DNA of 64,000 nucleotides. It comes from Candidatus Bathyarchaeota archaeon (GTDB taxonomy: Archaea > Thermoproteota > Bathyarchaeia > Bathyarchaeales > Bathycorpusculaceae). How positions within the stretch are numbered: position 1 is the first letter of the stretch; each line of letters starts with the position of its first letter. The notes under the pieces were generated by a model that saw only the letters and a list, made by a program, of their open reading frames with translations, ran no database searches and had not been told where the DNA came from. Below are positions 1 through 64,000 of the stretch, one piece after another. The DNA lies in the NCBI GenBank assembly GCA_963707955.1, contig OY970176.1, positions 1,979,013 through 2,043,012 of the forward strand. Reading direction: 5' to 3'. Both the position numbers and the translations under genes were made by a program.

Positions 1-894
1 CCTCAGAACCTTGCCGCCATACGGCTCCACCATTTTTTCAACACACATCGAAGCCTCAACGTTTGTTACGACGATTCCACCGTTCTTCTCCTTTGTAACG
101 TACGCGGCATAAGCGGCCAGTGCACGGTCAAAGTCTGCCAGATTTCCCTCTTCGTCTATGAAAGCCACTCGGTCACCGTCGCCGTCGTAAGCCACGCCTA
201 AATCTGCGCCCAGCTCCACGACAGTCCTAGCGAAAGGCGCCAAAGACTCCTCGTTTGGTTCAGGGCTTCTGGCTGGAAAAAACCCGTCTGGCTGAGAGTT
301 CAAGGCCGTAACCTTGCAGCCTAAAGATGCTAGAACTGTCGGGGCCAAGCTGAATGTTGCTCCGCAGCCCGAATCCACTATCAGATGCCGTTTCTTGCGA
401 AGTTTCACGGCATTGCGAATCATTTCAACGTACAGGCGCGACTGGTCTTCGGATTGAGTGTCGCCGATGTCTCGCCAATCTGTCAGATTGAACCTCTTAT
501 CCTCGATGATTTTTTCGATCGCGTTCTCACTCTGCTCACCGTAGGCCATGCTATCACTGTGGAAGATCTTTATGCCATTGTACTGAGGTGGGTTGTGTGA
601 AGCCGTAATCATCACGCCCGCGCCTGCGTCCATTCTGCGAGTTAGAAAAGCCAACACTGGAGTCGGCAGGATTCCCATGTCTTTGACGTTGGCTCCCCCT
701 GACAGAAGGCCAGAAACCAAGGCGTTTGCAAGCATTGCGCCTGAGCTTCTTGTGTCCCGAGCAACAAGCACCTTGCTTGCCTTGGAAAACGCTGCAATAG
801 CCATACCTATCTGGGCTGCCAGGACCGGTGTGAGGTCAACGTTGACCAGGCCACGCACCCCCGAGCTGCCGAACAATCTTGGCAAGCTTTCCAC
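1..894 (-). CDS. phosphohexomutase (phosphoglucosamine/phosphomannomutase family); 3' end runs off the window
   Basis: My minus-strand translation gives LFGSSGVRGLVN near the N-terminus. It also gives the phosphoserine loop GVMITASHNPPQYNGIK (codons from 618 downward). There is no ATG; the start is probably GTG 894 or TTG 885/876. Stop codon at 918-916 upstream. Confidence 0.85.
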   Translation of the reverse strand, partial: MESLPRLFGSSGVRGLVNVDLTPVLAAQIGMAIAAFSKASKVLVARDTRSSGAMLANALVSGLLSGGANVKDMGILPTPVLAFLTRRMDAGAGVMITASHNPPQYNGIKIFHSDSMAYGEQSENAIEKIIEDKRFNLTDWRDIGDTQSEDQSRLYVEMIRNAVKLRKKRHLIVDSGCGATFSLAPTVLASLGCKVTALNSQPDGFFPARSPEPNEESLAPFARTVVELGADLGVAYDGDGDRVAFIDEEGNLADFDRALAAYAAYVTKEKNGGIVVTNVEASMCVEKMVEPYGGKVLR

Positions 895-1005
895 GTCACC
901 TGAAGTATCGAACTGTCACATTGATGAAAAGGACCTGCTCCTTTAAAAGTTAGGCGACATTTCAACATCGGCGCTCGTAGCTGGTCTGCCCGTTTTCGGT
1001 CGTTG

Positions 1006-1815
1006 TTAGCCGAGAATGAGGCGTATGCACACCCAGACGATGTCACCCGCAAACAAGGCAACGATCAGACCTGCCGTGACGAATATGAGCATGGGGAGGC
1101 CCGGGGTAGCCCAAACTTTATCTCTCATGCGGCCGGCTTCGATGGCTTTATCCAATCTTTCAACCATCTCGTTTCTACCTTCGTCTTTCGGCAGGATGAC
1201 CAGTTTTCTCTTGAAGCTTCCTTCTGCGTTTTCCTCGACGTCCTCCATGGGATACACGTGCCACTTCTCCTTCAACTTGCTGATGGAAACTTTGTACCCT
1301 GTTATTAACACCAGGATCTTCTTTCCAAGAGATTCGTTCTTGTGGTCTCCTTCAAACAGGGGTTGTCGAGTTCTGAAGCGTGAAGACACGTTGTAGAGCA
1401 GGATTGCTATTGCCGTAAGCGCTGCGAACAGTACCGAGTTGGTGAAAACGGTTATTGGGAAAAAGGTTGTTGAGATCGGTGAAGGCTGACCTGTTAACGG
1501 TGTCAACAGCTTCTCAGGATAGAAAGGCAAGGCAAGTGCCAAGCACATGAGCGCTTTTGCGTCTGCCCCTCCGAAGCCGCCTGAGTAATAGAGCAGTAGC
1601 GCGAAGGCCGCGGTTAAACCGAAGCAAGCACCATACCCGATCAGTTGTGAGGGTTCATAGAGAAAGAGTTCTGTGTATGTGAGTGCGAAAGATAAAGGTG
1701 CGAGCGCCAGCCAAACGTTGTCGCTTACTTCGCGGGATTTGTGGTCACTCCAAGAAGCATAAAGCAGAAAGAGCAAAACTGTCGTTGATCTTGCTAAGTC
1801 AAATATTACTTGCAC
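1006..1815 (-). CDS. archaeal prepilin/preflagellin peptidase (A24 family, FlaK/PibD-like)
   Basis: Polytopic membrane protein. It has the two catalytic Asp motifs DHKSREVSD and GFGGADAKAL. It is the last gene of the pilus-like operon. Confidence 0.85.
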   Translation of the reverse strand: MQVIFDLARSTTVLLFLLYASWSDHKSREVSDNVWLALAPLSFALTYTELFLYEPSQLIGYGACFGLTAAFALLLYYSGGFGGADAKALMCLALALPFYPEKLLTPLTGQPSPISTTFFPITVFTNSVLFAALTAIAILLYNVSSRFRTRQPLFEGDHKNESLGKKILVLITGYKVSISKLKEKWHVYPMEDVEENAEGSFKRKLVILPKDEGRNEMVERLDKAIEAGRMRDKVWATPGLPMLIFVTAGLIVALFAGDIVWVCIRLILG

Positions 1816-1924
1816 AGCGACACCGTTGCAGATCTTCTGTCGTTATTGCTCTAGAACTTAATAAGTTAGCACGTGTTGGCACAAGAAGCGTTGCGAATCG
1901 TTTAGGGCGAAGTTCTCGATTTTC

Positions 1925-2362
1925 CTAAGAGGTTCCTGCTAGCTGTCCAAATGGTCCTAGGATCTGCTCTTGAGCTATGACTTTGAAGTAATACGTTGTG
2001 CCTGACGTCCAGTTATAGTTTACCGTAATTCTCGCTACATGGCCCGCCGCGCACGTTTCCGGAAGAGATGAGCTTGTCAAGTTCTCCAGCGTTGAGGATG
2101 ATGTCCCAACATAAACTTGGATTAAGTGCGCGTCAGAAGTTCCTGTGTTTTCTATGTCAATATCTATCTTGTCATTTGCGGTTCCGTAGAAATTGACGTT
2201 TGCCTGCTTCAAGAAGACGCCTGCTTGGGTTGCAGTGCTGTTCACGTAGGTCATGACCCAAGCGTACGTCACGACGATTGCCGCCACCGCTATGACTACT
2301 AACAGCAGAGTGGCAAGTATCGGTGAAATTGCTCTTCGCGACTTCACGATTTTTTCTGTCAA
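1925..2362 (-). CDS. type IV pilin-like protein (class III signal peptide), candidate major pilin
   Basis: N-terminus KSRRA/ISPILATLLLVVIAVAAIVV has the archaeal pilin signal pattern. TTG start at 2362 is preceded by GGGTGA; GTG 2347 is an alternative. It has its own TATA-like TTAAATAA at 2410-2403 (minus). Confidence 0.75.
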   Translation of the reverse strand: MTEKIVKSRRAISPILATLLLVVIAVAAIVVTYAWVMTYVNSTATQAGVFLKQANVNFYGTANDKIDIDIENTGTSDAHLIQVYVGTSSSTLENLTSSSLPETCAAGHVARITVNYNWTSGTTYYFKVIAQEQILGPFGQLAGTS

Positions 2363-2503
2363 ACATGTTCACCCTTGTCTGCATAGCAAATCTCGCGATT
2401 CATTATTTAACTCGTATGAACTCGAAATCCACATTCGAAACAACTGCGAAGCACACGACATGAACTCGAAATCCATCCTCAGCACGGTGGAACAACCGTG
2501 CCA

Positions 2504-5131
2504 TCATAGCTGAATGTTCACTCCCGTCACTGCAACTGTCGGCGGGTACTCCACGAGAATCCACAAGCCTGTTTGATCGGTACTGTTGTAGATTGAAGTT
2601 GCAGTTGTGTTGAATGTGGCGACGGCACCGTACCAAATCATATCCTGCATGCGGGAATCTAAGGTCGTGTTGAAAGTCAGTTGGGACTTTGCTACTGGCG
2701 TTAATTGAATTGTACCGGTCGAATTTGTGTTCAGCCCTCCAGTCTTTATGCCTGTGATAGTGTCAAAGATGTAGAGATACTGGTTGGCATTGTCGGTGAA
2801 CATTATTCCAGCTCCTGTCGTTCCTGAAATGATCTGGCTCCAATGATGAGCCCACGTTGAGACTGAGTAATTGTAGAACAGATCGGTGGCGTTCGAAACG
2901 ATCGGCAAGCCGTTAGCCGTTCCGTTTTCGGTCTGCACCTGACCCGTCAACGAAGTCAACTGCACTGGGCACAAGTTGTTAATCGTTCTGTTCTGCTGCG
3001 ACTGAACGAAGAACAAGCTCAGCTGATACGTATAGTACGTCGCATTAGCTGGCAGGGTTAACACAATATCAGAATAAACGTCTGAGCAATTAGGGTTGGT
3101 TACACCACCATTTTGCCATTCAGCTTCCTGATGGACGATGTCTCTTACAACGCCACTCGTGATTACATATGAGGGACCCGCCCCATAATAGCCTGGGTTG
3201 CCGTTAATTTGCATGAAATTGGCCGTAGATGACGAGTTTCCAACAGTGAAGGTCACAGGTTCAAAGTTGCCTTGAAACCGGAGCGTTGCAAGGCGGTTCG
3301 AGATTATTCCAGAACCAGGCGAGTCGTTAAAGTACCGGTTCGTGTATGCAAGGGGTGTCTGCGTGGCTGTGTCGCTTCCGTTCCACCACATTGTGACTTT
3401 TGAAGTATTCGACGTCGCGAGGAAGACGAGCATTGTTCTACCGCTGAAAAGGCTCATGTTACTCGTCAAGCCCTGTGGAACTTGATATCCCGAGGACCAG
3501 TCTTCTATTTGGAACGGAACCTCGCCGTTCACGCCGTTTATGGTCTCGTTAACGTGGATCGATTTCACTGGCACTGGAGGAACGGGCAACGTTGAATTAG
3601 AATTTGTTAGGACTAAGTTTTGTCCAAGCCACCGCATCGTGCCGTCCTGCAGTAGCTCTACAGTGATCGTTCCTTGTTTTGACAACGAGTACAGGTCTAC
3701 GTTGGTTGAAACAAACAGTACGTTAGTTGCGCTTGTTTGATTGCTTAAGGCCAAGGTTGTGTCATCTATTCTGAGGTGAACGTTTACGCCTGACATGGCG
3801 GTTGATACGTCAACGTAGTAGTCTATTTCCAAGTAGTCAGTTTGGTCCACGACGGTGTAGTTAACCCAAGAGTAAGTTCCAGACAATGTTGTTGGAGCTG
3901 ACGTGAAATTAGCGGAAGGGGCTACGTTTGTCGCTATCGCTGTTCTGATCGTGCCGTCTGATCTTAGAATTGAAATGTTGATGTCCCCGTGAACAGACGG
4001 CGGTTGCACTGTAGGCTTCAGCGTCACGATGGAAACTGCCCAGTCAGCGCTCCCGGACAGGTTCCAAGACATCGTTAGACTGCCCGTTACAGGTCCCATC
4101 TCGCTGCCATGGTCTCTGTTGTTCGAGTTGGGGCTCTGAAAGGTCGTAGCGTTGTCCCATCTCATCGTCTGACCAGTTCCTTCGGAAACCACACTCGGTG
4201 CTTGATTGCCAGGGTATCTTACAGCCACGTTTCCTACCAGAAAGCTGTTAGACGTGCTGACGGTTATGCTTGCGGAAGGTGAGCTTGACGATCCACTTCC
4301 TCCAGATGAATCTCCAGATACCGGCGGCGTTTGGGAAACACCTGAGTAGGTTACCGAACCGCCGGTTGCCTTTGTATTTGCGGAGAGGTTCACAGTGACC
4401 GTGCTTGTTCCTGTACTAGGTGCAATCAGATACCAAATTTCGCTACGAATGTTTTGGCCTTGATCGGTATCTGCTCTTAGAAATGTCAGACTTTGACTGC
4501 CATACGAAATGCTTGTAACCTTCTCGCTCCCACTTGACAACTTGATTGAGACTCCAACTATCATTGTCCTGTTTGAGCCTGAACCAGTTGTGTGCTTCCA
4601 CGTAATTGTCGTTGCGCCATTTCCATTGTTTCCAGAGCTTGAGCTGTCAAAGGTTATGGTGTTTGCACTGCTACTAAACCATGCCCTGTAATTCAATGTC
4701 CAAGCGCTTGTCGGGATTGAAGAAACACCTGTCAGAGGATAAACAAACTTGCCCATCAGTTGTCTTCCTATGCTTCCTGCGCTGGCGTTGAGCGTTAATC
4801 CAGAAGCGTCAGCACTGCTGTTTTTCAACAGATAATAGGTTGAATTGCCAACTGTCGCAGTCTCCTGATGTGCATAGAGTGTCAGAGCGGAAACGCCAGA
4901 CGTGGAGTTCCAAGTCAACGCGACATTGTAACTGTTGAACGAAGCAGCGACAGTAATGATTCCTCTTTGGTCTTCCACCTGAACAACGTAGGAGTAAGGG
5001 TTAATTCCAGATGGTAAGTTAACGTAATATGTGCCATTTGCGTAGGCCGTAGGTTCTGTGGTTGGGTTCGCGAGACTGCCAAGTTGAGCTGGTGTTGTTG
5101 TATTGGTAGAAATCGAAGTTCTGTTGTCCAA
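2504..5131 (-). CDS. giant Asn/Ser/Thr-rich (N-x-S/T sequon-rich) extracellular protein; probably the 3' part of the gene starting at 5648
   Basis: 875-aa ORF with a TTG start and no signal peptide or hydrophobic N-terminus of its own. It overlaps the upstream pilin-like ORF by 113 nt in another frame. Confidence 0.6.
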   Translation of the reverse strand: MDNRTSISTNTTTPAQLGSLANPTTEPTAYANGTYYVNLPSGINPYSYVVQVEDQRGIITVAASFNSYNVALTWNSTSGVSALTLYAHQETATVGNSTYYLLKNSSADASGLTLNASAGSIGRQLMGKFVYPLTGVSSIPTSAWTLNYRAWFSSSANTITFDSSSSGNNGNGATTITWKHTTGSGSNRTMIVGVSIKLSSGSEKVTSISYGSQSLTFLRADTDQGQNIRSEIWYLIAPSTGTSTVTVNLSANTKATGGSVTYSGVSQTPPVSGDSSGGSGSSSSPSASITVSTSNSFLVGNVAVRYPGNQAPSVVSEGTGQTMRWDNATTFQSPNSNNRDHGSEMGPVTGSLTMSWNLSGSADWAVSIVTLKPTVQPPSVHGDINISILRSDGTIRTAIATNVAPSANFTSAPTTLSGTYSWVNYTVVDQTDYLEIDYYVDVSTAMSGVNVHLRIDDTTLALSNQTSATNVLFVSTNVDLYSLSKQGTITVELLQDGTMRWLGQNLVLTNSNSTLPVPPVPVKSIHVNETINGVNGEVPFQIEDWSSGYQVPQGLTSNMSLFSGRTMLVFLATSNTSKVTMWWNGSDTATQTPLAYTNRYFNDSPGSGIISNRLATLRFQGNFEPVTFTVGNSSSTANFMQINGNPGYYGAGPSYVITSGVVRDIVHQEAEWQNGGVTNPNCSDVYSDIVLTLPANATYYTYQLSLFFVQSQQNRTINNLCPVQLTSLTGQVQTENGTANGLPIVSNATDLFYNYSVSTWAHHWSQIISGTTGAGIMFTDNANQYLYIFDTITGIKTGGLNTNSTGTIQLTPVAKSQLTFNTTLDSRMQDMIWYGAVATFNTTATSIYNSTDQTGLWILVEYPPTVAVTGVNIQL

Positions 5132-5648
5132 GGGTTACGAGGGGTTGACTTTGGTCTTGGGTTATGCTCAGGCATGCTTGGCCGGTAGTTGTGTTGATGA
5201 TCTGGACGGTTAGTTCGCACGAAGCCTGGTAGCTAACGCCTAGTATGCCAAGCCCTGGCAAGTCATAGTTCACAGTCAAGCTTCCGCTGCTGTAGCTGGT
5301 GCTTGAGAACCAGTATGCATGAAGTGCAGAGCTGTTTAAGTTGATTGAAGTTCCCCATTCAGGATGCATATTTGCTATGTTCTGAAGTCCGGATTGAAGG
5401 TAGCTTGTTGCTACAGCTTGCGCGTATGACACGTTTCCAGTGACTTGTAGAACGGAACCGTAGTAGCCTAACGTGAAACCCAGAATTTGTTTGATTGCAA
5501 GATTCGTCTCGTCTATAGCGTTTAGAATCGGTGCCTGATTTTGGACTGGACTGCTGCGAATTGTCGAGTAGGTCGCTATAACGGTTGTGATGAGGATTAC
5601 CGCTACAAGCAACGCCGCGATTATTGAGAACTGGCCATTGTTGTTCAT
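5019..5648 (-). CDS. pilin-like N-terminal module (class III-type signal/TM)
   Basis: ATG 5648 is preceded by GGAGGAG. The N-terminus is MNNNGQFSIIAALLVAVILITTVIATY. The last ~18 residues (SREPNHRTYGLRKWHILR) look out of frame. Confidence 0.6.
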   Translation of the reverse strand: MNNNGQFSIIAALLVAVILITTVIATYSTIRSSPVQNQAPILNAIDETNLAIKQILGFTLGYYGSVLQVTGNVSYAQAVATSYLQSGLQNIANMHPEWGTSINLNSSALHAYWFSSTSYSSGSLTVNYDLPGLGILGVSYQASCELTVQIINTTTGQACLSITQDQSQPLVTLGQQNFDFYQYNNTSSTWQSREPNHRTYGLRKWHILR

Positions 5649-5649
5649 G

Positions 5650-6984
5650 CTAAACTCCTCCGGCCTCTCCAAGTTGTAGGACCACGAGTCTTGAGGTTCC
5701 GCTGGCACCGTACTGAGAAGGAAAGAGTGTAGGCTTATAATCGCTCAGGAGTCCAAGCGCCGTAAGCCTGATGTCAGGGGTTCTAGCTAACCCCAATGAC
5801 ATGAAACTGCCCGTGACGTTGCCCGAGATAATGTGCCTGTATACGGCGCCAGCGCTCCAGTTTCCCCATGGATTAAGTATGTAGGTAGTGACCGTTAACT
5901 GGTACGTGCCTAGTATCGATAAGTCCATAGCCCTGGTGGATGTTTGCTGGGAAGATGGATAAATCCCATAGTAGTTGGAATAGTATTGTGCGACGTTTGA
6001 TAAACTAACGACCGTGGCAGTTTCGTTAGTATCGCTGTTGGCATAAGTATAGCTCTTGTTGCTTAACCCTTCAAGAAAAGACCCGAGACCATTACTGCCA
6101 ACCATGACCATCCCATAGATTCCCCAATTGTTCTGGCTGGTTCCTATTACAGTGGTGGTGTTAGTGTTAGTTACGTAATAAAATGGCCATCCTACTATAC
6201 TTGCCCAGGTCCAATTATACTGATGTACTCTTTGCCCCAGAGTGTAGTCGTAGAGAGCATACGATTTGTTGGATGGATCGTATCCAACATTGCTACTCAT
6301 GTAATATCCGGCTGGTATCGGTACTGCTTCTCCATTTGTGTTTATCACGACAGCGTTAGTGACATTTTCGTACAGTGAGTTGGATATCTTGGTCCCATTT
6401 AATAGCTGTCCGAGCTGCGTGGTGTTCTGTACCATTACTGTTGCCTTGAAATACGGCGAGAGCAGGTTGTACAAATCTCCAGCCAACGTCTGCGCTGTGT
6501 ATCCTGTGATCCACCATCCGTTGGAGTCGCTGCAATTCAGTATGTAGAGGGTTCCCCCTGCTCCGTTTGCTCCGATTTTCTCGGGGGTTGAAAGGAAGGT
6601 TGCATTCGAGGATGCAACCAGGTAAGTGGCAACGTCGGAGCTTATGCCTAAGCTCTGGGCGTTCGAAAGGGAATTAACTACGCTATACAACTGCGTTCCT
6701 CCGGTTGACGCGTCGTAGACCGTCAGATTGTAGACAATGTGTGCGGGGAGACTAGCGGAGAGGGCTGTCTGAAGCTGGTTCCATGATGGATCATTTGGAT
6801 CGGTGAAGACTGTTTGGCTGAGGGAATGGTCAGAGTCCAGCATTTCGAGCGTCGTTAACGCTAATCTTCGAAGATTCACAGGGGAAACTTGTTGTGGTTG
6901 AGGAAGGAAAGCGAAGAACGAAGCTATTATTGAGGCTCCAGTGATGATGATTATTACGAGCAAAACCTCTATGGTTCGCATCAT
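5650..6984 (-). CDS. pilus-associated extracellular protein with N-terminal hydrophobic pilin-like segment
   Basis: N-terminus MMRTIEVLLVIIIITGASIIASFF. Sequon-rich body. Separated by only 1-2 nt from both neighbours. Confidence 0.65.
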   Translation of the reverse strand: MMRTIEVLLVIIIITGASIIASFFAFLPQPQQVSPVNLRRLALTTLEMLDSDHSLSQTVFTDPNDPSWNQLQTALSASLPAHIVYNLTVYDASTGGTQLYSVVNSLSNAQSLGISSDVATYLVASSNATFLSTPEKIGANGAGGTLYILNCSDSNGWWITGYTAQTLAGDLYNLLSPYFKATVMVQNTTQLGQLLNGTKISNSLYENVTNAVVINTNGEAVPIPAGYYMSSNVGYDPSNKSYALYDYTLGQRVHQYNWTWASIVGWPFYYVTNTNTTTVIGTSQNNWGIYGMVMVGSNGLGSFLEGLSNKSYTYANSDTNETATVVSLSNVAQYYSNYYGIYPSSQQTSTRAMDLSILGTYQLTVTTYILNPWGNWSAGAVYRHIISGNVTGSFMSLGLARTPDIRLTALGLLSDYKPTLFPSQYGASGTSRLVVLQLGEAGGV

Positions 6985-6985
6985 T

Positions 6986-8198
6986 TTAGCTCACGACCTG
7001 ATAGCCTTGCAGACTCCATAATGCGAGTTTTGCTTGATATGAAACGCCAGCGATTGTGACTAAGCGTGTGTCTGTGGTAACCCAGTCTCTTGAAAGCGGG
7101 CTAGCTCCGAAGACCACTGGAAAAGCCAATGAGCTTACTCCCCATGGCATCAACACGATGCCGGAATTTGCTTCGTCTTTCTCGTACGCAATCGCTAGAA
7201 TGCCAGTGTTATTCGTTGGGATTGCGACATTGCTGTAAGCGCCAGAACTGATGCTTCCTGTGACATTGGACAGTGGCATTTCACGTAAAGTGAAGTCTTG
7301 GGCTAGAACAACAAAAATCGCGTTGTATCCTAACGTATCGTTACTTCCACCGTACACGTCACCACTGTTTGCAAGAAGCAAACTTTCGTTGCCAAAATCG
7401 CCGATAAACGGTACCGGATAACTGTTGCTGTAAGTGACGTGTTCGTAGTCTCCAGTCTCCGACTAGGCCGCTTGAGCGGGCATAAGCGACGATGGCGTAC
7501 GACGTGCTCCCATCGAGACCTGGAAAACTCAGAGAAACCTGACCTTGGCTATTCGTCACACCTGTGCCGCTCGTGATCCCGTAGTCTGGGTATGGGGCTT
7601 GACCTGTGACGTTGACGAGGCAGTAGCTGACGTTTGCGTTAGCCAGCGGGTAACCATTTCCATTCACTGTCACGGTTAGGCTGAATGGATTCGTCGTGGC
7701 CGGACTCAGGCTAACTGTCACTATCGGTGTCAGGGTGAGGCTAAACCCGTAGGTTCCGTTTATTCCAAGCAATTGTGCCGCGGTTGAGTAGTTGATGACT
7801 TCGTTGAAAGGCGCTAATAACGATTTTTCAAACCCCATATTGGCGTTGCTGTAATACATTTTGGTCATGGGATAATATGTCGGGTTTCCTAACGAATTGC
7901 TCAGTCGCATGAGAGAAAATGGGCTGAGTTCGTACTGCGTGAATTCTGGGTCTTGGAGGCCGAAAGTCGTTGGGGTGCTATCGGTTCTTCCCCAGAACGT
8001 CGTGGTTGCCGAGTCAAGCGGACTGCCAGGGTTGAGAAGCATGCTGTCAAGCAGGTCACTGCATTTAGTTGCGAGATATCTGTGGCTCTGGTACAGAATT
8101 GCAGTTTGTATGGTCTGGTTGAAAAGACCTATGAAAAGAAGTAACGCTGCCAGTAACACTATGAGGGCAACAATGTGATCAATAGTTGCGCCGGCCAT
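6986..8198 (-). pseudogene. pilin-like protein gene split by a 7-bp tandem duplication (ORFs 7359..8237 and 6986..7381)
   Basis: ATG 8198 is preceded by GGAGG. The N-terminus is MAGATIDHIVALIVLLAALLLFIGLF. GGAGACT GGAGACT (minus strand, 7460-7447) shifts the frame. Removing one copy joins ...SSGLVGD to YEHVTYSNSYPVPFIGDFGNESLLLANSG... in frame. Confidence 0.75.
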
Positions 8199-8205
8199 CT
8201 TTTCC

Positions 8206-8682
8206 CTACCCTCCGAACCATAGCGATATCGTTCCATTCGAAAACTTTTGGGCGCTGACGCATGCGTTTGTAGAATTACTCATAAAGATGGATTGCTTCC
8301 AAAGAACGTTGGATCCTAAGATGACCGTGGTGGTCACGGAGTTTGAGGTTCCGACTAGTTTCACTGTTAATTGCAAGAAGGACGGATTTGAAGGGTTTGT
8401 GCTCGACGACAGAATCGCATTTCCCGTGTAATAAGAACTCTCAATGAACTGTGGAAGTCCTGGGGAATAGGTTATTGTTCCTGCAGGTATCGAGTCGTGA
8501 TTCAGGGAGAAATACAGTTGCTGCACTGCGCTTCCTAGTTGACCTGCAACATCTTGGACAGCAAGTGTTCTTCGCGAATCTACCCAAGTGTTCATGAGCG
8601 AATTTGCAAAAATGGGAAAAAGGAAGATCTGAAGTATCAACACCGGCATCATAATGATGTACTCGATTGTCACGTGTGGCAT
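8206..8682 (-). CDS. small pilus-associated protein with N-terminal hydrophobic segment
   Basis: ATG 8682 is preceded by GGAGG. The N-terminus is MPHVTIEYIIMMPVLILQIFLFPIF. Confidence 0.6.
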   Translation of the reverse strand: MPHVTIEYIIMMPVLILQIFLFPIFANSLMNTWVDSRRTLAVQDVAGQLGSAVQQLYFSLNHDSIPAGTITYSPGLPQFIESSYYTGNAILSSSTNPSNPSFLQLTVKLVGTSNSVTTTVILGSNVLWKQSIFMSNSTNACVSAQKFSNGTISLWFGG

Positions 8683-8701
8683 TCATATTCCTCCAAAGTG
8701 G

Positions 8702-9578
8702 TTAAGCATACTCTCCTATAGCAACGGTCACATTTCCAGTGTAGAATTCCAATGAAGAGCCTGCTGGGACGTGTAAGTCTGCCTGAGAACTGTTGAAATC
8801 GAAAAAGGTTGAGTCGAACCCCCCCGAAACTTGGGGAGGTTTGTGGAAAGGCAACGGTTATGTTGATCTCTTTGACATTCTGTACTGTTTGAACATTGAA
8901 TGCCGTTGCCATAAGTGTAACGGATTGTGAAATGTGCAGGTTATTTCCTGATGGTTGAAGGATGGGCAAATAAAAGTTATAGTAGCCCGTATTTGCCACC
9001 GTCGAATTCAGCATCCTTATCGAAGGTGCAACGACTACTCTTACGTAACTACCATCCTTCATTGGAACTCTTTCGATCACGAATACGTGACTCACTGGTG
9101 CGGTGGTGCCCTGTACTAGGAAGGAACTGTTTGATGTGGGAGATATGAGTTCCATGTAGTTGTTGGCAATGTTGTAACTGCCCGTGGGCATGTTGAAAAA
9201 GAGGGCGCCTGTGGTGAAGCTGACATTCGGCGTGTTTGCACCGTTTACGTAAAGAGCGTAGGTCAAATTCGCGGTCCCAAAGGTGATTTGACCAAACTGG
9301 CTTGCATAACGCATTGTTTGCGTGCGTCCAACAGTCCATGCTACGTCGTCTATTTGCTGGCCGACTGTCTGCATAAACTGTTCCATCGCGCTAAACTCGT
9401 TTTCTGCTATCCGCGCGTTCATGTAGTTGTTTGCGAAAATAACAGTGACTAGGAGTAGCACCACTATGGTGCTCGTGATTATTACGGTGGAAATGGCTGG
9501 GGTAACCGCCTTTTTGTCGTTTCTGAGTCGATGTATCATGTTACTCTTCGCTCTTTCCTTGATCTTTTTTCCTATCAA
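8702..9578 (-). pseudogene. type IV pilin-like protein with a frameshift in a C7/G7 homopolymer
   Basis: Class III signal KKA/VTPAISTVIITSTIVVLLLV (start TTG 9578 or ATG 9539). After the G7 run (plus-strand C7 at 8819-8825) the listed ORF turns Arg/Cys-rich and overlaps the next gene. With 6 G it reads ...SFGGFDSTFFDFNSSQADLHVPAGSSLEFYTGNVTVAIGEYA and stops at 8704-8702, 19 nt before the next start. Confidence 0.7.
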
Positions 9579-11245
9579 AATTTTATGAACATGGGCACCA
9601 GTTTCGCAGCGACAACGGATACTACCACGAGGATTGAGGCATGCTTGAAGCCTGCCGCAATTGATTCTTCGCTTATCTTACCTGCTACTATGCCTATGAG
9701 ATAACTGGAGAAAATGCATGATGTGTTGAATACGGCTCTTATCCAGCTCATGTCCGGCGGTTGCGTTCCTCCGGATATCCCAAAAGTGCCTGAAGTGAAG
9801 CCTAACATCATGGTTGTTGTTATCACAAGAAGAAGAGCGCACATATAAGGCATCATTATGTACGGACGGGTATCCGACTTCTTTTGTTTGTCAATTTCTT
9901 GCGTCAAGTTGTTAAAGCGTGCAAGCGATTCTATCATTGCGATTGTGCCGCCGCCCACGTCCACAGTTTCAACGAGCAAGAACATGACGATCTGAGACAT
10001 CCAGCTTCGAGTTCTCTTGACAAAATCCATTATCACTTTTCGGACAGGAAGTCCCCAAGAGATTTCTGAGCTTATCTTGCGTAGTTCTTTGCTGAATACA
10101 CCGTAGTCGCGGTGTGAAAGACTTTCAATGCATTTTTCTGGCGACAGGCCAGTTTTTCTGACTTCTGTCAAGTCTCTAAGGAAACTGTTTATGCCCTCTT
10201 CAGTCTGCGTTGTATGGGTTGAGAGTTTGCTGTGCACTATCGCAGCGGGCGCCGTGGCAACAAACAACGATACGGCCGTGGCCACGGGCAGGTCGACTAG
10301 TGAGCCAAAGATCTTGAAAACGTAGAGTAGCACGAACAGCACTATGCCTATGATGCCGCATAATGCAAACACCTTGTAGGGACGCATTTCGGTGATAGGA
10401 GTCTTGGGCTGCATGCTGTGTGCCAGGTAGATGAACATCATTGAAAGCATGGGACTGAGTCCGAATGTGTAGAGGATTATCATTGAAGTGGACCCTCCGC
10501 CGCCTACGCCGCCGATGTTTTCAACGCTGAACATGATGTAGAAGCAGAGGGACATCATGACGTTGACGATTATGAAAGTCTCCAGGAGCATTCCAAGTCT
10601 TTCAGCAGCGGCTCTGACACGAAGTGCTCTTGCTTTGAATATGTCTTCGGCTTTTCTTTCGAGGAAGTGTCCGATGTCGCCGCCGATGATTACTGTCGAC
10701 GCGTACCCTGACAAGAAATCTTTGAAGATGTCCAGGGGGTTTTTCTTTGCTGCGTTTTCAATCGCAGTTAGCGGGTCTATGCCGAAGATCTCAACGTCTT
10801 TTATGATTTCTCTTGCCTCGCTCTTCATGTATGGCAGCAGATCGACCTCGGAGAGTCTTTTGAAGCTGCTGTACGGTGCTATGCCTCCGGAAGCCATTAC
10901 GCTGATGTAAGATGAAGCAAACGGCATCTCTCGTTCCAAGTTGGCCGCTCTGTCACCGGCTCTAGACATTGGAACTAGGAAAAACCCGATAATCACGAAG
11001 AGCGGAAGGGGAATCAGGAAAATGACCGGAATGAAGCCGTAGAGAAGCATGACAACTGCGCAGACTGCCGATATTGGAATGGTTAATACGGCTATGAAAA
11101 GCATCAATGACACGTAGGTTTCTGGGTAAATCTTGATCCTTGCTTTTTCCAAGTAGTCTTTAAACTGTATATGTTTCAGAAAAGAGGGCGATGTTCTTCC
11201 GAAGATGCGGAAGGACCACGCCTCAAGGGTTTCTAGAAACGGCAA
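9575..11245 (-). CDS. FlaJ/TadC/PilC-family polytopic membrane platform protein
   Basis: 556 aa. Two blocks of TM helices are separated by soluble domains. It lies directly downstream of the secretion ATPase and overlaps it. Confidence 0.8.
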   Translation of the reverse strand: MPFLETLEAWSFRIFGRTSPSFLKHIQFKDYLEKARIKIYPETYVSLMLFIAVLTIPISAVCAVVMLLYGFIPVIFLIPLPLFVIIGFFLVPMSRAGDRAANLEREMPFASSYISVMASGGIAPYSSFKRLSEVDLLPYMKSEAREIIKDVEIFGIDPLTAIENAAKKNPLDIFKDFLSGYASTVIIGGDIGHFLERKAEDIFKARALRVRAAAERLGMLLETFIIVNVMMSLCFYIMFSVENIGGVGGGGSTSMIILYTFGLSPMLSMMFIYLAHSMQPKTPITEMRPYKVFALCGIIGIVLFVLLYVFKIFGSLVDLPVATAVSLFVATAPAAIVHSKLSTHTTQTEEGINSFLRDLTEVRKTGLSPEKCIESLSHRDYGVFSKELRKISSEISWGLPVRKVIMDFVKRTRSWMSQIVMFLLVETVDVGGGTIAMIESLARFNNLTQEIDKQKKSDTRPYIMMPYMCALLLVITTTMMLGFTSGTFGISGGTQPPDMSWIRAVFNTSCIFSSYLIGIVAGKISEESIAAGFKHASILVVVSVVAAKLVPMFIKF

Positions 11246-12851
11246 CTGCCTTAACCTCCTCCCCTGCGAGAACCTTCTCGTAGATCTGCTTTGGCTTGGC
11301 AGAATACTCTGCTATTATTGCGGCCACGTCCTTGTAGCTTCTGATGTCATGTTCTCTCATCCAATGGAGTACGACTCTGCGCTTCTCAATTTCTGCGATG
11401 AGGTCTTTCTTGCTCATGCCCAGTCGCTCGGAGATCCCGGCAAGCATTACACTCTTGTCAAACGCTTGTATCTGTTCGTCCTTGTTCGGGTTCCATTTGA
11501 AGACTGTCCTGTAGTCCTCGTAGTTCGCGATCTCGTTCACGTCCAGTATACGCCTGTACGCCTTTCGTTCGCTGTTCTTGATCAGGTGGACTCTTTGAAC
11601 CGACAGCACTATGTTCATCAGCGGAATGTATGCTGGAGAGATGTCCATGGGTTTAGAAGTCAGTCGTTTAATCGCTGAATCCAGGTTTTCAGCGTGCATG
11701 GTGCACATTCCACCGTGGCCCGTGGCCAAGGCTTGGAAGAGCACGTATGCTTCTTGTCCTCTCACCTCTCCCACTATGAGTATGTCTGGACGGTGTCTCA
11801 TCGAAGTTTTGACCAAGTCGAAAAGTGCAACTTCTCCTGTGCTGTCTCCGCCCAGGCCATAGCTTTGTCTGGCGATTAGTGAAACCCAGTTTTCAAGGGG
11901 TAGATTAAGCTCAGCTGTTTCTTCTATCGTGATGACCTTGCTTCCAGGCTTAATCAGGCAGGCCAGAGCGTTTAGGGCGGTTGTCTTTCCTGCTGCCGTT
12001 CCGCCCAAAACCATTATGGAGGCTCTTTGTTCAAGGCATTGCCAGAGGTAAGCGGCCATCTCCTCCGAGAAAGTGCCTATGTTTATGAGGTCTATTATGG
12101 AATACGGGTCTTCTCTAAACTTCCTTATGGTGAAAGCCGTGCCGAAAGGCGTGACTTCGCGTCTGTAGCACACCGAAAGCCTGTGCTTACCCGGCAGCGA
12201 GGCATCGACGATCGGGAAGGCTGAGCTTACGTGTTTTCCAGCCATGTGTACGAGCTTAACAACCATGTTGTCAAGTTCTTCATCCGTCTGAAACTCGATG
12301 TTGGTTTCGATGCTCTCGTAGGTTCGGTGCCAAATATAAACGGATTTGCCTACACCGTCACATGAAATATCTTCAATGTTCGGGTCTCGCATCAACGGGT
12401 CGATCTGACCGAACCCCACGAGGTCTCTTTCCGCGTGGTAGAGAATCTTGTACCACGACACGTCGGGCAACCAGCCGAGGCTTATGCGGTACTTGTCAAC
12501 GATCTTCTTTGCCTCGTCTGCGAAGAACCTTCTAGGATCCAGAATTTCCTCTTTTGGGGACTCGATCTCTGCGAGGAGTATTTCTAGGATGCGGTTGTAG
12601 ACGCTTCTCTCCAGCGGGTCGAGCTGCAGTTCGTCTAGAATGTACTTGAACTCCCCAGTTTTTGGGTTTTGTGCGATAGCCACGTGGGCGAAAGGCTCGT
12701 AAAGCGGGTATTTTTCCACAACCTTGTACCCTCTGGGTACGGGTCTTGGCGTTGGAGCAGGGACGGCTGTCTGCTCGCGCTTTTTAAAGTTGAGTTTGAT
12801 CTGCACTGTCTTCAGCTTTGCCAGTTTTCCTTTCAGACGCAACTGTGTCAT
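11223..12851 (-). CDS. type II/IV secretion ATPase (FlaI/PilB/VirB11 family)
   Basis: Walker A GGTAAGKTT, the ILIVGEVRGQEA box and ATGHGGMCTMHA. GGAG lies 7 nt upstream of ATG 12851. AT-rich TATA-like ATATTTAATA lies further upstream. Confidence 0.9.
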   Translation of the reverse strand: MTQLRLKGKLAKLKTVQIKLNFKKREQTAVPAPTPRPVPRGYKVVEKYPLYEPFAHVAIAQNPKTGEFKYILDELQLDPLERSVYNRILEILLAEIESPKEEILDPRRFFADEAKKIVDKYRISLGWLPDVSWYKILYHAERDLVGFGQIDPLMRDPNIEDISCDGVGKSVYIWHRTYESIETNIEFQTDEELDNMVVKLVHMAGKHVSSAFPIVDASLPGKHRLSVCYRREVTPFGTAFTIRKFREDPYSIIDLINIGTFSEEMAAYLWQCLEQRASIMVLGGTAAGKTTALNALACLIKPGSKVITIEETAELNLPLENWVSLIARQSYGLGGDSTGEVALFDLVKTSMRHRPDILIVGEVRGQEAYVLFQALATGHGGMCTMHAENLDSAIKRLTSKPMDISPAYIPLMNIVLSVQRVHLIKNSERKAYRRILDVNEIANYEDYRTVFKWNPNKDEQIQAFDKSVMLAGISERLGMSKKDLIAEIEKRRVVLHWMREHDIRSYKDVAAIIAEYSAKPKQIYEKVLAGEEVKAVAVSRNP

Positions 12852-12952
12852 TGTTGTTCTCCTGTGCTATACTGTTCATATGCGAACGGTCTATTAAATA
12901 TTACGTCTCACGAGACCTTACTGCCCTTCCGTCTCTTCCTTGGTTGAAACAA

Positions 12953-15950
12953 CTATGAGTTCTTCTTGATCAGAACAAGGATTAGGACCGCAACAACTAT
13001 TGGGATCGCAACGAGAAGCACGGTTAACAACGGGAAGCCTTGTTCTTCAGGAGCAACGATCAATGTCACGGTTGACTGTCTCTGCTGATATCCGCTTTTT
13101 GCCAACATAACCGTCATGTTCAGCGTGTCTACTGGGGCTTGTGGAGCGGTTATGATGAATGTGCAGGTTCCAGTTGAGTCTGTGACATTTGTCAGTGGGC
13201 CTCCGTACCCGTATGATACTGTGACTGTTGCACCGGCCACTGACGTGGCGTCTTCCTTGCACGTCACGTGTATCGACACCGTTTCTGTTTGGCCTGACCA
13301 AAGTGTCGCCGGGGCTGTTTGAAAACCAAACGTCCTAGGGTTCACTGTGATGTTCAGCTGACCTGTGCTGTCAAGGTATCCCGTTTCTGAAGCGGTTGCT
13401 AAAAACGAGATGTTGGTGGCCGCATTAACTGTGGGTGCAGTGAAGGCGAATGTCACGTTGCCAAAGCCGTCTGTCACTCCTGTCGTCTGGGCGAAGGTTC
13501 CGTTGGCTGCCGTGATCGTGACGTTAGCCGCCTGAATCGGACTGCTTCCGTATCCCACGTGAACCGTGACGTTTGAGTTTCCATATGAATATGTGATGGG
13601 CGAATCTGGAATGATGCTGACCGAAAGAACCTTTGGCATTATCATCACTACCGTTTGACTTTCACCGTCTACGTATCCGCTCATGACGGCTGTCGCAGTG
13701 ATGGTTGCGTTGAGTCCGTCGCTCGATGAGGTCTGGGGTGCTGTGAAGGCAAATATTGCGGCACCTGTTGTGTCTGTTAGCTGCGTTACCGTGGAGAAGT
13801 TTCCGCCGACGTCTGAGGTCACGGTGACCGTCGCATTCGCAACAGGGTTCCCGTCAAAAGTTACGACCGCCGTTATGGTCGCTGATTCTTCCGAAAGAAT
13901 TACGTCGGGGCTGGAGATCACTTCTACAGCGAGTTCTCGAGGTTCAACGCTTACGATCGTTTCTCCCTGTCCGTCAGCATATTGCGGTTTGCTGGCTGTG
14001 ACTGTGACGGTAATGTTGACCTCACTCAGCGTCAGCGGGGCTGTGAGTGTAAATGCTGCTGAACCGTTTGAGTCTGTTGTTCCGGTATTAGCTGAAAGTG
14101 TGCCGTTGGTGCACGATAATGTCAGGTTTGCCCCGGTAACGGGTTCTCCGGATTGATCCGTCACATAAACATTCAATGCTGTCACTTCTTCAGACCTTAT
14201 CGTCGAAGGTACGGGGATCACCTGAACTATCAGTGGTGGAAGAACTCTGACGTACGCGTAGTCGGAACCGTCCGCGTACCCGTTCATTGAGGCTCTCGCG
14301 ATTATTCTGACATCCGTTATCTCTGTGACGTTTGGCGCCGTGAAGTTCGCTGTAAAGTACCCATTGACGTCCGTCAACCCTGACTGGGGTGAGAAGCTTC
14401 CGCCCCTTACGGAGAGCATCGTGACGTTGGCGTAAGCAGCTGCGCTGCCTCCCGCTGACACGTAGACCGTAACTGACGTCTGTCCGTTGTAGGCAACGGT
14501 AGAATTGCTCACAGAGACTGATGCACCCAACTGAGGAAGGTCTGCAACGGTTACTGTCGTGAATGTAGGTGCGCTTACGTTTCCGAAATCGTCCTCTACG
14601 GTCAGGCTCGCGACGTAGGTTCCTGGTGAAGAGTAGCTGTGATTGAAAAGCGAAAGTGTTGTCCAACCGCTGTTTCCTGCGTCGTTGAAGTCGAAAAAGT
14701 ACTGGTACACGCTTCCGTCATCGTTTGAGTCTGTTCCCACGAACGTGACATCTTGCCCGGGTGCCACTAGGAGCTTGTCTGTCCAGAGAACTGCTGTTGG
14801 AGGGGCGTTATTGTATGCGAATGGGTGCGTTAACCACGGTATGAAGAGAAGGTTTGTGCCGTTACCTCCGACGCTGTTTCCTTTTCCGTACGGGTTCAAC
14901 GATTCATGCTCGGGGCCGGTCTCCTGGCCCCAGTAGTTGTGTGTTGCGTTGACTGTGCCAGTGTATGATAGGGCCAGTTCGACACCTTGCCCATTCTCGA
15001 ATATGTCGTTGAAGTAGACTGTGTGATTTGCGGAGCCATCATACTGTATTCCGACGGTGTTGTTTGAGACGTAGTTGCCGGTGATATAGGTGCTCGCGTT
15101 GGCCGAGATGAAAAGCCCAAAGTTGTTTGCGGTCACGTTGTTCCCGGTTATGACTGTCTTGTCCAGGGTTTCTGCTTCTAGGAGTATTCCGTTTTGCGTG
15201 CTAGAAGAAATTTCGTTTTGTCTGATATCCATTGTTCCTGTTAGATTACCAGTCAGGAGCACGCCGTTTATATTTGATGTGATAAGGTTGTTGTACACGT
15301 TCACCTGGTTACCTCCAGCTATGAGGATGCCGTTTCCGTTTGAATCTATGATGTCGTTTTCTATTGAAGCAAGGTCTCCGCCTGCTATGTTGATGGCGCT
15401 GAAGGTGTTGTTGGTGGTGCTCAAGCTGTTGTTGGCCAACTCGCTGTTCTGAATGGTCAATGCACCACCGTTCAATATGATTCCGTTCTCAGAGTTGAAT
15501 CGTATCACACTGTTTTCTACGTCCAAGATGCCGCTGTCGACTGTTATTCCGTTTGTTCCGTTTTCGATGATGCAGTTCATGAACGATGACGGTTGTGTTC
15601 CCTTGATTTCGATTTTCTCCCAAGCGATGGCGCCGGACGGGTCGTTGGTGGTGAAAAGAATGTTTCGCTCCGGCGTTCCGTTTGCTACGACTGTTCCGTT
15701 CACTATAAGCGAAAAGTCTCCTCCAAACCTGACCTCAACACCCGGTCTCGATCGTCAGCGTTGCACCCGGGTTGACGGTCACGTCGTTAGAAAGCACGAA
15801 CGGGCTGTCCACTAGGGTCCATATCGTGTCCTGCGTGATTACGCCCTCAACGTATGTCGCTTTGGCGGTGGGCAGGGTTTTGTAGGCGATGTTGAGGGAA
15901 CCAAAGATTATGGTGAATAAGAGGAGTAGTAACGTGAATTGTTTCTTCAT
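12953..15950 (-). pseudogene. surface adhesin: signal peptide, right-handed beta-helix, PKD domain, about 6 Ig-like repeats, C-terminal TM anchor; split by a 1-nt indel
   Basis: ATG 15950 gives MKKQFTLLLLLFTIIFGSLNIAYKTLPTAKA...NPGATLTIETGC, then a stop. The next frame continues PGVEVRFGGDFSLIVNGTVVANG... (listed ORF 12953..15703). Beta-helix repeats (NGI.L..., NN...N), a PKD-like block (VTFVGTDSNDDGS...GTYVASLTVEDDFGN), repeated ~95-aa Ig-like units, and a tail FPLLTVLLVAIPIVVAVLILVLIKKNS. Confidence 0.75.
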
Positions 15951-16132
15951 GGGGAAACATCCAATTTGTATTCGAGTTCGTGTTATTCCTCTCGTTCGTA
16001 CCAGCTTAAGCGTTATGAATTCAGAATAAAACTTCAAAATCTTGAGGTGAATGGTTTTCTGGTTGTGCGTGGTTGGGCAAGAGATTTAACGAAGCGAAAG
16101 AACAACCTGATTCACAGTTGTGAGGGGGTTGC

Positions 16133-16906
16133 TTGAGAAGTTTCACTGCGTTCGCTCCGGAGGGTTTTCCGCTTGTGAAGCCAGGAGACAACGTTGCAGG
16201 AATCATCGTTGAGACTTGTGAAAAGAACGGTTTTAGGATTCAGGAAGGCGACGTGATCGTTGTTGCCCAGAAGGTCTTCTCGAAGGCTGAAAATCGTTTG
16301 TTCAGACTGAGAGAAGTTGTTCCTTCAAGAAGAGCTCAAGAGCTTGCCAAGACGACTGGGAAGAGTCCGAGGTTCGTGGAGCTTGTTTTGAGGGACACTG
16401 CGAACGTGCTCAAGGCTTCTTATGAAGTGCTGCTGGTTGAGGACAAGCGCGGTTTGATATGTATAAATGCTGGAATAGACAAGTCGAACGTTGAGGGGAG
16501 AGGAAACTTCGCGTTGCTGCCCGAGAACCCTGATTTGTCCGCGAAAGAGTGCCGCTTGGAGATGAAGAAACTGACAGGCGTGAACGTGGCCGTGATCGTT
16601 TGCGACACTTACAGTCGTCCTTTCAGGCGTGGGCAGGTGAACTTTGCGATAGGAGCTGCTGGAATCAACCCGTTCAGGGATTATCGCGGAACGCGGGATC
16701 TGTTCGGTCAGGTTTTGAAGGTTAAGAATGTTGCTGTGTTGGATGAGGTTGCTGCCGCGGCAGAGTTGCTCATGGGACAAGGGAAGGAAGCAAGGCCCGT
16801 TGTGGTTTTCAGGGGTTTGAGCGGTGCAGTAGCGGTTTGTGACGAGTGCAGCACAAGAGGTCTGCAGATTTCGAGGCAGGAAGACCTGTTTAAGGGTGCC
16901 CTATGA
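16133..16906 (+). CDS. cofE: coenzyme F420-0:L-glutamate ligase
   Basis: Family-typical blocks GDVIVVAQKVFSKAE, INAGIDKSN and VIVCDTYSRPFRRGQVNFAIG. TTG start. Confidence 0.85.
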   Translation: MRSFTAFAPEGFPLVKPGDNVAGIIVETCEKNGFRIQEGDVIVVAQKVFSKAENRLFRLREVVPSRRAQELAKTTGKSPRFVELVLRDTANVLKASYEVLLVEDKRGLICINAGIDKSNVEGRGNFALLPENPDLSAKECRLEMKKLTGVNVAVIVCDTYSRPFRRGQVNFAIGAAGINPFRDYRGTRDLFGQVLKVKNVAVLDEVAAAAELLMGQGKEARPVVVFRGLSGAVAVCDECSTRGLQISRQEDLFKGAL

Positions 16907-17228
16907 TCGTAGCCGTTGCCGGGGAAAGACTATCGTTTCCTCCTGCGTCTGCTTAGAGGTTTCATGCTTTTAGGTGCTTTTCGTCTGCAGCCAGCAGGCC
17001 GCTACTGAATTCAATGTTTGATTGTTATGAGGCTGAACGCGGTCTTGTGCTGTGGTTTGTGCGTGCGTGCAACGGTGGTACGCCCCTCTATACGAGCCTA
17101 CTTTGCCTCTATTCGTTTCAAAACATTGTCTGTTTTTGAATTTTTCTCTTTTTTTTCCCTTTTTCTGGGATGGAAAACCTTTTAAATCGAATGGTTACAA
17201 ACTATAGAAAGAACAATTTAGATGAGGA

Positions 17229-20200
17229 ATGAAAATGCAAAAAAAGAAAGTACTAATTGCAACGATAGTAACTATAACGATATTTCTATCAATGTTCAGC
17301 GCAATAAGCCTAACGAGAGGAGTTAACCAACCCTCCTCTTTCTACACAGTTGCCAATGGCAATCTCAACACTGACACATACTCGCTGTATCCGTTTGAAG
17401 CAAACAACGTAAGCTTTGGCTTCTCACAATATGGTGAACTAATCGGCATTGCACCAGGTGCAAACCAAGCAGTACAAGCAAACTGGGTCGGCATGAGCTA
17501 CAATGGTCGCGACCCATTCGCTCCGAACACTACCACGATTCCACAGAATCAATGGATCAACGGCTGGTTCCTTTACATCAGCTACATCGACCCCAATGAG
17601 CCAGTTCAGGACAGGAACCTGTGGGCATTCGCACTGTTTTCTGACGGTCACGTAGCCGGCGGAGACTGGGTAATCAACGTTACTGGTTCTCCGACTAGCA
17701 CGCCTTACGGTGGCAGGAAAACCAACGGCATGGTCATCACAGACCCGCTGACTGTGCTCTACAACGGTCCAAGAGAGTACATAGCTCAGGCAACGAACCA
17801 CATCTATGACAACGATGGCACGTACACGTGGCCAGTTGTCGATCTGATCATAACCATGATTTTCGACAAAGTTTCCAAAGAAGTGATTCTGTACAAGGAT
17901 GTGAAGACCACAATAGACAAATTGAACTTATGGGGCAAGCTTGACGTGCAACTGAGCGACCGTGAAGAATACGACATGGGATCAGCATCATCAGACAACG
18001 CGTATTCTAGCTACGCCCACTTCTACGAAGAAGCCGGATGGACGAGCATGACTCCAAGCTGGTCAATCGCACAGAACCTGACCGCAGACAACATCGAGCA
18101 CCAAGTAGGGTCAACCGGCACAGTAAACCTGGACGGCTCAGAGACCTTCACACTGAATCCACCAAACGGATATCCAGTGTCTGAGGATTACATGAAAGTG
18201 TACGTGAACGGCGTTTTCCAAGTCCCAAGTCTGTACACAGTAAGCTATGGACCCACGACATACGTGACGCTTATCACGGCTCCATCATCAAGCTCCATTG
18301 TGCAGTTCAATTACAAGTACGTGTTCAAAAGCACCACGCAAGTGCTTGATGGGGTAAGCGCGGCGACGAGCACGGTTTCGACAGCAAGTGATCCATCACT
18401 TCCATCATGGGCGAACGAATACGATTATGCACAGGTGATATCGTCCGACAATCAGTACGTGGCTTGGGCTGCCTTTTGGCCACCGACATCTTCGCAGACG
18501 GTTGACGGCATCGAAAACTTCTTGCAGCCGCTCTATAACGTGCATACAGACACCTTGAGCAGCGCGCCGAAGCGGTCTCCACTCATAATAGGCCAATGGG
18601 ACGTTGCGATGGATCCCTCAACATTCCCGATGTTCAGAGCAGTTGAAGTAAAAGGCATATGCAACGACCACAATGCACAAGATCCTCAAGAAACCCTCTC
18701 GACATACCGTGGGACGCAACTTGACATTGAAGCCCAGTACCAGCTTGACTCAGTCTTCGCACCGTACAACCTGCGTGAAGCCATAACGGAGAACCTTAAC
18801 ACTTGGGTAGACTACTATACGGTGACAGCAAACGACATACTGAGAGGATATCTCTACGTCGACCTGTCTCATTCGCCAGTTCACTACGTATATCCTTGGG
18901 AAACTTATGACAGCCAGTCTGAAAGAGTGCTCGTAAACGGTGTGCTACAGTATCCATCGCGAAGTGTTGCAGCCAATGAACTGGATACGTCACCGACGTA
19001 CCAGACACCTACATATGAACTCTACACAGAAGACGGTGTAGGCTACATATACTTCCCCGACAGCACAATCTTCACCAAGGGAGACGTGATAAAGGTCATC
19101 TACGCGACAGAAACGTGCAACTATGAGTCTGGCTTCAGTGTAACTTCGAATACGTTGACTCCTGGTGGTGAAAACTCCAGCTTCGACTTCGGTAGCAACA
19201 CATATTGGCCAATTGACGCTTGGAGTCTGGGTGGACTACTTGAATGTCCAACACGACATAACCATCAAAGAGTTTGACGGTTCCATCACACCACCCGATA
19301 GCACACCAACCGGAAACACGACGTGGACATACTACAAACTGATGGACTGGGAGGCAAAGGACTTTACAGTGTTCAAGGAAGACACTACGAGCCTTGAGAT
19401 AAGCGCTTATGACTTCTCGGCGGACACCGTGGAAGCAAATGGAACTGTACCTGGATACGACATGACGATTCAACTGCAGGACTTTAGAATAAAATGGCAA
19501 ATAACCGGTCCAGAAGGCACTTGGTTCAATGACCTTTTAGATGTCATGGTCTCTAAGTGGGACTTCAACGTATACATCTACGTATACGTGAACTATGTAG
19601 TACCACCTACTGGAAGCCCCTACTACACTACAACCGCAACACTTTCGTTTGAGCCAAAGTATGGTAGTACTCTGTACAAGGAAGAGATACCTGGAAGCTA
19701 CACGTGGGGCATCGTCGGTTCTAATGCGAAGTCCGTCGACTCTGCAGGCCTGTCAATGATCAGCGCTGCTTTGAAGGATAAAGAAGTAGAGTACGGTGTA
19801 GCAGGCGCGGACATCAACGCTACGGATCCCACTTTACAGATGCCATATGTATTCAGCAAGATGAGCACCGGCACAAGCACACTATGGAGTCCCTACTACT
19901 ACAGCACGACCGATCTAAGAACAGGACTCCGAGACGACTGGGACCCGGCGGGCACTGACACGCAGATCTCAAGGGCCAACTTAGTCGGCTCAGGCGGTCC
20001 GCTCGTGAACATGCTCGCGTACTACGGCAACGACTTTACATCAGCCTTCTACGGTATAAGCCAGTTCACACCATACGGACCTTGGAATGGCGCCATAGTT
20101 GCACTATCATGCTGGAGCGACTACGACAAAGCGTTCTTCACTAGTGCCTCAGTTGGCTACGCAGTGATTTCAACCTTCGAAGACCTCAACGGAACAACGG

Positions 20201-20475
20201 GACTTTTGGTTTACGGCGTCTGGGGACGAGACACATACTACGCGGCTAGCTACTTCTACCAGGACCTCATACAGGAATTCCAGAGCTTCCCATGGGGCGC
20301 AACGAGCATCGTACTACAGATCACGTACAACACTACGACACTTAAGCCGAAAGCGTTCAGCGTCGTCGAAGTGCTGGGCACGATAAGCGAAACAGGAATC
20401 GACAGCACATGTTGGCCACCATACGTTTGGGGCGTTAGTACTCCAATAAAAGGCGGAATACACCCCGACCCATAA
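17229..20475 (+). pseudogene. large (~1080 aa) secreted protein of unknown function, split by a 1-nt frameshift near 19226-19240
   Basis: Signal peptide MKMQKKKVLIATIVTITIFLSMFSAISLTRG. TATA-like TTTTAAAT lies ~45 nt upstream. ORF 17229..19277 ends in the implausible LLECPTRHNHQRV. ORF 19165..20475 in the +1 frame continues VDYLNVQHDITIKEF... Confidence 0.7.
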
Positions 20476-20864
20476 ACAAAACTCCTCTTTTTTTCTTTTG
20501 TTTTTCTAAGCACCAATATTCACCGCGCAAGGCATAAGCGTCTATTTCCAAGTACGGTTTTCGAATGCCAAAGTTGACCGCGCTCCCTGAACGATGCTTC
20601 ATTTGTGCTGAGTATTCATCGTAGCCATCGAAGACAAAGAGGAGCGTGCGCGAAATGTGTGCCGACTATAAGGAAGCCCTTTTTCTTTTTTTGAATAACA
20701 GAATTGGTGAAGTCAGGGGGAAAGTCTGCCCAGCTTGTTTTGTGAGGATAACCAGCAAAGCTTATCGCGGTGCCTGCTCCTTCTTGCCCGTTTTGCGCGG
20801 AAATAGTGTTCTCACAAGTGTTTTATGCAAGCAGAGCGGCGTCTAACTGTAGTGATGTGCGTCT

Positions 20865-21710
20865 ATGAGAATTTCAATCGTAATGCCGACCTTCAATCGT
20901 TGCTTCACACTGCCTCGGGCAGTAGACTCCATAAAGTCTCAGACGCACAAGGATTGGGAGCTCATAATCGTGGATGATGGGTCAACGGATGAAACAGGGA
21001 AGGTGATTCAGAAGTATTTGAGTGAGAATATTCGGTGCGTGAAAACGTCGCATCTTGGAACACCACGTGCTTGGAACCTCGGCGTTAACGAATCGGAACA
21101 AGATTATGCGTTGCTGATGGGAGACGATGTCGTACTGGAACCAGTTTGCGTCCACACCCTAGCCAAGACAGTGGAGACGGTTAACAAACAAATGCTAGGA
21201 GCTATCGCTCCGCGCCTCATATATACGAGAGACCCAGCCAATCCGACATCGGGAAAGGCTTTCAGAAGGTATGCTTCGCTGCAAGCAAGCACAGGAGACA
21301 TAGCTGGCTCTTTCAACGTTGAAGCCCAAGCCTTAATGGAGGTGCCCATCCTACATGGGTACTCAATGGTGGCAAGAGAAGCCTTCCTTGACATAGGAGG
21401 ATTCGATGAGAAAACGTACAGTGGCAACTATTATCGTGAAGAGACTGATCTCTGGCTACGATTCAGGAAAAAGGGCTACAGATTGTATTATGAGCCTAGA
21501 GCCAGAATCTACTGCCAGAAAAGTCTAACGCGTGGAGGACAATGGTCAAACGTGCATGGAAAACTGCTTGTCTACGAATATTACGTGTTTCGCAATCACA
21601 ACAACTTCCTGAAGAAGTTCTACGGTGGAAAGAGGCTTTTTATGCTTCCAACGTTCATGCTTCGAAGGTTGCACACGAGGTTGATGGAAATCCGTGACAG
21701 CAAAAGTTAG
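20865..21710 (+). CDS. family 2 glycosyltransferase
   Basis: N-terminal GT-A signature ISIVMPTFNR...ELIIVDDGSTDET. Confidence 0.85.
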   Translation: MRISIVMPTFNRCFTLPRAVDSIKSQTHKDWELIIVDDGSTDETGKVIQKYLSENIRCVKTSHLGTPRAWNLGVNESEQDYALLMGDDVVLEPVCVHTLAKTVETVNKQMLGAIAPRLIYTRDPANPTSGKAFRRYASLQASTGDIAGSFNVEAQALMEVPILHGYSMVAREAFLDIGGFDEKTYSGNYYREETDLWLRFRKKGYRLYYEPRARIYCQKSLTRGGQWSNVHGKLLVYEYYVFRNHNNFLKKFYGGKRLFMLPTFMLRRLHTRLMEIRDSKS

Positions 21711-23124
21711 CGGCTGGAATGTTCCAGCAAGCGTGGCACGCGTGCTCAAGGAGTGGACTAGCAGACTCGCGCGGTTGGGGAAAAACCTGCGTCAGCCAAG
21801 AATTCTCTTGCCGTTTATTGTGGGAGCGGCGATACGCTTTGCCTTCGCTCCCTTTACGGAGCAAAGGTGGGACATGTACACTTGGAGGATAGAGCAAGTA
21901 CTCGTCTACAATTATCATGTTAACCCTTTCTGGCCCCAATCTGGAGTTCCTCTTCAACTTGCTTGGTCATATCCTCCCCTGTGGCTTCTAACACTCTTAG
22001 CACTCTATCCTGTCTACTCACGTTTCTACTCTCCTCAATTACCCGTCAACATCTCTGTTTTGTGGCAAAAATGGGCACAGACGGGCAACGTCTTTGAAAT
22101 CTACCGCTCATTTGTCCCAGTCGGACTTCCCATATTAGATTTGATTGACAAGACACCTATCGTAGTGGCTGACCTTCTGATCGCCTTGGTCTTGTATGAA
22201 CTTATCAAGCGAGATTCACCAAAGCATGCCTACTATGCTCTTATTGCATGGCTCTTCAATCCCTACGTCATCTGGATATCATCCGTATGGGGCATGTTTG
22301 ACGCAATCCCAGCGCTTCTCATGCTATTATCGGTCTATCTCTTGATAGCGAGAAGATACAAGTCCTCCGCCATACTCTTGGTAGCCTCTGCGCTGTTCAA
22401 GTTATACGCGATCGTACTCATCCCAATCATGTCTCTTATCATCTACAAGAGAGGGGAAAAAGCCAAGGCACTGAGATATTTCCTATTTTCAACGCTTGTC
22501 GTCCTGATAGCAACATTCATGGCCTATGCGATCGCAGTTTCCCTCGCCGGGCAAAATCCACTGTCCCTAGCAGTTCAGCTATCAGTGAACCTATTCTACA
22601 AGCGAGCCTCTCCCGATATGCTAGGCCAGAACCTCTTTCAAAACCTCACACCGCTCACGTTCCTCAATCAAGTATTTGCGGATCTACACGTGAGCACGAA
22701 CATTCCAATTTCGCCTATCTTGATGAGCACCGCTGTGATCCTTCTTGGTTTCCAGATTCTCAGAAGCAAATCGTTGCAGGACCAAGAGATCATAGCGTAT
22801 GTGGTCATTGCACACTTTATCACTTACCTTACTTACAGCGTCGTCAATGAGCAATACCTAGTATGGGTTCTGCCGCTAATCCTGGTCCTAGCCGCGAAAA
22901 AGAACAGCGTGAACCTCAGACACTTCTACTGGGCGATAAGTGGATTCTTCATCTTGGACATCTTGTATCGTTATGATCTTTCGTATTTCATATCTCCCTA
23001 TATTTCTCCGATGCCCCCTGAAATCAGAATTCCAGTGTATCTTCTGATTGAGCCTTTAATAGTTATCACTGTCTACGCAATTGGAATCAAACTCGCCACA
23101 GGGAAATCGAACAAAAAGCAATAG
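21694..23124 (+). CDS. polytopic membrane glycosyltransferase-like protein (GT-C fold / DUF2029-like)
   Basis: About 12 predicted TM helices. Overlaps the GT2 gene by 17 nt. The family assignment is by architecture only. Confidence 0.6.
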   Translation: MTAKVSGWNVPASVARVLKEWTSRLARLGKNLRQPRILLPFIVGAAIRFAFAPFTEQRWDMYTWRIEQVLVYNYHVNPFWPQSGVPLQLAWSYPPLWLLTLLALYPVYSRFYSPQLPVNISVLWQKWAQTGNVFEIYRSFVPVGLPILDLIDKTPIVVADLLIALVLYELIKRDSPKHAYYALIAWLFNPYVIWISSVWGMFDAIPALLMLLSVYLLIARRYKSSAILLVASALFKLYAIVLIPIMSLIIYKRGEKAKALRYFLFSTLVVLIATFMAYAIAVSLAGQNPLSLAVQLSVNLFYKRASPDMLGQNLFQNLTPLTFLNQVFADLHVSTNIPISPILMSTAVILLGFQILRSKSLQDQEIIAYVVIAHFITYLTYSVVNEQYLVWVLPLILVLAAKKNSVNLRHFYWAISGFFILDILYRYDLSYFISPYISPMPPEIRIPVYLLIEPLIVITVYAIGIKLATGKSNKKQ

Positions 23125-23403
23125 TAATTGCTTGGAAGGATTTCTAACATGTCCGGTTAGGTCACAACTCTCCTCGATTTGTTCAGGACTACATATGGAA
23201 GGGATAGAAAAGTTGCAAAGAACGTTGTTCAACATTCTTCGGGAGAGGCTGCGGGAAAATAATAGAGGGGCCAACAATGCATGAAAATTCGTTTAGAATT
23301 TTCTGGTCCCTCGTATTCGCTTCAATCTTGGATATCTGTCTTTTAGCGCGCGCCCTATTCTGGAAAGAGCGCGCTGGGAAGTTGACACTGGGTTGAAATC
23401 CGT

Positions 23404-24378
23404 CTAAAACTTCTTAGTTCCTCGAATTTGTTTCCATTTTAAGTATGCGTCTTTCCTTCTAAAATTCATTGTTGCAAGAATCTGAGCTAAGAATTCTAAG
23501 AAAAGACCCGTAGAGATCTTGGGATAGTCTCGAACCCTTTGAGTTTCCATTTCTTCTGCAAGCAGTTTCAACACGAAGAGTGGTTGCCTGAATGCCGCAG
23601 CCCCTATTGTCGTCGGTTCAACATTAGTTATTTCCTTGATTTGTTTGTGACCTATTACTATCCTCACTCTTTGCTGAATATACTCTAGTGGGGTGGCTGG
23701 GCCCCTAATTGACACAACCGCTTCGGGAACGAAAGATATTTGCCAACCTTTTTTCTTCAAGGTTACACCGAGGTAAGCATCATCGTTTATTACGCCGTTC
23801 GGTATGTACGAGACAATCCCTTTCCTAAGTGCCCACATGTCTCCTCCCAAATGGTTTAAAGCCTTTCTTCCAGATTCTTTCTGCAAGACCCTATTGTGCA
23901 TCCTCCATAGGAACCAATAGCAAAACTCCATGACATCCTTGTTCTCGTTAATTGGGAGAGTCTTGGCACACGCTCCTCCCACGCGTGATTTGACCGATTC
24001 TACCAGCTTTGCTACTGATCCTTGCGCAGGTTTTGTGTCAGCAGAGATGATTACCAGAATATCACCGTGTGCATTTGGGAAGAAAATGTTCAATGCTTGG
24101 GCTTTTCCATTCCTTTCTCTTTCTGTAATAAGTCTTATCCGTCGATCTTTCCTTGATATCTCTTCAACAATCTTGTTGGTCCTGTCTGTGGATCCAGAGG
24201 ACACAACGATCACTTCTTCTAATGCAAATTCTTTTGAAAGGTGTTGTCCTATTAGGTTTTCAAGCAGTTTACCTATGTTATTCTCTTCGTTGTATGCACA
24301 AACGCCGATACTAACCTTTAAAGGCGCGAGTTCGAGAGGGATTTCCTGTACGTCTGGGGCTGTCATGACCGTCTGCAA
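23404..24378 (-). CDS. family 2 glycosyltransferase
   Basis: VSIGVCAYNEENNI...VIVVSSGSTDRT GT-A signature. Confidence 0.8.
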   Translation of the reverse strand: MQTVMTAPDVQEIPLELAPLKVSIGVCAYNEENNIGKLLENLIGQHLSKEFALEEVIVVSSGSTDRTNKIVEEISRKDRRIRLITERERNGKAQALNIFFPNAHGDILVIISADTKPAQGSVAKLVESVKSRVGGACAKTLPINENKDVMEFCYWFLWRMHNRVLQKESGRKALNHLGGDMWALRKGIVSYIPNGVINDDAYLGVTLKKKGWQISFVPEAVVSIRGPATPLEYIQQRVRIVIGHKQIKEITNVEPTTIGAAAFRQPLFVLKLLAEEMETQRVRDYPKISTGLFLEFLAQILATMNFRRKDAYLKWKQIRGTKKF

Positions 24379-24802
24379 ATGTTATACCTACCAAATTTAC
24401 AACAGCAACGCAAAGGAAAGATCAGCGTCGATATCTCCTGACGAGATGACTTTCTGTCATGATCAGCATAAAAAGGTTTTTGGCATTGCCAATGGATTTG
24501 GTCAGCGTTTCCACCTCAGCTATTTTACACACTCGTTTTGTCGTCGTTAATGATTACACTAACCTTTTCCAGCGCGTCATGAGATGGGTCATAAGCTTCC
24601 TGCAGACAAAAACGAGATAGACGGTGTGCCACCTTGCCTTGTCCCCAGGGTGTCGCCGATGCGTCAGGTCCTAGCGCGCGCTCGGCAAAACAGGCAAAAT
24701 CGCTGAGGGAATAGCCTGCGCAAGAGTGAGAGAATGGTTCCAATAGACTTTTCTATTCCCTGAACACTCTAATACGCCAATGCGTCAAAGGGCAGGAACC
24801 TA

Positions 24803-25888
24803 ATGGCTGAAACACCCGGCGAAGTAGCTCAAGCACCTCTCATTCAGCAAACGGACTTTGAGAAAATAACCCAGCTAGTTTCTGCACATTTCGAGGCTGA
24901 AGAGTCTCTGCTGGAGCACGGCGTTCCAACGTACTACTTGAAACAGCCCCAGGAAACGAAGCAGGCCTTTCTCAAGCTTCTGAAAAACTTGGAGTCAATG
25001 AACCTGATTGCGCTCCTGCGCAAGGTTGATGGGAAGGTGGTCTTGAAAGTTGGTCCAAAGCAGCCTGTGAAGAAGAGCAACATACTCGTGAACTGGGCGC
25101 TGTTTTTCGCCACGATAGGCACGACGTTCGCTACAGGCTACTTGCTTTCAGCCGACCTTGTTGGTACGGGAATGATGCCCAGCCCACTGATAGGAGGCGT
25201 AGCATTCACAGTGGCCATTATGGCAATACTTGGGACCCATGAGATGGGTCATAAGCTCACGGCTAACAGAAACGGCGTAGAAGCAACGCCGCCCTATTTT
25301 ATTCCAGGTCCACCTCCAATAGGGGACCTCTTGGGCATCGGCACTTTTGGTGCGGTAATCATGCAGAAGTCTCTTCCACCTAACAGAGACGCCCTGTTCG
25401 ACGTGGGGTCCAGTGGCCCAATCGTCGGGTTCATAGTGGCCGTGATAGCAACCATCGTTGGGCTAATGCTCTCTCCAATTCGTCCGATCACAGGCAGCGA
25501 GAGTTTCCTTCCATCACCCCTAATCTTCGACCTGTTTGCCACTTTTCTCATAAAACTTCCAGCAAATCATTATATTCTACTGCACCCCGTTGCCTTCGCT
25601 GGGTGGGCCGGCATGCTCGTCACCATGCTCAACCTGTTGCCCGCTGGACAGCTCGACGGCGGCCACGTAGCCACGTCTGTGCTCGGCGGAAAAGCGCGAA
25701 CGGTCTTGACTGTTCTGTCCATTCTGTTGCTGGTGATCGAAGGATTCTGGCCGATGGCTTTCTTTGTGGTCTTACTCTCGATGTATAGGCATCCTGGGCC
25801 CCTAGACGATGTTTCTGGCTTGTCAAACGGGAGGAAGCTGTTGGCAATCGGGCTGGTGGCAATTTTCATTCTCTGTTCTTTAATCTAA
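24803..25888 (+). CDS. site-2 protease family (M50) membrane metalloprotease
   Basis: HEMGHKLTA (HExxH) and NLLPAGQLDGGH motifs within TM helices. Confidence 0.85.
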   Translation: MAETPGEVAQAPLIQQTDFEKITQLVSAHFEAEESLLEHGVPTYYLKQPQETKQAFLKLLKNLESMNLIALLRKVDGKVVLKVGPKQPVKKSNILVNWALFFATIGTTFATGYLLSADLVGTGMMPSPLIGGVAFTVAIMAILGTHEMGHKLTANRNGVEATPPYFIPGPPPIGDLLGIGTFGAVIMQKSLPPNRDALFDVGSSGPIVGFIVAVIATIVGLMLSPIRPITGSESFLPSPLIFDLFATFLIKLPANHYILLHPVAFAGWAGMLVTMLNLLPAGQLDGGHVATSVLGGKARTVLTVLSILLLVIEGFWPMAFFVVLLSMYRHPGPLDDVSGLSNGRKLLAIGLVAIFILCSLI

Positions 25889-26077
25889 TACTACGTGCTA
25901 TACTTACTGAATCTTCTTGGTCTTTAGGACTCGCAAGCCCCTGGTGTATTTCTGCTCTACGACCATACGGCAAGGTTTATTAAATATTGCGATACTAGAC
26001 ACTGTTAGACAACAGTCGATTAGAAGACGAGTCAAAAATCAAGAGCGGGGCGATCACCAACGAAGGGAACGATCCTG

Positions 26078-26281
26078 ATGGTCTTCTTCATATTGTTTAC
26101 AGCTGCGTCTCTGCTGATTCCCTCGCCGATGTTTCCAGGAAATGTCCTCTGCACTCTGATCGGAGCATCTGTCATCCAGTACACTGCTATCGTGAGCGCG
26201 CTTTTCAACGGGGTTCTTTACAGCGTTGCGCTGTGGCTCATCTTCATCGCTGTGAGTCGGAGACTCACACAAGAAAAATAG
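26078..26281 (+). CDS. small two-TM membrane protein (hypothetical)
   Basis: 67-aa ORF with two hydrophobic helices. No other support. Confidence 0.4.
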   Translation: MVFFILFTAASLLIPSPMFPGNVLCTLIGASVIQYTAIVSALFNGVLYSVALWLIFIAVSRRLTQEK

Positions 26282-26303
26282 GTTGACTGACCGGCCGCCT
26301 AAT

Positions 26304-26552
26304 CTAGTTTTGCGGCTGCGGTACAAAGCCTACAAGCTTGATCGTGATTCCGCATTTTTTGCACATCACAACCAATTCTGCAAGCTCGTCGTTCCTCACC
26401 TTGGTATTAACGATCTTATAGTTCTCCTCTGATTCGTCGTCGGGAGATATGATAGACCCGCACTTTGGACATGGAAAAGCCCCGTCCCCGTCGATCTTCG
26501 TCAGGTCAACCGTGTACGCCATGCTTTTCTGAACATCTGCTTTCTTCATCAT
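26304..26552 (-). CDS. small zinc-ribbon protein
   Basis: CPKCG...CKKCG pair in 82 aa. Confidence 0.6.
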   Translation of the reverse strand: MMKKADVQKSMAYTVDLTKIDGDGAFPCPKCGSIISPDDESEENYKIVNTKVRNDELAELVVMCKKCGITIKLVGFVPQPQN

Positions 26553-26777
26553 TTTTCAACGCACCTTTCCAATCGGTCTTGATTGTTTTCCATCGTTGGC
26601 CCAGAATATAATTAACTATTATGAATCTCTAATCAGTATTACTCGTAAGTCTCGCATAGTTAATGAAAAGCTTTTCGATGCATAAGGGGGACGAAACAAC
26701 CCATAGGGGCTGGGGGATGAGTTCAGTAAAGGTTATGAGTCATAACAAACGAGTAGAAGGCAAAGTCTCTCCCTTAG

Positions 26778-28148
26778 GTGTCTACGTTGGAGAAGTTCGA
26801 CGTACTGGTAGTCGGGGCTGGAACAGCAGGGTGCCTGGCCGCGGAAACAGTTGCCCGAGCAGGTCTGAAAGTGTGCCTCATCGAGAGAAAGGAGAGGGAG
26901 GAGGTCGGCGAAAAAATCTGCGGGGACGCCCTTGGAGAGCATCACTTGAAAGCCCTAGGCTTAGAGAAGCCGCAGGGCGGCGAACTTGAGAAGAGGATCG
27001 AGGGCATCAAGATCTATTCTCCAGACATGGACACGACGTTTACGGTTGAACACGAGGACTTCGTTGGCTACTTGCTCAACAGACGACTCTTCGGGCAGTG
27101 GCTGCTCAGGAAGGCAATAGATAAGGGTGCACGCCTTCTGGATTCAACGCAATGCTTGAAGCCGCTGATCGACAGGGATTTCGTGGCCGGCGTGTTGGTT
27201 AAGAACTTGAGAACTGGCGAGGAGACGGAGCTGAGAGGCAAGGTGACTGTTGACGCGAGCGGTTTCGTAGCGGCTGTAAGGAAGAAGCTGCCTAAGGAGT
27301 TGGGCATTCAGAACGAGGTTGCAAACGAGGACGTTGAAGCCTGCTACCGCGAGATCCGCCAGCTCAAGCAGGAGGGCGAAAACACGGACTACTGCGAAAT
27401 CTACCTCAACCAGAAGGCGACTCCGGGAGGCTACGCTTGGATTTTCCCGAAGGGCGGGGCAAGAGTCAACGCGGGCCTAGGGATCTGCATGCGCAACAAG
27501 TTTCCAAACCCAAAGAACCAGTTCTACAAGCACATTCTCACCAAGCCTGCTTTTGACGGTTCTCTACTTCTAAACGGAGGAGCCTGGTACGACCCGACTA
27601 GAAGGCCTCTAGATTGTATGGTTGGAAACGGCGTTGTTATCACCGGTGACGCGGCCTGCTTGGTTAACCCGATACACGGCGGTGGAATAGGGCCATCGAT
27701 GTTGAGCGGCCACCTTGCAGGCAAGACCATCATCGAAGCTCTCGAAAAAGAAGACGTCAGCCAAGAATCTCTGTGGCCTTACAGCCTAAGGTACAACGCG
27801 GCGTACGGAGCAAAACAGGCCAGACTGGACGTTTTTCGAATGATGCTCCTGTCCTGTCGCGATGATGACCTGAATTACGGGATGAGGTATCACCTCTTGA
27901 CGGAAGAAGATGTCCTCAAGGCAGGGATGGGCGACGAGTTTCATCTGAACATCACCGAGACCAGCAGGAGAGTCTTCAGAGGATTGAAGAGAATAAGCTT
28001 CTTGAACAAGCTCCGTCTGACGGTCAAGTACATGAATCGGGTCAAAGCCCACTACAAAGAATACCCAGAGACTCCTAAAGACTTTGAAAAGTGGCGCGTG
28101 CAAACAGGAGCCCTGTTCGAAGAGGCTGCCTCCAAAATCATGAAGTAA
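26778..28148 (+). CDS. geranylgeranyl reductase family flavoprotein (digeranylgeranylglycerophospholipid reductase-like)
   Basis: FAD fold DVLVVGAGTAGCLAA, later the ITGDAACLVNPIHGGGI block. Confidence 0.85.
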   Translation: MSTLEKFDVLVVGAGTAGCLAAETVARAGLKVCLIERKEREEVGEKICGDALGEHHLKALGLEKPQGGELEKRIEGIKIYSPDMDTTFTVEHEDFVGYLLNRRLFGQWLLRKAIDKGARLLDSTQCLKPLIDRDFVAGVLVKNLRTGEETELRGKVTVDASGFVAAVRKKLPKELGIQNEVANEDVEACYREIRQLKQEGENTDYCEIYLNQKATPGGYAWIFPKGGARVNAGLGICMRNKFPNPKNQFYKHILTKPAFDGSLLLNGGAWYDPTRRPLDCMVGNGVVITGDAACLVNPIHGGGIGPSMLSGHLAGKTIIEALEKEDVSQESLWPYSLRYNAAYGAKQARLDVFRMMLLSCRDDDLNYGMRYHLLTEEDVLKAGMGDEFHLNITETSRRVFRGLKRISFLNKLRLTVKYMNRVKAHYKEYPETPKDFEKWRVQTGALFEEAASKIMK

Positions 28149-28546
28149 GGAACAGCACAAGGTCTGTCCACCCCTTGACACTCATAAAAGCTCGGAGGCG
28201 GTTTTCAACTCGCGTCGCCACCCAAAACGGAAAGGTCTGGGGTACTGTTAAGTTGTTTGACCCGTTTTTTGAGCGAGAGAAACGCTTTATTGCCGCCTGT
28301 GTTAGTGTGCATCTCGTCAGTATACCCCATCCGTCACACCACGCATTATAATTCCCGCCAGAGTCTTTTGTAACTCAGCAATCGGGCGACGGAATTAACG
28401 GATTGACGATTATATCATCCATTATTCCCAAATCAAAATGTTCAGCATGAGGTTATTCATCAGTTTTTCTCCGTTTCGGTGCTGGCTCGCAAAGATGCTT
28501 TAGATAAGAAACAAGAAGAAGCTTAAACCAATCAAGAAATTCAAGA

Positions 28547-29539
28547 TTATCTTTCAAGTAGTTTGTAAGCGGGATCAACTAGGTAATATTTTTCCGCCTT
28601 TTTTTCGATAATTCGCAGATTCTGTAGCGATTTCAGAGACTCCGTAAATGTTGATGACTTGCTTATTTGTTTATACTTGCTTGCCGCGAGCACCTTTATT
28701 TCATTCCATGTCGCCCCGCCGCTAAATCTCGCTAGCGACAACACGATTGCACGTTGTAATGACCCAAAATCTTTTGACTCTTTGATCGCCGTCTTTTTGG
28801 CCAGCCTTGTCACTTCCTCCATCGCTTCAGGGTGAGATTTTCCAGAACAACGTTTTGCCCCGTAATACGTCAACCAGCCTGGAATACCCCCAAAGCGGTC
28901 TACTGCTTCTTCAAGTTCGCGTGGTTCATAATTTATCTTGCCCCTCTGAAAACCCGTTTCTAAAAAGGCTATACTGATATCCCTTGAGAAGGGGTTAATT
29001 TCTTTCTCTTCAATTGGTTTCCCTTGAATTTCTGCTGATTCTGCGATGGTTTTAATCAACCCCGTGGCGGATCCAGTGAAGAGAAGCTTTATTTTGGTTT
29101 CATTATAAAGCGTCGAGAGTATCCTTGGAAGCATGCGATCATTCAGTCTCTGCACTTCATCAAGAGCTATCAGGCGATTTCCCAATTTGCGAATGACTTT
29201 TTCAAACGTTTGAATTGGCTCGCGTCTCATCGTGAGACGAAAAACTTTGAGATCAATCTCTCCCTCCGTTTTTAACCTCCCGCCCGCGACTTCATCTATC
29301 AGTCTCAATCCAAGCTCCTTAACCGTCAACACTGAAGAAACGTCTATGTAAATACCGCCGCGACTTTTGGTAAGGACCGTTGCGAGAGAGGTTTTCCCAA
29401 TGCGCTTGGGTCCAATCAATACTGCCCAAAATCCACTATCAATTATCTGTTCTATCTCTTTAAGGTCGTCTTCCCGCCCATAAAGCAACGACCGTTCTCT
29501 TTTCGGGCGTGTATCAAATAATTCGCACCGAATCATCAT
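28547..29539 (-). CDS. archaeal ATPase family protein (P-loop, Arch_ATPase/DUF234-like)
   Basis: LYGREDDLKEI...VLIGPKRIGKTSL Walker A, LIALDEVQ Walker B. Apparently leaderless from TATA 29576-29568. Confidence 0.8.
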   Translation of the reverse strand: MMIRCELFDTRPKRERSLLYGREDDLKEIEQIIDSGFWAVLIGPKRIGKTSLATVLTKSRGGIYIDVSSVLTVKELGLRLIDEVAGGRLKTEGEIDLKVFRLTMRREPIQTFEKVIRKLGNRLIALDEVQRLNDRMLPRILSTLYNETKIKLLFTGSATGLIKTIAESAEIQGKPIEEKEINPFSRDISIAFLETGFQRGKINYEPRELEEAVDRFGGIPGWLTYYGAKRCSGKSHPEAMEEVTRLAKKTAIKESKDFGSLQRAIVLSLARFSGGATWNEIKVLAASKYKQISKSSTFTESLKSLQNLRIIEKKAEKYYLVDPAYKLLER

Positions 29540-29576
29540 GTACCCTACCCTACTAAGTAGGGTATGGGTATATAAG
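29538..29576 (-). promoter_or_regulatory. promoter-operator module copy 1 (palindrome CCCTACTAAGTAGGG plus TATA)
   Basis: Palindrome 29548-29562 lies between CTTATATAC (minus-strand reading of 29568-29576) and ATG 29539. Confidence 0.55.
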
Positions 29577-29609
29577 GTCGTGTATCTGATTCGAGTGCTT
29601 GAGCTGATT

Positions 29610-29648
29610 ATGTACCCTGCCCTACTAAGTAGGGTGGGAGTATATAAG
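29610..29648 (-). promoter_or_regulatory. promoter-operator module copy 2 (near-identical 39-nt repeat)
   Basis: Same palindrome at 29620-29634 and the same TATATAAG at 29641-29648, 72 nt from copy 1. Confidence 0.5.
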
Positions 29649-29871
29649 AAATGAGAAAATGGAGATGATGCTTTGTTTCAAGTATTGATAGTGTTGCCTG
29701 ATTTTTGCAAAGGAACGACGAGGCAAGCGGGTCATATAACTTAACAGTACCAAGGTCTGGAAAGGTTTATTTCGTTGCCTGGTGCTATGATTCAAAATCA
29801 ATGGCGGATGAGACGTCCGCTGGGATGTGGCCGAAAGGCTGAACCGCAAACTAGAGATTAAGGTGAAGCGA

Positions 29872-30450
29872 ATGGCCTACAAGTACATTGCTGAGGCATG
29901 GTCGAAACCAGAGAAATCCTTCGTTGAAGAACTGATGCGTAGCAGGTTAATAGAGTGGCGTAGGCAGCCAGTGATAACTCGGATAGAGAGGCCGACGCGA
30001 TTGGACAGGGCGAGAAGACTTGGGTACAAGGCCAAGCAAGGCTTTGTGCTGTCTCGTGTGCGCGTCAGGAGAAGTGGCTTCAGAAAGCTGAGGCCGACCT
30101 CTGGCAGAAGACCGAAGAGGATGGGTGTCGAAAAGTTCAAGCTGTCCAAGAGCATGCGACTGATCGCTGAGGAAAGGGTCGGCAGAAAGTTTCCGAACCT
30201 TGAGGTCTTGAACTCCTACTGGGTCGGTGAAGACGGCGTTTCAAAATGGTTTGAAGTGATAATGGTTGACCCTCAGCATCCGTCAATAAGAGCCGACAAG
30301 AACATCAACTGGATATGCCAGAAACAGCATCATAGAAGAGTTTTCAGAAGCTTAACCAGCGCTGGCAAGAAGGTCAGAAACCTGCGAAGGAGAGGACGGG
30401 GCGCGGAGAAGTTTAGACCAAGCTTGAAAGCTGGCACGGGAGGAAAATAG
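29872..30450 (+). CDS. rpl15e: 50S ribosomal protein L15e (eL15)
   Basis: [10 protein letters not shown]...[18 protein letters not shown]... The listed ORF starts earlier (29827), but ATG 29872 is preceded by GGTGA. Confidence 0.9.
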
Positions 30451-30454
30451 CCGA

Positions 30455-30718
30455 ATGATGGTTAAAAGACCCAAAGTATCTGAGAAGCGTGGACGACGAA
30501 GCCTGGGAAAAGGTTACAGCCCAGGCGAGCTGAAGAAGGCAGGCCTCAGCATGAGCGAAGCCGTGAAGCTTCACGTTGCAGTCGACCCGAGAAGAAAGAC
30601 GGCTCACGAAGAAAACGTCGAGGCCCTTCAGACTTTTCTGCAAGAAAGGAAAGCCGTGGCAAAGACAAAGAAGCGTAAGAGAAAACCTAAAAGTTTAGGC
30701 CGCGCTAATGACGACTAG
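30455..30718 (+). CDS. rpl13e: 50S ribosomal protein L13e (eL13)-like
   Basis: GKGYSPGELKKAGLS matches the eL13 GRGFSxxELxxAGI block. Lys-rich tail. Confidence 0.7.
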   Translation: MMVKRPKVSEKRGRRSLGKGYSPGELKKAGLSMSEAVKLHVAVDPRRKTAHEENVEALQTFLQERKAVAKTKKRKRKPKSLGRANDD

Positions 30719-31175
30719 TGATGCGGTCTTGGCATCCAAGGTTCAAGTCGGCTACATTGACATAAGGGTCTTTGCACACGCAACCGAGGACCCAGAGAGA
30801 GTTCTGACCGCAACACGCAACACTCTGCCCAGAGAATCAATCGACACTGTAACCTTCAAGAAGGCCAACTTGACAGGGCATCATGGTAACCCCATAATTC
30901 TTTATGAAACAAAAATCAAGGAGAAGAAGCTAGTTCAAGCCGCCTTCGAGAAGTTGTGTTCGGGTTTAAGCGTTTTAGACAAAGAAATCTTGGCAAACGA
31001 GGTCCAACAGCACGTGGACAAGGGAAACCTCTACGTTCGATTGCACAAACAGTCTGCCTACCTCAACGAACTCAAGCTAAGCTCAACAGACCCCATTCAT
31101 CTGCGAATACACTTCAAGAAGCACAGCACGGAAGAAGTCATAGACATCTGCAGAAGATCCGGGTTGCTACCATGA
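30708..31175 (+). CDS. UPF0201/DUF54-type RNA-binding protein
   Basis: IDIRVFAHATEDPERV... pattern. Conserved position between r-protein and RNase P subunit genes. Confidence 0.65.
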   Translation: MTTSDAVLASKVQVGYIDIRVFAHATEDPERVLTATRNTLPRESIDTVTFKKANLTGHHGNPIILYETKIKEKKLVQAAFEKLCSGLSVLDKEILANEVQQHVDKGNLYVRLHKQSAYLNELKLSSTDPIHLRIHFKKHSTEEVIDICRRSGLLP

Positions 31176-31906
31176 AAAGAGCCTACGCTGACTTACACTT
31201 GCGCGCGAACATCAGCGATTCGTCACAGGTTTCAGGCTTGATAAGCAAGGCTTCAACTCTTGGATACAGCCTAGTGGCTGTGCCCCTTTCACCATGGACT
31301 CCTGAACACCAGCTTCAGCAAGTGCAAAGAGTCTGTGAAGAAGCAGCCATAGGATTCGCATCCCGAGTGGACCTGAAGCCCCGCACACCCGAAGAGTTGC
31401 TGAAGGACGTGAGGAAGTTGAGGCGAAGGTTCGAGCTGATTGCCGTCATGTGCGAGTCGAAGGTTGTTGCGAGGCAGGCGGCGAAAGACCGACGCGTCGA
31501 CCTTCTGAACTTTCCCCAGCCAGACTTCAGGAGGGCGTTTTTCGATTCGGCTGAAGCTGAACTGGCTTCAGCATGCCTGGCTTCTCTTGAAGTAGACATA
31601 AGACCGCTGCTCACCCAAGAAGGAGCAGCAAGGGTAAGGCTTCTTTCCCTCCTGCGGAAGGAAGTTCAGACGGCCAAAGAGTTTCACGTTCCAATAGTTC
31701 TTTCAAGCGGAGTTTCAGAAGAACTTCTGATACGAAGACCATTGGACCTAGCAGCCCTCTCGTTTCTGTTAGGCTTAGACAAGGATGCTGCTATGGAAGC
31801 GGTTTCCAAAAACCCCATGGCAATCGTCAGAAGGAACAGGGAAAAGCTGAGCCCGCGATTCATCGCACCTGGAATACGGGTCACCCGGAGAGGAAACGAT
31901 TGCTGA
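31172..31906 (+). CDS. rnp3: RNase P protein component 3 (Rpp30)
   Basis: MKRAYADLHLRAN... with an ATGA overlap on the previous stop. The listed ORF 30956 start is an upstream out-of-context extension. Confidence 0.8.
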   Translation: MKRAYADLHLRANISDSSQVSGLISKASTLGYSLVAVPLSPWTPEHQLQQVQRVCEEAAIGFASRVDLKPRTPEELLKDVRKLRRRFELIAVMCESKVVARQAAKDRRVDLLNFPQPDFRRAFFDSAEAELASACLASLEVDIRPLLTQEGAARVRLLSLLRKEVQTAKEFHVPIVLSSGVSEELLIRRPLDLAALSFLLGLDKDAAMEAVSKNPMAIVRRNREKLSPRFIAPGIRVTRRGNDC

Positions 31907-32220
31907 AAAAAGTGAAGCGGCGCTACTTAGCCCTGAAAATAGACTCCTGCGAGACACCCAGTTCGAACGAGTTTATGGACGCCATCTGGGAAACCATTTC
32001 TGGGCTTTACGGCGAATACGGCGCAAGTCAAACGAGCCTGAGTCTAATCAGCTTTGACGACAAAAACAAGAGCGTCGTCCTGCGCACCGGGCACACAACG
32101 GTCGATATGGTTCGAACCGCGTTGGCTTCAATAACGCGGATTAGAGACAAGCCTGCGGCCGTGCATGTCTTGGCAGTTTCAGGCACAATAAAGGCCCTTC
32201 ATAAAAGTCTGAGACAATAG
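31900..32220 (+). CDS. rnp2: RNase P protein component 2 (Pop5)
   Basis: KRRYLALKI...VLRTGHTTVDMVRTALASI... pattern. TTG 31900 or GTG 31912 start. Confidence 0.8.
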   Translation: MLKKVKRRYLALKIDSCETPSSNEFMDAIWETISGLYGEYGASQTSLSLISFDDKNKSVVLRTGHTTVDMVRTALASITRIRDKPAAVHVLAVSGTIKALHKSLRQ

Positions 32221-32622
32221 TCTTTGAAAGGTTTGCTGCTGCAGTTTTCAATTCGCGCGCGCTGCCGCTTAACCCTTGATGTCATGGCCAAAAACCCTAT
32301 TATTTGGTTACACGTGCTTGAACTGGGGGATGATGTCGCCGTCCCAGTCTGATTGTTGAGATGAAGAGCTTATGACGGACAGACCCCAACACTCACACGG
32401 CTTGCGAGCGTAGTCGCGCTCTGAGGGCCTTTTTCCTTTTCAGTCCGAAAATCAGAGCCAGAATCATTCCTGCGATGAAGCTGCCTCCGTGCGCAAAGTA
32501 AGCGACTTCGCTGCCAAGTCATAGAATCGTAAGAGGCATTGAAGCAAATGCTGACAGCCGATACTGAATACGGCTCGGCAGAATATTTATCCTTTAGCAA
32601 ACCCGCAGAGCGGTCGTTTTTC

Positions 32623-33006
32623 CTACCCGCACAAACATTCAACCATCTTTGTGCAGACCAAGCAAGGTTCCGGAATCGGAGTTCCTTTCTGGCGTTTGTT
32701 CAGATACCCGAAGAAGTGCCCGCACCTGAAGTCGCTCACCGGTTGAGCACCGAGTTCGCTAGATCCTTTCCGTAGAACCTCAGGTCTTCTGTCTTCCTCT
32801 TTCAAGGCTTCGATGCCGTGGATTCTTGTCATGCAATGTGGACATGCCGGGTATGTCTGTACGCTAACGCCTGTTACCACTCTTGCAAGAATTGGTTTCT
32901 GCAAAGCTCTGCCGCACTTGTCACATGTAAGGTCAGCATGGCTTATCGTCTTTGGACAATCATGCTCCAGTTTCCCAGAGCTAATGTCTGTTTGCATCGT
33001 CATCAC
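32623..33006 (-). CDS. Cys-rich zinc-binding protein (two CxxC pairs plus C-terminal CGHFFGYL...CLVCTKMVEC motif)
   Basis: 127-aa ORF. Function unknown. Confidence 0.6.
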   Translation of the reverse strand: MMTMQTDISSGKLEHDCPKTISHADLTCDKCGRALQKPILARVVTGVSVQTYPACPHCMTRIHGIEALKEEDRRPEVLRKGSSELGAQPVSDFRCGHFFGYLNKRQKGTPIPEPCLVCTKMVECLCG

Positions 33007-33547
33007 AGCTTAACCCTATATCTGAAAGGTTAATATTTAATAAACCTTTTTGGATACGTGTCGAACGAAAAGACACTTAGAAGGCCCGATTCTATTCTTC
33101 GAATTGTATACTCCAGTATACCCGTTTCTCCTCGCAAGAGTTCATCTGAGTCAACTATTGGCAGGCCATTTTCGCATGACAAAACCATGCGGCCGGAGGC
33201 GAATTACACGACAAGCTTAAGAATTGGACGTGAAAAGACATAGTATGAAGGCGTATGCCCTGAGGAGAATGGCTGCTTCTTCCTTGTCTCCTTTCTCCCC
33301 ACTACCATTCTCCTCATCCAAGGCCATTATGTTTACAACCCAACACATTTGCTTTCAACGGGATCATCGAACCTACTCGGCAAGAGATTTGATCATCATA
33401 GTCATCGATGGTGAGCCCGCCCGGACTTAGACCCAAATGGGTCTAGTCCAATTCGGCCGAGCGAGATTCATTGAAAAATTGAAACTGAACAAGGCACAGT
33501 TCGTTGCGCGGTTCATTTTTTGAAGTGTGCTGTGACTGGCTGTTGGT

Positions 33548-34864
33548 TTAGTTTGCCGTTTTTAGTGGGCAGCCCGCTCCGCATATTTGGAGGCTTGGGC
33601 ATTCGTGGCATTTGTCTGGGGCGTATTCTCGTTTTCGGAGCTTCAGGCAAGTGGGGTTTTTCCAGATTTTTTGCCATTTGTCTTTGAGGATGTTTCCGAG
33701 TGGGACGAAGTAGCTTTGGCAGGGTATGACCGTTCCGTCTGGTTCGATGGCCATGTTTATGCGGCAGGCGCTGCAGCTTTTTATTCCCAGTTCCAGCTTC
33801 AGAGGGTCGGTTTCGCAGTATTCCGTCGGGGTGTACCACGTGAATTCCATTCCTAGATTTCTGGTCTCATTCTTTATTCGGGTCAGGATCGGCTCTAGTG
33901 CTGCTTCGTCTAACGCGAAGGTTTTGGCTATTTCTGGTGCTTTCCCAGAGTAGATCAGGCTGTTGCAGGCGAAGTGTTTGAGTCCGAGGTTGTGGACGAA
34001 TTCTATCGTGGCGTCTATGTCATTGACGTTTAGCTGGTTGAGTGTGGTGTTGCTGACCGTGTAGATTGGCGATGCGATGGCGTTTTTGAGTCCTTGGACG
34101 GTTTCGTCCCAGCTGCCGTTGACGCTTGTTATTTTGTCGTGGACTTTTGGGTCGTGTGATTCAAGGGTTATCTGGATGTGGTCTAGTCCTGCGTCGATGA
34201 GGGTTTTGAGGTACGCGCTGTCTTTGAGTTTTCGTCCGTTCGTGACGAGGCCGCAGACCAGCTCTTTTTCTTGCGTGTGCGCTATCAGCGTTGACAGGTC
34301 GTTTCTTAGGGTTGGTTCGCCGCCTGTGAAGACCACTTGGGGGATGCCTAGGGCTTGGAGTCTGTCGATCACGTTCACCCATTCTCGCGTGGTTAGCTCT
34401 TCTGTTTGTTTTGGGCCTCCGGCGTAGCAGTGTATGCACTTGTTGTTGCAGCGGTAGGTGAGGGCTATGTCCATGCGGTAGGGTGCGCTCAGCTCTTTTT
34501 GGAAAGGTTCTATCTTTTCTACGCCGAGGTAGGAGACGGGGCAAACGTCGGGTGTCTTGGCGAAGGAGTTGATGGTGAACAGTGTGTTTTTGATGTCTTT
34601 TCGGGCGGTTTCCGCGTCAACCTTGTAGCGTTTTAGAATTCTCTTTGCTGTCTGTTTTTCGTTTTCTCCTCGTATGAAAGAGTGTACGATTTCGGTGGCT
34701 GTCTGGTTGAGGAAGATGACTCTGGAGGCGTTTATGACTAGAACTCCTTCTCCGTTTTTCTCTAATCGTAGATGGAGTCTGAGACCGCGGTATTCGCCCT
34801 CTGCGACTTTGAGGTGGTGCAGCACCTCTCTGGGTTTTGCTCTTAACTTGTCAAGTACATTCAA
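33548..34864 (-). CDS. radical SAM/SPASM-domain enzyme with N-terminal PqqD/RRE-like domain
   Basis: CNNKCIHC (CxxxCxxC). C-terminal Cys clusters CSACRINMAIEPDGTVIPC and CHECPSLQICGAGC. The N-terminal ~90 aa (VLVINASRVIFLNQTATEIVHSF...) is PqqD-like. TTG start abuts the upstream TAG. Confidence 0.85.
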   Translation of the reverse strand: MNVLDKLRAKPREVLHHLKVAEGEYRGLRLHLRLEKNGEGVLVINASRVIFLNQTATEIVHSFIRGENEKQTAKRILKRYKVDAETARKDIKNTLFTINSFAKTPDVCPVSYLGVEKIEPFQKELSAPYRMDIALTYRCNNKCIHCYAGGPKQTEELTTREWVNVIDRLQALGIPQVVFTGGEPTLRNDLSTLIAHTQEKELVCGLVTNGRKLKDSAYLKTLIDAGLDHIQITLESHDPKVHDKITSVNGSWDETVQGLKNAIASPIYTVSNTTLNQLNVNDIDATIEFVHNLGLKHFACNSLIYSGKAPEIAKTFALDEAALEPILTRIKNETRNLGMEFTWYTPTEYCETDPLKLELGIKSCSACRINMAIEPDGTVIPCQSYFVPLGNILKDKWQKIWKNPTCLKLRKREYAPDKCHECPSLQICGAGCPLKTAN

Positions 34865-36517
34865 CTATCTTGCACCTCCGCCGGCGCAGGCACAAGCGCA
34901 ACCTACGCAGGCACAGGCGCATGCGCAGGCGTGGCATGCGCATACGCAGGATGGTTTTCCGCCTACTGGCTGCTGGCTTGGGGCAGACTTGAAAGGCACG
35001 AGTTTGTTGGCGAAGTCTTGAACGTTTTTGACGATGTTGTTTGAGGCTGTCTGGAGTCCTCGTACGATGTTGTTGGCGAAGTCTTGGCCCGGGATCGGTT
35101 TGGCTTGGACAGGTGGGGCCGTTGGTGTTGTGACTGGCGTTGGGGGGCTTTGTTGTCCCGTCGATGCGTGTAGGCCGCCCCAGTACCACCACCAAGCTGG
35201 GTTTGGATAAATGATTATTCCTGGTGGGAAGGCTGTTCTGAAGCGGTCTTCGAATTTGTCGTCTGCCAGTAGCCACTCGAGGTTTTTGTCGACGGCGTCG
35301 CCCTTGAGTTCTGGGGTTCCAGCCTGGGTTACCTGGGTCCAGGCTTTGTCTACTATGGACTTGTAGTAGTTGGTTGTGTCGTCTCTTGAGTAGCCGCGTA
35401 GCTTTTGGTCTACCGTATTGGTGAGTTCTACGTAGGTGCTGGCGAGCTTCTGCTCGTCGAGGGTTCCGTCTGGTCTTATGGCGTTCAGGTAATCTGTTTC
35501 GTAGTATCTTGGTAGTGGAGGCGACTGGCCTTGGGCTGGTTCGAGTTCGGTGAGTTTTATGAGGGGTTCAGTTTCGGTGACGGCGACCATGCGCTTTAGG
35601 AGAAGCCCGTAGAGAATCATGGTGAGGACGCGGACGGGCTTTTGATCCAAAACGAGGGCTGCCTCGACAGCCGTGAGTGTTCGGTTGGCGCCCAAGGCTT
35701 CGATCGACATGCGGGGTGTTGCGTAAGCCATTCTGGCAATTCTTGTAAAGTACAAGATTATCGCGGCGGCCACTATGAGAAAGACTAAGACCAATGAAGC
35801 CGTGGTTGTTATGTCTGGAAATGGCCCAGGGGTCGGGGTCGGCGCGGAGGAAACGTACGTGGCTGGGAAAGAAACGCCAGAAGTGAATTGTTGGCTTGGC
35901 GGCCAGTTTGTTCTCTCCCAGAAGACGGCGGTGTCGTTGTTCGTTTCTGTGAAGACATTGTCGAAGGGTGAGCTTGGGGGGTATTTCACTTCGGTTTTTT
36001 GTACGCCTGGTGGGAGGATGATTTCCACGCGTAGGTCTGTTATGAAGCCGCTTGCGGTGGAGAACGTTGTTTGGTAGAAGAGCAGGTCGACGTTTCCCGG
36101 GTTAGTGGTGTCCGCATGGATCATGTTTGGAACCAGAGCGTAAACAACGAATGTGTAGGGCTGGTTCAGCGCAACGGGTTGTTTGAGGTAAACGTCGATG
36201 CCGTAGAAGCTTCCCGATGACGCGCTTTGATATTGAAGTGTGGCCCCCGACAGGTCTTGCACATACTGAATTTGGAAGCCTCCTTGGGGCATTCCCACAG
36301 TGAATATGCCTTGAGGCGAGCCGGAGAGATACGTGAAGGTTATGTTGTACAGAATGTATATCGACCTGTCCGTGTTGATCTGGATCTGGGCCCACTCTTG
36401 GCTTACGGAGTAGGTTACACCCTGAGCCCTTGCAAGTTGAGCCTTTGTCAGCAATAATCCGAGGCACAAGATCAGTACGATGACGGACAAACCGGCGAGC
36501 TGCTGTTTCGTCACCAT
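34865..36517 (-). CDS. DUF2207-like membrane protein ending in a (Cys-X)n tail
   Basis: ATG 36517 gives MVTKQQLAGLSVIVLILCLGLLL. N-terminal domain, central TM TASLVLVFLIVAAAIILYF, and a long C-terminal region. The last 27 aa are CVCACHACACACACVGCACACAGGGAR. Confidence 0.75.
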   Translation of the reverse strand: MVTKQQLAGLSVIVLILCLGLLLTKAQLARAQGVTYSVSQEWAQIQINTDRSIYILYNITFTYLSGSPQGIFTVGMPQGGFQIQYVQDLSGATLQYQSASSGSFYGIDVYLKQPVALNQPYTFVVYALVPNMIHADTTNPGNVDLLFYQTTFSTASGFITDLRVEIILPPGVQKTEVKYPPSSPFDNVFTETNNDTAVFWERTNWPPSQQFTSGVSFPATYVSSAPTPTPGPFPDITTTASLVLVFLIVAAAIILYFTRIARMAYATPRMSIEALGANRTLTAVEAALVLDQKPVRVLTMILYGLLLKRMVAVTETEPLIKLTELEPAQGQSPPLPRYYETDYLNAIRPDGTLDEQKLASTYVELTNTVDQKLRGYSRDDTTNYYKSIVDKAWTQVTQAGTPELKGDAVDKNLEWLLADDKFEDRFRTAFPPGIIIYPNPAWWWYWGGLHASTGQQSPPTPVTTPTAPPVQAKPIPGQDFANNIVRGLQTASNNIVKNVQDFANKLVPFKSAPSQQPVGGKPSCVCACHACACACACVGCACACAGGGAR

Positions 36518-36903
36518 GTTGGTTCCTCTGTGAGTTCGAACTTGTTTCCGCAGTGGCCGCACGTGACGAAGGGTTTTCCGTCAAGAACTTCAGTCTTGGT
36601 CGCGTCGATCAGAGCTCCGCAGTTTGGGCAACGTATTTCTTTAGCCTCTAACGGTCCAGTGACCGTTACGGTTTGCTTAATCTCTATAGGTTTTTTCTCC
36701 AGGCCAAGGAAAATCAGGAATCCAGCGACCGCGAGGAAGACCAGGCCCACAAGAAAGTAAACAAGGCCAAGGTTAACTGAGACAACGAAGACGAGGCCCA
36801 AGAAGATCAGAACTGCCGACGCCAAGTAGATGGCAGCTCTAAGTATCCCCAGAGCCATAGCGCGTTGCGCGCGCCCGTACTCGCGTTTGGTTGCAGGGGA
36901 CAT
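36511..36903 (-). CDS. three-TM membrane protein with C-terminal zinc ribbon
   Basis: CPNCG...CGHCG. Its stop overlaps the ATG of the next gene. Confidence 0.7.
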   Translation of the reverse strand: MSPATKREYGRAQRAMALGILRAAIYLASAVLIFLGLVFVVSVNLGLVYFLVGLVFLAVAGFLIFLGLEKKPIEIKQTVTVTGPLEAKEIRCPNCGALIDATKTEVLDGKPFVTCGHCGNKFELTEEPTW

Positions 36904-36963
36904 AAACGACTATTTGAAGATTTGACCATAAAAGCCTTGTTGGGACTCAAACCGAAATGGGAG

Positions 36964-37064
36964 TGGGCCCGCCCGGACTCGAACCGGGGATCTTCGCCGC
37001 TTCCTCAGGCGCGTGCTAATCAGCCTTGTGAGGGCGACGTCCTACCAAACTAGACTACGAGCCC
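36964..37064 (-). tRNA. tRNA-Val(CAC): tRNA-Val (anticodon CAC) with ~27-nt intron 3' of the anticodon
   Basis: Hand-folded: GGGCTCG/CGGGCCC acceptor, D arm GTCT..GGAC, anticodon stem TCGCC/GGCGA with loop CTCACA+intron, T arm CCCGG TTCGAGT CCGGG. No encoded CCA. Confidence 0.85.
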
Positions 37065-37527
37065 TGTTTGTCCATCTTTGTTTTTCCTCGCCTAAGATTT
37101 GGAATACTTGTTTCAGCTTCATAAAAGCTTTCCCGAAAAGCAGGTTCAAGAAGGAGTAGAGGCGAGCCAAGTTGCACGGTACCAAGGATGATGGCCATTT
37201 CAAAGAGGAAAAACAGATCGATGAGGTCTTGATGATCGTGCTCTTCTTAGCATGTGCCTTTGTTGGCTACCTTCTAGTTCATCTGCTCTGACCGTCGTCG
37301 ACGTCGCGAATCAAGCTTCCAGCGCGATTGGTTGTGAAACTTTGTTCCACAAAGCTTTTTTGGCGGTGCCAAACCATTAAATTCGGGGTGCAAGCTTGGA
37401 GATTTATCCATTCTCCCTTCTCCTTTTGGCTTAATCTCCCATAAGCTGAAATCGTGCTTGCGCCCCAATTTCCAACATAACGCTCAGAAAACTTAAAAAC
37501 AAACCCTGCCACTTTTTGGATGTCAAT

Positions 37528-37633
37528 GCCGAGGTAGCTCAGCCTGGGAGAGCGCTCGTCTCGTTGTCTCTCAACAGCGAGGGCGAAGCTGAAGACCGAG
37601 TCGTCGCCGGTTCAAACCCGGCCCTCGGCACCA
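37528..37633 (+). tRNA. tRNA-Phe(GAA): tRNA-Phe (anticodon GAA) with a 29-nt non-canonical intron inside the anticodon stem; CCA encoded
   Basis: Removing 37559-37587 gives GCCGAGG TA GCTC AGCCTGGGA GAGC G CTCGG CTGAAGA CCGAG TCGTC GCCGG TTCAAAC CCGGC CCTCGGC A CCA (74 nt + CCA). Confidence 0.8.
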
Positions 37634-37730
37634 CAATGGACTTTTTGTTGTGTTGCAGCCAACACGTCAGCAGCTCTGCAATTGAAATCGTACTCATTTA
37701 TTGGATCACGCGAACGCATGTTTGCTCGTT

Positions 37731-38255
37731 CTAGCCTTTTGTTTCCATGAGTATTTCTTCAAGTATTGGTAGCATGTTGCTTATGCGTGCCCTTCTCTTG
37801 AGGGCATCAAGATCTACTTCGGTGAACTTCAGGATGGCTTTCACGTCTTCTATGTCTTTGAAAGCTCTTTCCTTGGGAATCGTTGCCTTTATCATACGGA
37901 GCTTTGCCAAAATCAGTTCTTCAGGGATCTGGTAGAACGTTGTCAGACTCAGGATAGTTCCCGGTCTCTTGTTCAACCTCCTTCCTGAGAAAATCGTGTC
38001 GAGTGTGAACGGCGATCTGCTGTCCTTGAACGTTGCTATCTTGAATCTGGATTCAAATGCCGTGTCAATCCTGCGCTTTTCAACCTTTACTCCTGCTTCC
38101 TTCAACGCGGACTCAAACTCGCTCCGGTTCCTACCTTCTAATGAAATCCTGACAATAACATCTGCGTCCATCGTAGTGCGAGGCGTACCATAATAACTCG
38201 CTGCCAAAGCTCCGGTGAACATATAATCTATCCCTGCAAAATTGAAGCTCTTCAC
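37731..38255 (-). CDS. nucleotidyltransferase-fold protein (minimal NTase-like)
   Basis: GALAASYYGTPRTTMDADVIV motif. GTG start. In frame with ORF 38292..38480 across a TAG. Confidence 0.6.
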   Translation of the reverse strand: MKSFNFAGIDYMFTGALAASYYGTPRTTMDADVIVRISLEGRNRSEFESALKEAGVKVEKRRIDTAFESRFKIATFKDSRSPFTLDTIFSGRRLNKRPGTILSLTTFYQIPEELILAKLRMIKATIPKERAFKDIEDVKAILKFTEVDLDALKRRARISNMLPILEEILMETKG

Positions 38256-38659
38256 AATCCTTCTGATAAATCCTTCAAAAGTCTCCAGATTCTAAACCCC
38301 GCGATAACGTCTCCTGCCAAAACTGATTCGTTCTCTCACACGTTTCATAAGTTCTCCTTCAGTGATCTTGCAGTCTTGATCTTTGATGGAACCAGCGCAG
38401 ATGTTCAAGCATAAGTCCGACATGTAGACTGCCGCGTTCACCCTTTCATCTGGTTTTAACTTAGACCTTGGCAAGCGCATTCCTAGAAAATAGATGCTGG
38501 ACTACCTTTAAGAAGTATTTCCTTTTCGCGGAGTAAGTTTTCCGTCTATCACTTTTTTTAAGGACCATTATGCTAGAGCGTTCGTTGTGCCGATCTAACT
38601 CGACTTGTCACAAGCTTAAAGGGGAACAAGGAGCGTAGGCATTAAAAGAGCGAAAGGTT

Positions 38660-39073
38660 ATGCCCCACTGTCTAAAGTGCGGTTCAGAAGTGGATGAGAA
38701 AATGGTCTTCTGCCCTAAATGTGGCGCACCGCTGAGGATGGAACAGCCTGCGGACCTGAGAGATGAGTGGAGGACAAAACGGAGGGAATGGAGGGAGCAG
38801 AGAAGAGAGCAAAGAAGACAGAGAAGACAGGGTGAGAAAAGCGAAAAGGAGGAAAAGTGGGAGAGAACAGAGAAGCATGAGTACATGTTCTTGGGGCCGC
38901 TCATCGGTGGACTGGTGCTCATAATATTCGGAGCTTTTCTCTACTTCTTAATAGTCGGAGGCTTCAGCGTACAGCTCCTAGGTGCGCTCTTCCTCGTCTT
39001 CGTCGGAGTGATAATCATAGTTGCCGCCTTGTACTCCATCGTTGTAGCAGAAAGAAGACACCGGAGACCTTAG
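38660..39073 (+). CDS. zinc-ribbon protein with charged linker and two C-terminal TM helices
   Basis: CLKCG...CPKCG, an R/E/Q-rich linker, then hydrophobic helices. Confidence 0.7.
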   Translation: MPHCLKCGSEVDEKMVFCPKCGAPLRMEQPADLRDEWRTKRREWREQRREQRRQRRQGEKSEKEEKWERTEKHEYMFLGPLIGGLVLIIFGAFLYFLIVGGFSVQLLGALFLVFVGVIIIVAALYSIVVAERRHRRP

Positions 39074-39329
39074 ACACACTTGCCCGCGCTGGCGTACGAA
39101 CTTTTGTAAGGCGTTATCAGCCGGCGAGTTCATGGAAGTGAGCGATCACCTAGGTTAATGATCTGAACGTTTGAAGATGCTGCTTCGAAAAACAGGGAAC
39201 ATGAGGCTCGGCAAGCCTCGAAGCTTTGGTTCTTGATCGAAAGTTCAGCGACGCAGTCAAGTCTCAGTGGATGGAGTCAAGAAAAACTCGTGGAAAAAAA
39301 CTATCGTGCACATTCTTCCTTCGGTCGCG

Positions 39330-39485
39330 CTATTCGCTCTCTTCGCTTCCTCGTTGCATCATCCTTCGCATCATTCCACGCATTTGAGGCATGTTCTTCA
39401 TGCTCTCTTTCATCAACTCCATCAAAGCCTCGTTTAACTCTACTTCCAACGTAATTTTCGCGTGGCCTTTCTTCTCTTCACTCAT
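39330..39485 (-). CDS. small (51 aa) Met-rich protein
   Basis: Below the ORF-track size cutoff. ATG 39485 lies 3 nt after a perfect GGAGGTGAT. Product: MSEEKKGHAKITLEVELNEALMELMKESMKNMPQMRGMMRRMMQRGSEESE. Confidence 0.5.
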   Translation of the reverse strand: MSEEKKGHAKITLEVELNEALMELMKESMKNMPQMRGMMRRMMQRGSEESE

Positions 39486-39489
39486 CGTA

Positions 39490-39750
39490 TCACCTCCAGA
39501 TTCTTTTGAACATTCGAACTAACGTGTCTCTTAATATCCACGTTGCCTGTTGCCGCTTCAAATCTAGGTCAACCTCAATTCTGTAGTGAAACTTGCCAAT
39601 TCTCCTCGTCTTGACGTTGTAGTCGTCAATCAGTCCTCTGTTCTTCCAGTCCTTCAGTCTTCTTCGCAGCCAGAAAGAGATGAAACGAGGTGACACTGGC
39701 TCCAAAAGCAAGGCAAATCTGACGAAGAGAGGGAGACGATGTGAGGACAA
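39490..39750 (-). CDS. hypothetical protein, possibly the 3' part of a frameshifted HTH gene
   Basis: An upstream ATG (about 39766) in another frame reads MQFVLTSSPSLRQICLAFGASVTSFH (HTH-like) and stops inside this ORF. Confidence 0.35.
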   Translation of the reverse strand: MSSHRLPLFVRFALLLEPVSPRFISFWLRRRLKDWKNRGLIDDYNVKTRRIGKFHYRIEVDLDLKRQQATWILRDTLVRMFKRIWR

Positions 39751-40052
39751 ATTGCATACGCTTCCAATGCTGGCTAGCTAAACGAACGCTTGCCTTATAG
39801 TCCTTACGTTTTACATCGATTCACTACAGTTGAGATTCAATCGAGAGACCTCTAAGAAAATCTCTGGCAAACAGCGAATGATCTAAGAGCTTCAGTCGAT
39901 CGATTCTTTGGAGCTCCACCTCGGAAAACGTCAATGTGCCTATCTGGAACAAAAGCTTTGCCCATTTTCTGCGATTGTGTATAGCTATGTCAGCCTTGCC
40001 TGGCTTTGTTTTCGGGTCTTCTGGTTGTCCGGACGATTGGCATGAAGCAATA

Positions 40053-40089
40053 TTACCAATAGGTAAGCCTATATATTACCTAAAGGTAA
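40053..40089 (+). promoter_or_regulatory. two TTACC-N4-GGTAA palindromes flanking/overlapping a TATA box
   Basis: TTACCAATAGGTAA (40053-40066), CTATATAT, TTACCTAAAGGTAA (40076-40089). The second palindrome ends 34 nt upstream of ATG 40123. Confidence 0.6.
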
Positions 40090-40122
40090 TTACTGTCTTG
40101 TAATAAAGGAAGCGAATCACGG

Positions 40123-40533
40123 ATGAAGCTGAGACTTCAATTGGTGCGAGACGGAGAGACGCTGTTCGAGATTCCTCTTTCGCCGGAGGACTGGGCGAAG
40201 AAGGACTTGCAAGAAGAGTTGAAGGAGACGGAGGAAAATTTTGAGAGGTTCTCAAACATTTTTGATGTTCTGTCCCACGAGACGCGGCTGAGAATGATGA
40301 TGCGACTTGTTGGAGCAGACGATCGCACGTTGAGTTTTGCAGATTTCATGCAGGACCTGGACCTAAACCCCAAGATCGTCTGGGAGAACTCCAAAAAGCT
40401 TGAGAAAGGCGGCCTGTTGGAGAAGACTGGAAGGGGAAAGTACGTGTGTTCGGAGTTCGGGGAGACGTTCATGATGATAAGTCTGGCTTTGCGCCGTCTG
40501 ATAGAATCGCTAGAAGAAATGGAGCAACTTTAG
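40123..40533 (+). CDS. ArsR-family winged-helix regulator (Phr-like position upstream of hsp20)
   Basis: FDVLSHETRLRMMMRLV...DLDLNPKIVWENSKKLEKGGLL wHTH pattern. Confidence 0.75.
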   Translation: MKLRLQLVRDGETLFEIPLSPEDWAKKDLQEELKETEENFERFSNIFDVLSHETRLRMMMRLVGADDRTLSFADFMQDLDLNPKIVWENSKKLEKGGLLEKTGRGKYVCSEFGETFMMISLALRRLIESLEEMEQL

Positions 40534-40548
40534 GGGAGGTGAAAGAGC

Positions 40549-41121
40549 TTGTCGTTTGATGATGACTTTGGCGATATTTTCAACGACTTCGATATCTTCA
40601 AGCTGATGAAGAAGTCTCAGAACGAGCTGGAAAAGATGTTGAAAAGAATCCGGAGCGGAGAAATCGAGGGCTTATGGGAGATAAAGCAAATCGATGAGCC
40701 TGACATAAAGGGATTCGAAATTCGAGGCCGCTTCGGGACAGAGGAGCCGCTTCACTCGTTGGAACCAGTCGAACCGTTGAAGCCTTCGAAGAGACGACCG
40801 TTGCGTGAAAGGCCCTTCGAAGTTCCGAAGACTGCGTTGAAGGAGATGCGTGAGCCACTGGTTGACATCTTCGAAGAAAATAGTGCCGTAAAAGTGTACG
40901 CCGAGTTGCCTGGCGTTGAAAAGGACGACATAAAGCTGAAAATCGGAGAAGGTCGTATTGAAGTCAAGGCCAAAAACTTCTACAAGACCATAGACTTGGC
41001 CACCCGACACATTGCAACGAACGGTGTTTCAACCCAGTACAAGAACGGAGTGCTTGAGATAACACTTCCAAAGATGAAAAAACTGCGCGAAAAGGACGCG
41101 AAGAACCTGAAGGCAGCGTAG
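40549..41121 (+). CDS. small heat shock protein (Hsp20/alpha-crystallin family)
   Basis: VDIFEENSAVKVYAELPGVEKDDIKLKI...YKNGVLEITLPK alpha-crystallin domain. Confidence 0.85.
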   Translation: MSFDDDFGDIFNDFDIFKLMKKSQNELEKMLKRIRSGEIEGLWEIKQIDEPDIKGFEIRGRFGTEEPLHSLEPVEPLKPSKRRPLRERPFEVPKTALKEMREPLVDIFEENSAVKVYAELPGVEKDDIKLKIGEGRIEVKAKNFYKTIDLATRHIATNGVSTQYKNGVLEITLPKMKKLREKDAKNLKAA

Positions 41122-41405
41122 ATAAGCAGCACTTCGCTCTGCCTTTATTTTGCTTCGGCCGACAAATGTTTGCCGAATTTCTTTTTTCCAGTTTTTGCCT
41201 AGCGTTGTTAGCACCTCGCATATTGCGCGCGCTAATGCTATGTGCCCAATGGGTAGGCGCTGCTAAGTTCAAAACGGCCACTGACTAAAACAACGCCAAA
41301 AGATACTTGAACAACGATTTTGGCACAAAGAGTAGACTTAAATGCCGTGTTTAGAAAAACAAAATAGGGACATCTGCGAAGTGTCCTCTGCGCTACGCGC
41401 AACCT

Positions 41406-41483
41406 GCGGGCGTAGTCTAGTTTGGTCTAGGACATCAGCCTGCCACGCTGACGACCCGGGTTCAAATCTCGGCGCCCGCACCA
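41406..41483 (+). tRNA. tRNA-Gly(GCC): tRNA-Gly (anticodon GCC), CCA encoded
   Basis: GCGGGCG TA GTCT..GGAC A TCAGC CTGCCAC GCTGA CGAC CCGGG TTCAAAT CTCGG CGCCCGC A CCA. Confidence 0.9.
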
Positions 41484-41526
41484 AGAACTTTCTCTTCTCG
41501 GAAAGAGAACCTAGGAGAAAACGGCG

Positions 41527-44391
41527 TTACGGGTAATGTTGGCCGAAGTGGCGTAGGGCGGTAACTACGTCTCCCATGTCTACTCTGCCGTTGTCGTCTA
41601 TGTCGCAGTTGGCATTGTACCTTGCCATTCCAGTCGTTGACCCGAATGCCGTGAGTATGAGCGTTACGTCTCCCTTGTCAACCTTAAAGTTTCCGTCAAC
41701 GTCGCCTGGAATGGTTACGATCGCATTGCCGCCCGTGCAATTGTTGTTCGCAGTGTTTGTTTCGTTTTGAACGGGCCATGCGTAAGCGCTTATGGTGTAG
41801 TTGCCATAAGCAAAGCCAGCAGTGTTCCAGGTGAAGGTGATGAGGGTGGACGTTGCGCTGAGCAAACTAGTGACGGTTATATTTCCAATTGGGGCTGTGT
41901 TGGCGTAGAGCGTTACGTTAAACGTTTCTGGCCAGTTTCCTAGGTTTGTAGCGGTCACTGTCAGGTTTTGGGAGTAGCCTTGGCCGATGATGGCTTTATA
42001 AGACGACACTTCGGTGACAGCAACGTCGTGATATGGAGAGGTTGTGAGGCTGATTGTGAAGTTGGCTGCAGCGCCTATCCGGTCGCTGTAATCATAGGCT
42101 TGATAGTTCCCAAAAGCGGTGACCGAGCCTGAAATCATGGCTTCAGCTGTTATGCTGACCGTTCCGGTCACGGACGAGTTTGCTATCAATGTCCAAGTTA
42201 CGGTTTGACTGTTTCCAGCTTCCATGAAACCTGTGCCTAAGGTCTTGGTTTGGTCTTCGCCAGGAGCAAGAATTAGCCCAGAAGGCAACGTTATCGATGC
42301 ATTGCAAGATGAAGCTGGATAAGTTGACACAGCGCCTGGTAGAGGTTGTGGATAAGTAATCGTCGACTGCACTTGGAACGGCGTTCCGGGCGAAACACCA
42401 GTCGGTGCGGAGAAAGTCACGTTCCAAGGAGAGACATAGAGAGCCCAGTAGTCATCATACGACCAAAGGTCCATGAATTTGCTGATGTTGAAAGCAGTAA
42501 CTGGGCCACCGTAATTGCTTCCCCATAACGCCTTGTTCCACGGGTCCTGCATAAAAATATTAGTCTGATTGTAGCCTATTGCAACGCGAAAATGGCCATT
42601 AACGTGGCTGCTGGTAAACCACATGCACAGTATAAGCGGTTTCCCCTGTTCAAGAAGACTTTCAAGAACCGTCAAGTTCATGCCATATGTTTCGAAGGCC
42701 GAACACCCTAAAGGCTGCGAAGTGTACCCTGTAATGTTGTAGGGAAGTTGATTACCCGTCGACGTGCTCGAATTGCTGAACTGCGCTGCCCTCCTCAAGT
42801 CATCGTCAGCAGTTCCGTCGTATGAAGGAAAGCCGATGGTTCTCGCGGCGGATGCTATTTCAGACTGCGATATGCTCCTGCCGTAGTAACTGAAGACCAT
42901 TTGAAGACAGGCTGGACCGCAATAGTAGTCTTTTTCTTGAAAGCTGAAAGGAACCGGAAGAATAGTCTCACCTGAAGCCACATAGTGAGCAGTGTAAACT
43001 CCGCCGGATGACACCGTTATCGTCGTAGTCCTTTCACCATCTTCCCAATCCAGAAACGCATTATTGTTCGCATCTGCGGTCGTCACGGTAAAAGTGTGAG
43101 TGCCCGTTAGCCCTGTCGCCGTGTAAGGAGTCCCATAGCCGGTTGGCAACCCGTCCATCGTAATCGGCACGTTAACATCCGCGTTCTCAGAGTAGTCGTG
43201 AGCACAAATGACGACACTGTACACGTAAGTTTGAGACGAACCGAAACAATACACGTTGTCATCCTGCGAGCCCACGTACAGCATCCCCTCAGCAACAGCT
43301 GGGGAAGAATACACTGCCCCACCCGTCGTGTAGCTCCACACCAAAGTCCCCGTCGACCCGTTCAAACAATACACGTTGCCGTCGTCCGAACCAACATAAA
43401 CCATCCCTCCTGCAACAGCAGGAGAGCAATCCATCTCGCCTCCTGTCATGTAGCTCCACACAGGCATGCCAGACGCACCGTTCAAACAGCAAACTCCATC
43501 CTCTAATCCAAGGTAAACGTCGCCGCCAGCGACAGCCGGAGAAGACAGAGCCAAGCCTGATGTGTATTTCCATACAAGCATCCCAGTTGAAGCGTTCAAA
43601 CAATAAACATTGTTATCATATGAACTCACGTAGACAGCGTCGTTGGCAACAGCTGGAGAAGAAAACACCCAGGCACCAGTCGTGTAGTTCCACACCGATG
43701 CGCCTGTTGTGGCGTTCAAGGCGTAGAAGTTGTTGTCATCTGAGCCTACGTAGACAACGCCACCGGCAACAGCTGGGGAAGAATACACTGCCCCACCCGT
43801 TATGTAGCTCCACACCAAAGTCCCCGTAGACGCGTTCAAGCAGTAAAAATCATTATCGCACGACCCCACGTAGACAGCGTCGTTGGCAACAGCAGGAGAA
43901 GACTCCACCTGCCCGCCAGTCGTGTAGTTCCACACCGATGCGCCTGTTGTGGCGTTCAAGGCGTAGACTTTGTCGTCGCCTGAGCCCACGTAGACAACGC
44001 CACCGGCAACAGCTGGGGAAGAATACACTGCCCCACCTGTTATGTAGCTCCACACCAAAGTCCCCGTCGACCCGTTCAAGCAATACACGTTGCCGTCGTC
44101 CGAACCAACATAAACCATCCCGCCTACAACAGCAGGAGAAGAAAGCACATAATTTCCCGTAGCGTAGCTCCATGCCGTATGGTTTGTTGTCGGTGCTGAC
44201 GTTGAATACCCACTGTGGTTCAGGTCATGGTGAAACATCGGCCACCAGTCTACGACGTCTGCAGTGGACTGTGCCACAGTGGTTCCAGAGCTACCATGGG
44301 ACTCGGTTGCTCCGATGAAAGTGCTCGTGGATAATACCGATATGAAAAACAGCATGACTAGGACGAAACACACAATCGCTTCTCTTTTCAT
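41527..44391 (-). CDS. secreted multidomain protein: PQQ-like beta-propeller repeats, C39-like papain-fold domain, CARDB-like domain, C-terminal dockerin
   Basis: Signal peptide. More than 8 repeats of ~40 aa (LVWSYxTGGAVYSSPAVAGGVVYVGSDDxNVYCLN). YYCGPACLQMVFSYYG block. CARDB-like HDVAVTEV...NLTVTATNLG. Dockerin GDVDGNFKVDKGDV...CDIDDNGRVDMGDV. Confidence 0.8.
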   Translation of the reverse strand: MKREAIVCFVLVMLFFISVLSTSTFIGATESHGSSGTTVAQSTADVVDWWPMFHHDLNHSGYSTSAPTTNHTAWSYATGNYVLSSPAVVGGMVYVGSDDGNVYCLNGSTGTLVWSYITGGAVYSSPAVAGGVVYVGSGDDKVYALNATTGASVWNYTTGGQVESSPAVANDAVYVGSCDNDFYCLNASTGTLVWSYITGGAVYSSPAVAGGVVYVGSDDNNFYALNATTGASVWNYTTGAWVFSSPAVANDAVYVSSYDNNVYCLNASTGMLVWKYTSGLALSSPAVAGGDVYLGLEDGVCCLNGASGMPVWSYMTGGEMDCSPAVAGGMVYVGSDDGNVYCLNGSTGTLVWSYTTGGAVYSSPAVAEGMLYVGSQDDNVYCFGSSQTYVYSVVICAHDYSENADVNVPITMDGLPTGYGTPYTATGLTGTHTFTVTTADANNNAFLDWEDGERTTTITVSSGGVYTAHYVASGETILPVPFSFQEKDYYCGPACLQMVFSYYGRSISQSEIASAARTIGFPSYDGTADDDLRRAAQFSNSSTSTGNQLPYNITGYTSQPLGCSAFETYGMNLTVLESLLEQGKPLILCMWFTSSHVNGHFRVAIGYNQTNIFMQDPWNKALWGSNYGGPVTAFNISKFMDLWSYDDYWALYVSPWNVTFSAPTGVSPGTPFQVQSTITYPQPLPGAVSTYPASSCNASITLPSGLILAPGEDQTKTLGTGFMEAGNSQTVTWTLIANSSVTGTVSITAEAMISGSVTAFGNYQAYDYSDRIGAAANFTISLTTSPYHDVAVTEVSSYKAIIGQGYSQNLTVTATNLGNWPETFNVTLYANTAPIGNITVTSLLSATSTLITFTWNTAGFAYGNYTISAYAWPVQNETNTANNNCTGGNAIVTIPGDVDGNFKVDKGDVTLILTAFGSTTGMARYNANCDIDDNGRVDMGDVVTALRHFGQHYP

Positions 44392-44653
44392 TTTCCTTCC
44401 CCTTCCCCTGCATACTGATGGTTAAAGCCTGAATTAAAAGTTTACCCAGACCATACACTTGAAAGCTCTATTCGTTTCGCGCGCGTTCTTCCAGAAAAAA
44501 GAAAGGTGGTTCTTAGGCCTGGCATAAACCCAGCCTTTCGCCTCAGGTCGCCACAAGTCTTCCATCTCGGAGATTGTTGACAGGGCTCTGAGCTCTGAGA
44601 GTTGTTGTCGCACCTTCAGGCAGTGTTAGAATCTCTAAGTCTGTGAGGCTGTG

Positions 44654-46207
44654 CTAGGGCTTGACAACTTCAGCGTTTTCGGTGCTGATTCCGCGCCAGT
44701 TTATCTTGTATCCGAGTGCTTCTAAAACGCCTGTTGCATCTTCCACTCCTTCAGTTTCGATCGTTTCAGCGGCTTCGGACAGGCTGATTCGTCCCTTCTG
44801 CTTGATTCGCTCATCGATTGTTCTCCCGATCTGTTCAAGCCGGTCTTTTCTGACCAGCTTGTCGGACATCACAACGTAGTCCTGCGGAGGTTTTTCAGTC
44901 AGCGCTGCCTTGACAGCTTCTGATGAAACCCCGATTCTCGCGGCCAACTCTTCAAAGTTCACGATGGGCTCAGTGAACACTATGGGCAGTTCTCTGACAA
45001 GACTGGTCTGCTTCGCTTTGACCTCTCGAAAAGCTTGTTCCAAGTAGCGAAGAACTGGCGATAACGGGATTCTGTCATGGTAGTACATGACGTTCAATCT
45101 TCCCTGCTTGCCCAGGTTTGACAGTTTTTCGCATGCCAGCTTCTGGTTGACGGCCACGAGCATGTCAACGTCGGTTTTCTTCAGTTTCTCGACCTTTCGT
45201 AGCAGGTAATCGACGGTCCAGAACCCAACGATCTCTAGGTACACTTTAGTTCCGTCTTTCTCAAGTGAGAAGTCGGGGATGATGACCTGTCTGCCCGCTA
45301 GAACAGGCTCAGGTTCCCTCTTCAAGATCCACCCGGACGTCAGGGCCTGAAAACGCGTGGCGAAATCCTCTTCAACGCTGCTGTCGAAGGACAGCTGTGC
45401 TGGTTCTGTTTTCCTCATCAGAGCGCGGTGTTTCCAGCTTTCGATCTTGAAGTCGCATATCTCGTTCGTGTATTTCCACAGGATCTTCGCCTCAACCGTC
45501 CATTCTGGGCTGGCAACTATGACGGGAACAAGTTTGGCTGTGGCCGTTCCGTACCTTCTGGTCAGCTTGAAGAGGCTTGCGGGACCGTCTACCTTCACCC
45601 ACAGGCGCTCAGCTTGATAGGCCTCGTAAATCAGGCCTAACCGCTTGATAGAACGGAAGATCTGCTGCCAGTTGCCCGACGCCGTGAACCTTACCTCGGT
45701 AGAGTCGAAAAGAAGCGTCTGCGTCAAGCTGACGTTGTACTCTTGAAGCAGCTCTTGTGCAGATAAAGGTTCAAACTCCTCCAACACCAGCTCGGTGTCC
45801 AAGTCTGCGTCGAAGAACTGCTCAACCATCGCCACGTCTACCTTCAATTCTGAGGCGACAGCCTCAACTATTCGCGCTCTGCGTTCCTGCGTGGTGGGCA
45901 ACCCGAGTCTTCCGACTGCCTGAAAGATCCTCCTTCTCAGGTCCACAGCATTGATCTTGTCGTCACATCTGAAGCGGCTTCTCCTGTCGAGAAGAAGGGA
46001 CAAACCCCGGACAAAACGATAATCGTAGCCTTCATCCTCAAACCCGTCTACAAACTCCTTCACGACGCGCTTCTTCTCACCGACGTGGCGCTTGTAGGCT
46101 TCAACGAGACCGTTAGCGACATCCAGCTTATCGGCGGACAGCGTGGCGTAACGCGGCCAGACCGTGCCCTTTCTCTTCCAAACCGCTAGAAGCTCGCTCG
46201 GAAGCAT
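44654..46207 (-). CDS. bax1: Bax1 (DUF790) endonuclease, XPB partner
   Basis: MLPSELL N-terminus. Nuclease block FDSSVEEDFATRF...IIPDFSL...YLEIVGFWTVDYLLRKV. Lies 4 nt downstream of xpb. Confidence 0.85.
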   Translation of the reverse strand: MLPSELLAVWKRKGTVWPRYATLSADKLDVANGLVEAYKRHVGEKKRVVKEFVDGFEDEGYDYRFVRGLSLLLDRRSRFRCDDKINAVDLRRRIFQAVGRLGLPTTQERRARIVEAVASELKVDVAMVEQFFDADLDTELVLEEFEPLSAQELLQEYNVSLTQTLLFDSTEVRFTASGNWQQIFRSIKRLGLIYEAYQAERLWVKVDGPASLFKLTRRYGTATAKLVPVIVASPEWTVEAKILWKYTNEICDFKIESWKHRALMRKTEPAQLSFDSSVEEDFATRFQALTSGWILKREPEPVLAGRQVIIPDFSLEKDGTKVYLEIVGFWTVDYLLRKVEKLKKTDVDMLVAVNQKLACEKLSNLGKQGRLNVMYYHDRIPLSPVLRYLEQAFREVKAKQTSLVRELPIVFTEPIVNFEELAARIGVSSEAVKAALTEKPPQDYVVMSDKLVRKDRLEQIGRTIDERIKQKGRISLSEAAETIETEGVEDATGVLEALGYKINWRGISTENAEVVKP

Positions 46208-46211
46208 GCTC

Positions 46212-47561
46212 TCACGCCTCCGAGCCTAGGTTCTGATGCCGTTTTCGGCTCATCCTCGCTTCCACGGTCTCCTTGGACACTATCTCAACAAGCTTGGCCT
46301 GCTTTCCCTCAACCTTTCTGAGCAGTCTTCCAAGCCTTTGAACGTACTCTCGTGTGCTTCCCGTTCCGCTGAGGATGAAGTCCACCGAAGCATCCGGAAC
46401 GTCCACGCCCTCGTCGAGAACCTGAGAGGTAACTATCACCCTGTAACTTCCGTTTCTGAAGTTTTCCATGATTTCGCGGCGCTCCTGCTTCGGTGTTTGA
46501 TAAGTCACGGCGGGTATCAGGAACCTGCGGCTTATCCTGTATACCAGGTCATTGTGCAGCGTGAAGATCAGTGTTCTTTCACTCTCGTGTGCTTCAAGCT
46601 GCTTGGCAAGCAGGTCCAGCTTTGCCTCGGAGTTCAACGCTACTCTCACCGCGCGGTTTCTGGCCAGAAGAGCCTCTCGCGCCTGCTTGTCCCTTCCAGT
46701 GGTCATTATGAACCTCTGAAAGTCCTCAGCGCTCCTCAGAACGATCCCCCTCTCCCTCAGATAACCGTTGAAAACGCTCATCTCGCCGTCGTAGACCTGC
46801 TGCTCCTCAGGAGTCAGCTCAACGTAAACCTTCTCGTAGGTGTACGGCGAAAGATGTTTTCCCGCCAACTCTTCGACGCCTACAGTATAGACGAGGTCGC
46901 CGACAAGGGCTGGAAGAAGCGAGTGCCTTTGGTCGCTTCTCTCGTACGTAGCCGTCAGACCCATACGGTAAGGCGCAATGTACATCTCAGCGATCTGCAT
47001 GTAACCCGGCGAAGCCAGATGGTGAACCTCATCGAACACCATGAACATGAACCTGTTGCCCAGCACGTCTGCCTGCAGATAAGCTGAGTCGTACGTGGAC
47101 ACGGTCAGCATTCTCACCGTGGATTCGCCGCCGCCCACGGTTCCCGCCTCCACGCCGAAGCATTCTTGCACTCTTCTTTTCCACTGATCTATCAGGTCTA
47201 ATGTTGGAACAACGACCAGAGTCTGCGTCTTCAAAAGACTAATCGCCTTCAACGCGATAAACGTCTTTCCAGCAGCGGTCGGAAGCACCAGGATTCCCCG
47301 TTTGCCAGCCCGCCGCCATCTGACCAAAGCCTCGCTCTGGTAAGGACGCAGCTCAACCCCGCCATGCAGAGTCTCGACGGGAGGAAGGTTCGGAACGCTG
47401 TCCCGAAACTGAAGCATGCTCTCCTTCAAATAGGACAGCACGTCGCGGTAATGCGAGGCCTTGACCCTGTAACAGCCTACCCTAGGGTCCCACTTTCCGT
47501 AAGGAGTCCCAACGTCCCCCCGCAGCAGAAGAGTGCCCCTGTCAAACCAAAGATCGATCAT
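46212..47561 (-). CDS. xpb: XPB/Rad25-type SF2 DNA helicase
   Basis: N-terminal damage-recognition-like domain, VLPTAAGKTFIA (motif I), FDEVHH (motif II), helicase C-terminal motifs. Confidence 0.85.
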   Translation of the reverse strand: MIDLWFDRGTLLLRGDVGTPYGKWDPRVGCYRVKASHYRDVLSYLKESMLQFRDSVPNLPPVETLHGGVELRPYQSEALVRWRRAGKRGILVLPTAAGKTFIALKAISLLKTQTLVVVPTLDLIDQWKRRVQECFGVEAGTVGGGESTVRMLTVSTYDSAYLQADVLGNRFMFMVFDEVHHLASPGYMQIAEMYIAPYRMGLTATYERSDQRHSLLPALVGDLVYTVGVEELAGKHLSPYTYEKVYVELTPEEQQVYDGEMSVFNGYLRERGIVLRSAEDFQRFIMTTGRDKQAREALLARNRAVRVALNSEAKLDLLAKQLEAHESERTLIFTLHNDLVYRISRRFLIPAVTYQTPKQERREIMENFRNGSYRVIVTSQVLDEGVDVPDASVDFILSGTGSTREYVQRLGRLLRKVEGKQAKLVEIVSKETVEARMSRKRHQNLGSEA

Positions 47562-47614
47562 GCATCAACAACGACCCTATTCACGAATCGACTTGAAAAC
47601 CCTTTTGCCAACGC

Positions 47615-47976
47615 ATGCCATTGAAAGTTAAGCTTGAACCGTACTTAGGATTTCTTCATTATGTTCAGGTTGGCAAGCCTAGTTTAGTGCGTGATTTTCA
47701 GGAACTCTACCGCTACTTGATAGATGACTATCTGATTGAACGGTGTCAGAAATTGCTTAAGAAGGATTTTGTAGCGCGCGCGTGCGAATTTAAGACTAAT
47801 GATTTAGCTGAAGGTTTGAATTTGCTTTTTGACCGATTTGTCGAGGTTCTCAGGAATCAGGCATGGCAGTAGGCAAACCATTGACACGTTGATTAATGAA
47901 TAGGCCTATTTGCTTGCTAAGTTTCTGAGGCGTGAACGGGAAACATGGGTTCCAAGAATACTGAGCCTAGACTGAT
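47615..47976 (+). pseudogene. cas1: Cas1 (or casposase) C-terminal remnant
   Basis: LEPYLGFLHYVQVGKPSLVRDFQELYRYLIDDYLIER matches the Cas1 GFLH...SL..D..E.(F/Y)R core. After a frame change near 47870 and an in-frame TAG (47902), it continues IDTLINE*AYLLAKFLRRERETW. The N-terminal half is absent. Confidence 0.65.
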
Positions 47977-48089
47977 AGAAAGCGGAGATATCTCCCGAAG
48001 ACCCTACTTTTGGTAGGATTTCGGATTGACATATCATATCGCCAAAAGAACAAAGTGAGGACAGACACTTAAAAAGAATATGTCGAAAG

Positions 48090-48112
48090 GGTACTGGTGC
48101 GTTAAGGGACAT
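48090..48112. repeat. left terminal inverted repeat GGTACTGGTGCGTTAAGGGACAT
   Basis: Reverse complement of 51161-51183 except at positions 2-3. Confidence 0.85.
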
Positions 48113-48173
48113 AACGATGGCTCATTAAACATAGATATATCTCAAAAGCATCGTATAGTAGTGGAGCATTGCA

Positions 48174-49331
48174 ATGAGTCTCCAAAGAATAAAAGATTCC
48201 CAAACAACATTAACTCTGATTGTTGCCACAGTTTTGTTTGCTCCAGCCGAGGTTGTTCTGTTTTATGCGGGAATACTTGTATCAACAAACTGGTCGACTA
48301 TGAATGGTCAAACAACTCAGATATTTGTGCTAAGAGACTATGGAGTTTGGTATCTGGCAGGTTGGTCAATTTTGCCAATTCTCTATTGTATAATTGCATC
48401 TCTCTATTTCTCACCAAAAAGAATTGTTTCGCCCTTAAATACGCAGATTTTTGCTTGGTTAATACTGTCTGTAGTCGAGTTTCTACACGAATACGACACG
48501 CTTTATTCGTATTACAATTACTACACTCACACACCTCCACCAGTTGCCCAAATAAACACAATGATTTCAACATGGGCTTCCAATTCGTTTGCTTTATTCT
48601 TCATCTTTGTTTTTGCTGGTCTCGGTCAACTGCTTATGGTTCGATTGATGGTGGGTCCTAATTTGATTGGTGTATGGCGAAAAACGTACGCTGTTAATGC
48701 AAAATGCGAGGTTCTTGATAGCGTTCTTTGTGAATTAGAAGATTACAGAAGACACGAAGAGGATGACGGTCTTATCGTTTATAAAATGCCTACAGGATTT
48801 GTTGATAAGGTTCTTATGGTTCTTGGTCCTGATCCGAGAAACAAGGATCATTCCCTTCTTGCAACTGTAGCTTACCATTCTGGAGTTTACTCCTATGAAC
48901 AAAGCGATGAATCAGCAGTTAAGAGAAATAGAACAATCTTTGAAATAGAGGGTAGATTACGGCATGCAGATTCTCCCGCCACTATAGAAGAGTTGAAAGA
49001 AGAATTGTATGATCCTGCAACAGCAAGAGCGTATGATTTAGCAATTAAGCCAACTCGGACACCGTTCAAAAGAATGGAAAAACTTGTTTCTCAAATTCCA
49101 CCCTTCTACAAATGGTTCATGGCTATAACATCCGTTCTAATTGTGCTGGTTCAGGTAGCTTATTTCACATCCTACTTCCATATTGATACGAATACATGGA
49201 TAAGCACAACTGTGCTTTTGCTCTTTGCCTTTTTTGCAGAAGCAGCGATACCTTTGAGGGATGAGATTCAAGCTCGATTGAAAGAACGATTAAGAAAAGA
49301 AGCGAGTGCTGATAAAGAGGGCAAGCCTTAA
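48174..49331 (+). CDS. transposon cargo: membrane protein (4 N-terminal and 2 C-terminal TM helices around a soluble domain), unknown function
   Basis: 385-aa ORF inside the element. Confidence 0.65.
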   Translation: MSLQRIKDSQTTLTLIVATVLFAPAEVVLFYAGILVSTNWSTMNGQTTQIFVLRDYGVWYLAGWSILPILYCIIASLYFSPKRIVSPLNTQIFAWLILSVVEFLHEYDTLYSYYNYYTHTPPPVAQINTMISTWASNSFALFFIFVFAGLGQLLMVRLMVGPNLIGVWRKTYAVNAKCEVLDSVLCELEDYRRHEEDDGLIVYKMPTGFVDKVLMVLGPDPRNKDHSLLATVAYHSGVYSYEQSDESAVKRNRTIFEIEGRLRHADSPATIEELKEELYDPATARAYDLAIKPTRTPFKRMEKLVSQIPPFYKWFMAITSVLIVLVQVAYFTSYFHIDTNTWISTTVLLLFAFFAEAAIPLRDEIQARLKERLRKEASADKEGKP

Positions 49332-49354
49332 ATACTAAATATGGCTTATAGGAT

Positions 49355-50260
49355 ATGTATAGGAGCGTAATAGGAATGAAATGCAAATACTGCGACTCCG
49401 AGAAAGTCGTGAAGGCTGGTATGAAGGGCAATAAGCAGAGATACCTCTGCAACGATTGTGGTCACAAGTTTGTTGAAGGTTCAGATTTTCCGAGAATGAG
49501 AACCGAGGCACGCATCATATCTTCTAGCATTGACTTTTATTTTGAAGGATTAAGCACTAGAAAGATTCAGACTCAGATTGAGAAACTCTATGGCGTTCAT
49601 GTTGACCATTCAACAGTGTTAAGGTGGATCTTGAAATACTCTAACCTAGTCTCTCAGTATGTCGAAACACTAACGCCTCAGTTGCTAGGTATCTATCACG
49701 TTGACGAAACAGTGATTAAGTGTAAGGGTGTTCAAAAGTGGTTCTGGGAAATTATTGACGACCAGACTAAATTCCTAGTTGCTGGTCACTTGTCAGGTTC
49801 AAGAACAGCCGAAGATGCAATCACTCTTTTTGAGAAAAGCATCAGAGTAGCTAAGAAGAAACCAACTTCAATTTACTGTGATGGGTTGCCTTCTTACGTG
49901 GATGGTTACAACAAGGTTTTCAGAACCATGCGAAAGGACACAAGACCAGAGTTGATAAGGAAAGTTGGCATCAGAGCAGTTCATAATCAGAACGTAGTCG
50001 AAAGATTACACAGTACTTTGAAGGATAGGATAAAACCAACCAGAGGCTTGAAAGGAGAAAACACTGTTAGAACTTTGCTCGAAGGATGGGTTGTCCACTA
50101 CAACTATGTGCGAAAGCATCAGACTTTGAAGATGACTCCTGCACAAGCTTCTGGTCTAAACGTGAAGAATGACTGGTACACTTTGGTTAAGGATGCAACG
50201 AAGAATGAGACGAAGAAAGAGGAAAAGCAAGTTCCGCAAATTGAGGTGACTGTAAAATGA
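49355..50260 (+). CDS. DDE transposase with N-terminal zinc finger (IS6-like; IS1-like not excluded)
   Basis: CKYCDS...QRYLCNDCGHKF zinc finger. DDE candidates: HVDET, IYCDGLPSY, NVVERLHSTLKDR (E plus K at +7). Confidence 0.85.
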   Translation: MYRSVIGMKCKYCDSEKVVKAGMKGNKQRYLCNDCGHKFVEGSDFPRMRTEARIISSSIDFYFEGLSTRKIQTQIEKLYGVHVDHSTVLRWILKYSNLVSQYVETLTPQLLGIYHVDETVIKCKGVQKWFWEIIDDQTKFLVAGHLSGSRTAEDAITLFEKSIRVAKKKPTSIYCDGLPSYVDGYNKVFRTMRKDTRPELIRKVGIRAVHNQNVVERLHSTLKDRIKPTRGLKGENTVRTLLEGWVVHYNYVRKHQTLKMTPAQASGLNVKNDWYTLVKDATKNETKKEEKQVPQIEVTVK

Positions 50261-50412
50261 AGAAGATTCTTGTTAGCCTTCCAGAAGGTATATTCAAGAT
50301 TGTCAAAGAATTGAAAGGACAGCTTGGAGACAGCGATTCTGAGGTTGTTCGCACTATGGTGATAAGTTTCCTCAGTGAGAAAGGATACTTGGCTAAGAGG
50401 GAGAATGAATGA
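50257..50412 (+). CDS. ribbon-helix-helix (CopG/Arc-like) protein, 51 aa
   Basis: Below the ORF-track cutoff. ATGA overlap with the transposase stop. MKKILVSLPEGIFKIVKELKGQLGDSDSEVVRTMVISFL. Confidence 0.6.
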   Translation: MKKILVSLPEGIFKIVKELKGQLGDSDSEVVRTMVISFLSEKGYLAKRENE

Positions 50413-50603
50413 GTAAACGCAAGAAAGACCGCATTAAAGAACTGGCTTTGGAACTTGATATAGTTGATCACATGATTGCTGCGTTGGTGGATGTTTTAGA
50501 AAAGAAGGGTATTTTGACCTCTGCAGAATGGGAAAAAGAGGTAAAGTTGAAGGTTGAAAAAGCAGCAAAGACAACGCAAAGTTTCAGGGAGATAGAATCT
50601 TAG
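50409..50603 (+). CDS. small helical protein (64 aa), unknown function
   Basis: ATGA overlap with the RHH gene stop. Confidence 0.5.
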   Translation: MSKRKKDRIKELALELDIVDHMIAALVDVLEKKGILTSAEWEKEVKLKVEKAAKTTQSFREIES

Positions 50604-50604
50604 A

Positions 50605-51111
50605 TTGCAAACCAAAAGCCACGACAGTTTGCATGAAACAATAGTAGCGAAAACTTTGCCTAGATTTGTTGAAAGGCTAAAGAAAGAAAGGCTTGTCTCT
50701 GATTACAATAGAGACAGTTTCCATGTTGAAATAAAGCATTTCAATGAAACTCATATGTTCAACATAAAACCCGATTTGGTTTTAGTTTTACCTGACAAAG
50801 CGAAGTTTCTAATCGAGGTAGTCAACCCCAGAGACCCGAAAAGATTACTAGGCGAGATTGTCTATCTTCAAATTCTTGGTTCTCGAAGGCTCATTGATAA
50901 TGGAATAATCTTCCTACTCCCACTAGGGTCTGAACACCCAACAGCACCCATGAAAGGTTTGAGACTTTCATTCACATCACTCGCTACTGGTCTGGAGCAA
51001 ATCGTTTCTACAAAGATTCCGTGTGATATAGCCTCATGGTCAACGACTGAGGAAAACAACTACGTCAATTTGAGAGGCTCTATTATATATCGTCCTAAGT
51101 TGCACTTATAG
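50605..51111 (+). CDS. hypothetical protein, weak PD-(D/E)xK-nuclease-like pattern
   Basis: HETIV...KPDLVLVLPDKAKFLIEVVNPRD. TTG start 1 nt after the previous stop. Confidence 0.5.
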   Translation: MQTKSHDSLHETIVAKTLPRFVERLKKERLVSDYNRDSFHVEIKHFNETHMFNIKPDLVLVLPDKAKFLIEVVNPRDPKRLLGEIVYLQILGSRRLIDNGIIFLLPLGSEHPTAPMKGLRLSFTSLATGLEQIVSTKIPCDIASWSTTEENNYVNLRGSIIYRPKLHL

Positions 51112-51160
51112 GAGAAGTTTGCATGAGCGAACAAAAAACGAATCCACCTAATATTCTCCC

Positions 51161-51183
51161 ATGTCCCTTAACGCACCAGTTTC
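51161..51183. repeat. right terminal inverted repeat ATGTCCCTTAACGCACCAGTTTC
   Basis: Pairs with 48090-48112. It creates the artefactual twin MSLNAPV ORFs in the track. Confidence 0.85.
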
Positions 51184-51357
51184 TGTCGAAAGCGTAGAAC
51201 ATGGAAACGGTAAAATCAACTGGTCAAACTGGCTTAAAAAACATATTACTAGACTGTCCAAGAGGAGAATACACTTTATCCAAACTACATCTTGGAACGG
51301 TTTGCAAGTTGAAGTCGAGTTAATAAACGGGCTCCTCAGAATAGTCAATAGACACTC

Positions 51358-52185
51358 ATGACCAATCTGATTTCAGTTTCTAGTGCACCTATCGCTGGGT
51401 TTGGGGACAAGGAATACTACGACCTTCTGGGCACGATTGAAGTGATGAAAAAAGTCTCTGAAGAGGTTGTGGTTGATGGTTTTGAGTTGCAACTTGAACC
51501 AGAATGGGACTGCGAAAATGCACCATTAACCGATGCTGACTGGGCTGATTGGACTAAGACTCCCAAATTTACTTTTGAAGAAGTTGTGGAACTAATCAAA
51601 AGTGAGGGTCTACCAATCCTTTCTGTTCATGCGAGCAGGGATGTCGGAAGTTATCTCTGCTCTGAGAAGGAAAGAGATTGGGAGAAGGGAAAGCGTGTCA
51701 TTTATGGTGCATTGTCAGTTGCTGAAGGATTGGGAGCGGAGGTTTGTGTATTTCATCTTTGGGACACTTGGAAAAGCAGTTTCGATTTGCGAAATGTCGA
51801 GAACATTTTTCTGAAGACAGCGGAACAGTTTCCAAAGGTTAAAGCTTCGGTTGAAAATATCCCAACACATCTAGAAGGTTATTCTCCGTTCATGTTGGTT
51901 GGGTCTGCCAATTATGTGACTTTAGACTTGAGATGGGCAACTATGTATAAGGAGCTTGACGCTTTCGAGTCGATAATTAACGGTATTGTGAATGTTCATC
52001 TGCGAGGGAGTCTGAAGGAGAGTAAATGGGTTCTAGAGCGTTCAGACTTTGATTTCTATGAAGCCTTGAACAAAATAAGAAAGGAATGGAAATATTCAGG
52101 ATTGCTCACAGTCGAGCCTGAAGGTAGAATAGACGGGTCATTGTTTGAAAGCTTCCTAGAAGCGATGCACACCTTGAAGACGTAG
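51358..52185 (+). CDS. xylose isomerase-like TIM-barrel protein (sugar phosphate isomerase/epimerase family)
   Basis: Pattern LSVHA...VCVFHLW...ASVENIP...VHLRG...TVEPEG, typical of the AP_endonuc_2 fold. Confidence 0.65.
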   Translation: MTNLISVSSAPIAGFGDKEYYDLLGTIEVMKKVSEEVVVDGFELQLEPEWDCENAPLTDADWADWTKTPKFTFEEVVELIKSEGLPILSVHASRDVGSYLCSEKERDWEKGKRVIYGALSVAEGLGAEVCVFHLWDTWKSSFDLRNVENIFLKTAEQFPKVKASVENIPTHLEGYSPFMLVGSANYVTLDLRWATMYKELDAFESIINGIVNVHLRGSLKESKWVLERSDFDFYEALNKIRKEWKYSGLLTVEPEGRIDGSLFESFLEAMHTLKT

Positions 52186-52200
52186 ATTCCTATTTGTTCA

Positions 52201-52230
52201 GCTATAACTTTTCCGCAAAACCAAAAACTG
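52201..52230. repeat. intergenic module copy A (GCTATAACTTTTCCGCAAAACCAAAAACTG)
   Basis: Starts 8 nt beyond the GNAT-1 stop (minus strand). Confidence 0.8.
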
Positions 52231-52237
52231 GCTTTCT

Positions 52238-52774
52238 TCAAGCTTTCTTAGTCAGTATCTTTGGTTCTTTCCATTCTTCTCTCAGGATACTGTAGATATA
52301 GGAATCTACCCATTCTCCTCTCATGAAAAAGCTTTTACGAAGTGTTCCTTCCTTCTTAAACCCAACTTTCTCTAAGAGTTTGTTAGAGGCTACATTTCTT
52401 GGGTCAGTTTGGGCTTGAATACGCATTGTGTCTTTTGAGAGAAACAAGTAATCCACCATTAACTGTGTAGCTTCGGTACAGTACCCTTTTCCCCTCTCAC
52501 TTGGCACTAAGCTATAGCCTATTTCTAGTTGCTTGCCCGCAACATGTAGGACATAAAAATGACCTATGAAACCAATTTTGCTTCCGTCCTTTTTCTCTAT
52601 GATGAATGACTTCTCTTCATGAGGGTTCTCAAACATTTTTTCTGCTTCTGTTCTGGACACCTGATGTAGAGGATTGTATTCACCAAAGACCTCAGGCTTG
52701 TTGAACCATTCTGCAATTAGTGGCAAATCCTCTTTCTCCATAATCCTCAAATTCACATTTTTACCTTCAAGCAA
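52238..52774 (-). CDS. GNAT family N-acetyltransferase (RimJ/RimL-like), paralogue 1
   Basis: 178 aa. LEIGYSLVPSERGKGYCTEA acetyl-CoA region. Confidence 0.85.
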   Translation of the reverse strand: MLEGKNVNLRIMEKEDLPLIAEWFNKPEVFGEYNPLHQVSRTEAEKMFENPHEEKSFIIEKKDGSKIGFIGHFYVLHVAGKQLEIGYSLVPSERGKGYCTEATQLMVDYLFLSKDTMRIQAQTDPRNVASNKLLEKVGFKKEGTLRKSFFMRGEWVDSYIYSILREEWKEPKILTKKA

Positions 52775-52809
52775 GTTAACTCACCAACCCAACATTTCAA
52801 GTCGATTCG

Positions 52810-52839
52810 GCTATAACTTTTCCGCAAAACCAAAAACTG
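52810..52839. repeat. intergenic module copy B
   Basis: Identical 30-mer between the two GNAT genes. Confidence 0.8.
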
Positions 52840-52846
52840 ATTATCT

Positions 52847-53383
52847 TCAAGCGGTTTTTGTCAATATCTTCGGTCCTTCCCATTCTTCTCTGAGAATGCT
52901 GAAGAGGAACATATCTGTCCATTCTCCTCTGCAGAAGTAGCACTTTCGCATTGTTCCTTCTCTCTTAAACCCAGCCTTTTCCAGAATCTTCTGGGAAATC
53001 ACATTCTTGGTGTGAGTCGTTGCTACTATTCGAGGAATGTCCTTTGAAAGGAAAAGATAGTCCACCATTAGCTGTGCAGCTTCAGTGGAATAGCCTTTTC
53101 CTCTCTCACTTGGAACGAGACCATAGGCAAGTTCTACCATACTCATATAAGTATTAAGAAAGTTGAAATGCATAATCCAACCAATTTTGCTTCCGTCTTT
53201 CTTCTCAATGATAAAATGCTTCGTTTCGAAAACGGTACTCTCCAAGAACTTCTCCATCCCTGCCCTAGTACCCTGTGTTGGAGAGAAATATTCAGCAAAG
53301 TCTGGGTTATTCCACCAGTCCACAAGAAACGGCACATCCTCTTTCTCTGCAACCCTCAAATTCACATTCTTGCCTTCAAGCAA
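52847..53383 (-). CDS. GNAT family N-acetyltransferase, paralogue 2
   Basis: 178 aa, collinear with paralogue 1 (MLEGKNVNLR...ILTKxA). Confidence 0.85.
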   Translation of the reverse strand: MLEGKNVNLRVAEKEDVPFLVDWWNNPDFAEYFSPTQGTRAGMEKFLESTVFETKHFIIEKKDGSKIGWIMHFNFLNTYMSMVELAYGLVPSERGKGYSTEAAQLMVDYLFLSKDIPRIVATTHTKNVISQKILEKAGFKREGTMRKCYFCRGEWTDMFLFSILREEWEGPKILTKTA

Positions 53384-53418
53384 ACCTGACCACCAATCTA
53401 GGTGTTTAAGTCGGTTCA

Positions 53419-53440
53419 GCTATAACTTTTCCGCAAAACC
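53419..53440. repeat. intergenic module copy C (first 22 nt conserved)
   Basis: GCTATAACTTTTCCGCAAAACC, then divergent. Confidence 0.75.
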
Positions 53441-53452
53441 GGTCCCAACATG

Positions 53453-53893
53453 CTAAAGGCTTCCTATGTAGGTGTAGGTTCTTGGCACGCTCATTGCTTT
53501 GAGTGTTGTGTAGCGACAGTAACCATCAACGAGTTGATAGTCTTCCTTTCGTATAATCAAAGGTGAGAGAACTACTGCCCCCGCTTCCATGTTGTGTCGA
53601 AGTTCTGCACTTCTCTTCTCAAGGCTCTTTGAAAAAACATAGCCCCTCTCAGGGTCCACGTAGTTCATAATATCGGGGTCTAGCTTTATTCGGGTTATAT
53701 CCATTATTTTCAGATGCCATTTGCGTCTTGCAAGAGTCGTCAGCCACGGGTCATCTTTTGGGTCTCTATGTTCACTTCTGGCATCTGCTTCCCACTCTTT
53801 TAGAATTTCAGAGTTGACGAAATCGTATATTGCATCAAGGTCGTCAATCACCCAGTAGCTTATCCCTTCAAGTCTCCGAATAGGCGTGTTCAA
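53453..53893 (-). CDS. hypothetical protein with ParB/Srx-like C-terminal motif
   Basis: PLIIRKEDYQLVDGYCRY resembles the ParB-like nuclease-domain DGxHR block. This is weak. Confidence 0.5.
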   Translation of the reverse strand: MNTPIRRLEGISYWVIDDLDAIYDFVNSEILKEWEADARSEHRDPKDDPWLTTLARRKWHLKIMDITRIKLDPDIMNYVDPERGYVFSKSLEKRSAELRHNMEAGAVVLSPLIIRKEDYQLVDGYCRYTTLKAMSVPRTYTYIGSL

Positions 53894-53949
53894 GACATCT
53901 CGCCGTCTAGGTTCTTTGCGTTGTTCTTATTTGAAGTATCTGAAATTTG

Positions 53950-53979
53950 GCTATGACTTTTCTGCAAAACCAAAAACTG
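53950..53979. repeat. intergenic module copy D (2 mismatches)
   Basis: GCTATGACTTTTCTGCAAAACCAAAAACTG. Confidence 0.75.
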
Positions 53980-54070
53980 TGTCTGTCTGCGTGCGTGGGC
54001 TGTGTGTTTTTTTGTTTTTGTTTGTTTGTGTCAAGGTGTAGAAAGTAAGAGAGATAATTAATAGTAATAA
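53965..54070 (-). ncRNA. candidate G-depleted (C/A/U-rich) small RNA, copy 1
   Basis: Promoter-like GGGTAAACTTTTATC (minus reading of 54093-54107). About 105 nt with a single G on the minus strand across 54001-54092. Ends at the oligo-T run of module D. Confidence 0.3.
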
Positions 54071-54346
54071 GAGAAGTGAAGAAGAAGAAAAAGATAAAAG
54101 TTTACCCTCCCACACACAACAACGTTGGTTCGTGGCTTTCTGGGTTGCCTCGCTGGTCGCGAGGTGCCTGCAACCCAATAGGCTCAGCCAATACAGAGAC
54201 AACAGCAATGGCATTACTACCTTACAATAATGAAGTTATTTCTAGGATACAAAATCTAACTGAACTGTAGAGATTTAACACAAGAAGAGTTGTAGTTATC
54301 TGGAATTAAGAAAAAAGAAGGGAGGGTTAGTTTTGGAGGTTTGAGG

Positions 54347-54664
54347 CTATTTGCCCTTTAGAATTTTCATGGCTTCTTCCATGGTCGGGAAAACCAATTT
54401 GACTTCGGTTGTCTCGGTTGCCATTAATGCCATAACTTCTGGTTCCATACTGGCTTTTTGGAAAGCTTCTAAATTTGGGGCTTCCATTATGAAGACGCTC
54501 AGATGTTCTGTCTCGACACTCCCACCCCAAAGCATCTTTACTTTGTACTTCTTCGATATTTTGTCCATGCTGCTCAACCAATCCAGGTAGACCTTTCTTG
54601 TCTTTTCATGTACCAAAGGGCAGTTTTCGGGCGCATGCCTTGAAAGCACTAAGAATGTAGGCAT
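54347..54664 (-). CDS. small hypothetical protein (about 105 aa)
   Basis: ATG 54664 (MPTFLVLSRHAPENCP...) with GGAG 11 nt upstream and TTTTATAT about 45 nt upstream. The listed TTG 54679 start is less likely. Confidence 0.6.
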   Translation of the reverse strand: MPTFLVLSRHAPENCPLVHEKTRKVYLDWLSSMDKISKKYKVKMLWGGSVETEHLSVFIMEAPNLEAFQKASMEPEVMALMATETTEVKLVFPTMEEAMKILKGK

Positions 54665-54729
54665 ATTAACACGCTCCAAACTATCTTTTTTGCACGAACA
54701 ATATAAAAGACTTTGCTCGGAAGTTTACA

Positions 54730-54829
54730 ACAAATAAAAGTGTGTGTGTTATGTGTGTTTGTTGTGTGTGAAGAGAGACTAAGTAAGTATAGTAGAGTGA
54801 GTTAGGGAGTCGTAGTAGTAGAGCAAGGG
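54730..54829 (-). ncRNA. candidate G-depleted small RNA, copy 2
   Basis: Promoter-like GGGGTAAAGTTTTATC (54851-54866). 3 G on the minus strand across 54741-54850. Shares a TCTCTCTT...ACACAAACA CA-repeat layout with copy 1. T-rich end at 54728-54742. Confidence 0.3.
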
Positions 54830-54969
54830 TTTTGGTGTTTTGGGTTTTGGGATAAAACTTTACCCCCCAAACCCAAACCCAAAAAAAACACACAAAACCC
54901 ATGTGAGAAATGCAGAACTGTTATAACAAGAAAAAAATAGGGAGTAGATAGTATGGTTCGAGTAGCGGG

Positions 54970-55470
54970 TTAGCTTGTTGTGATCGACCACTCGCATGGG
55001 ATTTTTCCTGTTTTCGCCGTGGCTTTCCATCCCAACAGTTTTGCTGTGTCCACGACTGATGAAGCACAGAATTCGCACAGTGGTGTTCCAGGACCTCCAA
55101 CGCCAATTTTTGATGCCCCACATGTGGTTGCTTGAAGAACAACCTTCCTGGGCGACTCTTCAAGAACTTTTATGTCGTTGCCTACGATCTGAAAGAATGT
55201 GCGAGCATAGTTCAGAGCCTTTAATGCTCCCTCTCCTGGCGTTTGTTTCCACACATCCGAGTTAACAGAATCCTTCGCGAAAGCAGCAAAGAATTTCTTA
55301 ACCCCTTCGTCACCATAATTGCTTCTGATGAAGGCTATGGCACTTATCATTCCCACGTTGCCGAAAGACCTGGCGCCTGCAAGTTTCTCCTCTAAAGAAA
55401 GAGCTTTGCCCATATTCATCTCCTCACCCTCTACCATCTCTAGTTTCCACTTATAACATTTTGTATTCAA
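54970..55470 (-). CDS. hypothetical protein
   Basis: 166-aa ORF. An internal ATG (MNMGKALS) is possibly the true start. Confidence 0.5.
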   Translation of the reverse strand: MNTKCYKWKLEMVEGEEMNMGKALSLEEKLAGARSFGNVGMISAIAFIRSNYGDEGVKKFFAAFAKDSVNSDVWKQTPGEGALKALNYARTFFQIVGNDIKVLEESPRKVVLQATTCGASKIGVGGPGTPLCEFCASSVVDTAKLLGWKATAKTGKIPCEWSITTS

Positions 55471-55754
55471 CTAGAAGCATTAGTTTGGTAGTAATTTGGC
55501 ACAACAACTCTGGGAATCCAATTTTCCCTTTCATTTCTCAAATATTTGGCAAACAGTAAAGCGCGCGCTGTTGATCTTTCTAGTCAATCGTGATTTCACG
55601 GGCGGAGGAATATTGACTTCAGTGGGCATCGTGCTTGCACTGCTGGCACGCAAGCTTGAGCATCTGAAGGTCAGAACAGAGTTATTTGAGATCGAAGTTC
55701 AGCTCAACTAGAGTTATGTGGTCGGTTTATCACGCCTGAGCTCTCAACCGCACG

Positions 55755-56477
55755 TCAATTCGAATCCATTGTCATTATTTCGTCGTAATTCTGGTATAGC
55801 ATTCTGTCAAATTCTATTCCCAAGATTCCAAGGGGTTTACAGACTTCTGTTAGAATGTCACTTTCAATCATGTCATAGGACTCGGGGGCACTTTCAAAGC
55901 CCTTTGGGGTTTTAATTCCTATTTTGTTCAGCACATTTCGTACTCGAACATCGAAGGCTATTGCGTTTTTCAGGAGGCCAAGTTCCATCAAGAAGTCTCT
56001 GGCGCTTTTGCTTTTCAGAAACTGGAGTTCACTCATCAAACATTCTATTCTTTTCTTGTCAGCATCGGGTCCATTGAGTTCAGATAGTATCTTTATGAAT
56101 ATCTTCGGGCCTCCTTTGTTCTGTAACGCTTTTAGATTATGTACCAACGCTCCAGTTTTCCTACACTTTGAGATAGAAGAGCTGGCATAGCGTGTTCCAA
56201 CTTTGCGCAGAACGCGATTTATTGTCCTCGCTTGATCAGCTTCTCGCATTTTGATGAGCTTTTCGTAAGCAACTTCATTTTGGAGCCGAGCATCCTTTTC
56301 GAATTTCTGAGCGGGAAGTGAATTGCCTACAGTGATTACCTGAGCAACCAAGTGCCACCAAACGTCATCGTCGTTCCAATCTTGCCAGTTATCCGCGGCA
56401 GGAACCTTTGTGTTGTTGTAGAAACGATCTTTTATCTCTTTGAACTTTCCTATCTGTTCCTGACTGATACGCAGCAT
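55755..56477 (-). CDS. hypothetical protein, weak HhH-type DNA glycosylase-like pattern
   Basis: FLKSKSARDFLMELGLLKNAIAFDVRVRNVL resembles the HhH-GPD helix-hairpin-helix/Asp region. Not verified. Confidence 0.55.
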   Translation of the reverse strand: MLRISQEQIGKFKEIKDRFYNNTKVPAADNWQDWNDDDVWWHLVAQVITVGNSLPAQKFEKDARLQNEVAYEKLIKMREADQARTINRVLRKVGTRYASSSISKCRKTGALVHNLKALQNKGGPKIFIKILSELNGPDADKKRIECLMSELQFLKSKSARDFLMELGLLKNAIAFDVRVRNVLNKIGIKTPKGFESAPESYDMIESDILTEVCKPLGILGIEFDRMLYQNYDEIMTMDSN

Positions 56478-56551
56478 GCCGTTTCTCTATACATCAAGTT
56501 CATATAAAATTGACGTGCATCTAGTGCACACGACGAGTAGCGCGCGCGTCA

Positions 56552-56659
56552 AAGTTGTGCAGTGACAGAAAATGTGGACAATGTCCAGTTGAAGATTTAT
56601 GCGACAAAACAAAAGGGATAACGTTCAAGGAGAACACAGTCATTTGGAAAGGTGTCTAG
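56552..56659 (+). pseudogene. fragment resembling the C-terminal Fe-S cluster loop of an EndoIII-type glycosylase
   Basis: LCSDRKCGQCPVEDLCDK... begins right after a (GC)4.5 tract. No upstream coding sequence. Confidence 0.35.
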
Positions 56660-56729
56660 TTGCGCGCGCGGCGCCAACGTCTTTATTCTTCTCCGCAAGG
56701 CACGCCAACATTGAGCGAGCACTCCTACA

Positions 56730-56885
56730 CTATTGCAAAATGCATTCTTTTCCATATTCTACTATCTCGACGCCATTACAGTAGTTCTTGAACAGTTGCG
56801 GGTTTTCAGTGTGCACCGGAAAGATCCGCTCAGGTTGGATGTAGTTGATCAAATCTACTAGCTGCTCTTTGTTTAGGTGTCCTAG
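56730..56885 (-). pseudogene. C-terminal fragment of a metallo-beta-lactamase/beta-CASP-type protein
   Basis: LGHLNKEQLVDLINYIQPERIFPVHTENPQLF (GH...PVH(G/T)E pattern). Truncated exactly at the (GC)4 tract 56885-56892. Confidence 0.45.
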
Positions 56886-56942
56886 CGCGCGCTGTAATAA
56901 CTTTTTTGCTATAAAATGTTATGCGTCGTCTATGCGTCGTTT

Positions 56943-56972
56943 GGGTTTGGGGATAAAACTTTACCCCAAACC
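56943..56972. repeat. perfect 9-bp stem hairpin around the conserved core GATAAAACTTTACCCC
   Basis: GGTTTGGGG (56944-56952), ATAAAACTTTA, CCCCAAACC (56964-56972). Related copies of the core at 54851-54866 and 54093-54107. Confidence 0.7.
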
Positions 56973-57141
56973 GCGGGCGCCGCGCACTCATTGACAAGGG
57001 CTTGACATCAAGCTTGCGCTTATGTTACTTGATGAAAGCTAAATCCTTCGGCAAGGCGTGTTCTTAACATGTTCGGCTTCCATCAGGTCCATGGTTTCGC
57101 CGTTTGTCTTGAACAGCTGCCGACAGAAGCTAGGAGCGACC

Positions 57142-57603
57142 TTACAAGTCTCCCTTTGCGATGTGAGACATCTCGTGTTCTAAAATTTTGTCAAGAGCGT
57201 GATAAGGATTCTCCCTGATCAAGATAACATAATCCAAATCGACGAATCCTTCAGCGTTAAGAACACAGGCGTCAGTACCCTTGACCGACAACAGCCTTCC
57301 CCATTCCTGTACCTCTCTTATCTCATCCTCTCTGCACCTTCTTGACTTTAGGATATGTTCAAAGTCGCGTTCTTCAAGCTGAAACGCAGCCACCTTCGGA
57401 AACGGTTTCGTCGTGAGCGTATTCCATATTGAGACTAGTCTGTTTCCAGGGATCACCTCCCCTCTGACCCTCATACCTTCAAATGTGAACGCAACTGACA
57501 TTAAATCTTCCACCTGGCGATGACGAGCCACTATTAGCTTTCGCAATCCCCAAAGGGATTGATCGACGCCCATGCTATGAACTGAGTAACTTTCCTCTAA
57601 CAT
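57142..57603 (-). CDS. hypothetical protein with C-terminal HExxH motif
   Basis: ILEHEMSHIAKGDL at the extreme C-terminus. Possibly a truncated metallopeptidase. Confidence 0.5.
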   Translation of the reverse strand: MLEESYSVHSMGVDQSLWGLRKLIVARHRQVEDLMSVAFTFEGMRVRGEVIPGNRLVSIWNTLTTKPFPKVAAFQLEERDFEHILKSRRCREDEIREVQEWGRLLSVKGTDACVLNAEGFVDLDYVILIRENPYHALDKILEHEMSHIAKGDL

Positions 57604-57879
57604 TTCTACATTTCGCCAGATAATGACCGAATCGAAGCAGCGCGCGCTATTGAAAGTGTAGGAAAAGCTTTAGCACGCGCGTCCATTAGACTATATAATA
57701 GGGTGGCCTCCTTTACTTATCAAGAAGACAGAGATTGTTCAACCACATCTCTGACACAATAGTCGTAAGAGTTCCAAGATAGCGTGGACATTATAATGTT
57801 TCGAAGCTGAACTGTTTTTTCACCGCTCAATTCTGCAGGGGACTGCTCTTGCTTCGAGCTCAAACCAAACCTTTCGTAG

Positions 57880-58212
57880 CTATCTTTTGTGTCGTTCGAT
57901 TCTTTCGTGTTTCTGCGTTTTCCTGCGCCATTCTCGTTTTTTCTGTGTTTTTATGAGAGTTCTACCGTGATATTGCTGAGTGTCTTCCGTCCTGTACTGA
58001 CTTATATTTCTGTAGAAGGTCGGGTAGTCTATCTCATTTTTCTGAAGAGCAGTAATGTTCTGGTTCAACTGTTTCTTGGTTTCAGCGCTGGTGGCCTTGT
58101 CATAAGTGGTCGAGTACGTAAGATAGGCAGCATGGAACTGAAAGTCAGACGGGTTGTCGATCAACAACTTCTCCGGCGAAGCTGATTCCTTAGCACCAGG
58201 TTCTTCGATCAT
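57880..58212 (-). CDS. hypothetical protein with basic tail
   Basis: 110-aa ORF. No recognisable motif. Confidence 0.4.
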   Translation of the reverse strand: MIEEPGAKESASPEKLLIDNPSDFQFHAAYLTYSTTYDKATSAETKKQLNQNITALQKNEIDYPTFYRNISQYRTEDTQQYHGRTLIKTQKKREWRRKTQKHERIERHKR

Positions 58213-58506
58213 GGTTCTCCAAGCTTACTGATAGTTCCGAATACTGCGTCTGCTTTTTAAGGATAACGCACGTTAACGAAGCAAGCTACACAGCGTGTGA
58301 CTAGGACCCAAGCATTCTACGTTAGAAATGCAGGACGTTGAGAATACAAACAAGAACACAGCACGCAGCGCTGGCGCGCGCGACAGGCGTGTTAGACGGG
58401 CGAAAACGCGAAACACGGGGACATCAATGCACGCCGAAGATCGGCAAAACCTCGCAGCATCGAGAGAGAAAAAAGAGAAAAAAGAGATATTATGTTGTTA
58501 GCAAGC

Positions 58507-58671
58507 CTAGATCTTTCTCTTGCCCAGAGTTGACCTGAAAGACTTTCCGCAGTGTTCGAAGAGTCCGATCGTGAGCTCCGTCTTCTTGCCGGCTTTGTCA
58601 GCTCTGCCTGCCATCTTCCAAGTCTTCTTAGGAGTGCTAACTTCCTTTCCACATACGGGACATTTAGCCAT
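58507..58671 (-). CDS. small zinc-ribbon protein (54 aa)
   Basis: MAKCPVCGKEVSTPKKTWKMAGR...GLFEHCGKSF. The longer listed ORFs are upstream extensions or an alternative frame. Confidence 0.6.
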   Translation of the reverse strand: MAKCPVCGKEVSTPKKTWKMAGRADKAGKKTELTIGLFEHCGKSFRSTLGKRKI

Positions 58672-58763
58672 GGAAATCCCTTTTGAATGATTACATGCCA
58701 TGAGCATAAAACACTTTCCATTGCTCGCTAACCCCGACCTATTCCAACGAGCCCACATGGTCT

Positions 58764-59516
58764 TCACTTTTTCGGCCGAATCTCTCCGGCAAACTCTGGA
58801 AAAACCCTGCACAATTCACAAATGTCCTTGACTATTAAGTCCGGTTTCGTGTGACTTTCACGTAGGTTCTCAAGAGTGTAGAACTGTGAGGGGACAAAAA
58901 TCGTTCCCATCCCAGCCGCAGCTCCGCCTCCTATGTCTTCAACCGGGCTGTCCCCAACGTAAACCGTCTCTTCAGCCTTCACTCCTAGTCTCCGCAACGC
59001 TTCTTGAAAGATCCTCCTGTTAGGCTTACGCCAGCCAACGTCTTCCGACACTAAGACAGCACTGAAGAACCTGTTCACGCCCAGTTTTCTCAAGGCAGCG
59101 TAGATCACCGGTGCATACGTGAAGTTGGAGATCAAACCCAACTTGTAGCGCTTCGAAAGTCGGACTGACATCCGCCTCGCGCAAGGGTTCAGCTCAAGCG
59201 AAGTCAAATAGTCCTCAAAGAAAACGTTAACCGCCGTTTTCACACGTGCGTCCGCTGGACTCGTTTTGAACTCCAGACAGTTCAGCGCGTCCGAGATCCA
59301 GACGCCGTTTGTGACCTCAATAAGCTCTTCATAGCGTATCAAACGGTATTTTTCGTGCGCACGGCTGTACGCGCTGAGAAAGTCTTCTTTATCCACGCTG
59401 AAGCCCGCTTCAACTATTGCTTTGTACAGCTTCAGCGTCGAAGCTTCCAGACTGTAGTTCTTGACGCTGGTCAAAGTGCCGATGAAGTCGAAGACGACCG
59501 CTTTGATGTCAGCCAA
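58764..59516 (-). CDS. HAD superfamily hydrolase
   Basis: AVVFDFIGTL (DxD-type motif I), LISNF (motif II), YVGDSPVEDI (motif IV). Confidence 0.85.
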   Translation of the reverse strand: MADIKAVVFDFIGTLTSVKNYSLEASTLKLYKAIVEAGFSVDKEDFLSAYSRAHEKYRLIRYEELIEVTNGVWISDALNCLEFKTSPADARVKTAVNVFFEDYLTSLELNPCARRMSVRLSKRYKLGLISNFTYAPVIYAALRKLGVNRFFSAVLVSEDVGWRKPNRRIFQEALRRLGVKAEETVYVGDSPVEDIGGGAAAGMGTIFVPSQFYTLENLRESHTKPDLIVKDICELCRVFPEFAGEIRPKK

Positions 59517-59625
59517 TTCTCAGTCCTTCTTCGCTTGGGAGGCTACTAACGCCCATGAAATGCCGATTCTCAAATAATAAAATTCTCCCATAGACAGCAC
59601 TGAGTAGACGACAAACCTTCGTGAA

Positions 59626-60309
59626 TCATTCAGGACCACGCTTCGGCTTCAACTGGCCATCCTGCATCGTGTAAACAAGGTCTGCCGCGTCGACTATCTT
59701 TTCATCATGCGTAGCCACCACCACCGTCGTCTTCTCTCGTTCATTGATGTCCTGAAGAAGACTGATGATTTCTTTAGCCGTTGCTGAGTCAAGTTCCCCT
59801 GTGGGTTCGTCGGCGATGATTATTTCGGGCTTGTTCGCGAGAGCCCTTGCTATCGCCACACGTTGCATCTCGCCCATACTCAACTGTTTGGGCCTGTGGT
59901 CCTGTCTGCGTGCCAGTCCCACGGTCTCAAGAAGCTTCATTGCTCTTTCCCGCTGCTCTTTTTGGGACTTGTCGACCAGTGCCATAGGCAACTCAACGTT
60001 CTCCAAAGCGCTGAGCGTGGGAAAAAGATTGAAAGTTTGAAAAACGAACCCGATACGCGCACTGCGGATCTTTCTGCGCTTACTGCCAGATAGTTGTGAG
60101 GTGTCAGAATCATCGATGAAGACTTCCCCAGAAGTTGGATAATCATTCAGTCCGATGAGATTCAGCAGTGTAGATTTACCTGAGCCCGACGGTCCGATGA
60201 CGGTGACCAGCTTTGGTTCATTGATTTGCAAGTTCACAGCTTTGACGGCTGTTATTTCGGATGAGCCTACTCGAAACGATCTTGTCAGGTTCACCGTTCG
60301 GATCTTCAT
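59626..60309 (-). CDS. ABC transporter ATP-binding protein (MacB/LolD-like)
   Basis: GPSGSGKST, LSMGEMQRVAIARAL, IIIADEPTGELD. ATG 60309 (MKIRTVNL) shares its A with the permease stop. Confidence 0.9.
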   Translation of the reverse strand: MKIRTVNLTRSFRVGSSEITAVKAVNLQINEPKLVTVIGPSGSGKSTLLNLIGLNDYPTSGEVFIDDSDTSQLSGSKRRKIRSARIGFVFQTFNLFPTLSALENVELPMALVDKSQKEQRERAMKLLETVGLARRQDHRPKQLSMGEMQRVAIARALANKPEIIIADEPTGELDSATAKEIISLLQDINEREKTTVVVATHDEKIVDAADLVYTMQDGQLKPKRGPE

Positions 60310-61487
60310 CAGTATTCCGCTCTTAGAACTTCGGCTATCCTCATCCTCATGGCGTTTGCCGCAGGAATTACCCCACCGACGCAGCATATGCCGACGATAG
60401 CTGCAAACATTTCCAACATGTAAAGCGGTGGCACGATCTCAAAGATGCTGGGAAAGAAAAGTGCAATGGGAATGCTCGTGTAGAGGCTTGCCAAAACGAT
60501 GGCTCCCAGTGAACCGAAGGCTATTCCGATAACGCCGCCTAGCACACCGATCAGGGAAGTCTCTATGATTACCACTCGAAACACGTAGCTCGCCGGAGCT
60601 CCCATAGCATCTAGGGTTGCAAAGTCGCGGCGCCTCTCCGACACACTCATGACCGTGACAGTCATGACTAGGATCAGGCTGATGGTGAAGACGACTGCTT
60701 CGGTGCCGATGGTCCAAGTCTGCAGCTGCTCCAGAATGGGCTGAATGATATCGTTCCTCTGAGTCTCCGTCAAAGCATTGACGTAATCTATTTTTTTATC
60801 AATGGCCTCGGTCAAGTTCTGCTCGGGCACGTTTTGAACAGGTTTGACCGCAATTATGTTTACCATTTGCGGATAATCGTAAACGCTTTGCGCCAGTTTG
60901 AGAGGCATGACCAAACAGCGATTCAACAGGGCCATCTTCGTGTCCAAAACGCCAGAAACGCGTAACCCGTAGCCGTTCAGTTCTATCACCGTGCCCACAG
61001 TCCAACCATATTGATCCGCTATAGAAGCGCCGGCCACGATTTCGCTGCTTGAATCGTTTGCCGGAAGATGTCCGTTTCCCCTCAGCGCTATGGGTCCAAG
61101 TGCAAGCTCCCAATCTTCAACGGGGATTCCCATCGTAAAGTTTACGGGCACAGGCTGAAGCAGCGCCTGAGATCCAACCGATGTGATAAACAGCACTGGA
61201 GTCACGGCACTCACCCCTGGAATACCGTTTATTTCTTCAACTGTTTGTTCTTGGGGCAACATGCCGCCGCCGATGGGAATCGCCTGAATCACGATAGCAT
61301 CTTTGCTCACCACCGTGACTTGGCCATTGAAAAGCACGTCCATCTCTTGTATCACCGTTGCATATCGCATGCTGGTGGCGCCAACGGCGATCACGAATGT
61401 TGCCGCAATCGCAACCCCTAGGATGCACAGTGCTGTTCTAATTTTTCTTCGAAAGAGATTTCTGAAGCAGAACGTAAGTAGCCGCGT
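60309..61487 (-). CDS. ABC transporter permease (FtsX/MacB-type)
   Basis: The open frame extends upstream of the listed GTG 61394 through FRNLFRRKIRTALCILGVAIAATFVIAVGATS (the family-typical N-terminus and TM1). It reaches an ACG at 61487, just after a TAA. There is no canonical start in between. Confidence 0.75.
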   Translation of the reverse strand, partial: TRLLTFCFRNLFRRKIRTALCILGVAIAATFVIAVGATSMRYATVIQEMDVLFNGQVTVVSKDAIVIQAIPIGGGMLPQEQTVEEINGIPGVSAVTPVLFITSVGSQALLQPVPVNFTMGIPVEDWELALGPIALRGNGHLPANDSSSEIVAGASIADQYGWTVGTVIELNGYGLRVSGVLDTKMALLNRCLVMPLKLAQSVYDYPQMVNIIAVKPVQNVPEQNLTEAIDKKIDYVNALTETQRNDIIQPILEQLQTWTIGTEAVVFTISLILVMTVTVMSVSERRRDFATLDAMGAPASYVFRVVIIETSLIGVLGGVIGIAFGSLGAIVLASLYTSIPIALFFPSIFEIVPPLYMLEMFAAIVGICCVGGVIPAANAMRMRIAEVLRAEY

Positions 61488-61585
61488 TTACGATCCCCTA
61501 GGCGGTTAGTCTCGCGTGAAAACTATATAAGCATTGACAACGGATGATTATGCCGCTAAGTGAAAATTGAAATGGAGAAAAGAAA

Positions 61586-64000
61586 ATGAAAATTACTAAG
61601 AAAATCTTGAGTTCAACGGCTTTGTTTCTCTTGTTGATTTCAACATTCACAGTGATATCTAGATCATACGTAGCTGCGCGCGATATGCCTGAAGCAACCT
61701 TGACTGGCACCATTTTTGACCATGGTGTTGACACTAATGGCAACGGCCTGTATGATTACTTAGAGGTCGATGTGGAAATCAACGTGACTGTTGCAGGAAA
61801 CTTTCAGGTGACAATCAGTGGGCTTTTCGACCAGTCTTTTAACTACATATCCGTCTATAATAGTAATCAAGGCGACCTTGCCGCTGGCATTCAATATCTA
61901 AACGTGTCCTTGTTCGGTCCAGCTATTTTCAGCTCTGGCTTAAATCCACAAGAAATCAGTTATATCACGTTATACACGGGATCCTACATTCTAGGCTATA
62001 TGTACGACGTACAATTGTCGAGAGTCTACAACTTTTCTGAATTTGATCCTCCTGGTGCCCTCTTGACGGGACACATTTCGGACATGGGCGTTGACACTGA
62101 TGGCGACCACCTCTTCAATTATCTTGCAGTCGGAGTAGAAATCAACGTGACGGGAGCTGGAGAATACCAGGTCAGTGCCGAGGGGTTAATGGAAGACCCT
62201 GTAACCGTGACGAAATCCTTGATCGATTACGAGTCTGAAACTGGAAACTTTACTGTCGGCCTTCACACGGTTTACCTGAATTTTTCAGGTCCAGAAATCG
62301 CTTTTGACCAGTTGAACCCGAACGAGCTATACTTCATAAACGTATACGATGTCTTAAATAACTATTTGACAAGCCACCTTGATTCTGCACCTCTTTCGAT
62401 GCGGTACAACTACACACTTTTCAACGCGCCTTCAAGAGACATTCAACTCAACTTCAAAGTCTATCCAAACGCCACGGTCGCAGTGGACGGAGCATTCAAC
62501 TACACACACATGTACCCAGAGAACACGTCCGTGTCACAAATGAACGCCACAATGGGCTTTTCAACGAGCGGGAACGTGACAACAGAGACATCCAGCGGCA
62601 CCGTGGTTCTTCCAAACAACCCATCTTTCAACTACAACGCAACTGAAGCACACGCCCGCTCATCATACGAGAATGGGGTCGAAAGCGACACTCTCAACGA
62701 CTCGACGATCTTGCCTCCGGAAGTGGCTGGGATCTACCCGTTCAACACAACGGACGCTAGTCTTACCGCTGCATATAATCACGGCCTGTTTGACGTGGCC
62801 ATCACAGGGTCAACGGTGATGCCCAGCAGTTACACTAGCTCCATTTTCGGCACCATGTACAGCACTATTCTTCCACTTAACATGTCCGACGTCACGGTTC
62901 GCGCAGATTTCGACGGAACAAACGTCATAGGAAACATCACTTTCCACGCGATCGGAGGATTTCCACTTGCCGACGTCAGGCTAGACTTCAGCGGCAACAG
63001 AAGCAACCTCTCCTTCACAGGCGACGTCAACGTCACTTATGGGAACTATAACGGTGTTGAAATAAACGAAACCACGATAGACCAAGCGCTCACCATATTT
63101 GACAACTTCACTGGACAAGGGCCGGGTTCCCTCTACAACATGACTGGGGGTTATCTGGAATGCACGCAGGTGAGCGTCACCAAAATTCCATGGTCAGACC
63201 CAACGCTTGGCGCAGACATCACGTTCAGCGCTACCGTCAACGGAAGCTTCACAGGAGCTATAGCCTACATGGTATTTCCGCCGGGGCTTACAGATGATTA
63301 TCTGCAGAATTTAGCACACGCCTCCTTGGAGTCAGCGGCCTCTTCGGTTAGAAACGCTTCTTTAACACTCAACTATTATCATAGCTCAGGAATCGCAGAC
63401 GTAGACATACGATTGACGAGTGATGTGCAAGGCCTGTGCAACAGCCTTCTTGTCTCGGTGCCCCCCGCGATACCTAGTCCTTGGGCTTCATATGAAACGC
63501 AGATCGAAACTTGGCTTAAGATCGCAAACGCCACGGCCCACGAGCTTACGAGTGCAGGTTTGAACGCGTCCTATTCGAGCGCCGAAGGGAAGATTTCTCT
63601 TAACGCGTGGCTCTCAGCCAATGCAAGGCAGCTTAAGAACGACATCCTTTCATTTTTGCCAGATGCGGTGCCGTCAAGCATGCATGACCTCTTCGAATCC
63701 TTCTTCAACGCAACGCCTTACTGCACCTTGTCTTCTTCAACTGAAACGTTCGATATGGTTAATGGAGTGGCGACCTTTGGTTCAACCGAGACTCTTCAGG
63801 GCGATTTCGAAGCTGAACTGAACCGCGACAAGAGTTTCTTGTTGGAAGCAACGAGTTCATTGTTACTTTCAGCGCCACCTTCAGCGCCATTGCCATGGGA
63901 GCTTAATCTGCTCAACGAGACTGACATAGACATCAACAACTTCCAAGCACAATTCAAGGTTGGACAAGACTCGATTAACGGGAGCTTCAGCGGGCTGATT
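61586..64000 (+). CDS. large secreted protein with two tandem ~120-aa N-terminal domains; 3' end runs off the window
   Basis: ATG 61586 lies 9 nt after GGAG. Signal peptide MKITKKILSSTALFLLLISTFTVISRSYVAA. The frame stays open to the window end, which is why it is absent from the ORF track. Confidence 0.75.
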   Translation, partial: MKITKKILSSTALFLLLISTFTVISRSYVAARDMPEATLTGTIFDHGVDTNGNGLYDYLEVDVEINVTVAGNFQVTISGLFDQSFNYISVYNSNQGDLAAGIQYLNVSLFGPAIFSSGLNPQEISYITLYTGSYILGYMYDVQLSRVYNFSEFDPPGALLTGHISDMGVDTDGDHLFNYLAVGVEINVTGAGEYQVSAEGLMEDPVTVTKSLIDYESETGNFTVGLHTVYLNFSGPEIAFDQLNPNELYFINVYDVLNNYLTSHLDSAPLSMRYNYTLFNAPSRDIQLNFKVYPNATVAVDGAFNYTHMYPENTSVSQMNATMGFSTSGNVTTETSSGTVVLPNNPSFNYNATEAHARSSYENGVESDTLNDSTILPPEVAGIYPFNTTDASLTAAYNHGLFDVAITGSTVMPSSYTSSIFGTMYSTILPLNMSDVTVRADFDGTNVIGNITFHAIGGFPLADVRLDFSGNRSNLSFTGDVNVTYGNYNGVEINETTIDQALTIFDNFTGQGPGSLYNMTGGYLECTQVSVTKIPWSDPTLGADITFSATVNGSFTGAIAYMVFPPGLTDDYLQNLAHASLESAASSVRNASLTLNYYHSSGIADVDIRLTSDVQGLCNSLLVSVPPAIPSPWASYETQIETWLKIANATAHELTSAGLNASYSSAEGKISLNAWLSANARQLKNDILSFLPDAVPSSMHDLFESFFNATPYCTLSSSTETFDMVNGVATFGSTETLQGDFEAELNRDKSFLLEATSSLLLSAPPSAPLPWELNLLNETDIDINNFQAQFKVGQDSINGSFSGLI

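Follow-up and report, generated by a model that had tools for sequence, protein, structure and literature searches.

Methylation motifs cause systematic miscalls in nanopore sequencing, which can exceed 50% of the reads at a site and enter assemblies, and only some of the occurrences of a given motif are affected (bioRxiv 10.64898/2026.01.14.699587; PMC12392509). In these reports, A/G-type errors at 6mA motifs are stressed over C>T changes and insertions at cytosine motifs (bioRxiv 10.64898/2026.01.14.699587; PMC12392509). We analysed a stretch of 64,000 nucleotides from a Bathyarchaeia contig (hereafter the window), in which a pilin-like gene of a type IV pilus-like operon appears to be broken at positions 7447-7460. 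The results indicate that this frame break is very probably an error of the assembly consensus and not a feature of the DNA of the organism, and that the pilin-like gene is almost certainly intact, as a single open reading frame (ORF) of 403 aa.

The operon itself comes closest to the Ups, Aap, bindosome and archaellum systems of archaea, with which it shares a T2SSE-family ATPase, a T2SSF-family platform protein and a prepilin peptidase carrying both Peptidase_A24 and Arc_PepC_II signatures. It occupies positions 1006-16037 on the minus strand and is conserved in Bathyarchaeia, with the same gene order in species 79% and 67% identical. A beta-helix/PKD/Big_1 surface protein is followed by the FlaI-like ATPase, the UpsF/ArlJ-like platform protein and five helix-bearing proteins, and downstream of these lie a 145-aa gene and then the prepilin peptidase. 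PF00437 was detected in the ATPase orthologues at the orthologous loci, and the prepilin peptidase is found at the same place in these loci. This gene content suggests that the locus would work as an archaeal type IV pilus-like assembly system. Since all scores against the named systems fall below the curated cut-offs, membership in Ups, Aap, the bindosome or the archaellum is unsupported. The presence of five proteins with an N-terminal hydrophobic helix is also shared with archaeal type IV pilus systems, as is the modelled pilin-type alpha-1 helix followed by beta domains. In contrast to the named archaeal pilus systems, this operon encodes helix-bearing proteins of 403-1047 aa with tandem Ig-like domains, far above the size of typical pilins. 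The operon is widely conserved, and none of its five large pilin-like proteins can be assigned to a described family. Beside the prepilin peptidase gene, we observed that the contigs of two short-read runs (X1 and X2, described below) branch at 1951-2204, with loose ends at 1951 and 2204, short alternative contigs of raised depth. This falls within the 145-aa ORF at 1925..2362 and possibly reflects strain-level variation in that gene.

The 403-aa gene is the third of the five helix-bearing genes (~291, 158, 403, 444 and 1047 aa). Neither its product nor those of its four helix-bearing neighbours gave a match in Pfam (E <= 0.01) or a meaningful match in NCBIfam (E <= 1). The protein starts with a hydrophobic alpha-helix of the class III signal-peptide type (MAGATIDHIVALIVLLAALLLFIGLF...), which is conserved in 26 homologues and whose cleavage is putative. 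An AlphaFold2 model built from 26 sequences (mean pLDDT 71, pTM 0.67) places residues 2-55 in a long helix of the type IV pilin kind, followed by a poorly predicted linker at ~57-143 and by beta-sandwiches at 150-395 with pLDDT of 80-95. Foldseek searches against the PDB returned generic tandem FnIII/Ig matches only, with low TM-scores. The predicted domain plan would be a type-IV-pilin-like N-terminal helix and two Ig/FnIII-like beta-sandwich domains, and this suggests a role as a large minor-pilin-like subunit, or a tip or adhesin-like one. The point at which the gene is interrupted in the window corresponds in the model to a hairpin turn between strands 234-242 and 245-253. As this junction lies inside a beta domain, a split there would cut the domain in two.

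In the window, the interruption consists of GGAGACTGGAGACT at 7460..7447 on the minus strand, which separates a 292-aa ORF, whose likely start is the ATG at 8198, from a 131-aa ORF in the +1 frame relative to it. The earlier note, made from the letters alone, had described this as two exact copies of GGAGACT splitting one gene, and this description of the sequence holds: the minus strand reads ...GGC CTA GTC GGAGACT GGAGACT ACG AAC..., the repeat is exactly 2 x 7 nt and cannot be rotated, and the frame from 8237/8198 runs with both copies into RLRTRHLQQQ... and stops at 7359. Removal of one 7-nt copy fuses the two frames, giving 401 aa from the ATG at 8198, and the two ORFs are indeed the halves of one gene of ~400 aa, broken exactly at 7447-7460. 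Exact 7-mer tandems were found at six distinct sites in the window, compared to ~3.9 expected by chance (64000/4^7), so that GGAGACT x2 is by itself unremarkable.

The same region was then compared with independent sequence of the same population. Four short-read runs from one freshwater-sediment study (X1-X4) were compared as contigs, in the loose ends of which Nextera adapter tails were seen, together with two further contigs, L001 (ENA) and L002 (Logan), which match the window at ~99.94% over 2441..18198. The earlier note had proposed to count the copies of the repeat in reads, and at the level of contigs the answer was uniform: the intact form, one base shorter than the window, is carried by those of 4/4 runs (X1 depth 32.6) and by L001 and L002, with the limit that Logan contigs drop rare variants and a minority sub-population with the extra base would be hidden. 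The missing base is position 7456. In the base-by-base alignment, L001 and L002 read GGAG-CTGGAG against GGAGACTGGAG in the window, and the site without this base reads GGAG-CTGGAGACT in the short-read and independent contigs alike. Over a longer stretch, GCCTAGTCGGAGACTGGAGACTACG of the window corresponds to GCCTAGTCGGAG-CTGGAGACTACG in L001 and L002, again with position 7456 as the one-base difference, and in X1 (~32x) the gap at 7456 is the sole difference from the window over 6900-8300. Dropping 7456 restores an unbroken protein of 403 aa (...SSGLVGAGDYEHV...). This corrected product is 100% identical over 100% of its length to P0001, a 403-aa protein encoded on both L001 and L002, which exceeds the fusion obtained by deleting 7 nt by two residues. 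The truncated product of the window is P0043 (279 aa), present on a single metagenomic contig of 2,346,764 bp. As all independent contigs lack base 7456, the real codons are GGA GCT GGA GAC TAC (Gly-Ala-Gly-Asp-Tyr). The perfect repeat arises because the extra A lands in a natural near-repeat encoding Gly-Ala-Gly-Asp.

Homologues support the same correction. We found more than 1,000 of them in Bathyarchaeia, of ~405 aa and unbroken, and those that are named are hypothetical proteins. On the question raised in the earlier note of whether orthologues show two separate genes, they show one unbroken gene. Across 26 aligned homologues (56-100% identity) the pattern at the junction is SGLVG-x-G-[DY]Y.H, in which G244, L245, G247 and G249 are invariant. 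The one-base correction restores G247 and G249, whereas the 7-nt deletion loses Ala248 and the invariant Gly249. The orthologous DNA is GGA GCC GGA GAT TAC in the species 79% identical and GGA GTC GGT TAT CAG in the species 67% identical. No 7-nt tandem is present at the orthologous site, neither in the same strain (GGAGCTGGAGAC) nor in the two other species (GGAGCCGGAGAT and GGAGTCGGTTAT), and there is thus nothing to slip there.

To place the extra base among other discrepancies, the X1 and X2 contigs were compared with the window over positions 1-60000 (Table 1). This gave 28 difference events, 23 of which fall in AGCY/RGCT, a motif accounting for 4.9% of bases (P = 6e-26, binomial). After orienting, the C of R-G-C is the centre of 22/22 motif events; a T follows at +1 in 21 of these and an A at +2 in none, and 23 of the 738 motif sites are affected (~3%). 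All 17 substitutions have the same direction, the window showing T (or A) where the reads have C (or G), and their context is RGCT throughout except for one AGCC. Four events are one-base insertions between G and C, one is a lost C and one further event is complex; this last one falls in an AGCT next to a G7 run, and it is the AGCT and not the length of the run that differs. When the four insertions are read as in the short reads, the split ORFs are fused into frames of 1079, 430, 1043 and 1082 codons, and the same reading of the indel at 12959 extends an ORF from 933 to 945 codons (+12). Genes called on L001, on L002 and in two other species agree with the lengthened versions. Of the 17 substitutions, ten are non-synonymous, as random error and not selected change would predict. 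These results indicate that the discrepancies recurring one base at a time at RGCT sites stem from consensus error rather than from a mutation of the pilin-like gene.

Table 1. Positions in the window of the frame break, of the discrepancies at RGCT-type sites and of the main genes of the pilus-like operon.
Feature	Position	Strand	Remarks
Apparent 2 x GGAGACT	7447..7460	-	Very probably an accidental product of an extra base in GGA GCT GGA GAC T
Extra base, very probably spurious (A on minus, T on plus)	7456	-	Separates the G and C of AGCT; lacking in all independent contigs
403-aa pilin-like gene	6986..8198	-	Equals P0001 after dropping 7456; window shows 7359..8237 (292-aa ORF) and 6986..7381 (131-aa ORF)
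Substitutions, T/A for C/G, first part	4177, 9761, 12630, 21145, 22538, 23717, 25504, 30380, 31723		C of R-G-C-T
Substitutions, T/A for C/G, second part	32743, 33990, 34901, 38128, 46381, 51467, 55384, 55698		C of R-G-C-T
Extra base, AGCT	5075	-	~1047-aa gene split into ORFs 5019..5708 and 2504..5131; frames of 876 and 241 codons become 1079 when corrected; L001 calls a 1047-aa gene there
Complex discrepancy, AGCT beside a G7 run	8826..8831	-	Window AAGTTTC, short reads AGCTTT; changes C-terminus of 291-aa pilin-like gene; L002 calls a 291-aa gene there
Missing C of AGCT	12959	-	3' end of ~1010-aa beta-helix/PKD gene
Extra base, GGCT	15746	-	Removes N-terminus of ~1010-aa beta-helix/PKD gene; 933 and 116 codons become 1043
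Extra base, AGCT	19226	+	~1080-aa gene split into 17229..19277 and 19165..20475; 683 and 438 codons become 1082
T2SSE-family ATPase, FlaI/ArlI-like	11223..12851	-	NCBIfam archaellum ATPase FlaI 2e-113, below curated cut-off
T2SSF-family platform, UpsF/ArlJ-like	9575..11245	-	PF00482 6.5e-25; NCBIfam UpsF 6.4e-39, below cut-off
Archaeal prepilin peptidase	1006..1815	-	PF01478 Peptidase_A24 4.8e-13; PF06847 Arc_PepC_II 1.3e-21

Over the 15.7 kb common to the window, L001 and L002, no discrepancy was found outside AGC[T/C] sites. L001 has errors of the same class of its own, namely A for G at both 12959 and 5225 and an extra A at 9761; at 5225 X1 sides with the window against L001. Since the errors of L001 are found at other RGCT/AGCY sites, the affected sites vary by assembly and not by lineage. 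L001 corresponds to ENA contig_46609, a name in the Flye style which suggests a long-read assembly; on its own numbering, errors of this class stand at 5239, 8438, 9381 and 12973, and one consequence is that its T2SSF gene is called with 522 aa rather than 556 aa.

The five remaining differences lie outside the motif, at 43366 and 54937-55062, where short-read depth is raised or a paralogue array is adjacent, and they may be true strain or paralogue differences. The 54937-55062 cluster comprises two one-base deletions, a G>C and an A>C, with X1 depth of up to 45-56x, and it probably derives from reads of a paralogue or a second strain and not from the RGCT error class. We also observed, at 52173-53893, three small paralogous genes (178, 178 and 146 aa) that have diverged to 72-82% identity and stand in tandem with a period of 609 nt. 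Within this array an X1 contig runs from 52233 directly to 53413 and omits 1179 nt, about two units, which suggests that the copy number varies in the population or that the array was collapsed in assembly.

In our interpretation, one spurious A would have been placed between the G and the C of an AGCT, producing GGAGACT x2 by accident and shifting the frame, where short reads of the source population would read GGAGCTGGAGACT. The extra base at 7456 would then belong to a set of ~23 errors per 60 kb at RGCT sites, in which the C is read as T, a base is inserted before the C, or the C is lost. Extrapolated roughly to the 2.35 Mb of the contig, this rate would amount to several hundred such sites. 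The contig would be a long-read assembly that had no effective polishing, either with short reads or with a methylation-aware tool. A single metagenomic contig of this size is typical of long-read assembly, and we infer that nanopore-type long reads lie behind the window; no nanopore run containing the window turned up in a search of sequencing runs. The nanopore-consensus reading draws on the restriction to one motif, the single direction of the changes, the ~3% of sites affected and the disagreement with short reads. As for the cause, cytosine methylation of RGCT in this archaeon seems a reasonably likely one.

The earlier note had seen in the repeat a 7-bp duplication left by strand slippage, which might be switchable, and the exact 2 x 7 nt at the break and the reopening of the frame on removal of one copy do speak for it. 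However, the intact allele differs from the window by 1 nt and not by 7, and the window and the independent sequence part at this site by base 7456 only, so the duplication was not borne out. Moreover, the 7-nt repair would delete the invariant Gly249, the orthologues (GGA GCC GGA GAT and GGA GTC GGT TAT) are without repeat, six exact 7-mer tandems occur in the window by chance, and two copies make no contingency-locus tract. Nor did we find evidence of a switchable mutation, as the contigs of the 4 runs and the 2 further contigs all have the intact form. The case resembles slipped-strand phase variation of surface genes in that a short tandem repeat stands at the point where a surface-filament gene is frameshifted; it departs from it in having two units only, a 1-nt allele difference, no repeat in orthologues and no second allele in the contigs. 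We consider this origin scarcely credible. Hardly more can be said for a programmed +1 ribosomal frameshift joining the two ORFs in translation: the downstream frame is +1 and both halves make one protein, but the gene is in a single frame in the same population and in >1,000 homologues, and a conserved slippery site is absent from the orthologues. Such recoding is likewise extremely improbable.

Deamination of methylated cytosine leads to C>T transitions at methylated motifs. A real one-base insertion, accompanied by the other RGCT changes in the assembled strain or sub-population, would make the pilin-like gene a true recent pseudogene, and deamination gives it a source for C>T changes, the direction of 17/17 substitutions fitting a derived lineage; contig-level data can also hide minority variants. 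Against this, a single base inserted between G and C is not a deamination product, four ORF-splitting indels would have to fall within 20 kb of conserved genes, and no ordinary mutation is seen outside the motif in ~57 kb of unique sequence. In the second assembly, changes of this class occur at sites other than those of the window, and the window's 31-mers at the site matched no indexed run, a weak result as only 2 words were sampled. On balance we regard real mutation as unlikely. Still less likely is that the RGCT changes are real products of a mutagenesis aimed at the organism's own methylated cytosines in one lineage, with C>T changes and adjacent one-base insertions; if true, several large surface-protein genes including a pilus component would have been knocked out and the rest of the genome spared. 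We also considered the short-read contigs as the faulty side and rejected this, given that the 4 runs agree and that ORFs and invariant residues are restored by their version.

Consensus error being the preferred reading, RGCT errors would make five or more genes within the first 20 kb of the window mimic pseudogenes, frameshifting or phase variation. For the ~1047-aa, ~291-aa, ~1010-aa and ~1080-aa genes, the broken or altered appearance would be due to errors at RGCT sites only. Any frame break in this genome should first be checked for an RGCT site and only then be interpreted. The error pattern may also serve as an indirect sign that the cytosine of RGCT is probably methylated in this uncultured Bathyarchaeon.

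Altogether, the errors in the window resemble the nanopore errors described at methylation motifs. They are confined to a short motif, consist of transitions on the base presumed to be modified or on its neighbour, hit a fraction of the motif sites and, when set against short reads, appear as SNP-like and frameshift-like artefacts in coding sequence. They differ from those at the commonly reported Dam, Dcm and CcrM motifs in that the motif is RGCT with the C affected. Unlike in the usual cases, one-base insertions before the C are prominent here, and both the nanopore-type platform and the methylation are presumptive.

Follow-up and report, generated by a model that had tools for sequence, protein, structure and literature searches.

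Within the 64,000-nucleotide stretch of Bathyarchaeota DNA analyzed here (the window), three abutting genes on the minus strand form a compact cassette that encodes a zinc-ribbon protein (gene 1, 36511..36903, 130 aa), a membrane protein with a (Cys-Ala)n tail (gene 2, 34865..36517, 550 aa from ATG) and an RRE(PqqD)-radical SAM-SPASM enzyme (gene 3, 33548..34864, 438 aa); all cassette features described below lie on the same strand. The ORF list and direct reading of both junctions confirmed the gap-free arrangement and the ORF positions given in an earlier note on this DNA. The gene 2 ATG lies within ...ACATGGTGA and overlaps the end of gene 1 by 7 nt, while the TTG start of gene 3 follows the gene 2 TAG with 0 nt between them, both as the note had described. 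A GTG at 36562 would extend gene 2 to 565 aa; however, the ATG is favored because homologues begin with MV. The distance from gene 2 stop to gene 3 start is 0-3 nt in most type-A loci, and since the stop codons and reading frames differ among loci, this points to coupling and not to read-through. Upstream, the cassette is bordered by an intron-containing tRNA (36964-37064, minus strand, Rfam), and its surroundings consist of housekeeping genes.

The topology of the cassette proteins was assessed using simple hydropathy and charge arguments. Gene 1 has a single 57-aa hydrophobic stretch (residues ~15-71), which together with the homologues reads as two transmembrane helices in an N-in/C-in orientation, not the three proposed earlier. 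Its suspected C-terminal zinc ribbon was recovered as a C4 motif (CPNC...CGHC) by Pfam and NCBIfam zinc-ribbon models. The protein ends in a conserved ELTEEPTW, with LTEEP[KT]W kept in both type A and type B. Of the evaluable type-A loci, 74/74 have a gene 1 homologue immediately ahead of gene 2, as do 62/67 type-B loci, and gene 1 would be a probable membrane partner of gene 2. In Methanocella, a different, unrelated 2-TM protein takes this position, with the tail and the radical SAM (rSAM) enzyme kept.

Profile searches matched no Pfam or NCBIfam family to gene 2, and its structure was taken from an AF2 model (m088f756f0889, mean pLDDT 77). A signal/TM segment (residues 1-33) precedes an extracytoplasmic beta-sandwich (residues 34-222, 35852..36418, pLDDT >90), which is followed by a central TM helix (residues 236-260, 35738..35812; hydropathy segment 232-265) with basic residues (TRIARMAYATPRMS) just after it. 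The presumed cytoplasmic domain (residues 261-447, 35177..35737, column conservation 0.76) comprises a winged-helix-like unit, a helical bundle and a WWWYW motif, the last of these lying in a segment too weakly hydrophobic for a TM helix. The body domains are well conserved, with column conservation of 0.70-0.76 each. Gene 2 is best explained as a single-pass membrane protein with a beta-sandwich outside, a cytoplasmic winged-helix/helical domain and a C-terminal module organized like a RiPP precursor. Judged by the positive-inside residues, hydropathy and the AF2 model, the tail would be located in the cytoplasm.

An outside beta-sandwich, a TM helix and a cytoplasmic helical domain are also found in DUF2207 and ribophorin I, and Foldseek matched the gene 2 sandwich to ribophorin I/OST1 (8b6l_O, 2.9e-9) and the N-domain of M1 aminopeptidases. 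In contrast to this shared layout, the TM-scores to ribophorin I were low (0.27), with 12-14% identity. DUF2207 profiles (PF09972 / PF20990) gave no match to gene 2 at E<=0.1; a distant relative (P0315) came near the cut-off over the whole DUF2207 N-domain profile (23.9 vs 24.4 bits), weak DUF2207_C matches were obtained for gene 1 and the ORF at 38660-39073, and the Methanocella member is labeled DUF2207 in UniRef and OST subunit 1 in RefSeq. A ribophorin I/OST1 subunit is expected together with STT3/AglB, yet AglB/STT3 was near the cassette at 1 of ~166 loci and nowhere in the window, and this assignment was rejected as a likeness of fold only. To our knowledge, neither a Cys-Ala tail nor an rSAM partner is a feature of DUF2207 or ribophorin I, and our literature search found nothing joining DUF2207 with radical SAM.

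The (Cys-X)n tail that drew attention to this ~550-aa protein is present in translation as CVCACHACACACACVGCACACAGGGAR, and the window has a single copy of its (CA)3GG DNA pattern where 0 would be expected. The C-terminal module runs from a variable linker through a conserved helical "leader" and a variable spacer to an invariant (Cys-Ala)n core and a final GGG(A)R. The leader-like segment (residues 474-509, 34991..35098; QDFANNIVRGLQ..NVQDFANKLVP) was modeled as a helical pair (477-495, 499-509) and has a column conservation of 0.80, compared with 0.45 and 0.51 for the linkers at 448-473 and 510-523; we infer that it is the RRE docking site. The Cys core (residues 524-550, 34868..34948; CVCACHACACACACVGCACACA plus GGGAR, 10 Cys) is disordered in the AF2 model and reaches a conservation of 0.95, the highest in a protein that averages about 0.5-0.6 overall. 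It is near-invariant in 120/120 close homologues, and its Cys and Ala are fixed in 75 species loci with every synonymous codon used, which places this extreme constraint on the amino acids and not on the DNA. The spacer Ala and Val within the core are as invariant as the Cys, and the latter are arranged as CxC runs linked by CxxC junctions (CHAC, CVGC). We know of no sacti- or ranthipeptide with a core composed of Cys, Ala, Val and Gly alone, a point against the modification proposed below.

All three domains ascribed to gene 3 from its sequence were detected using Pfam. The radical SAM core (PF04055, 1.4e-26, 94 bits vs cut-off 29.5; residues 135-290, 33995..34462) contains CNNKCIHC at 139-146 as its CxxxCxxC motif for the SAM-binding [4Fe-4S] cluster, and with C139, C143 and C146 invariant in 56 orthologues the radical SAM site is complete. 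The SPASM domain (PF13186, 3.4e-11, 43.7 bits vs 21.5; residues 364-432, 33569..33775), a family marked by Cx9-15Gx4C ... Cx2Cx5Cx3C, carries the motif C364-x2-C367-x9-G-x4-C382 ... C419-x2-C422-x5-C428-x3-C432, whose Cys columns are invariant in the same orthologues; C300, C350 and C406 are conserved too. At the N-terminus, PF05402 (PqqD) matched residues 46-94 above threshold (26.6 vs 23.4 bits). An RRE is an N-terminal winged helix of three strands then three helices, and AF2 produced this fold as four strands (15-52) followed by three helices (54-103), defining a putative PqqD/RRE-like peptide-binding domain (residues ~15-103, 34556..34822). Among solved structures, gene 3 comes nearest to two RRE-bearing RiPP maturases, SkfB and SuiB, both matched over the full length by Foldseek (5.4e-12 over 402 columns and 5.9e-11 over 442 columns, respectively), with PqqE also near and CteB listed. 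SkfB was also the best PDB sequence match, and GDGT-MAS was a weak one.

No curated NCBIfam family (PqqE, NirJ, AhbC/D, MftC, ACGX and others) matched gene 3 above its cut-off. PqqE (TIGR02109) scored 131.6 bits against 381, with no pqq genes syntenic, and the mycofactocin maturase MftC (TIGR03962) 107.8 against 265, with no mft genes nearby. Membership of the heme and heme d1 rSAM enzymes was judged by equivalog cut-off, siroheme-pathway neighbors and lack of an RRE; NirJ, NirJ1/2, AhbC and AhbD scored 104-141 bits against 500-650, gene 3 has an RRE, and no tetrapyrrole genes are conserved nearby. The ACGX system rSAM (TIGR04340; 69.2 bits vs 400) and the tungsten maturase equivalog (far under cut-off) were likewise rejected, as was an anti-phage prokaryotic viperin, for which the PADLOC pVip models matched only core residues 135-298 and left genes 1 and 2 without matches. 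As the scores against NirJ2, PqqE and AhbD are about equal to those against sactisynthase models, the sequence points to no single chemistry.

Strict synteny of the cassette extends over >150 archaeal and bacterial loci. Among 73 evaluable Bathyarchaeia species genomes, the rSAM gene is adjacent to the tail protein in 71, with a split rSAM ORF in the other 2, and none of the evaluable loci from 80 species genomes of Bathyarchaeia and relatives departs from the order gene 1, gene 2, rSAM. Bacterial metagenome type-B loci have an rSAM gene within 6 kb in 48/52 cases (46 on the same strand, 2 opposite), whereas four have the tail and no rSAM within ~6 kb. In Methanocella genomes the two genes are neighbors in 3/3, and a reverse look-up from rSAM orthologues found the tail gene upstream in 3/3. 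Clustering at 90% leaves at least 676 homologues of gene 2, and at 50% identity the family still comprises 770 representatives; across the latter, divergent as they are, cores contain 3-10 Cys and all end in CACACA-GGG. Bacterial tails include CACACACAGCACACAGGGR, often with an extra cysteine-less pseudo-rSAM at the locus, and cultured Methanocella species have the tail CAC..CACACACAGGGGCT with an adjoining rSAM. Two lineages carry the core at an internal position, with ~85 more residues after it. The identified hosts all belong to lineages commonly regarded as anaerobic.

Genes 1-3 alone are syntenic, with no other conserved neighbor in the loci compared. No protease, transporter/exporter or further tailoring enzyme is conserved beside the cassette (160 loci); heme, lipid, PQQ, dehydrogenase, metal transporter and chaperone genes are also absent from the synteny. 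In agreement with the earlier note, no conserved small ORF was found near the cassette that could represent a small Cys-rich precursor of the sacti-/ranthipeptide type; the Cys core instead ends the 550-aa protein. The note had also raised the prospects that Cys-X tails occur irrespective of an rSAM gene, against which the linkage counts speak, and that the rSAM orthologues sit in a known cofactor pathway, which disagrees with equivalog scores far below cut-off and the conservation of genes 1 and 2 only. Its third refuting condition, an N-terminal domain that fails to score as PqqD/RRE, is contradicted by the PF05402 match above threshold.

We propose, with a probability of roughly 0.6, that genes 1-3 constitute a self-contained, translationally coupled maturation cassette in which gene 3 modifies the Cys/Ala core of gene 2 and leaves it uncleaved. 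The (Cys-Ala)n tail is probably the gene 3 substrate; linkage, tail constraint and the leader-like segment lend comparative support to the idea, put forward earlier from the sequence, that the tail of a full-length membrane protein is acted upon. The N-terminal RRE of gene 3 would bind the leader-like segment, and a 5'-deoxyadenosyl radical would, together with two SPASM auxiliary clusters, bring about modification of the core. The core would remain part of full-length gene 2 on the cytoplasmic side of the membrane, with no product cleaved off. Our best guess for the chemistry is Cys-derived thioether cross-links as in sactionines or ranthionines, joining S to C-alpha or C-beta of the invariant Ala/Val, which could give the floppy tail the form of a prosthetic structure, rigid and either cross-linked or metal-binding.

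Sacti- and ranthipeptide products contain thioether bonds from Cys S to C-alpha, C-beta or C-gamma. Like their maturases (AlbA, SkfB, CteB, PapB), gene 3 combines an RRE, a radical SAM core and a C-terminal auxiliary-cluster domain, and its candidate substrate is Cys-rich with a conserved leader-like segment ahead. In contrast to these systems, the candidate substrate is no small separate peptide but the C-terminal end of a conserved membrane protein of 550 aa, its core is a (Cys-Ala)n repeat, the cassette lies among housekeeping genes with no protease or exporter, and gene 3 scores far under the cut-off of every curated maturase model. rSAM-SPASM enzymes form Cys thioethers in peptides and, in the case of QhpD, within a protein subunit: the target QhpC, the gamma-subunit of quinohemoprotein amine dehydrogenase, remains a functional subunit and is not a released natural product (PMC10114670). 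In concept, QhpD/QhpC is the closest precedent for carrying RiPP-type chemistry over to a protein. However, QhpC is small (~10 kDa) and soluble, has Cys-Asp/Glu links and belongs to a dehydrogenase operon, whereas the gene 2 tail is part of a membrane protein, offers no acidic acceptor residues and has no dehydrogenase genes nearby. Anaerobic sulfatase-maturating enzymes (anSMEs) are not known to have an RRE and target a single Cys/Ser in the C/S-x-P/A-x-R motif of sulfatases. Neither a sulfatase nor this motif occurs in the cassette, and anSME was absent among the 25 best NCBIfam matches of gene 3; as rSAM-SPASM enzymes, anSMEs do target a Cys within a full-length protein (PMC10114670). The ACGX system, on which the literature searched gave no paper, resembles the cassette in that its rSAM/SPASM enzyme is tied, by family name, to a periodic small-residue/Cys repeat, but the repeat here is CA and the putative target is a large membrane protein.

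Alternatively, the tail could be a metallothionein-like metal or iron-sulfur site, with the rSAM/SPASM protein as its partner or cluster-assembly factor, or it could feed Cys ligands or sulfur to the auxiliary clusters. The ten tail Cys with their CxC runs and CxxC junctions would suit such a site, as would hosts from anaerobic lineages, and the Cys number, 3 to 10 by subfamily, is like that of metal-thiolate proteins and counts against cross-linking in so far as it fits a metal-thiolate site too. In related enzymes, moreover, auxiliary cluster I of the SPASM domain has a substrate Cys as ligand. Direct interactions between substrate and auxiliary cluster are reported in PMC10177961. We nevertheless consider a metal site unlikely, as invariant spacer Ala/Val are unneeded for simple metal binding, gene 3 combines an RRE with a complete radical SAM site in an architecture known from covalent peptide modification, and the synteny includes neither a metal transporter nor a chaperone gene. 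Gene 2 might also be a giant precursor whose Cys-rich C-terminal peptide, once modified, is cleaved away to yield a small RiPP-like product or cofactor by release or export, the 520-aa body being a membrane-bound leader or scaffold. PQQ and mycofactocin are cofactors made from peptides via related rSAM-SPASM enzymes, and the best-scoring NCBIfam matches of gene 3 include both families; large-leader precursors occur in other RiPP classes, and the order of linker, leader-like segment, spacer and core would suit a precursor. Such a release appears very unlikely given the lack of a conserved protease, transporter or tailoring enzyme, the internal core of two lineages, and a body whose per-domain conservation and extracytoplasmic domain would be needless in a mere leader.

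It is also conceivable that gene 3 acts elsewhere, whether on a lipid, on some tetrapyrrole-like cofactor or on the gene 1 C-terminus (ELTEEPTW); the tail would then have nothing to do with it and be a low-complexity feature common to DUF2207-like proteins. Gly-rich low-complexity tails are frequent at the end of DUF2207-type proteins, archaeal lipid-modifying enzymes include rSAM proteins (cf. the GDGT-MAS match), and the LTEEP[KT]W motif persists in types A and B. NirJ2, PqqE and AhbD did give the best NCBIfam scores, but these are 3-5 fold under the cut-offs, and the RRE favors a peptide substrate. Furthermore, heme, lipid and PQQ genes are not syntenic, the Methanocella loci swap gene 1 while tail and rSAM stay, and the tail is far too conserved for a low-complexity spacer, making this the least probable of the readings considered.

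Overall, modification of the gene 2 tail by gene 3 remains the preferred reading of a cassette shared by many anaerobes, archaeal and bacterial, for whose family we found no Pfam or NCBIfam model and no descriptive paper. If the tail is indeed the substrate, the cassette would carry out a previously undescribed protein modification.

The three minus-strand ORFs that the earlier note had claimed were present as described: gene 1, a small membrane zinc-ribbon protein (36511..36903, 130 aa), gene 2, a Cys-Ala-tailed membrane protein here called the tail protein (34865..36517, 550 aa counted from its ATG), and gene 3, the radical SAM enzyme (rSAM; 33548..34864, 438 aa, TTG start). Direct reading of the junctions placed the gene 2 ATG inside ...ACATGGTGA, a 7-nt overlap with the end of gene 1, and likewise the gene 3 TTG was found to abut the gene 2 TAG. 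The upstream limit of the cassette is a tRNA on the same strand, 61 nt upstream of gene 1 (36964-37064, minus; Rfam, 101 nt, 55.5 bits), and a further tRNA lies at 37528-37630 on the plus strand (Rfam, 103 nt, 46.7 bits). Both presumably contain introns, and both were missed by ARAGORN, which found only a tRNA-Gly at 41406. Between 48001 and 56000, G+C content is 0.40-0.42 versus ~0.49 in the rest of the window, and the segment may be foreign or distinct in some other way.

Gene 1 had been taken for a 3-TM protein, a reading that did not survive: it has one 57-residue hydrophobic stretch, and because its bacterial homologues show two helices with a loop between them, we describe it as having 2 TM helices and a cytoplasmic zinc ribbon. 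Its C-terminus, (F/Y)(E/Q)LTEEP(T/K/L)W-stop (36511-36534), is strongly conserved in archaeal and bacterial cassettes (loci L146, L149 and L164-L166), and might serve in docking or be modified itself as a second site; in Methanocella the LTEEP motif is missing. A 137-aa ORF at 38660-39073 (plus) carries the same parts as gene 1 in reversed order: a zinc ribbon at its N-terminus (PF13240, 6e-8) is joined by a Glu/Arg-rich linker to TM helices at its C-terminus, which match DUF2207_C weakly (1.7e-4).

Linkage of the tail protein to the radical SAM enzyme was assessed by scanning one genome per GTDB species, which yielded relatives in 331 genomes; the best 80 loci, almost all from Bathyarchaeia, were analyzed. 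Among these, gene 1, gene 2 and rSAM kept this order on a single strand in all loci whose contigs permitted the comparison; gene 1 was present in 74/74 evaluable loci, and rSAM was adjacent to gene 2 in 71 of 73, the other two having a split rSAM ORF. The reverse look-up, starting from rSAM orthologues on contigs outside the first list, found gene 1 and a Cys-tailed gene 2 immediately upstream in all three cases. All-against-all clustering of the flanking ORFs in the 80 loci identified no fourth conserved gene. The neighbors are lineage-specific housekeeping genes, for instance those for a HAD hydrolase, a GIY-YIG protein and RpiA, each of which was rejected as a fourth member on that ground. 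Just 3' of rSAM in the window, on the same strand, lies a 127-aa Cys-rich ORF (32623-33006, minus) resembling a double zinc ribbon (CDKCG..CPHC..CGHFFGYL..CLVC..C); it too was rejected, having no synteny beside the cassette in any of the 80 related genomes. In most loci with the window's tail type (type A), 0-3 nt separate the gene 2 stop from the rSAM start. The in-frame TAG-TTG junction raised the possibility of a fusion by stop-codon read-through, which was dismissed since orthologous junctions use TAA, TAG and TGA stops and all three relative frames; the junction sequences thus point to translational coupling of the two genes.

The radical SAM site of gene 3 is complete and is accompanied by an RRE and a SPASM domain. 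Pfam searches bore out each domain proposed earlier, with Radical_SAM at 1.4e-26 (residues 135-290, including CNNKCIHC), SPASM at 3.4e-11 and PqqD in residues 46-94 at 26.6 bits (gathering score 23.4). In an AlphaFold 2 model built from 56 orthologues (pLDDT 65), residues 15-103 form four strands followed by three helices, a predicted RRE fold, with the TIM-barrel core after it. The best PDB sequence matches were SkfB (1.9e-21), PqqE (1.1e-17) and SuiB, and Foldseek ranked SkfB (5.4e-12, 402 columns) and SuiB (5.9e-11, 442 columns) first, with CteB also matched; all three are RiPP maturases with an RRE. Among orthologues the SAM-cluster cysteines, three in number, and ten more, including Cx9Gx4C and Cx2Cx5Cx3C, are invariant or nearly so. 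Every curated NCBIfam equivalog scored far under its cut-off: NirJ2 (141 bits, cut-off 500), PqqE (132, 381), AhbD (123, 500), AhbC (116, 650), MftC (108, 265), SkfB (95, 300), the ACGX rSAM (69, 400) and the tungsten-cofactor maturase (64, 380). Given these scores, the RRE fold, the structural matches and the invariant cysteines, gene 3 has the RRE-rSAM-SPASM peptide-maturase architecture, as an orphan within it. A defence-system reading was discarded, as PADLOC gave generic viperin-core similarity only.

For gene 2, neither DUF2207 nor any other family was detected by Pfam or NCBIfam, and a Methanocella relative scored 23.9 bits for the DUF2207 N-domain versus a Pfam threshold of 24.4. The AlphaFold 2 model (114 homologues, pLDDT 77) runs from a signal/TM segment (residues 3-25) through a beta-sandwich modelled with confidence (35-218) to a TM helix (236-260); beyond this lie a winged-helix-like unit plus helical bundle (283-429), a Pro/Thr linker that is disordered (450-469), a helix pair (477-509) and a likewise disordered tail (510-550). 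Foldseek matched ribophorin I/OST1 (2.9e-9) and the N-domain of M1 aminopeptidases. The tail is most likely cytoplasmic, judging from the basic residues directly after the central helix and from the WWWYW segment, whose hydrophobicity is too low for membrane crossing.

The Cys-X tail reported for gene 2 was found as stated, ending in CVCACHACACACACVGCACACAGGGAR, and the window contains its DNA signature a single time, against a chance expectation of 0. All 120 closest homologues, at 52-97% overall identity, end in CVCAC[HA]xCACACACV[SG]CACACA[GH]GG[AG][RH]. In 75 loci compared at the species level, Cys, Ala and Val occupy fixed positions, yet their codons vary over both synonyms for Cys and all four for Ala and for Val, a pattern that excludes a DNA-level repeat or artefact and indicates purifying selection at the protein level. 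Conservation averaged over alignment columns was 0.95 in the Cys core (residues 524-550) and 0.80 in the helices at 474-509, compared with 0.45 in the linker N-terminal to these helices, 0.51 in the spacer C-terminal to them and 0.70-0.76 in the globular domains. The C-terminus, with linker, conserved segment, spacer and invariant core, is organized like a RiPP precursor, attached here to a membrane protein.

A profile search of 1.84 billion representatives returned 770 matches at E<=1e-3, each a 50%-identity cluster, and 266 at E<=1e-30. Their tail types all share CACACA-GGG: type A, the window's own, has 10 Cys; type B has a Gly-rich spacer and CACACACAGCACACAGGGR (7 Cys); type C is GGGGCACACACACAGGGR (5 Cys); type D is CACACACVSCACACACAGGGGCT (9 Cys); and a single representative has a minimal CACACAGGGR (3 Cys). 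No tail type corresponded to a Pfam or NCBIfam family. Further 10-Cys variants occur in Thermoprotei/Thermofilum MAGs. In two divergent representatives (P0262 and P0276) the core is internal, followed by GGGF/GGGGI and ~85 residues of an unrelated sequence that is similar between the two, so the core is not always at the extreme C-terminus. The tail is hydrophobic on the Kyte-Doolittle scale, yet a TM anchor was rejected, since in types B and C the core spans just 10-15 residues and follows poly-Gly.

The 80 type-B loci recovered in a metagenome scan are bacterial, with flanking genes for LigA, a bacterial-type GltX and RlmI, and one named member belongs to a Deltaproteobacteria/Candidatus Zymogenus MAG. 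Gene 1 was found in 62 of 67 type-B loci, and rSAM lay downstream on the same strand in 46 of 52 evaluable loci and nearby on the opposite strand in two. The other four (L084, L116, L119 and L123) had no rSAM within ~6 kb on either side; their CACACACAGCACACAGGGR tail protein is intact, and gene 1 is absent from three of them. In 30 type-B loci an extra rSAM paralogue of ~385 aa directly follows rSAM (e.g., L149:9139-10296, L146:3784-4929, L097:7705-8895). It has an RRE/PqqD-like N-terminus and a barrel, lacks CxxxCxxC and the SPASM cysteines (0-1 Cys in total) and looks like a catalytically dead pseudo-rSAM, possibly acting as a peptide-binding partner; the archaeal cassette of the window has none. 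Type D is the tail of Methanocellales, and its cultured carriers include M. paludicola SANAE, M. conradii and Methanocella sp. MCL-LM. All three Methanocella genomes have the order small TM protein, tail protein, rSAM/SPASM gene, the first with a winged-helix-like domain in place of the zinc ribbon. In these genomes (L161, L162, L163) an AIRS/AIRS_C gene of the PurM/HypE/SelD/ThiL superfamily lies 1-2 genes upstream of the cassette. Only M. paludicola (L161, AP011532.1, near 2.68 Mb) among the three has AglB/STT3 and sugar-nucleotide genes just downstream, and the tail protein of Methanocella sp. CWC-04 (WP_230741659.1) is named dolichyl-diphosphooligosaccharide--protein glycosyltransferase subunit 1 in RefSeq. 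A link to N-glycosylation, suggested by this name, AglB and the ribophorin-I fold, is not supported, as no AglB homologue occurs near other loci or in the window.

The radical SAM enzyme is in strict genetic linkage with gene 2, in which a precursor-like C-terminal module is under the strongest constraint. We propose that the RRE of gene 3 would bind the conserved gene 2 segment at 474-509, and that the enzyme would modify the Cys/Ala core at the cytoplasmic face while this core is still part of the whole membrane protein. One rival reading is that the enzyme acts on a substrate other than the tail. Alternatively, the tail could be cleaved to release a small product; no protease or exporter was found with the cassette. 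The most likely chemistry, though with a probability of only about one in three, would be thioether formation between Cys sulfur and C-alpha or C-beta of the invariant Ala/Val; this is favored because SkfB is the closest solved relative of gene 3, because the spacer residues equal the cysteines in invariance, which would be expected of acceptors, and because RRE-rSAM-SPASM/Twitch enzymes cross-link Cys-rich cores through thioethers. QhpD, which introduces such cross-links inside a protein subunit (PMC10114670), argues in the same direction. The tail might instead be a metal-thiolate or Fe-S site, a reading favored by the Cys number, which varies from 3 to 10, and by CxxC junctions in the core. 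We suggest, with a probability of roughly 0.3, that the cassette may equip a ribophorin-I/DUF2207-like membrane protein, on its cytoplasmic tail, with a protein-borne prosthetic structure not known before, either a thioether ladder (possibly lanthionine-like, Cys-S-C-beta-Ala) or a metallo-thiolate centre templated by it, for a housekeeping membrane function in anaerobic Archaea (Bathyarchaeia, Methanocellales and other Thermoproteota) and Bacteria.

In its working the cassette resembles sacti- and ranthipeptide maturation and QhpD/QhpC. It has no small precursor, the feature by which RiPP systems are defined. Membership failed for every curated family tested, and literature searches on Bathyarchaeota SPASM/Cys-rich proteins, ACGX, DUF2207 with radical SAM, CACACAGGG and Methanocella SPASM/RiPP returned no description of the system. 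To our knowledge, a radical SAM/SPASM enzyme with an RRE is nearly always interpreted as producing small secreted peptides, and we know of no characterized counterpart of the (Cys-Ala)n-GGGR motif. Here the evidence points to gene 3 maturing the tail of a conserved membrane protein, and the novelty would lie in RiPP-type rSAM maturation on such a tail, with a new core motif.

The cassette is spread over hundreds of species in both prokaryotic domains and sits among housekeeping genes, not in biosynthetic islands; this breadth and setting, together with its cultured methanogen hosts, are grounds for experimental interest, and its presence in Methanocella paludicola, M. conradii and Methanocella sp. 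MCL-LM makes the question directly testable. Confirmation of the modification would extend the known post-translational modifications of proteins by a new one, would mean that an entire class of rSAM substrates escapes genome mining that insists on a short precursor ORF, and would give the first functional handle on a DUF2207/ribophorin-I-like family. If the prosthetic-structure reading is true, the cassette would bring in a post-translational modification of a new class, made on full-length proteins, and would not be a natural-product pathway.

Follow-up and report, generated by a model that had tools for sequence, protein, structure and literature searches.

An almost invariant protein tail of alternating cysteine and small residues, together with the radical SAM/SPASM enzyme encoded next to it, would, judging from sequence comparisons, mark a widespread and undescribed protein-modification system. 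The tail ends a 550-aa membrane protein of Bathyarchaeia, and the best explanation overall, which we favour with some reserve, is that it is the target ('core') of the downstream radical SAM/SPASM maturase and receives a RiPP-like modification. The genes form a cassette in the order small membrane Zn-ribbon protein, tail protein and PqqD(RRE)-radical SAM-SPASM enzyme, and no description of the Cys-Ala motif or of the cassette turned up in searches of the full-text literature. Much new chemistry, including sactipeptides, ranthipeptides and mycofactocin, has come to light through radical SAM/SPASM enzymes that are paired with Cys-rich targets. The putative target here differs from a small secreted peptide in being the invariant C-terminus of a complete membrane protein, and the pair spans the archaeal-bacterial divide, occurring in Bathyarchaeia, Chloroflexota, Zixibacteria and Firmicutes.

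A conserved Cys-Ala tail on a membrane protein

The window analysed was a single stretch of 64,000 nucleotides, in which the original prediction had pointed to a C-terminal tail of alternating cysteines. Translation of 34865..36562 on the minus strand ended in ...KPSCVCACHACACACACVGCACACAGGGAR*, which confirmed the tail, its coordinates and its 10 Cys in 21 residues, and corrected the plus-strand reading that had been implied. Translation probably begins at the ATG at 36517, which yields a protein of 550 aa, the length seen in the homologues; the first tail Cys codon is 34948..34946 and the stop is a TAG at 34867..34865. When all six frames of the 64-kb window were scanned, the next-densest 21-residue stretch held at most 6 Cys. 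The C-terminal end reads CVCAC-HA-CACACAC-VG-CACACA-GGGAR, a layout of three C-x-C blocks of 3, 4 and 3 Cys linked by the 2-residue spacers HA and VG. The strict placement of Cys at every second residue therefore holds within the blocks and is interrupted by the two spacers, and the tail is less foreign to CxxC motifs than had been claimed, as both block junctions are themselves CxxC spacings. The features of the cassette in the window are listed in the table.

Table. Features of the tail-protein cassette in the window
Feature	Coordinates	Strand	Description
Small membrane protein, 130 aa	36511..36903	-	Two predicted TM helices, cytoplasmic C4 Zn-ribbon (CPNC...CGHC), ends EEPTW
Tail protein	34865..36517	-	Predicted bitopic: signal/TM1 helix, beta-sandwich ectodomain, TM2, cytoplasmic helical domain, Cys-Ala tail
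Ectodomain, residues 35-218	35864..36415	-	Predicted beta-sandwich, pLDDT about 90 or more
TM2, residues 236-260	35738..35812	-	Model helix, followed by a basic stretch
Cytoplasmic helical domain, residues 283-427	35237..35671	-	Fragment model mf70052f9f047, pTM 0.75
Conserved helix pair, residues 477-506	35000..35089	-	DFANNIVRGLQTASNNIVKNVQDFANKL, upstream of the tail
Cys-Ala module, residues 524-545	34883..34948	-	CVCAC-HA-CACACAC-VG-CACACA; 10 Cys, 3+4+3 blocks
GGGAR and TAG stop	34865..34882	-	GGG straight after the last CACACA; hardly varies between the sampled subfamilies
Radical SAM/SPASM enzyme, 438 aa	33548..34864	-	N-terminal PqqD-like RRE; Pfam
PqqD-like RRE domain, enzyme residues 46-94	34583..34729	-	Pfam PqqD, 26.6 bits (cutoff 23.4)
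CX3CX2C cluster motif, enzyme residues 139-146	34427..34450	-	CNNKCIHC; sequence
SPASM region, enzyme residues 364-432	33569..33775	-	C-x12-G-x4-C and CX2CX5CX3C, two auxiliary Fe-S cluster motifs

Poor conservation in close orthologues and a different true reading frame had been named as findings that would speak against the tail. It proved instead to be the best-conserved segment of the protein, kept in 119 of 120 close homologues (52-97% identical overall); 119 fit the pattern C[VIAF]CAC..CAC[AH]CACV[SG]CACACA[GHS]GG[AGP][RH]$, and 18 of the invariant alignment columns lay within the last 25 residues. Across eight loci its amino acids were invariant and the third positions of the TGT/TGC and GCN codons varied freely, which confirmed the reading frame, and the tail had the same length in all 120 close homologues, with no indels. 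Synonymous codon variation at a fixed length argues for selection on the protein and not for a slippage-prone repeat. As had been supposed, the other frames, which are Arg/Pro-rich, appear non-coding, and their ORFs at 34851..35276 (-) and 34674..35021 (+) were judged spurious. The tail might still be viewed as an artefact, either a wrong-frame GC-rich quasi-repeat or a functionless low-complexity end made by slippage, and a quasi-repeat is indeed present in the DNA; it is weak, however (TRF periods 6, 12 and 27, scores 30-73), and the slippage that had been anticipated has left no variation in length, with all 10 Cys kept in 119 of the 120 homologues. Refuted by protein-level conservation, fixed length and occurrence from Archaea to Bacteria, the artefact deserves practically no credence.

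Among 150 representatives clustered at 50% identity, the tail was present in 123. Of the other 27, 25 fall short of 490 aa and are apparently fragmentary; the remaining two, P0151 and P0167, are long and carry the module internally, followed by a domain of about 90 aa. Endings of the tailed representatives included GGR (83), GGAG (12), GGVG (8), GGCT (7) and GGAR (6). Throughout 57 distinct modules, C-x-C and C-x-x-C were the sole spacings, with Ala as the single spacer in 312 of 352 cases and turn-like double spacers (VS, AG, AS and VG). The module is common to Archaea and Bacteria, the bacterial tail being shorter (CACACAC-AG-CACACAGGGR).

For the body of the protein, an AF2 model (ma6b0069d44b6) reached a mean pLDDT of 76.7 and left the tail disordered (pLDDT about 30; metals cannot be modelled by AF2). 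The basic stretch RIARMAYATPRM follows TM2, so that by the positive-inside rule the C-terminal half would be cytoplasmic, and the predicted topology has the ectodomain outside and the C-terminal half with the tail inside. The helix pair upstream of the tail, whose pattern PG.[DA]FAN.IV is kept from archaea to bacteria, lies against the cytoplasmic domain in the fragment model; it may be the element that the RRE domain of the enzyme recognises. Foldseek searches with the whole model returned ribophorin I/OST1 chains (E 2.7e-9 to 1e-7; 8b6l_O best at 2.7e-9, also 6s7o_E and 8agb_E) and M1 aminopeptidases/LTA4H N-domain, matches that probably reflect a generic beta-sandwich. Like the model, ribophorin I/OST1 combines a beta-sandwich on the luminal or extracellular side with one TM and cytosolic helices; TM-scores are low (about 0.27), identity is 10-14%, and the resemblance may be that of a generic beta-sandwich; unlike the tail protein, ribophorin I has neither a Cys tail nor a radical SAM partner. 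The confident model of the cytoplasmic helical domain matched no fold in the PDB (best Foldseek E = 1) and so offered no clue to function.

The radical SAM enzyme and the cassette

The enzyme gene starts with a TTG directly after the stop of the tail gene, co-directional and in the same frame. Its product matched Pfam Radical_SAM at 94.1 bits (cutoff 29.5) and SPASM at 43.7 bits (cutoff 21.5), and every type A enzyme, as distinct from the shorter type B branch described below, keeps C-x12-G-x4-C and CX2CX5CX3C. The window enzyme lacks the usual final 8th Cys and ends CPLKTAN. It combines the features of RiPP-type maturases, namely CX3CX2C, SPASM, a PqqD-like RRE and a linked Cys-containing gene, and among solved structures SkfB (E 1.9e-21) and PqqE (E 1.1e-17) come closest to it in sequence. 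It fell below the cutoff of every NCBIfam family, the best matches being NirJ2 (141 bits, cutoff 500), PqqE (131.6, cutoff 381), GeoRSP (124.8, cutoff 400) and SkfB (94.8, cutoff 300), with StsB (82.8, cutoff 625) and ACGX (TIGR04340; 69.2, cutoff 400) lower down, and the cutoffs of pseudo-SAM Halo, AhbD and MftC were not reached either; the NCBIfam matches of the bacterial and type B enzymes were likewise all below cutoff. Since these matches are sub-cutoff and non-discriminating, the chemistry of the enzyme is not assignable by homology. A weak PqqD match was also seen in the radical SAM enzyme of bacterial locus L008. In comparison with PADLOC, the window enzyme showed only a generic radical SAM-core likeness to viperins (72 bits), and the tail protein and the small membrane protein matched no anti-phage defence system.

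The small Zn-ribbon protein is encoded by the first gene of the cassette, whose stop overlaps the start of the tail gene, and its Zn-ribbon Pfam matches are sub-threshold. A homologue lies directly upstream of the tail gene in all seven genome loci and in bacterial loci L008 and L009, where the small proteins share the ending CxxCGA...CxxCG...EEP[KT]W; 36 loci in total encode it. The order small protein, tail protein and radical SAM enzyme is kept in 7/7 genome loci, and the flanking genes differ. The cassette recurs in Bathyarchaeia, Chloroflexota (Anaerolineales) and Zixibacteria, and bacterial cassettes add a cluster-less pseudo-radical SAM protein and a class I methyltransferase, which join the radical SAM enzyme and the Zn-ribbon protein as recurring partners of the tail. 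Neighbourhood ORFs were labelled by reference-based BLAST, and long antisense ORFs mask genes in high-GC loci. The hosts are mostly anaerobes: Bathyarchaeia, Anaerolineae, Zixibacteria and gut Firmicutes.

A family-agnostic scan of metagenomic DNA for CACACAGGG gave 109 in-frame tails. A radical SAM gene was found on the same strand within 2.5 kb of 92 of them. The contigs of the remaining 17 were all too short on one side, and every tail flanked by 2 kb or more in both directions had a radical SAM gene.

Type B is a shorter branch with a homologous ectodomain (hhalign against type A: probability 97.3%, E 1.9e-11) found in Gemmiger formicilis, a cultured human gut commensal. Its radical SAM gene lies upstream of the tail gene and encodes a twitch-like enzyme, with one auxiliary-cluster motif only, as in twitch-type enzymes, and no Pfam PqqD match. 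The cytoplasmic domain is missing from the type B tail protein, and the module and the radical SAM enzyme are retained; the tails are preceded by GGGF-type Gly runs, and the module is followed by 12-54 more polar residues (mostly 20-33).

A 127-aa Cys-rich ORF downstream of the radical SAM gene (32623..33006), considered as a fourth component, was rejected because the 7 related genome loci lack it. Pyrrolysine insertion or stop read-through at the single, same-frame TAG of the window would fuse the tail protein to the radical SAM enzyme. This was rejected as well: the stop is TAA or TGA elsewhere in the archaeal loci, and in bacteria the two genes are separated by a spacer or lie in different frames.

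Proposed modification of the tail and competing explanations

A crosslink substrate, a metallothionein-like metal site and a lipidation or persulfide carrier had all been offered as roles for the tail, with a hint at the neighbouring radical SAM enzyme. The first is favoured by the abutting, co-directional RRE-radical SAM-SPASM gene and by the pairing with radical SAM in 7/7 loci, in bacteria and near 92 of the 109 scanned tails, whereas the gene neighbourhood gives no support to lipidation or to a persulfide carrier. We infer that the tail is likely a substrate of the adjacent enzyme. Their association survives rearrangement, in type B and in the two representatives with an internal module. 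The enzyme has the architecture of a RiPP maturase, and its nearest solved relative by sequence, SkfB, is a thioether synthase; on the predicted topology, tail and enzyme would share the cytoplasm, and the predicted disorder of the tail is as expected for an enzyme substrate. In characterised thioether-forming radical SAM-SPASM enzymes, an N-terminal RRE is used (PMC8188230) and the substrate Cys binds an auxiliary cluster (PMC10177961).

The following course of events may be envisaged. On insertion of the tail protein, the beta-sandwich domain would come to lie outside and the C-terminal half would stay inside. The disordered tail would be presented to the cytoplasmic enzyme, whose PqqD-like RRE would dock on the substrate. 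Cys thiolates of the tail would engage an auxiliary Fe-S cluster, and 5'-deoxyadenosyl radical chemistry would alter the module at the cytoplasmic C-terminus of the full-length protein and not in a small exported peptide. By analogy, thioether cross-links are the most likely product, probably as several intramolecular S-C (sactionine-type) bridges from Cys to the small Ala, Gly or Val residues, which would lock the blocks of 3-4 Cys, with 2-residue turns between them, into a rigid ladder still attached to the protein; thioether chemistry as such is nevertheless a tentative assignment, possible but short of probable. The Zn-ribbon membrane protein may act as a third subunit or an assembly factor, and the bacterial pseudo-radical SAM protein and class I methyltransferase may add further steps.

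Several points count against the substrate reading. The presumed chemistry is extrapolated from distant relatives, and NCBIfam does not single out sactisynthases, NirJ2, PqqE and GeoRSP all outscoring SkfB and StsB. The near-invariance of Ala and GGG is stricter than at known sactipeptide acceptor sites and could instead mark a steric or metal-binding requirement. The helix pair, as modelled, packs on the cytoplasmic domain and may therefore not be a free leader for the RRE, and the type B enzymes lack a Pfam PqqD match. Co-occurrence would also be seen if the tail were not a substrate but an aid to the enzyme, for instance a donor of clusters or electrons.

Among known systems, sactipeptide and ranthipeptide enzymes (SkfB, AlbA, RumMC2, CteB (SCIFF) and PapB) resemble the cassette in their N-terminal PqqD-like RRE, CX3CX2C and SPASM/twitch regions and in having a Cys-rich target encoded beside the enzyme. 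Their precursors are 40-60 aa long, in contrast to the C-terminus of a 550-aa membrane protein here, and the present cassette differs further in its Zn-ribbon membrane protein and in its C-x-C spacing with Ala, which offers no obvious distinct acceptor residues. It also contains no leader protease or exporter and is thus not a classical RiPP pathway, and the window enzyme scores far below the cutoffs of the sactipeptide models SkfB and StsB. The Haft-type pairs identified in silico and modelled in NCBIfam (ACGX TIGR04340, GeoRSP TIGR04303, CXXX-repeat and SCIFF) likewise join a dedicated radical SAM/SPASM enzyme to a low-complexity target with periodic Cys, whose modification, where assigned, is a thioether, but their Cys recur at every 4th or 5th residue rather than every 2nd, the carrier here is a large membrane protein, and the window enzyme reached 69 bits with TIGR04340 and 125 bits with TIGR04303 against cutoffs of 400 each.

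The tail may alternatively be a metal or Fe-S site, a membrane-tethered metallothionein-like or cluster-scaffold module for which the radical SAM/SPASM enzyme would be a partner in cluster exchange, electron transfer or assembly and not a covalent modifier. From the spacing, the blocks could be beta-strands joined by 2-residue turns, with all 7-10 thiols facing one way and the Ala methyls the opposite way, and if so the thiolate array would bind Fe-S, Cu(I), Zn or another thiophilic metal. The restriction to C-x-C and C-x-x-C spacings, the prevalence of Ala as single spacer and the turn-like double spacers agree with this arrangement, the invariant small residues and GGG fit a tight steric requirement, free cytoplasmic thiolates are stable in anaerobes, which most hosts are, and the constant partner is a Zn-ribbon protein. 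Metallothioneins, too, draw dense Cys from C-x-C and C-x-x-C with small residues between them. They are, however, small soluble proteins (<about 10 kDa), which the tail protein is not: its module takes up 22 residues at the C-terminal end of a membrane protein 550 aa long and is rigidly periodic, nearly invariant and obligatorily linked to radical SAM. A metal site would leave unexplained the strict coupling to PqqD/RRE and a complete radical-SAM site, as well as the pseudo-radical SAM protein and methyltransferase of the bacterial cassettes; known Fe-S scaffolds and metallothioneins need no radical SAM enzyme, and AF2, which cannot model metals, gave no folded hairpin (pLDDT about 30). We regard it as unlikely, and the two readings are compatible, as a modified tail could bind metal.

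Another form of radical chemistry might exploit the period of two, either by epimerising alternate residues, which would give a chain of alternating D and L residues that could fold into a beta-helix, or by oxidising Cys at C-beta to formylglycine-type residues, as the anaerobic sulfatase-maturating enzyme does. Peptide epimerisation or Cys oxidation by radical SAM/SPASM enzymes is established (reviewed in PMC8326336 and PMC5682303; EpeE, PMC13012085), strict two-residue periodicity would suit a product of alternating stereochemistry, and no characterised family is similar enough to the enzyme to pin down its chemistry. Yet neither an epimerase nor an anSME model was among the 25 best NCBIfam matches, the sulfatase context C-x-[PA]-x-R is absent, and the 2-residue block junctions and GGG would go unexplained. 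This purely speculative proposal is quite improbable. The position of the module, usually at or near the C-terminus and ending in a basic residue, would suit a signal for sorting, anchoring or lipidation, and the tail does bring to mind archaeosortase/PGF-CTERM and sortase signals and the palmitoylated cysteine strings of eukaryotes. We nonetheless consider such a role very improbable. The tail lacks the succession of motif, hydrophobic helix and basic tail of archaeosortase PGF-CTERM and sortase LPXTG signals, as no hydrophobic helix follows the motif and the protein ends ...CACACAGGGAR*; it lies on the predicted cytoplasmic side; the module is non-terminal in type B and in P0151 and P0167; and the recurring genes of the cassettes include no sortase, archaeosortase or acyltransferase.

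With modification by the radical SAM enzyme as the preferred reading, a broader and rather doubtful extension is that the (Cys-Ala)n-GGG module and its enzyme represent an ancient, unrecognised class of protein-embedded modification in Archaea and Bacteria, whose product, on the cytoplasmic tail of a transmembrane receptor-like protein, would be either a poly-thioether 'ladder' of a new type or a metal-sulfur or redox cofactor made from the protein itself. If true, this would amount to a new kind of membrane-tethered cofactor or signalling element with a chemistry absent from known RiPPs. The cassette is a directly testable case of RiPP-like chemistry on a membrane protein.

Relation to annotated families

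The tail protein belongs to no Pfam, NCBIfam or PADLOC family in profile scans (for the window protein, no Pfam family at E <= 0.01), and none of the four tail proteins tested matched an NCBIfam model. DUF2207 (PF09972/PF20990) has a comparable build, with a signal peptide, an extracellular beta-rich domain, a TM, a cytoplasmic part and a C-terminus that is Gly-rich and of low complexity, and relatives of the window protein match it faintly (N-domain, E 0.003, 18.3 bits against 24.4; DUF2207_C, E 0.046, 13.9 bits against 33), below its gathering scores. DUF2207 proteins are not known for Cys-Ala modules or radical SAM partners. The Gemmiger formicilis branch includes a cluster at 90% identity with 3,610 member sequences. 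All members of the system with a source name are annotated as 'hypothetical protein'; since no Pfam or NCBIfam model covers them, a family definition would improve the annotation of several thousand genes.

The cysteine-rich tail and its conservation

Translation of the minus-strand open reading frame at 34865..36562 gave a product ending in ...KPSCVCACHACACACACVGCACACAGGGAR, with 10 cysteines in 21 residues as the original prediction had claimed; in a six-frame translation of the whole window, no other 21-residue stretch contained more than 6 Cys. As homologues are ~550 aa long and their alignment starts at the ATG at 36517, the gene was delimited at that codon (see table). The alternation of cysteines described earlier was partly upheld: C-x-C spacing ran through three blocks (3+4+3 Cys) but was not perfect, since two 2-residue spacers joined the blocks, giving CVCAC-HA-CACACAC-VG-CACACA and then GGGAR.

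A word-indexed protein search retrieved 673 homologues, the named ones belonging to Candidatus Bathyarchaeia. Whether close orthologues keep the tail was clearly answered: it was retained in all 120 best hits of the 673 (overall identity 52–97%), and 119 of these 120 matched the pattern C[VIAF]CAC..CAC[AH]CACV[SG]CACACA[GHS]GG[AGP][RH]$, the lone exception having Gly for the first Cys. Of the invariant columns in an alignment of 48 sequences, 18 lay within the last 25 residues. When the window was compared with seven genome loci, third positions of the tail codons varied freely (TGT/TGC, GCN, GGN) with amino acids and length fixed, which confirmed the reading frame that had been questioned and showed purifying selection on the peptide. 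The same variation left the remark on slippage unsupported, and a slippage-driven low-complexity end was ruled out by the constancy of residues and length; TRF found only weak repeats in the tail DNA, with periods of 6, 12 and 27. We conclude that the tail is genuine, highly conserved and of biological significance.

We collected 57 distinct modules under a definition that itself admits only one- or two-residue Cys spacings. These comprised 352 one-residue spacings (spacer Ala in 312, Val in 28 and His, Ile, Asp or Phe in a few) and 92 two-residue spacings (VS, AG, AS, HA, VG and others), with 2–6 and usually 3–4 Cys per block and GGG after the last block. The blocks would be beta-strand-like and the two-residue junctions tight turns, an arrangement that would place all thiols on one face and the Ala methyls on the other; AF2 spoke neither for nor against this geometry.

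The gene cassette and its distribution

The tail gene is followed directly by a radical SAM (rSAM) gene whose in-frame TTG start abuts the TAG stop, and is preceded by a small-protein gene that overlaps its start. The remaining neighbors in the window (RNase P subunits, L15e, an ATPase and a beta-propeller/C39/dockerin protein) were unrelated to this cassette. The order small protein > tail protein > rSAM was found in 7/7 GTDB genome loci (Bathyarchaeia MAGs, one labelled Nanoarchaeia) with varying flanking genes, and the rSAM ORF began right at the tail's stop, with an in-frame overlap in one locus (L006). The same abutment, with TAG, TAA or TGA as the stop, recurred in these archaeal loci and suggests that termination and reinitiation are coupled; in bacterial loci a 1-nt or 34-nt spacer separates the two codons. 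Just 3' of rSAM on the same strand lies a Cys-rich ORF that had no Pfam match, was missing from the 7 related genome loci and is therefore probably outside the cassette.

In Pfam, the rSAM matched PqqD-like (26.6 bits against a cutoff of 23.4), Radical_SAM (94.1 bits, with CNNKCIHC present) and SPASM (43.7 bits) domains. No NCBIfam family reached its cutoff, the best being NirJ2 (141/500), PqqE (132/381), GeoRSP (125/400) and SkfB (95/300). The closest solved structures by sequence were the thioether synthase SkfB (E 1.9e-21) and PqqE (E 1.1e-17).

An exhaustive representative search gave 528 clusters at 50% identity, and the tail was present in 123 of the best 150 inspected. Among the 27 without a terminal tail, 25 were fragment-like (<490 aa), and two (P0151 and P0167) had an internal module of 4+4+3 Cys, CHCVCAC-VS-CACVCAC-VS-CACACA, followed by an extra C-terminal domain of ~90 aa, so that the module need not be terminal. 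Distant members (about 30% identity) were bacterial (Anaerolineae/Chloroflexota, Zixibacteria) and had a shorter, more stereotyped end, ...GGGG-CACACAC-AG-CACACAGGGR; their loci encoded all three cassette genes, the Zn-ribbon protein being homologous and ending in EEPKW.

We also scanned metagenome contigs with a degenerate DNA pattern for CACACAGGG, labelling ORFs by BLAST. At least 120 stretches were obtained, at least 109 with an in-frame Cys-rich tail. Among the matches listed, an rSAM lay on the same strand no more than 2.5 kb away from 92 of 109 in-frame tails; the contigs of the remaining 17 all ended too close on one side, and every tail flanked by 2 kb or more in both directions had an rSAM. 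Four layouts were found: archaeal type A, small > TAIL (10 Cys) > rSAM; bacterial type A, small > TAIL (7 Cys) > rSAM > [second paralogue] > [class I methyltransferase]; type C, small > rSAM > paralogue > TAIL (one or two copies) > methyltransferase; and type B, rSAM > TAIL.

The second rSAM paralogue, found in many bacterial cassettes (L015, L016, L038, L044, L049 and others), has lost CX3CX2C and all SPASM cysteines and retains a weak PqqD-like signal. These losses point to a pseudo-enzyme, which might act as a partner that holds the substrate. About 19 bacterial cassettes (L009 at 9138..9800; L016, L017, L028, L031, L063, L064, L083 and others) terminate on the 3' side with a class I SAM-dependent methyltransferase (Methyltransf_11/25, UbiE-like) that the archaeal window lacks, hinting at a further methylation step. 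At L017, L080 and L086, tandem paralogous tail-protein genes each had their own Cys-Ala module beside a single rSAM.

Type B tail proteins (330–400 aa) have no helical cytoplasmic domain and terminate in ...CACA-SS-CACACACAGGGRAGCS[AV]K[DN][FL]Y plus 12–54 (mostly 20–33) further residues; the ectodomains of types A and B are homologous (hhalign probability 97.3%, E 1.9e-11). Their rSAM has CX3CX2C and is missing the CX2CX5 part of SPASM, and is thus twitch-like with a single auxiliary site. Type B was found in Gemmiger formicilis (WP_204650527.1, annotated 'hypothetical protein') and on one contig of human gut metagenome origin, and one 90%-identity cluster held 3,610 member sequences.

Tail protein architecture and the proposed modification

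The AF2 model of the tail protein, built on 48 homologues, had a mean pLDDT of 76.7. By the positive-inside rule, its C-terminal half and hence the tail would be cytoplasmic, within reach of an Fe-S radical enzyme. The Foldseek matches of the whole model, all at low TM-scores, were ribophorin I/OST1 and the M1 aminopeptidase N-domain. Residues 262–550, modelled separately, gave a confident structure (pTM 0.75) that had no fold match in the PDB (best E-value 1), and the helical domain may represent a new fold. No Pfam or NCBIfam family recognized the tail protein; DUF2207 matches were faint, sub-threshold and confined to its relatives.

Features of the window and segments of the tail protein
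Feature	Position	Strand	Description
Cys-rich ORF	32623..33006	-	127 aa; several CxxC pairs
rSAM	33548..34864	-	438 aa; three Pfam domains
Stop/start junction	34864..34867	-	TAG-TTG
Tail protein	34865..36517	-	
Signal or TM helix	residues 4-29		N-terminal; AF2 model
Ectodomain	residues 35-218		beta-sandwich, confident; AF2 model
TM2	residues 236-260		followed by basic stretch; AF2 model
Cytoplasmic domain (predicted)	residues 283-427; 35237..35671	-	helical; AF2 model
Trp-rich segment and Pro-rich linker	between cytoplasmic domain and helix pair		linker disordered; AF2 model
Helix pair	residues 477-506		conserved, DFANNIV...NVQDFAN; AF2 model
Tail	C-terminus		disordered; AF2 model, pLDDT about 30
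Small protein	36511..36903	-	130 aa; two TM helices, C4 zinc ribbon
Zinc-ribbon protein	38660..39073	+	137 aa; N-terminal zinc ribbon, charged RE-rich linker, TM helices
Secreted protein	41527..44391	-	954 aa
DUF790 protein	44654..46207	-	
XPB-type helicase	46212..47561	-	archaeal
Low-GC island	about 48000..56000		GC 0.40-0.42 vs about 0.49 elsewhere
IS240-type DDE transposase	49355..50260		in low-GC island
GNAT acetyltransferases	52238..53383		two tandem paralogues; in low-GC island

Four findings make it likely that the Cys-Ala module is a substrate of the rSAM: its linkage to the enzyme is strict and survives rearrangement, the enzyme is built like a peptide maturase, the disordered tail is extremely conserved, and the predicted topology is compatible. 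The option of a crosslink substrate is the best supported of those offered in the original prediction. In the fuller reading, which we consider somewhat probable, the adjacent RRE-rSAM-SPASM enzyme would perform RiPP-like chemistry on the tail and the product would be retained by the membrane protein. The main rival, a metal or Fe-S thiolate site, accounts well for the module grammar but leaves the obligatory peptide-maturase partner unexplained; we regard it as rather unlikely, and it may hold alongside the substrate reading. Epimerization or Cys oxidation by the rSAM is improbable, a sorting or lipidation signal is very improbable, and an artefact has next to no chance, these three being less likely or refuted.

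For the substrate reading, multiple S–C thioether bridges are a tentative proposal. Characterized thioether-forming rSAM-SPASM enzymes bind the substrate Cys at an auxiliary cluster (PMC10177961) and employ an N-terminal RRE (PMC8188230); these features favor the proposal, as do SkfB being the closest solved relative and the auxiliary-cluster site kept in type B as the common denominator across branches. Against it, homology scores do not separate chemistries, and Ala and GGG are more strictly invariant than known acceptor sites.

In its logic the cassette most resembles sactipeptide/ranthipeptide maturation and the in-silico pairs of an rSAM with a Cys-repeat target (SCIFF, CXXX-repeat, ACGX, GeoRSP), all of whose curated thresholds it failed. 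Unlike those systems, it has a 550-aa DUF2207-like membrane protein as carrier, Cys at every second residue, different partners (Zn-ribbon membrane protein, pseudo-rSAM, methyltransferase) and no protease or exporter, and it covers both prokaryotic domains. Full-text searching of the literature found no description of this system, which is widespread and wholly unannotated.

Other features of the window

The 137-aa zinc-ribbon protein had a faint DUF2207_C match (E 1.7e-4, below cutoff). The 954-aa secreted protein combines PQQ-like beta-propeller repeats with peptidase C39-like, CARDB and dockerin type I domains, a mix that is unusual for an archaeon. The low-GC island was probably acquired horizontally. 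The helicase adjoins the DUF790 protein, forming the known XPB-Bax1 nuclease pairing.

Follow-up and report, generated by a model that had tools for sequence, protein, structure and literature searches.

A cargo-bearing transposon from a Bathyarchaeia genome with IS6-like and IS1-like features

The stretch of DNA analyzed here (the window, 64 kb of a Bathyarchaeia genome) contains an element of 3,094 bp at positions 48090-51183. Its left terminal inverted repeat (IRL, 48090-48112, forward strand, GGTACTGGTGCGTTAAGGGACAT) and right terminal inverted repeat (IRR, 51161-51183, reverse strand, reverse complement GAAACTGGTGCGTTAAGGGACAT) are identical at 21 of 23 positions, with mismatches at right-end positions 2 and 3, and the same or a closely related repeat bounds the relatives described below. 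The perfect 20-nt core of the repeats occurs exactly twice in the window, in the two IRs and in inverted orientation; by chance no occurrence would be expected, even with three mismatches allowed. Each IR abuts one copy of a 9-bp target-site duplication, TGTCGAAAG, and these two identical copies (left, 48081-48089; right, 51184-51192) are its only occurrences in the window. A 9-mer occurring twice in the window was seen in 24 of 100 shuffles, and the decisive feature is that the copies abut the IRs. Between the ends lie five ORFs on one strand, which encode proteins of 385, 294 (or 301), 51, 64, and 168 aa. The order of the element is IRL, a left bay, a putative promoter with three hexamers, the transposase gene, the genes for an RHH-like protein and a 64-aa protein, a right bay, and IRR.

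The interrupted target is a dispersed, conserved intergenic sequence. Its left half (47991-48089, forward strand) has the left copy of the duplication as its last 9 bp, and its right half lies at 51184-51240 (forward strand). At four loci with otherwise unrelated contexts (L030, L031, L034, and L045), the ~100 nt of the left half (tctcccgaagaccc...cttaaaAAGAATATGTCGAAAG) are also found ahead of the uninterrupted site. The reconstructed empty site, AAGAATATGTCGAAAGCGTAGAACA, containing a single TGTCGAAAG, has an exact match in 29 metagenome contigs, which establishes that the duplication is exactly 9 bp and not part of a longer duplicated flank. The original prediction of a 3.1-kb transposon bounded by 23-bp IRs and a 9-bp duplication is thus borne out by empty sites as well as by 24 further elements. 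The insertion point itself lies upstream of a gene, in an intergenic sequence that is conserved and promoter-like. As nucleotide similarity to the relatives is confined to a core of ~1.3 kb, the locus might be read as a small IS that came to lie among unrelated genes by chance or nested insertion, between outer repeats that are fortuitous. This reading is extremely improbable and effectively refuted by several observations. A search that allowed up to 7 mismatches in 23 positions, performed in a locus (L001) identical in sequence to the element, yielded no IR-like site beside the core or anywhere else except at the two ends; the element thus lacks internal ends. The outer IRs recur in 25 elements, invariably with the duplication next to them, the smallest complete elements still carry a left-bay gene, and the uninterrupted copies of the target show that the whole 3,094 bp was inserted as one piece.

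Including the window copy, 25 related elements were delimited in Bathyarchaeia, Methanolobus, Methanoperedens, and Methanobacterium. They are 2,147-6,861 bp long, contain at least four genes, and have ends of the form G(G/A)T(A/T)CTG; the relatives start with GG or GA and invariably have G at position 7. The A in place of T at right-end position 3 of the window copy is unique among the 25 elements. Identical 9-bp duplications were found in 23 of them, and the duplication of L007 can be read as 8 or 9 bp. The search for other copies that the original prediction called for thus recovered related cargo-bearing elements, and no cargo-free copy was seen among those delimited, the smallest complete ones (2,147 and 2,224 bp) still holding a left-bay gene. 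Close relatives, with transposases 85-95% identical, occupy many different sites with perfect duplications, and relatives are single-site across many samples (up to 23 contigs). The lineage is apparently an undescribed archaeal group of IS6-like cargo transposons that generate 9-bp duplications.

Some targets have been used repeatedly. The window element and L017 are different members of the family inserted in the same 9 bp of the dispersed repeat in opposite orientations. At the orthologous loci L005 and L061, whose flanks are 90% and 65-72% identical, different members again share a position but face opposite ways, and their duplications differ. These two pairs of members at shared targets imply a target preference. 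Duplications that start with CTTT or end with AAAG account for 8 of 22, against a background of 1.3%, and 6 of 20 match TGTTGAAAG, a motif defined post hoc from the same data, at at least 7 of 9 positions, against 0.5%. Insertion appears to be non-random, with CTTTNNNNN as the preferred 9-mers (the best being TGTYGAAAG on the other strand). At L060, a second element begins directly after the duplication of the first one; this abutting pair is at most suggestive as to a cointegrate or IS26-type route.

The transposase gene (49376-50260, forward strand) encodes a 294-aa protein with zinc ribbon, HTH, and DDE domains; an alternative upstream ATG at 49355, which is not conserved, would add 7 aa. 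The zinc-finger cysteines are C3, C6, C25, and C28, and the catalytic triad is formed by D111, D169, and E210, followed by K217 at E+7. D111, D169, E210, and K217 are invariant in an alignment of 18 full-length family transposases, as are the motifs CxxC...CxxC, DET, DG, and ER.H..LK. The predicted IS6-like character, based on the zinc finger and a DDE domain with K at E+7, agrees with the NCBIfam IS6 model NF033587 (134.8 against a cut-off of 125, profile positions 1-201 of 202) and Pfam DDE_Tnp_IS240 (E-value 5.9e-20; score 72.3 against 27). All relatives are named “IS6 family transposase” by NCBI, including RefSeq proteins of Methanobacterium and Methanolobus tindarius. IS6 elements have short terminal IRs that start with GG and carry G at position 7 (PMC6807381), and IRL starts with GGTACTGGTG..., with G1, G2, G7, and also G10. 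The duplication of exactly 9 bp and the length of 3,094 bp with five genes depart from the 8-bp duplication and the compact single-gene organization of IS6.

The IS1-like finger and duplication seen in the original prediction were corroborated as well. Residues 3-34 match the IS1/IS1595 zinc-binding domain model NF050000 (42 against a cut-off of 28), and the family IRs share GGT..TGCT..AACTTA..CTG with Escherichia coli IS1A. IS1 elements have GGnnnTG ends and an 8-9-bp duplication, 9 bp being typical, and the present element has GGTACTG ends and 9 bp. Classical IS1 produces its transposase by frameshift, unlike the single uninterrupted 294-aa ORF found here. Judged from these sequence features, the transposon combines IS6-like and IS1-like traits, and its transposase lineage would lie between the two families. 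Placing the lineage in IS1 instead of IS6 is an assignment that we regard as possible, if rather unlikely. Besides the zinc ribbon, the ends, and the duplications, the IS1 whole-protein model NF033558 matches residues 3-187 (3e-19), and the two ends of E. coli IS1A (GGTGATGCTGCCAACTTACTGAT and GGTAATGACTCCAACTTATTGAT) are similar to family IRs such as GGTACTGCTAACTTATCTGTCAT. An archaeal “ISMhu11” subgroup of IS1, with members of up to about 4.6 kb, is listed in ISfinder; under an IS1 assignment, the 9-bp duplication, zinc finger, and passengers that seem unusual for IS6 would be partly normal for the family, but a literature search on ISMhu11 yielded no usable description. Against the IS1 assignment, the score with NF033558 is 69.7, below its cut-off of 100, whereas the IS6 model is passed at whole length; BLASTP matches to E. 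coli InsA and InsB are marginal (E-values 0.005 and 0.1), and both the absence of a frameshift and the NCBI names of the relatives favor IS6.

Two small genes follow the transposase gene. The first encodes a 51-aa RHH-like protein (50257-50412, forward strand) and overlaps the transposase stop codon with its start (ATGA); the second encodes p64, a 64-aa helical SHOCT/FeoC-like protein (50409-50603, forward strand), whose start overlaps the RHH stop codon in the same manner. These overlaps couple translation of the three core genes. The RHH-like protein has a beta-alpha-alpha pattern, as read from its sequence, and a weak match to Pfam RHH_1 (E-value 0.071); a profile search of it against the PDB returned only spurious LRR matches. 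The short, acidic, and helical p64 has weak best-member family matches, which are below the family thresholds (SHOCT, 9.7e-5; FeoC, 5.8e-4). Gene clustering covered 20 of the 25 elements (16 from Bathyarchaeia and 4 from methanogens), and p64 is present in all 20, methanogen elements included, always adjoined by a small DNA-binding partner. All 16 Bathyarchaeia elements encode an RHH-like partner and the 4 methanogen elements an AbrB/MazE-like one, which in one case is labeled “antitoxin component of MazEF” by JGI. The transposase, the small DNA-binding protein, and p64 thus form a core shared by all clustered elements. The original prediction had listed the RHH and 64-aa genes among the passengers together with the 385-aa and 168-aa genes; the latter two are indeed cargo, but the former two belong to the core.

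Upstream of the transposase gene lies a putative promoter/operator (49327-49375, forward strand). It consists of a TATA-like CTTAAATA at 49327-49334 and three ATAGGA hexamers at 49348, 49359, and 49370, which are 11 bp apart and end at the ATG. The layout is conserved in the Bathyarchaeia relatives, and in L009, L010, and L016 the hexamer switches in concert to ATAAGC, a covariation between elements. The hexamers also overlap a possible Shine-Dalgarno region. The RHH-like protein, together with an oligomerizing p64, would most likely bind the hexamers and repress the operon, which would keep transposition rare. The DNA-binding protein and p64 could instead constitute a toxin-antitoxin or addiction module that stabilizes the transposon, rather than a regulator of transposition. 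Such a module would have the two genes with overlapping stop and start codons seen here, and the DNA-binding partner is exchangeable while p64 is constant; domain swapping is typical of type II antitoxins. The MazEF label of the methanogen partner points in the same direction, as does the arrangement in the Methanobacterium elements, where the pair lies upstream on the opposite strand and behaves as an independent module. We nevertheless consider a toxin-antitoxin role improbable. p64 shows no likeness to known toxins, with no toxin-family match in Pfam, PADLOC, or the PDB; neither protein matches the toxin-antitoxin models in PADLOC; the RHH and AbrB proteins (50-57 aa) are DNA-binding domains without a toxin-neutralizing tail; and the linkage of the pair to the transposase in every clustered element fits a role specific to transposition.

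Nucleotide identity to the relatives is 82-87% only across 49319-50611, from the transposase to p64, and vanishes on both sides. Cargo sits in two variable bays flanking the core, and its content differs between relatives. The left bay holds the gene for a 385-aa orphan membrane protein (48174-49331, forward strand), with about four N-terminal TM helices, a soluble middle part, and two C-terminal TM helices according to TM prediction. It has no Pfam, NCBIfam, or PADLOC match and falls in only 7 clusters among 5.8 billion proteins, and its homologs occupy the same place in related elements among the loci fetched. Its AlphaFold model is weak. The right bay holds the gene for a 168-aa orphan protein (50605-51111, forward strand; AlphaFold pTM 0.75), which falls in only 5 clusters. 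A Foldseek search of its model against the PDB gave nothing significant, with weak nuclease-fold matches mixed with Ras matches, and the model possibly has a PD-(D/E)xK-like fold. One homolog of this protein stands alone beside type I R-M genes in L059, and another lies inside the related element L060. The cargo of the window element has no match in defense databases. In the relatives, most cargo proteins are likewise without annotation, and the annotatable ones are restriction-modification, PIN, NYN, HNH, ABC-3C, or protease genes: N6_N4_Mtase with Mrr_cat, type I HsdM and HsdS with AAA_14/DUF4143, PIN (twice), NYN, HNH, DUF2326 with CTD10 (ABC-3C), and Peptidase_S8. These annotations suggest that the cargo may serve in defense.

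Taken as a whole, the locus is very probably a unit transposon with a single transposase and cargo inside its ends, representing an archaeal lineage intermediate between IS6 and IS1. The zinc-ribbon/HTH/DDE transposase would bind the G(G/A)TACTG... ends, cut them, and join them to the target with a 9-bp stagger, and repair would leave the 9-bp duplication. By homology with IS6 and IS1 only, the most likely route would be replicative “copy-in” via a cointegrate that is resolved by host recombination. No cointegrate-like structures were seen among the elements, of which 23 are clean simple insertions. The bays would take up and exchange passengers, often defense or nuclease genes. The original prediction described the insertion as recent and intact. 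The element is intact, and a recent date is plausible in view of the identical duplications and undisrupted ORFs. Three assemblies carry the element, each of them at this one site. The same observation raises the question of whether this copy is immobile or being domesticated, kept for its cargo or its promoter effects. It is a single copy in the window, its relatives are single-site too, its right end has a base not seen in other family members, and it lies in promoter-like sequence. We think this somewhat doubtful, because all five ORFs are intact with every catalytic and zinc residue present, the duplication copies are identical, the IRs still match at 21 of 23 positions, and the distribution of close relatives over many sites indicates that the lineage moved recently.

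Among known systems, Tn3 transposons have a DDE transposase of ~1,000 aa, a resolvase, a res site, ~38-bp IRs, and a 5-bp duplication. The present element has a 294-aa transposase, no recombinase, 23-bp IRs, and a 9-bp duplication, and does not belong to the Tn3 family. An IS26-type pseudo-compound transposon was also rejected: the element has a single transposase gene and a single pair of inverted ends, and the window contains no further copy. The closest annotated match in the plasmid collection is the zinc-finger IS6 type of ISCbo1 from Clostridium botulinum (clade h / clade VII), with 27.5% identity over 90% of the protein, zinc finger included. This clade (PMC7986276, PMC6807381) shares the IS240-type DDE with K at E+7, an N-terminal CxxC zinc finger followed by HTH, and short IRs with a GG start and G at position 7. 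Its members, however, are bacterial, 1.2-1.35 kb long, and have one ORF and 8-bp duplications, whereas the archaeal lineage has 2.1-6.9 kb, a three-gene core plus cargo, 9 bp, and less than 30% identity. The archaeal IS6 elements listed in ISfinder (ISPfu1/2/5, ISH, and ISC types) resemble this lineage in host domain, IS6-type DDE, and many GA/GG ends, and ISPfu5 is listed with a 9-bp duplication, but they are 0.7-0.85 kb long with a single gene and no zinc finger, and none is reported with accessory genes or cargo. IS1A and IS1/IS1595 have in common with the lineage the zinc ribbon, GGnnnTG ends, IR motifs TGCT...AACTTA...CTG, and 9-bp duplication. IS1 differs in its length of 768 bp, InsA-InsB frameshift transposase, and lack of cargo, and the catalytic domain of the present transposase obtains a much higher score with the IS6 model than with the IS1 model. 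IS605-family transposons also carry a gene for a small RHH-type protein, Arc, beside their mobility genes, and Arc has been shown to bind and repress the transposon promoters (bioRxiv 10.64898/2026.09.24.754181). This repression is the precedent for how the RHH-like protein may act on the ATAGGA repeats. The IS605 family belongs to another superfamily (HUH TnpA/TnpB) and lacks a p64 partner, and repression in the present lineage is proposed by analogy. Known IS6 elements are 0.7-0.9 kb, exceptionally up to 1.76 kb, and ISDsp3, a tIS, is the only member reported with a passenger gene. The present element is likewise a unit transposon or tIS, having its 385-aa and 168-aa genes inside one IR pair with one IS6-like transposase and one duplication. 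Unlike ISDsp3, which is a single copy of 1,456 bp with one hypothetical passenger and an 8-bp duplication, this archaeal lineage carries passengers throughout, in two bays and up to about 5 kb, together with conserved accessory genes.

The transposon at positions 48090-51183 of the window, 3,094 bp in length, is bounded by 23-bp inverted repeats. The left repeat (IRL, 48090-48112, GGTACTGGTGCGTTAAGGGACAT) and the right repeat (IRR, 51161-51183) agree at 21 of 23 positions, with mismatches at right-end positions 2 and 3, and the 9-mer TGTCGAAAG lies directly outside both ends, as the original prediction described. The perfect 20-nt core of the repeats is found at only two sites in 64 kb, IRL and IRR, in inverted orientation, where chance would provide none; the 9-mer also occurs only twice in the window, each copy abutting the outer edge of a repeat. 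The empty site reconstructed from the flanks and a single 9-mer, AAGAATATGTCGAAAGCGTAGAACA, is a 25-mer, and a scan of the metagenome collection found it exactly in 29 contigs. Therefore, the window contains a 3,094-bp insertion accompanied by duplication of exactly 9 bp. The bases following the left copy of the 9-mer and preceding the right copy belong to the element, not to the target. Two findings that would speak against such an insertion according to the original prediction, internal inverted repeats and a longer duplicated flank, were both looked for and neither was seen; on the sequence-identical copy L001, no repeat-like site with up to 7 of 23 mismatches exists within the element beyond the two ends. 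Both repeats finish internally in ...GGGACAT, creating an outward-facing ATG in each. The ORFs opened by these ATGs (68 aa, 47906-48112, minus strand; 66 aa, 51161-51361, plus strand) both start with MSLNAPV, extend into the flanks and are probably not genes. The ends of IS6 elements can drive neighbouring genes.

The interval is filled by five plus-strand ORFs of 385, 294 (301 from an upstream ATG), 51, 64 and 168 aa. The 294-aa transposase matches Pfam DDE_Tnp_IS240 (5.9e-20) and the NCBIfam IS6 equivalog over the whole profile (134.8 bits, cut-off 125), and its residues 3-34 match the NCBIfam IS1/IS1595 zinc-binding domain (42 bits, cut-off 28), while the IS1 whole-protein model fails (69.7 bits, cut-off 100). 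C3, C6, C25, C28, D111, D169, E210 and K217 (E+7) show no variation in an alignment of 18 full-length relatives. In a plasmid collection, the best annotated relative is a zinc-finger IS6 element carried by plasmids of Clostridium botulinum, with 27.5% identity along 90% of the length; IS26-type transposases were also matched. The element ends are like those of bacterial IS6 elements in GG, G7 and G10 (criteria of PMC6807381), and like those of E. coli IS1A in GGnnnTG and in the TGCT...AACTTA...CTG motifs. This blend of IS1 and IS6 hallmarks bears on the relationship between the two families. In the NCBI annotation, close relatives are labelled as Bathyarchaeia IS6 family transposases, and all relatives carry only the generic name "IS6 family transposase".

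Searches with the transposase yielded 505 relatives at E <= 1e-5, the best 120 of which are all at least 75% identical. Using the inverted repeats, 25 elements were delimited from representative genomes and metagenome contigs; they reside in Bathyarchaeia and, farther off (46-53% identity), in Methanolobus, Methanoperedens and Methanobacterium, measure 2,147-6,861 bp and have the ends G(G/A)T(A/T)CTG. The 9-bp duplications are identical in 23 of the 25 (one further case is ambiguous between 8 and 9 bp and one has no duplication), and the 9-bp stagger is thus a property of the lineage, in contrast to the 8-bp stagger that is the norm of the IS6 family. Reviews of that family give an 8-bp duplication as the norm, lengths of 0.7-1.76 kb and ISDsp3 as the sole member with a passenger, of one gene (PMC7986276, PMC6807381). 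The inverted-repeat pattern had no match in viral contigs. Relatives are present in the cultured strains Methanolobus tindarius DSM 2278 and Methanobacterium sp. MBAC-LM; therefore, experiments are feasible.

The first 20 of these elements (16 from Bathyarchaeia, 4 from methanogens) were included in ORF clustering. The transposase and the 64-aa protein, p64, were both found in 20/20, and a small DNA-binding protein adjoins p64 in all 20. In the 16 elements from Bathyarchaeia this partner is the RHH-like 51-aa protein, and in the 4 from methanogens it is an AbrB/MazE-like protein of the same size. Of the four or five passenger genes originally proposed, two (RHH-like and p64) are accordingly core genes in the clustered elements, and the remaining two are cargo. 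In the window, both junctions of the three core genes are ATGA overlaps. The Methanobacterium elements carry the partner/p64 pair upstream on the opposite strand, which makes the pair a separable module. The conserved core of p64 reads L-D-x-M-x3-L-V-x2-L-x-E-K-G-I-L-T-x-E-E-W-E; its likeness to SHOCT and FeoC is below threshold, and a PDB search with p64 found no relative. A PDB profile search with the RHH alignment was discarded, as it gave only spurious leucine-rich-repeat matches via the LxSLPxGxF motif.

Upstream of the conserved ATG at 49376, a TATA-like CTTAAATA is followed by three ATAGGA hexamers at 11-bp spacing. The layout is retained in Bathyarchaeia relatives, and at three of the comparison loci (L009, L010 and L016) every hexamer is jointly altered to ATAAGC. 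Judged from the sequence, this is the pattern expected of an RHH-type repressor operator, and we regard it as a candidate. Arc, a transposon-borne RHH protein, represses IS605-family promoters (bioRxiv 10.64898/2026.09.24.754181). Because the hexamers change jointly and Arc provides a precedent, autorepression is the favoured reading: the RHH-like protein would repress its own operon, with p64 as an oligomerising partner. The main rival to this reading is a toxin-antitoxin role for the RHH-like/p64 pair; the methanogen partner bears the JGI label of a MazEF antitoxin component. Autorepression would give the elements a built-in repressor, which is probable, and a readable candidate operator, features that are testable together with the stagger of 9 bp instead of 8 bp.

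Only at 49319-50611 does the window resemble its relatives in nucleotide sequence (82-87%); the similarity ends sharply at both sides, and these edges define one cargo bay on the left and another on the right. Elements devoid of cargo are absent among those delimited, and even the smallest have a left-bay gene. Left-bay genes on the transposase strand almost always encode predicted membrane proteins. The family of the 385-aa protein comprises only 7 clusters; at the loci fetched, its homologues occupy the same position in related elements and share just 22-47% identity, even between elements with transposases that are 89-95% identical. Its structure model was too poor for use (pLDDT 58, pTM 0.36). 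The 168-aa protein belongs to 5 clusters, with one homologue solitary beside type I restriction-modification genes and another in a related element. Its model is acceptable (pTM 0.75) and describes an alpha/beta sandwich in which D57 and E71 are conserved; Foldseek against the PDB returned nothing below E 6e-3, with PD-(D/E)xK nucleases and Ras GTPases intermixed, so that the model gives only a hint of a nuclease-like protein. Cargo of the relatives includes a fusion of a DNA methylase with an Mrr nuclease domain, the type I proteins HsdM and HsdS together with an AAA_14/DUF4143 ATPase, nucleases of the PIN (x2), NYN and HNH types, an ABC-3C set (DUF2326/CTD10) and a subtilase, and many further cargo proteins had no annotation match. 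PADLOC found no match in the window's cargo, for which a defence role may be supposed from the company it keeps. As the readable cargo is mostly restriction-modification and nuclease genes, the elements may be a route for the spread of defence genes among the Bathyarchaeia and the methanogens of peat and wetland soils.

Most duplications in the family differ from each other, and the distribution of insertions is not random. The window element and a 4,376-bp member at L017, which has different cargo and a transposase 89% identical to that of the window, are inserted in the same 9 bp, in two copies of a dispersed conserved sequence and in opposite orientations. At the orthologous loci L005 and L061, whose flanks share 90% and 65-72% identity, different members with different repeat subtypes occupy one position in opposite orientations, and their duplications (TGTTGAAAG and CTTTGAAAG) differ; therefore, these were independent insertion events. 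At L060 (4790-4844), the right repeat of one member, the duplication CTACCAGCC and the left repeat of a second, different member follow with zero spacer, suggesting that one target 9-mer is used repeatedly or that insertion took place beside a resident copy. Duplications that start with CTTT or end with AAAG number 8 of 22, against 1.3% of flank 9-mers, and those agreeing with TGTTGAAAG at >=7/9 positions number 6 of 20, against 0.5%; since the motif was chosen after the data had been seen, the P-values are indicative only. The preference is strong enough for different members to land in the same 9 bp repeatedly, and it is another testable feature.

The dispersed sequence interrupted in the window (47991-48089 and 51184-51240) reads (GGTCAAA)ACTGGCTYAWA-AAGAATATGTCGAAAGCGTAGAACA-GAAAAAC and is conserved and intergenic (L030-L058). 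Each of 29 metagenome contigs contains it, as a single copy or rarely as two, in at least five different contexts; usually it closely follows the 3' end of a minus-strand gene or precedes a plus-strand gene. One subfamily has about 75 additional conserved nt at the left. Candidates for its nature are a promoter, a protein-binding site or a mobile-element end. A CRISPR repeat was considered because of a Cas1 fragment 200 nt away and a duplication ending in GAAAG, and was rejected since the 25-mer is not in arrays; the window has no CRISPR array. An integron attC-like target found no support, as neither strand forms a significant hairpin and inspection by eye revealed no R'/R'' boxes, and Rfam gave no known RNA family at E <= 1 or at gathering thresholds. 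L030, L031, L034 and L045 display the target uninterrupted and share about 100 nt of left flank. Their farther flanks all differ, so they are other copies of the dispersed sequence and not the orthologous empty site.

Several further observations concern the surroundings. At ~47.5 kb, G+C falls to 0.40, after about 0.54 before this point, and it remains low until ~55 kb. The L001 assembly is 99.9% identical rightwards of 47604 and unrelated leftwards (junction ~47560-47604), and this break therefore marks a strain-level point of rearrangement or the edge of an island, some 480 bp away from the transposon. An 85-aa ORF (47615-47872, plus strand) matches only the C-terminal part of Cas1 (PF01867, 1.2e-8, profile 209-262 of 283); no CRISPR array or further cas genes were seen nearby, and it is probably a remnant. 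To the right, four minus-strand genes in a row are each followed at the 3' end by the ~32-nt repeat CAGCTATAACTTTTCCGCAAAACCAAAAACTG (52200-52232, 52810-52842, 53412-53440, 53944-53975); they comprise two paralogous GNAT acetyltransferases, a 146-aa ORF and the next spacer. This region resembles a cassette-style array in which a common boundary sequence splits small genes, and in L040 and L044 the repeat is joined directly to the dispersed target. An intergenic G/T-rich run at 54820-54900 and its complement (GGGTTTTGGTGTTTTGGGTTTTGGG ... CCCCCCAAACCCAAACCCAAA) form a long imperfect hairpin, and a very similar CCCAAACCCAAACCC tract lies near the dispersed target in two metagenome contigs (L038, L043). 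Elsewhere in the window, tandem repeats of 120/240 nt (43247-44143; 3.6-7.5 copies, 65-72% matches) lie inside a minus-strand 954-aa gene whose product has PQQ/beta-propeller repeats, a C39-like peptidase domain and a CARDB domain. Two tRNA genes (36964-37064, minus; 37528-37630, plus) are found by Rfam and missed by ARAGORN, which, with their 101-103 nt, suggests introns. At 29804-29850 (plus strand), this Bathyarchaeia genome has a sequence that matches the euryarchaeal eL15 ribosomal-protein leader.

The ends, 9-bp stagger, one-piece insertion, conserved core, modular cargo and target reuse are established by these comparisons. From family membership, the transposase would act by DDE chemistry, and the route would probably be replicative copy-in via cointegrates, as in IS6 and IS1; only simple insertions are visible among the elements. 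Intact genes and identical duplication copies in the window would fit an active copy, but the same site is occupied in three assemblies and the base at right-end position 3 is unique. Two further signs of activity, apparent multiple copies, were rejected: P0038, a related protein, is found in 23 contigs, but with one common left flank wherever upstream sequence is shown, across samples (the right flank deviates in one contig, L064), and the related proteins P0004 and P0005 are alleles of one locus rather than separate copies.

The components are of known kinds, namely an IS6-type DDE transposase, tIS-type cargo carriage and an RHH accessory protein. Their combination (archaeal hosts, zinc-finger IS6/IS1 hybrid transposase, obligatory three-gene core, two cargo bays, 9-bp duplication and target preference) was not found described in the IS6 reviews or the literature searched. 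ISMhu11 is an archaeal IS1 subgroup with members of up to about 4.6 kb. Because this subgroup may overlap with the present lineage, a claim of novelty is held back. We tentatively propose, at slightly below an even chance, an uncatalogued archaeal family bridging IS1 and IS6, with an obligatory core of transposase, exchangeable small DNA-binding protein and SHOCT-like partner auto-regulating or directing transposition, with two bays that move genes for restriction-modification, nucleases and membrane effectors between Bathyarchaeia and methanogens, and with CTTTN5 / TGTYGAAAG-preferring insertion into promoter-like intergenic repeats. To our knowledge, there are hardly any descriptions of archaeal DNA transposons that carry cargo. 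According to a 2019 survey, none had been detected in archaea (PMC6563490). If the proposal is true, these elements would be among the first clear cargo-carrying DDE unit transposon families in archaea. IS6 elements are usually viewed as minimal insertion sequences with one gene, for which cargo transport requires a pair of copies, as for IS26 and antibiotic resistance. In contrast to such IS26-type pairs, the present lineage combines a single IS6-like transposase with two small partner proteins and carries its cargo between its own ends.
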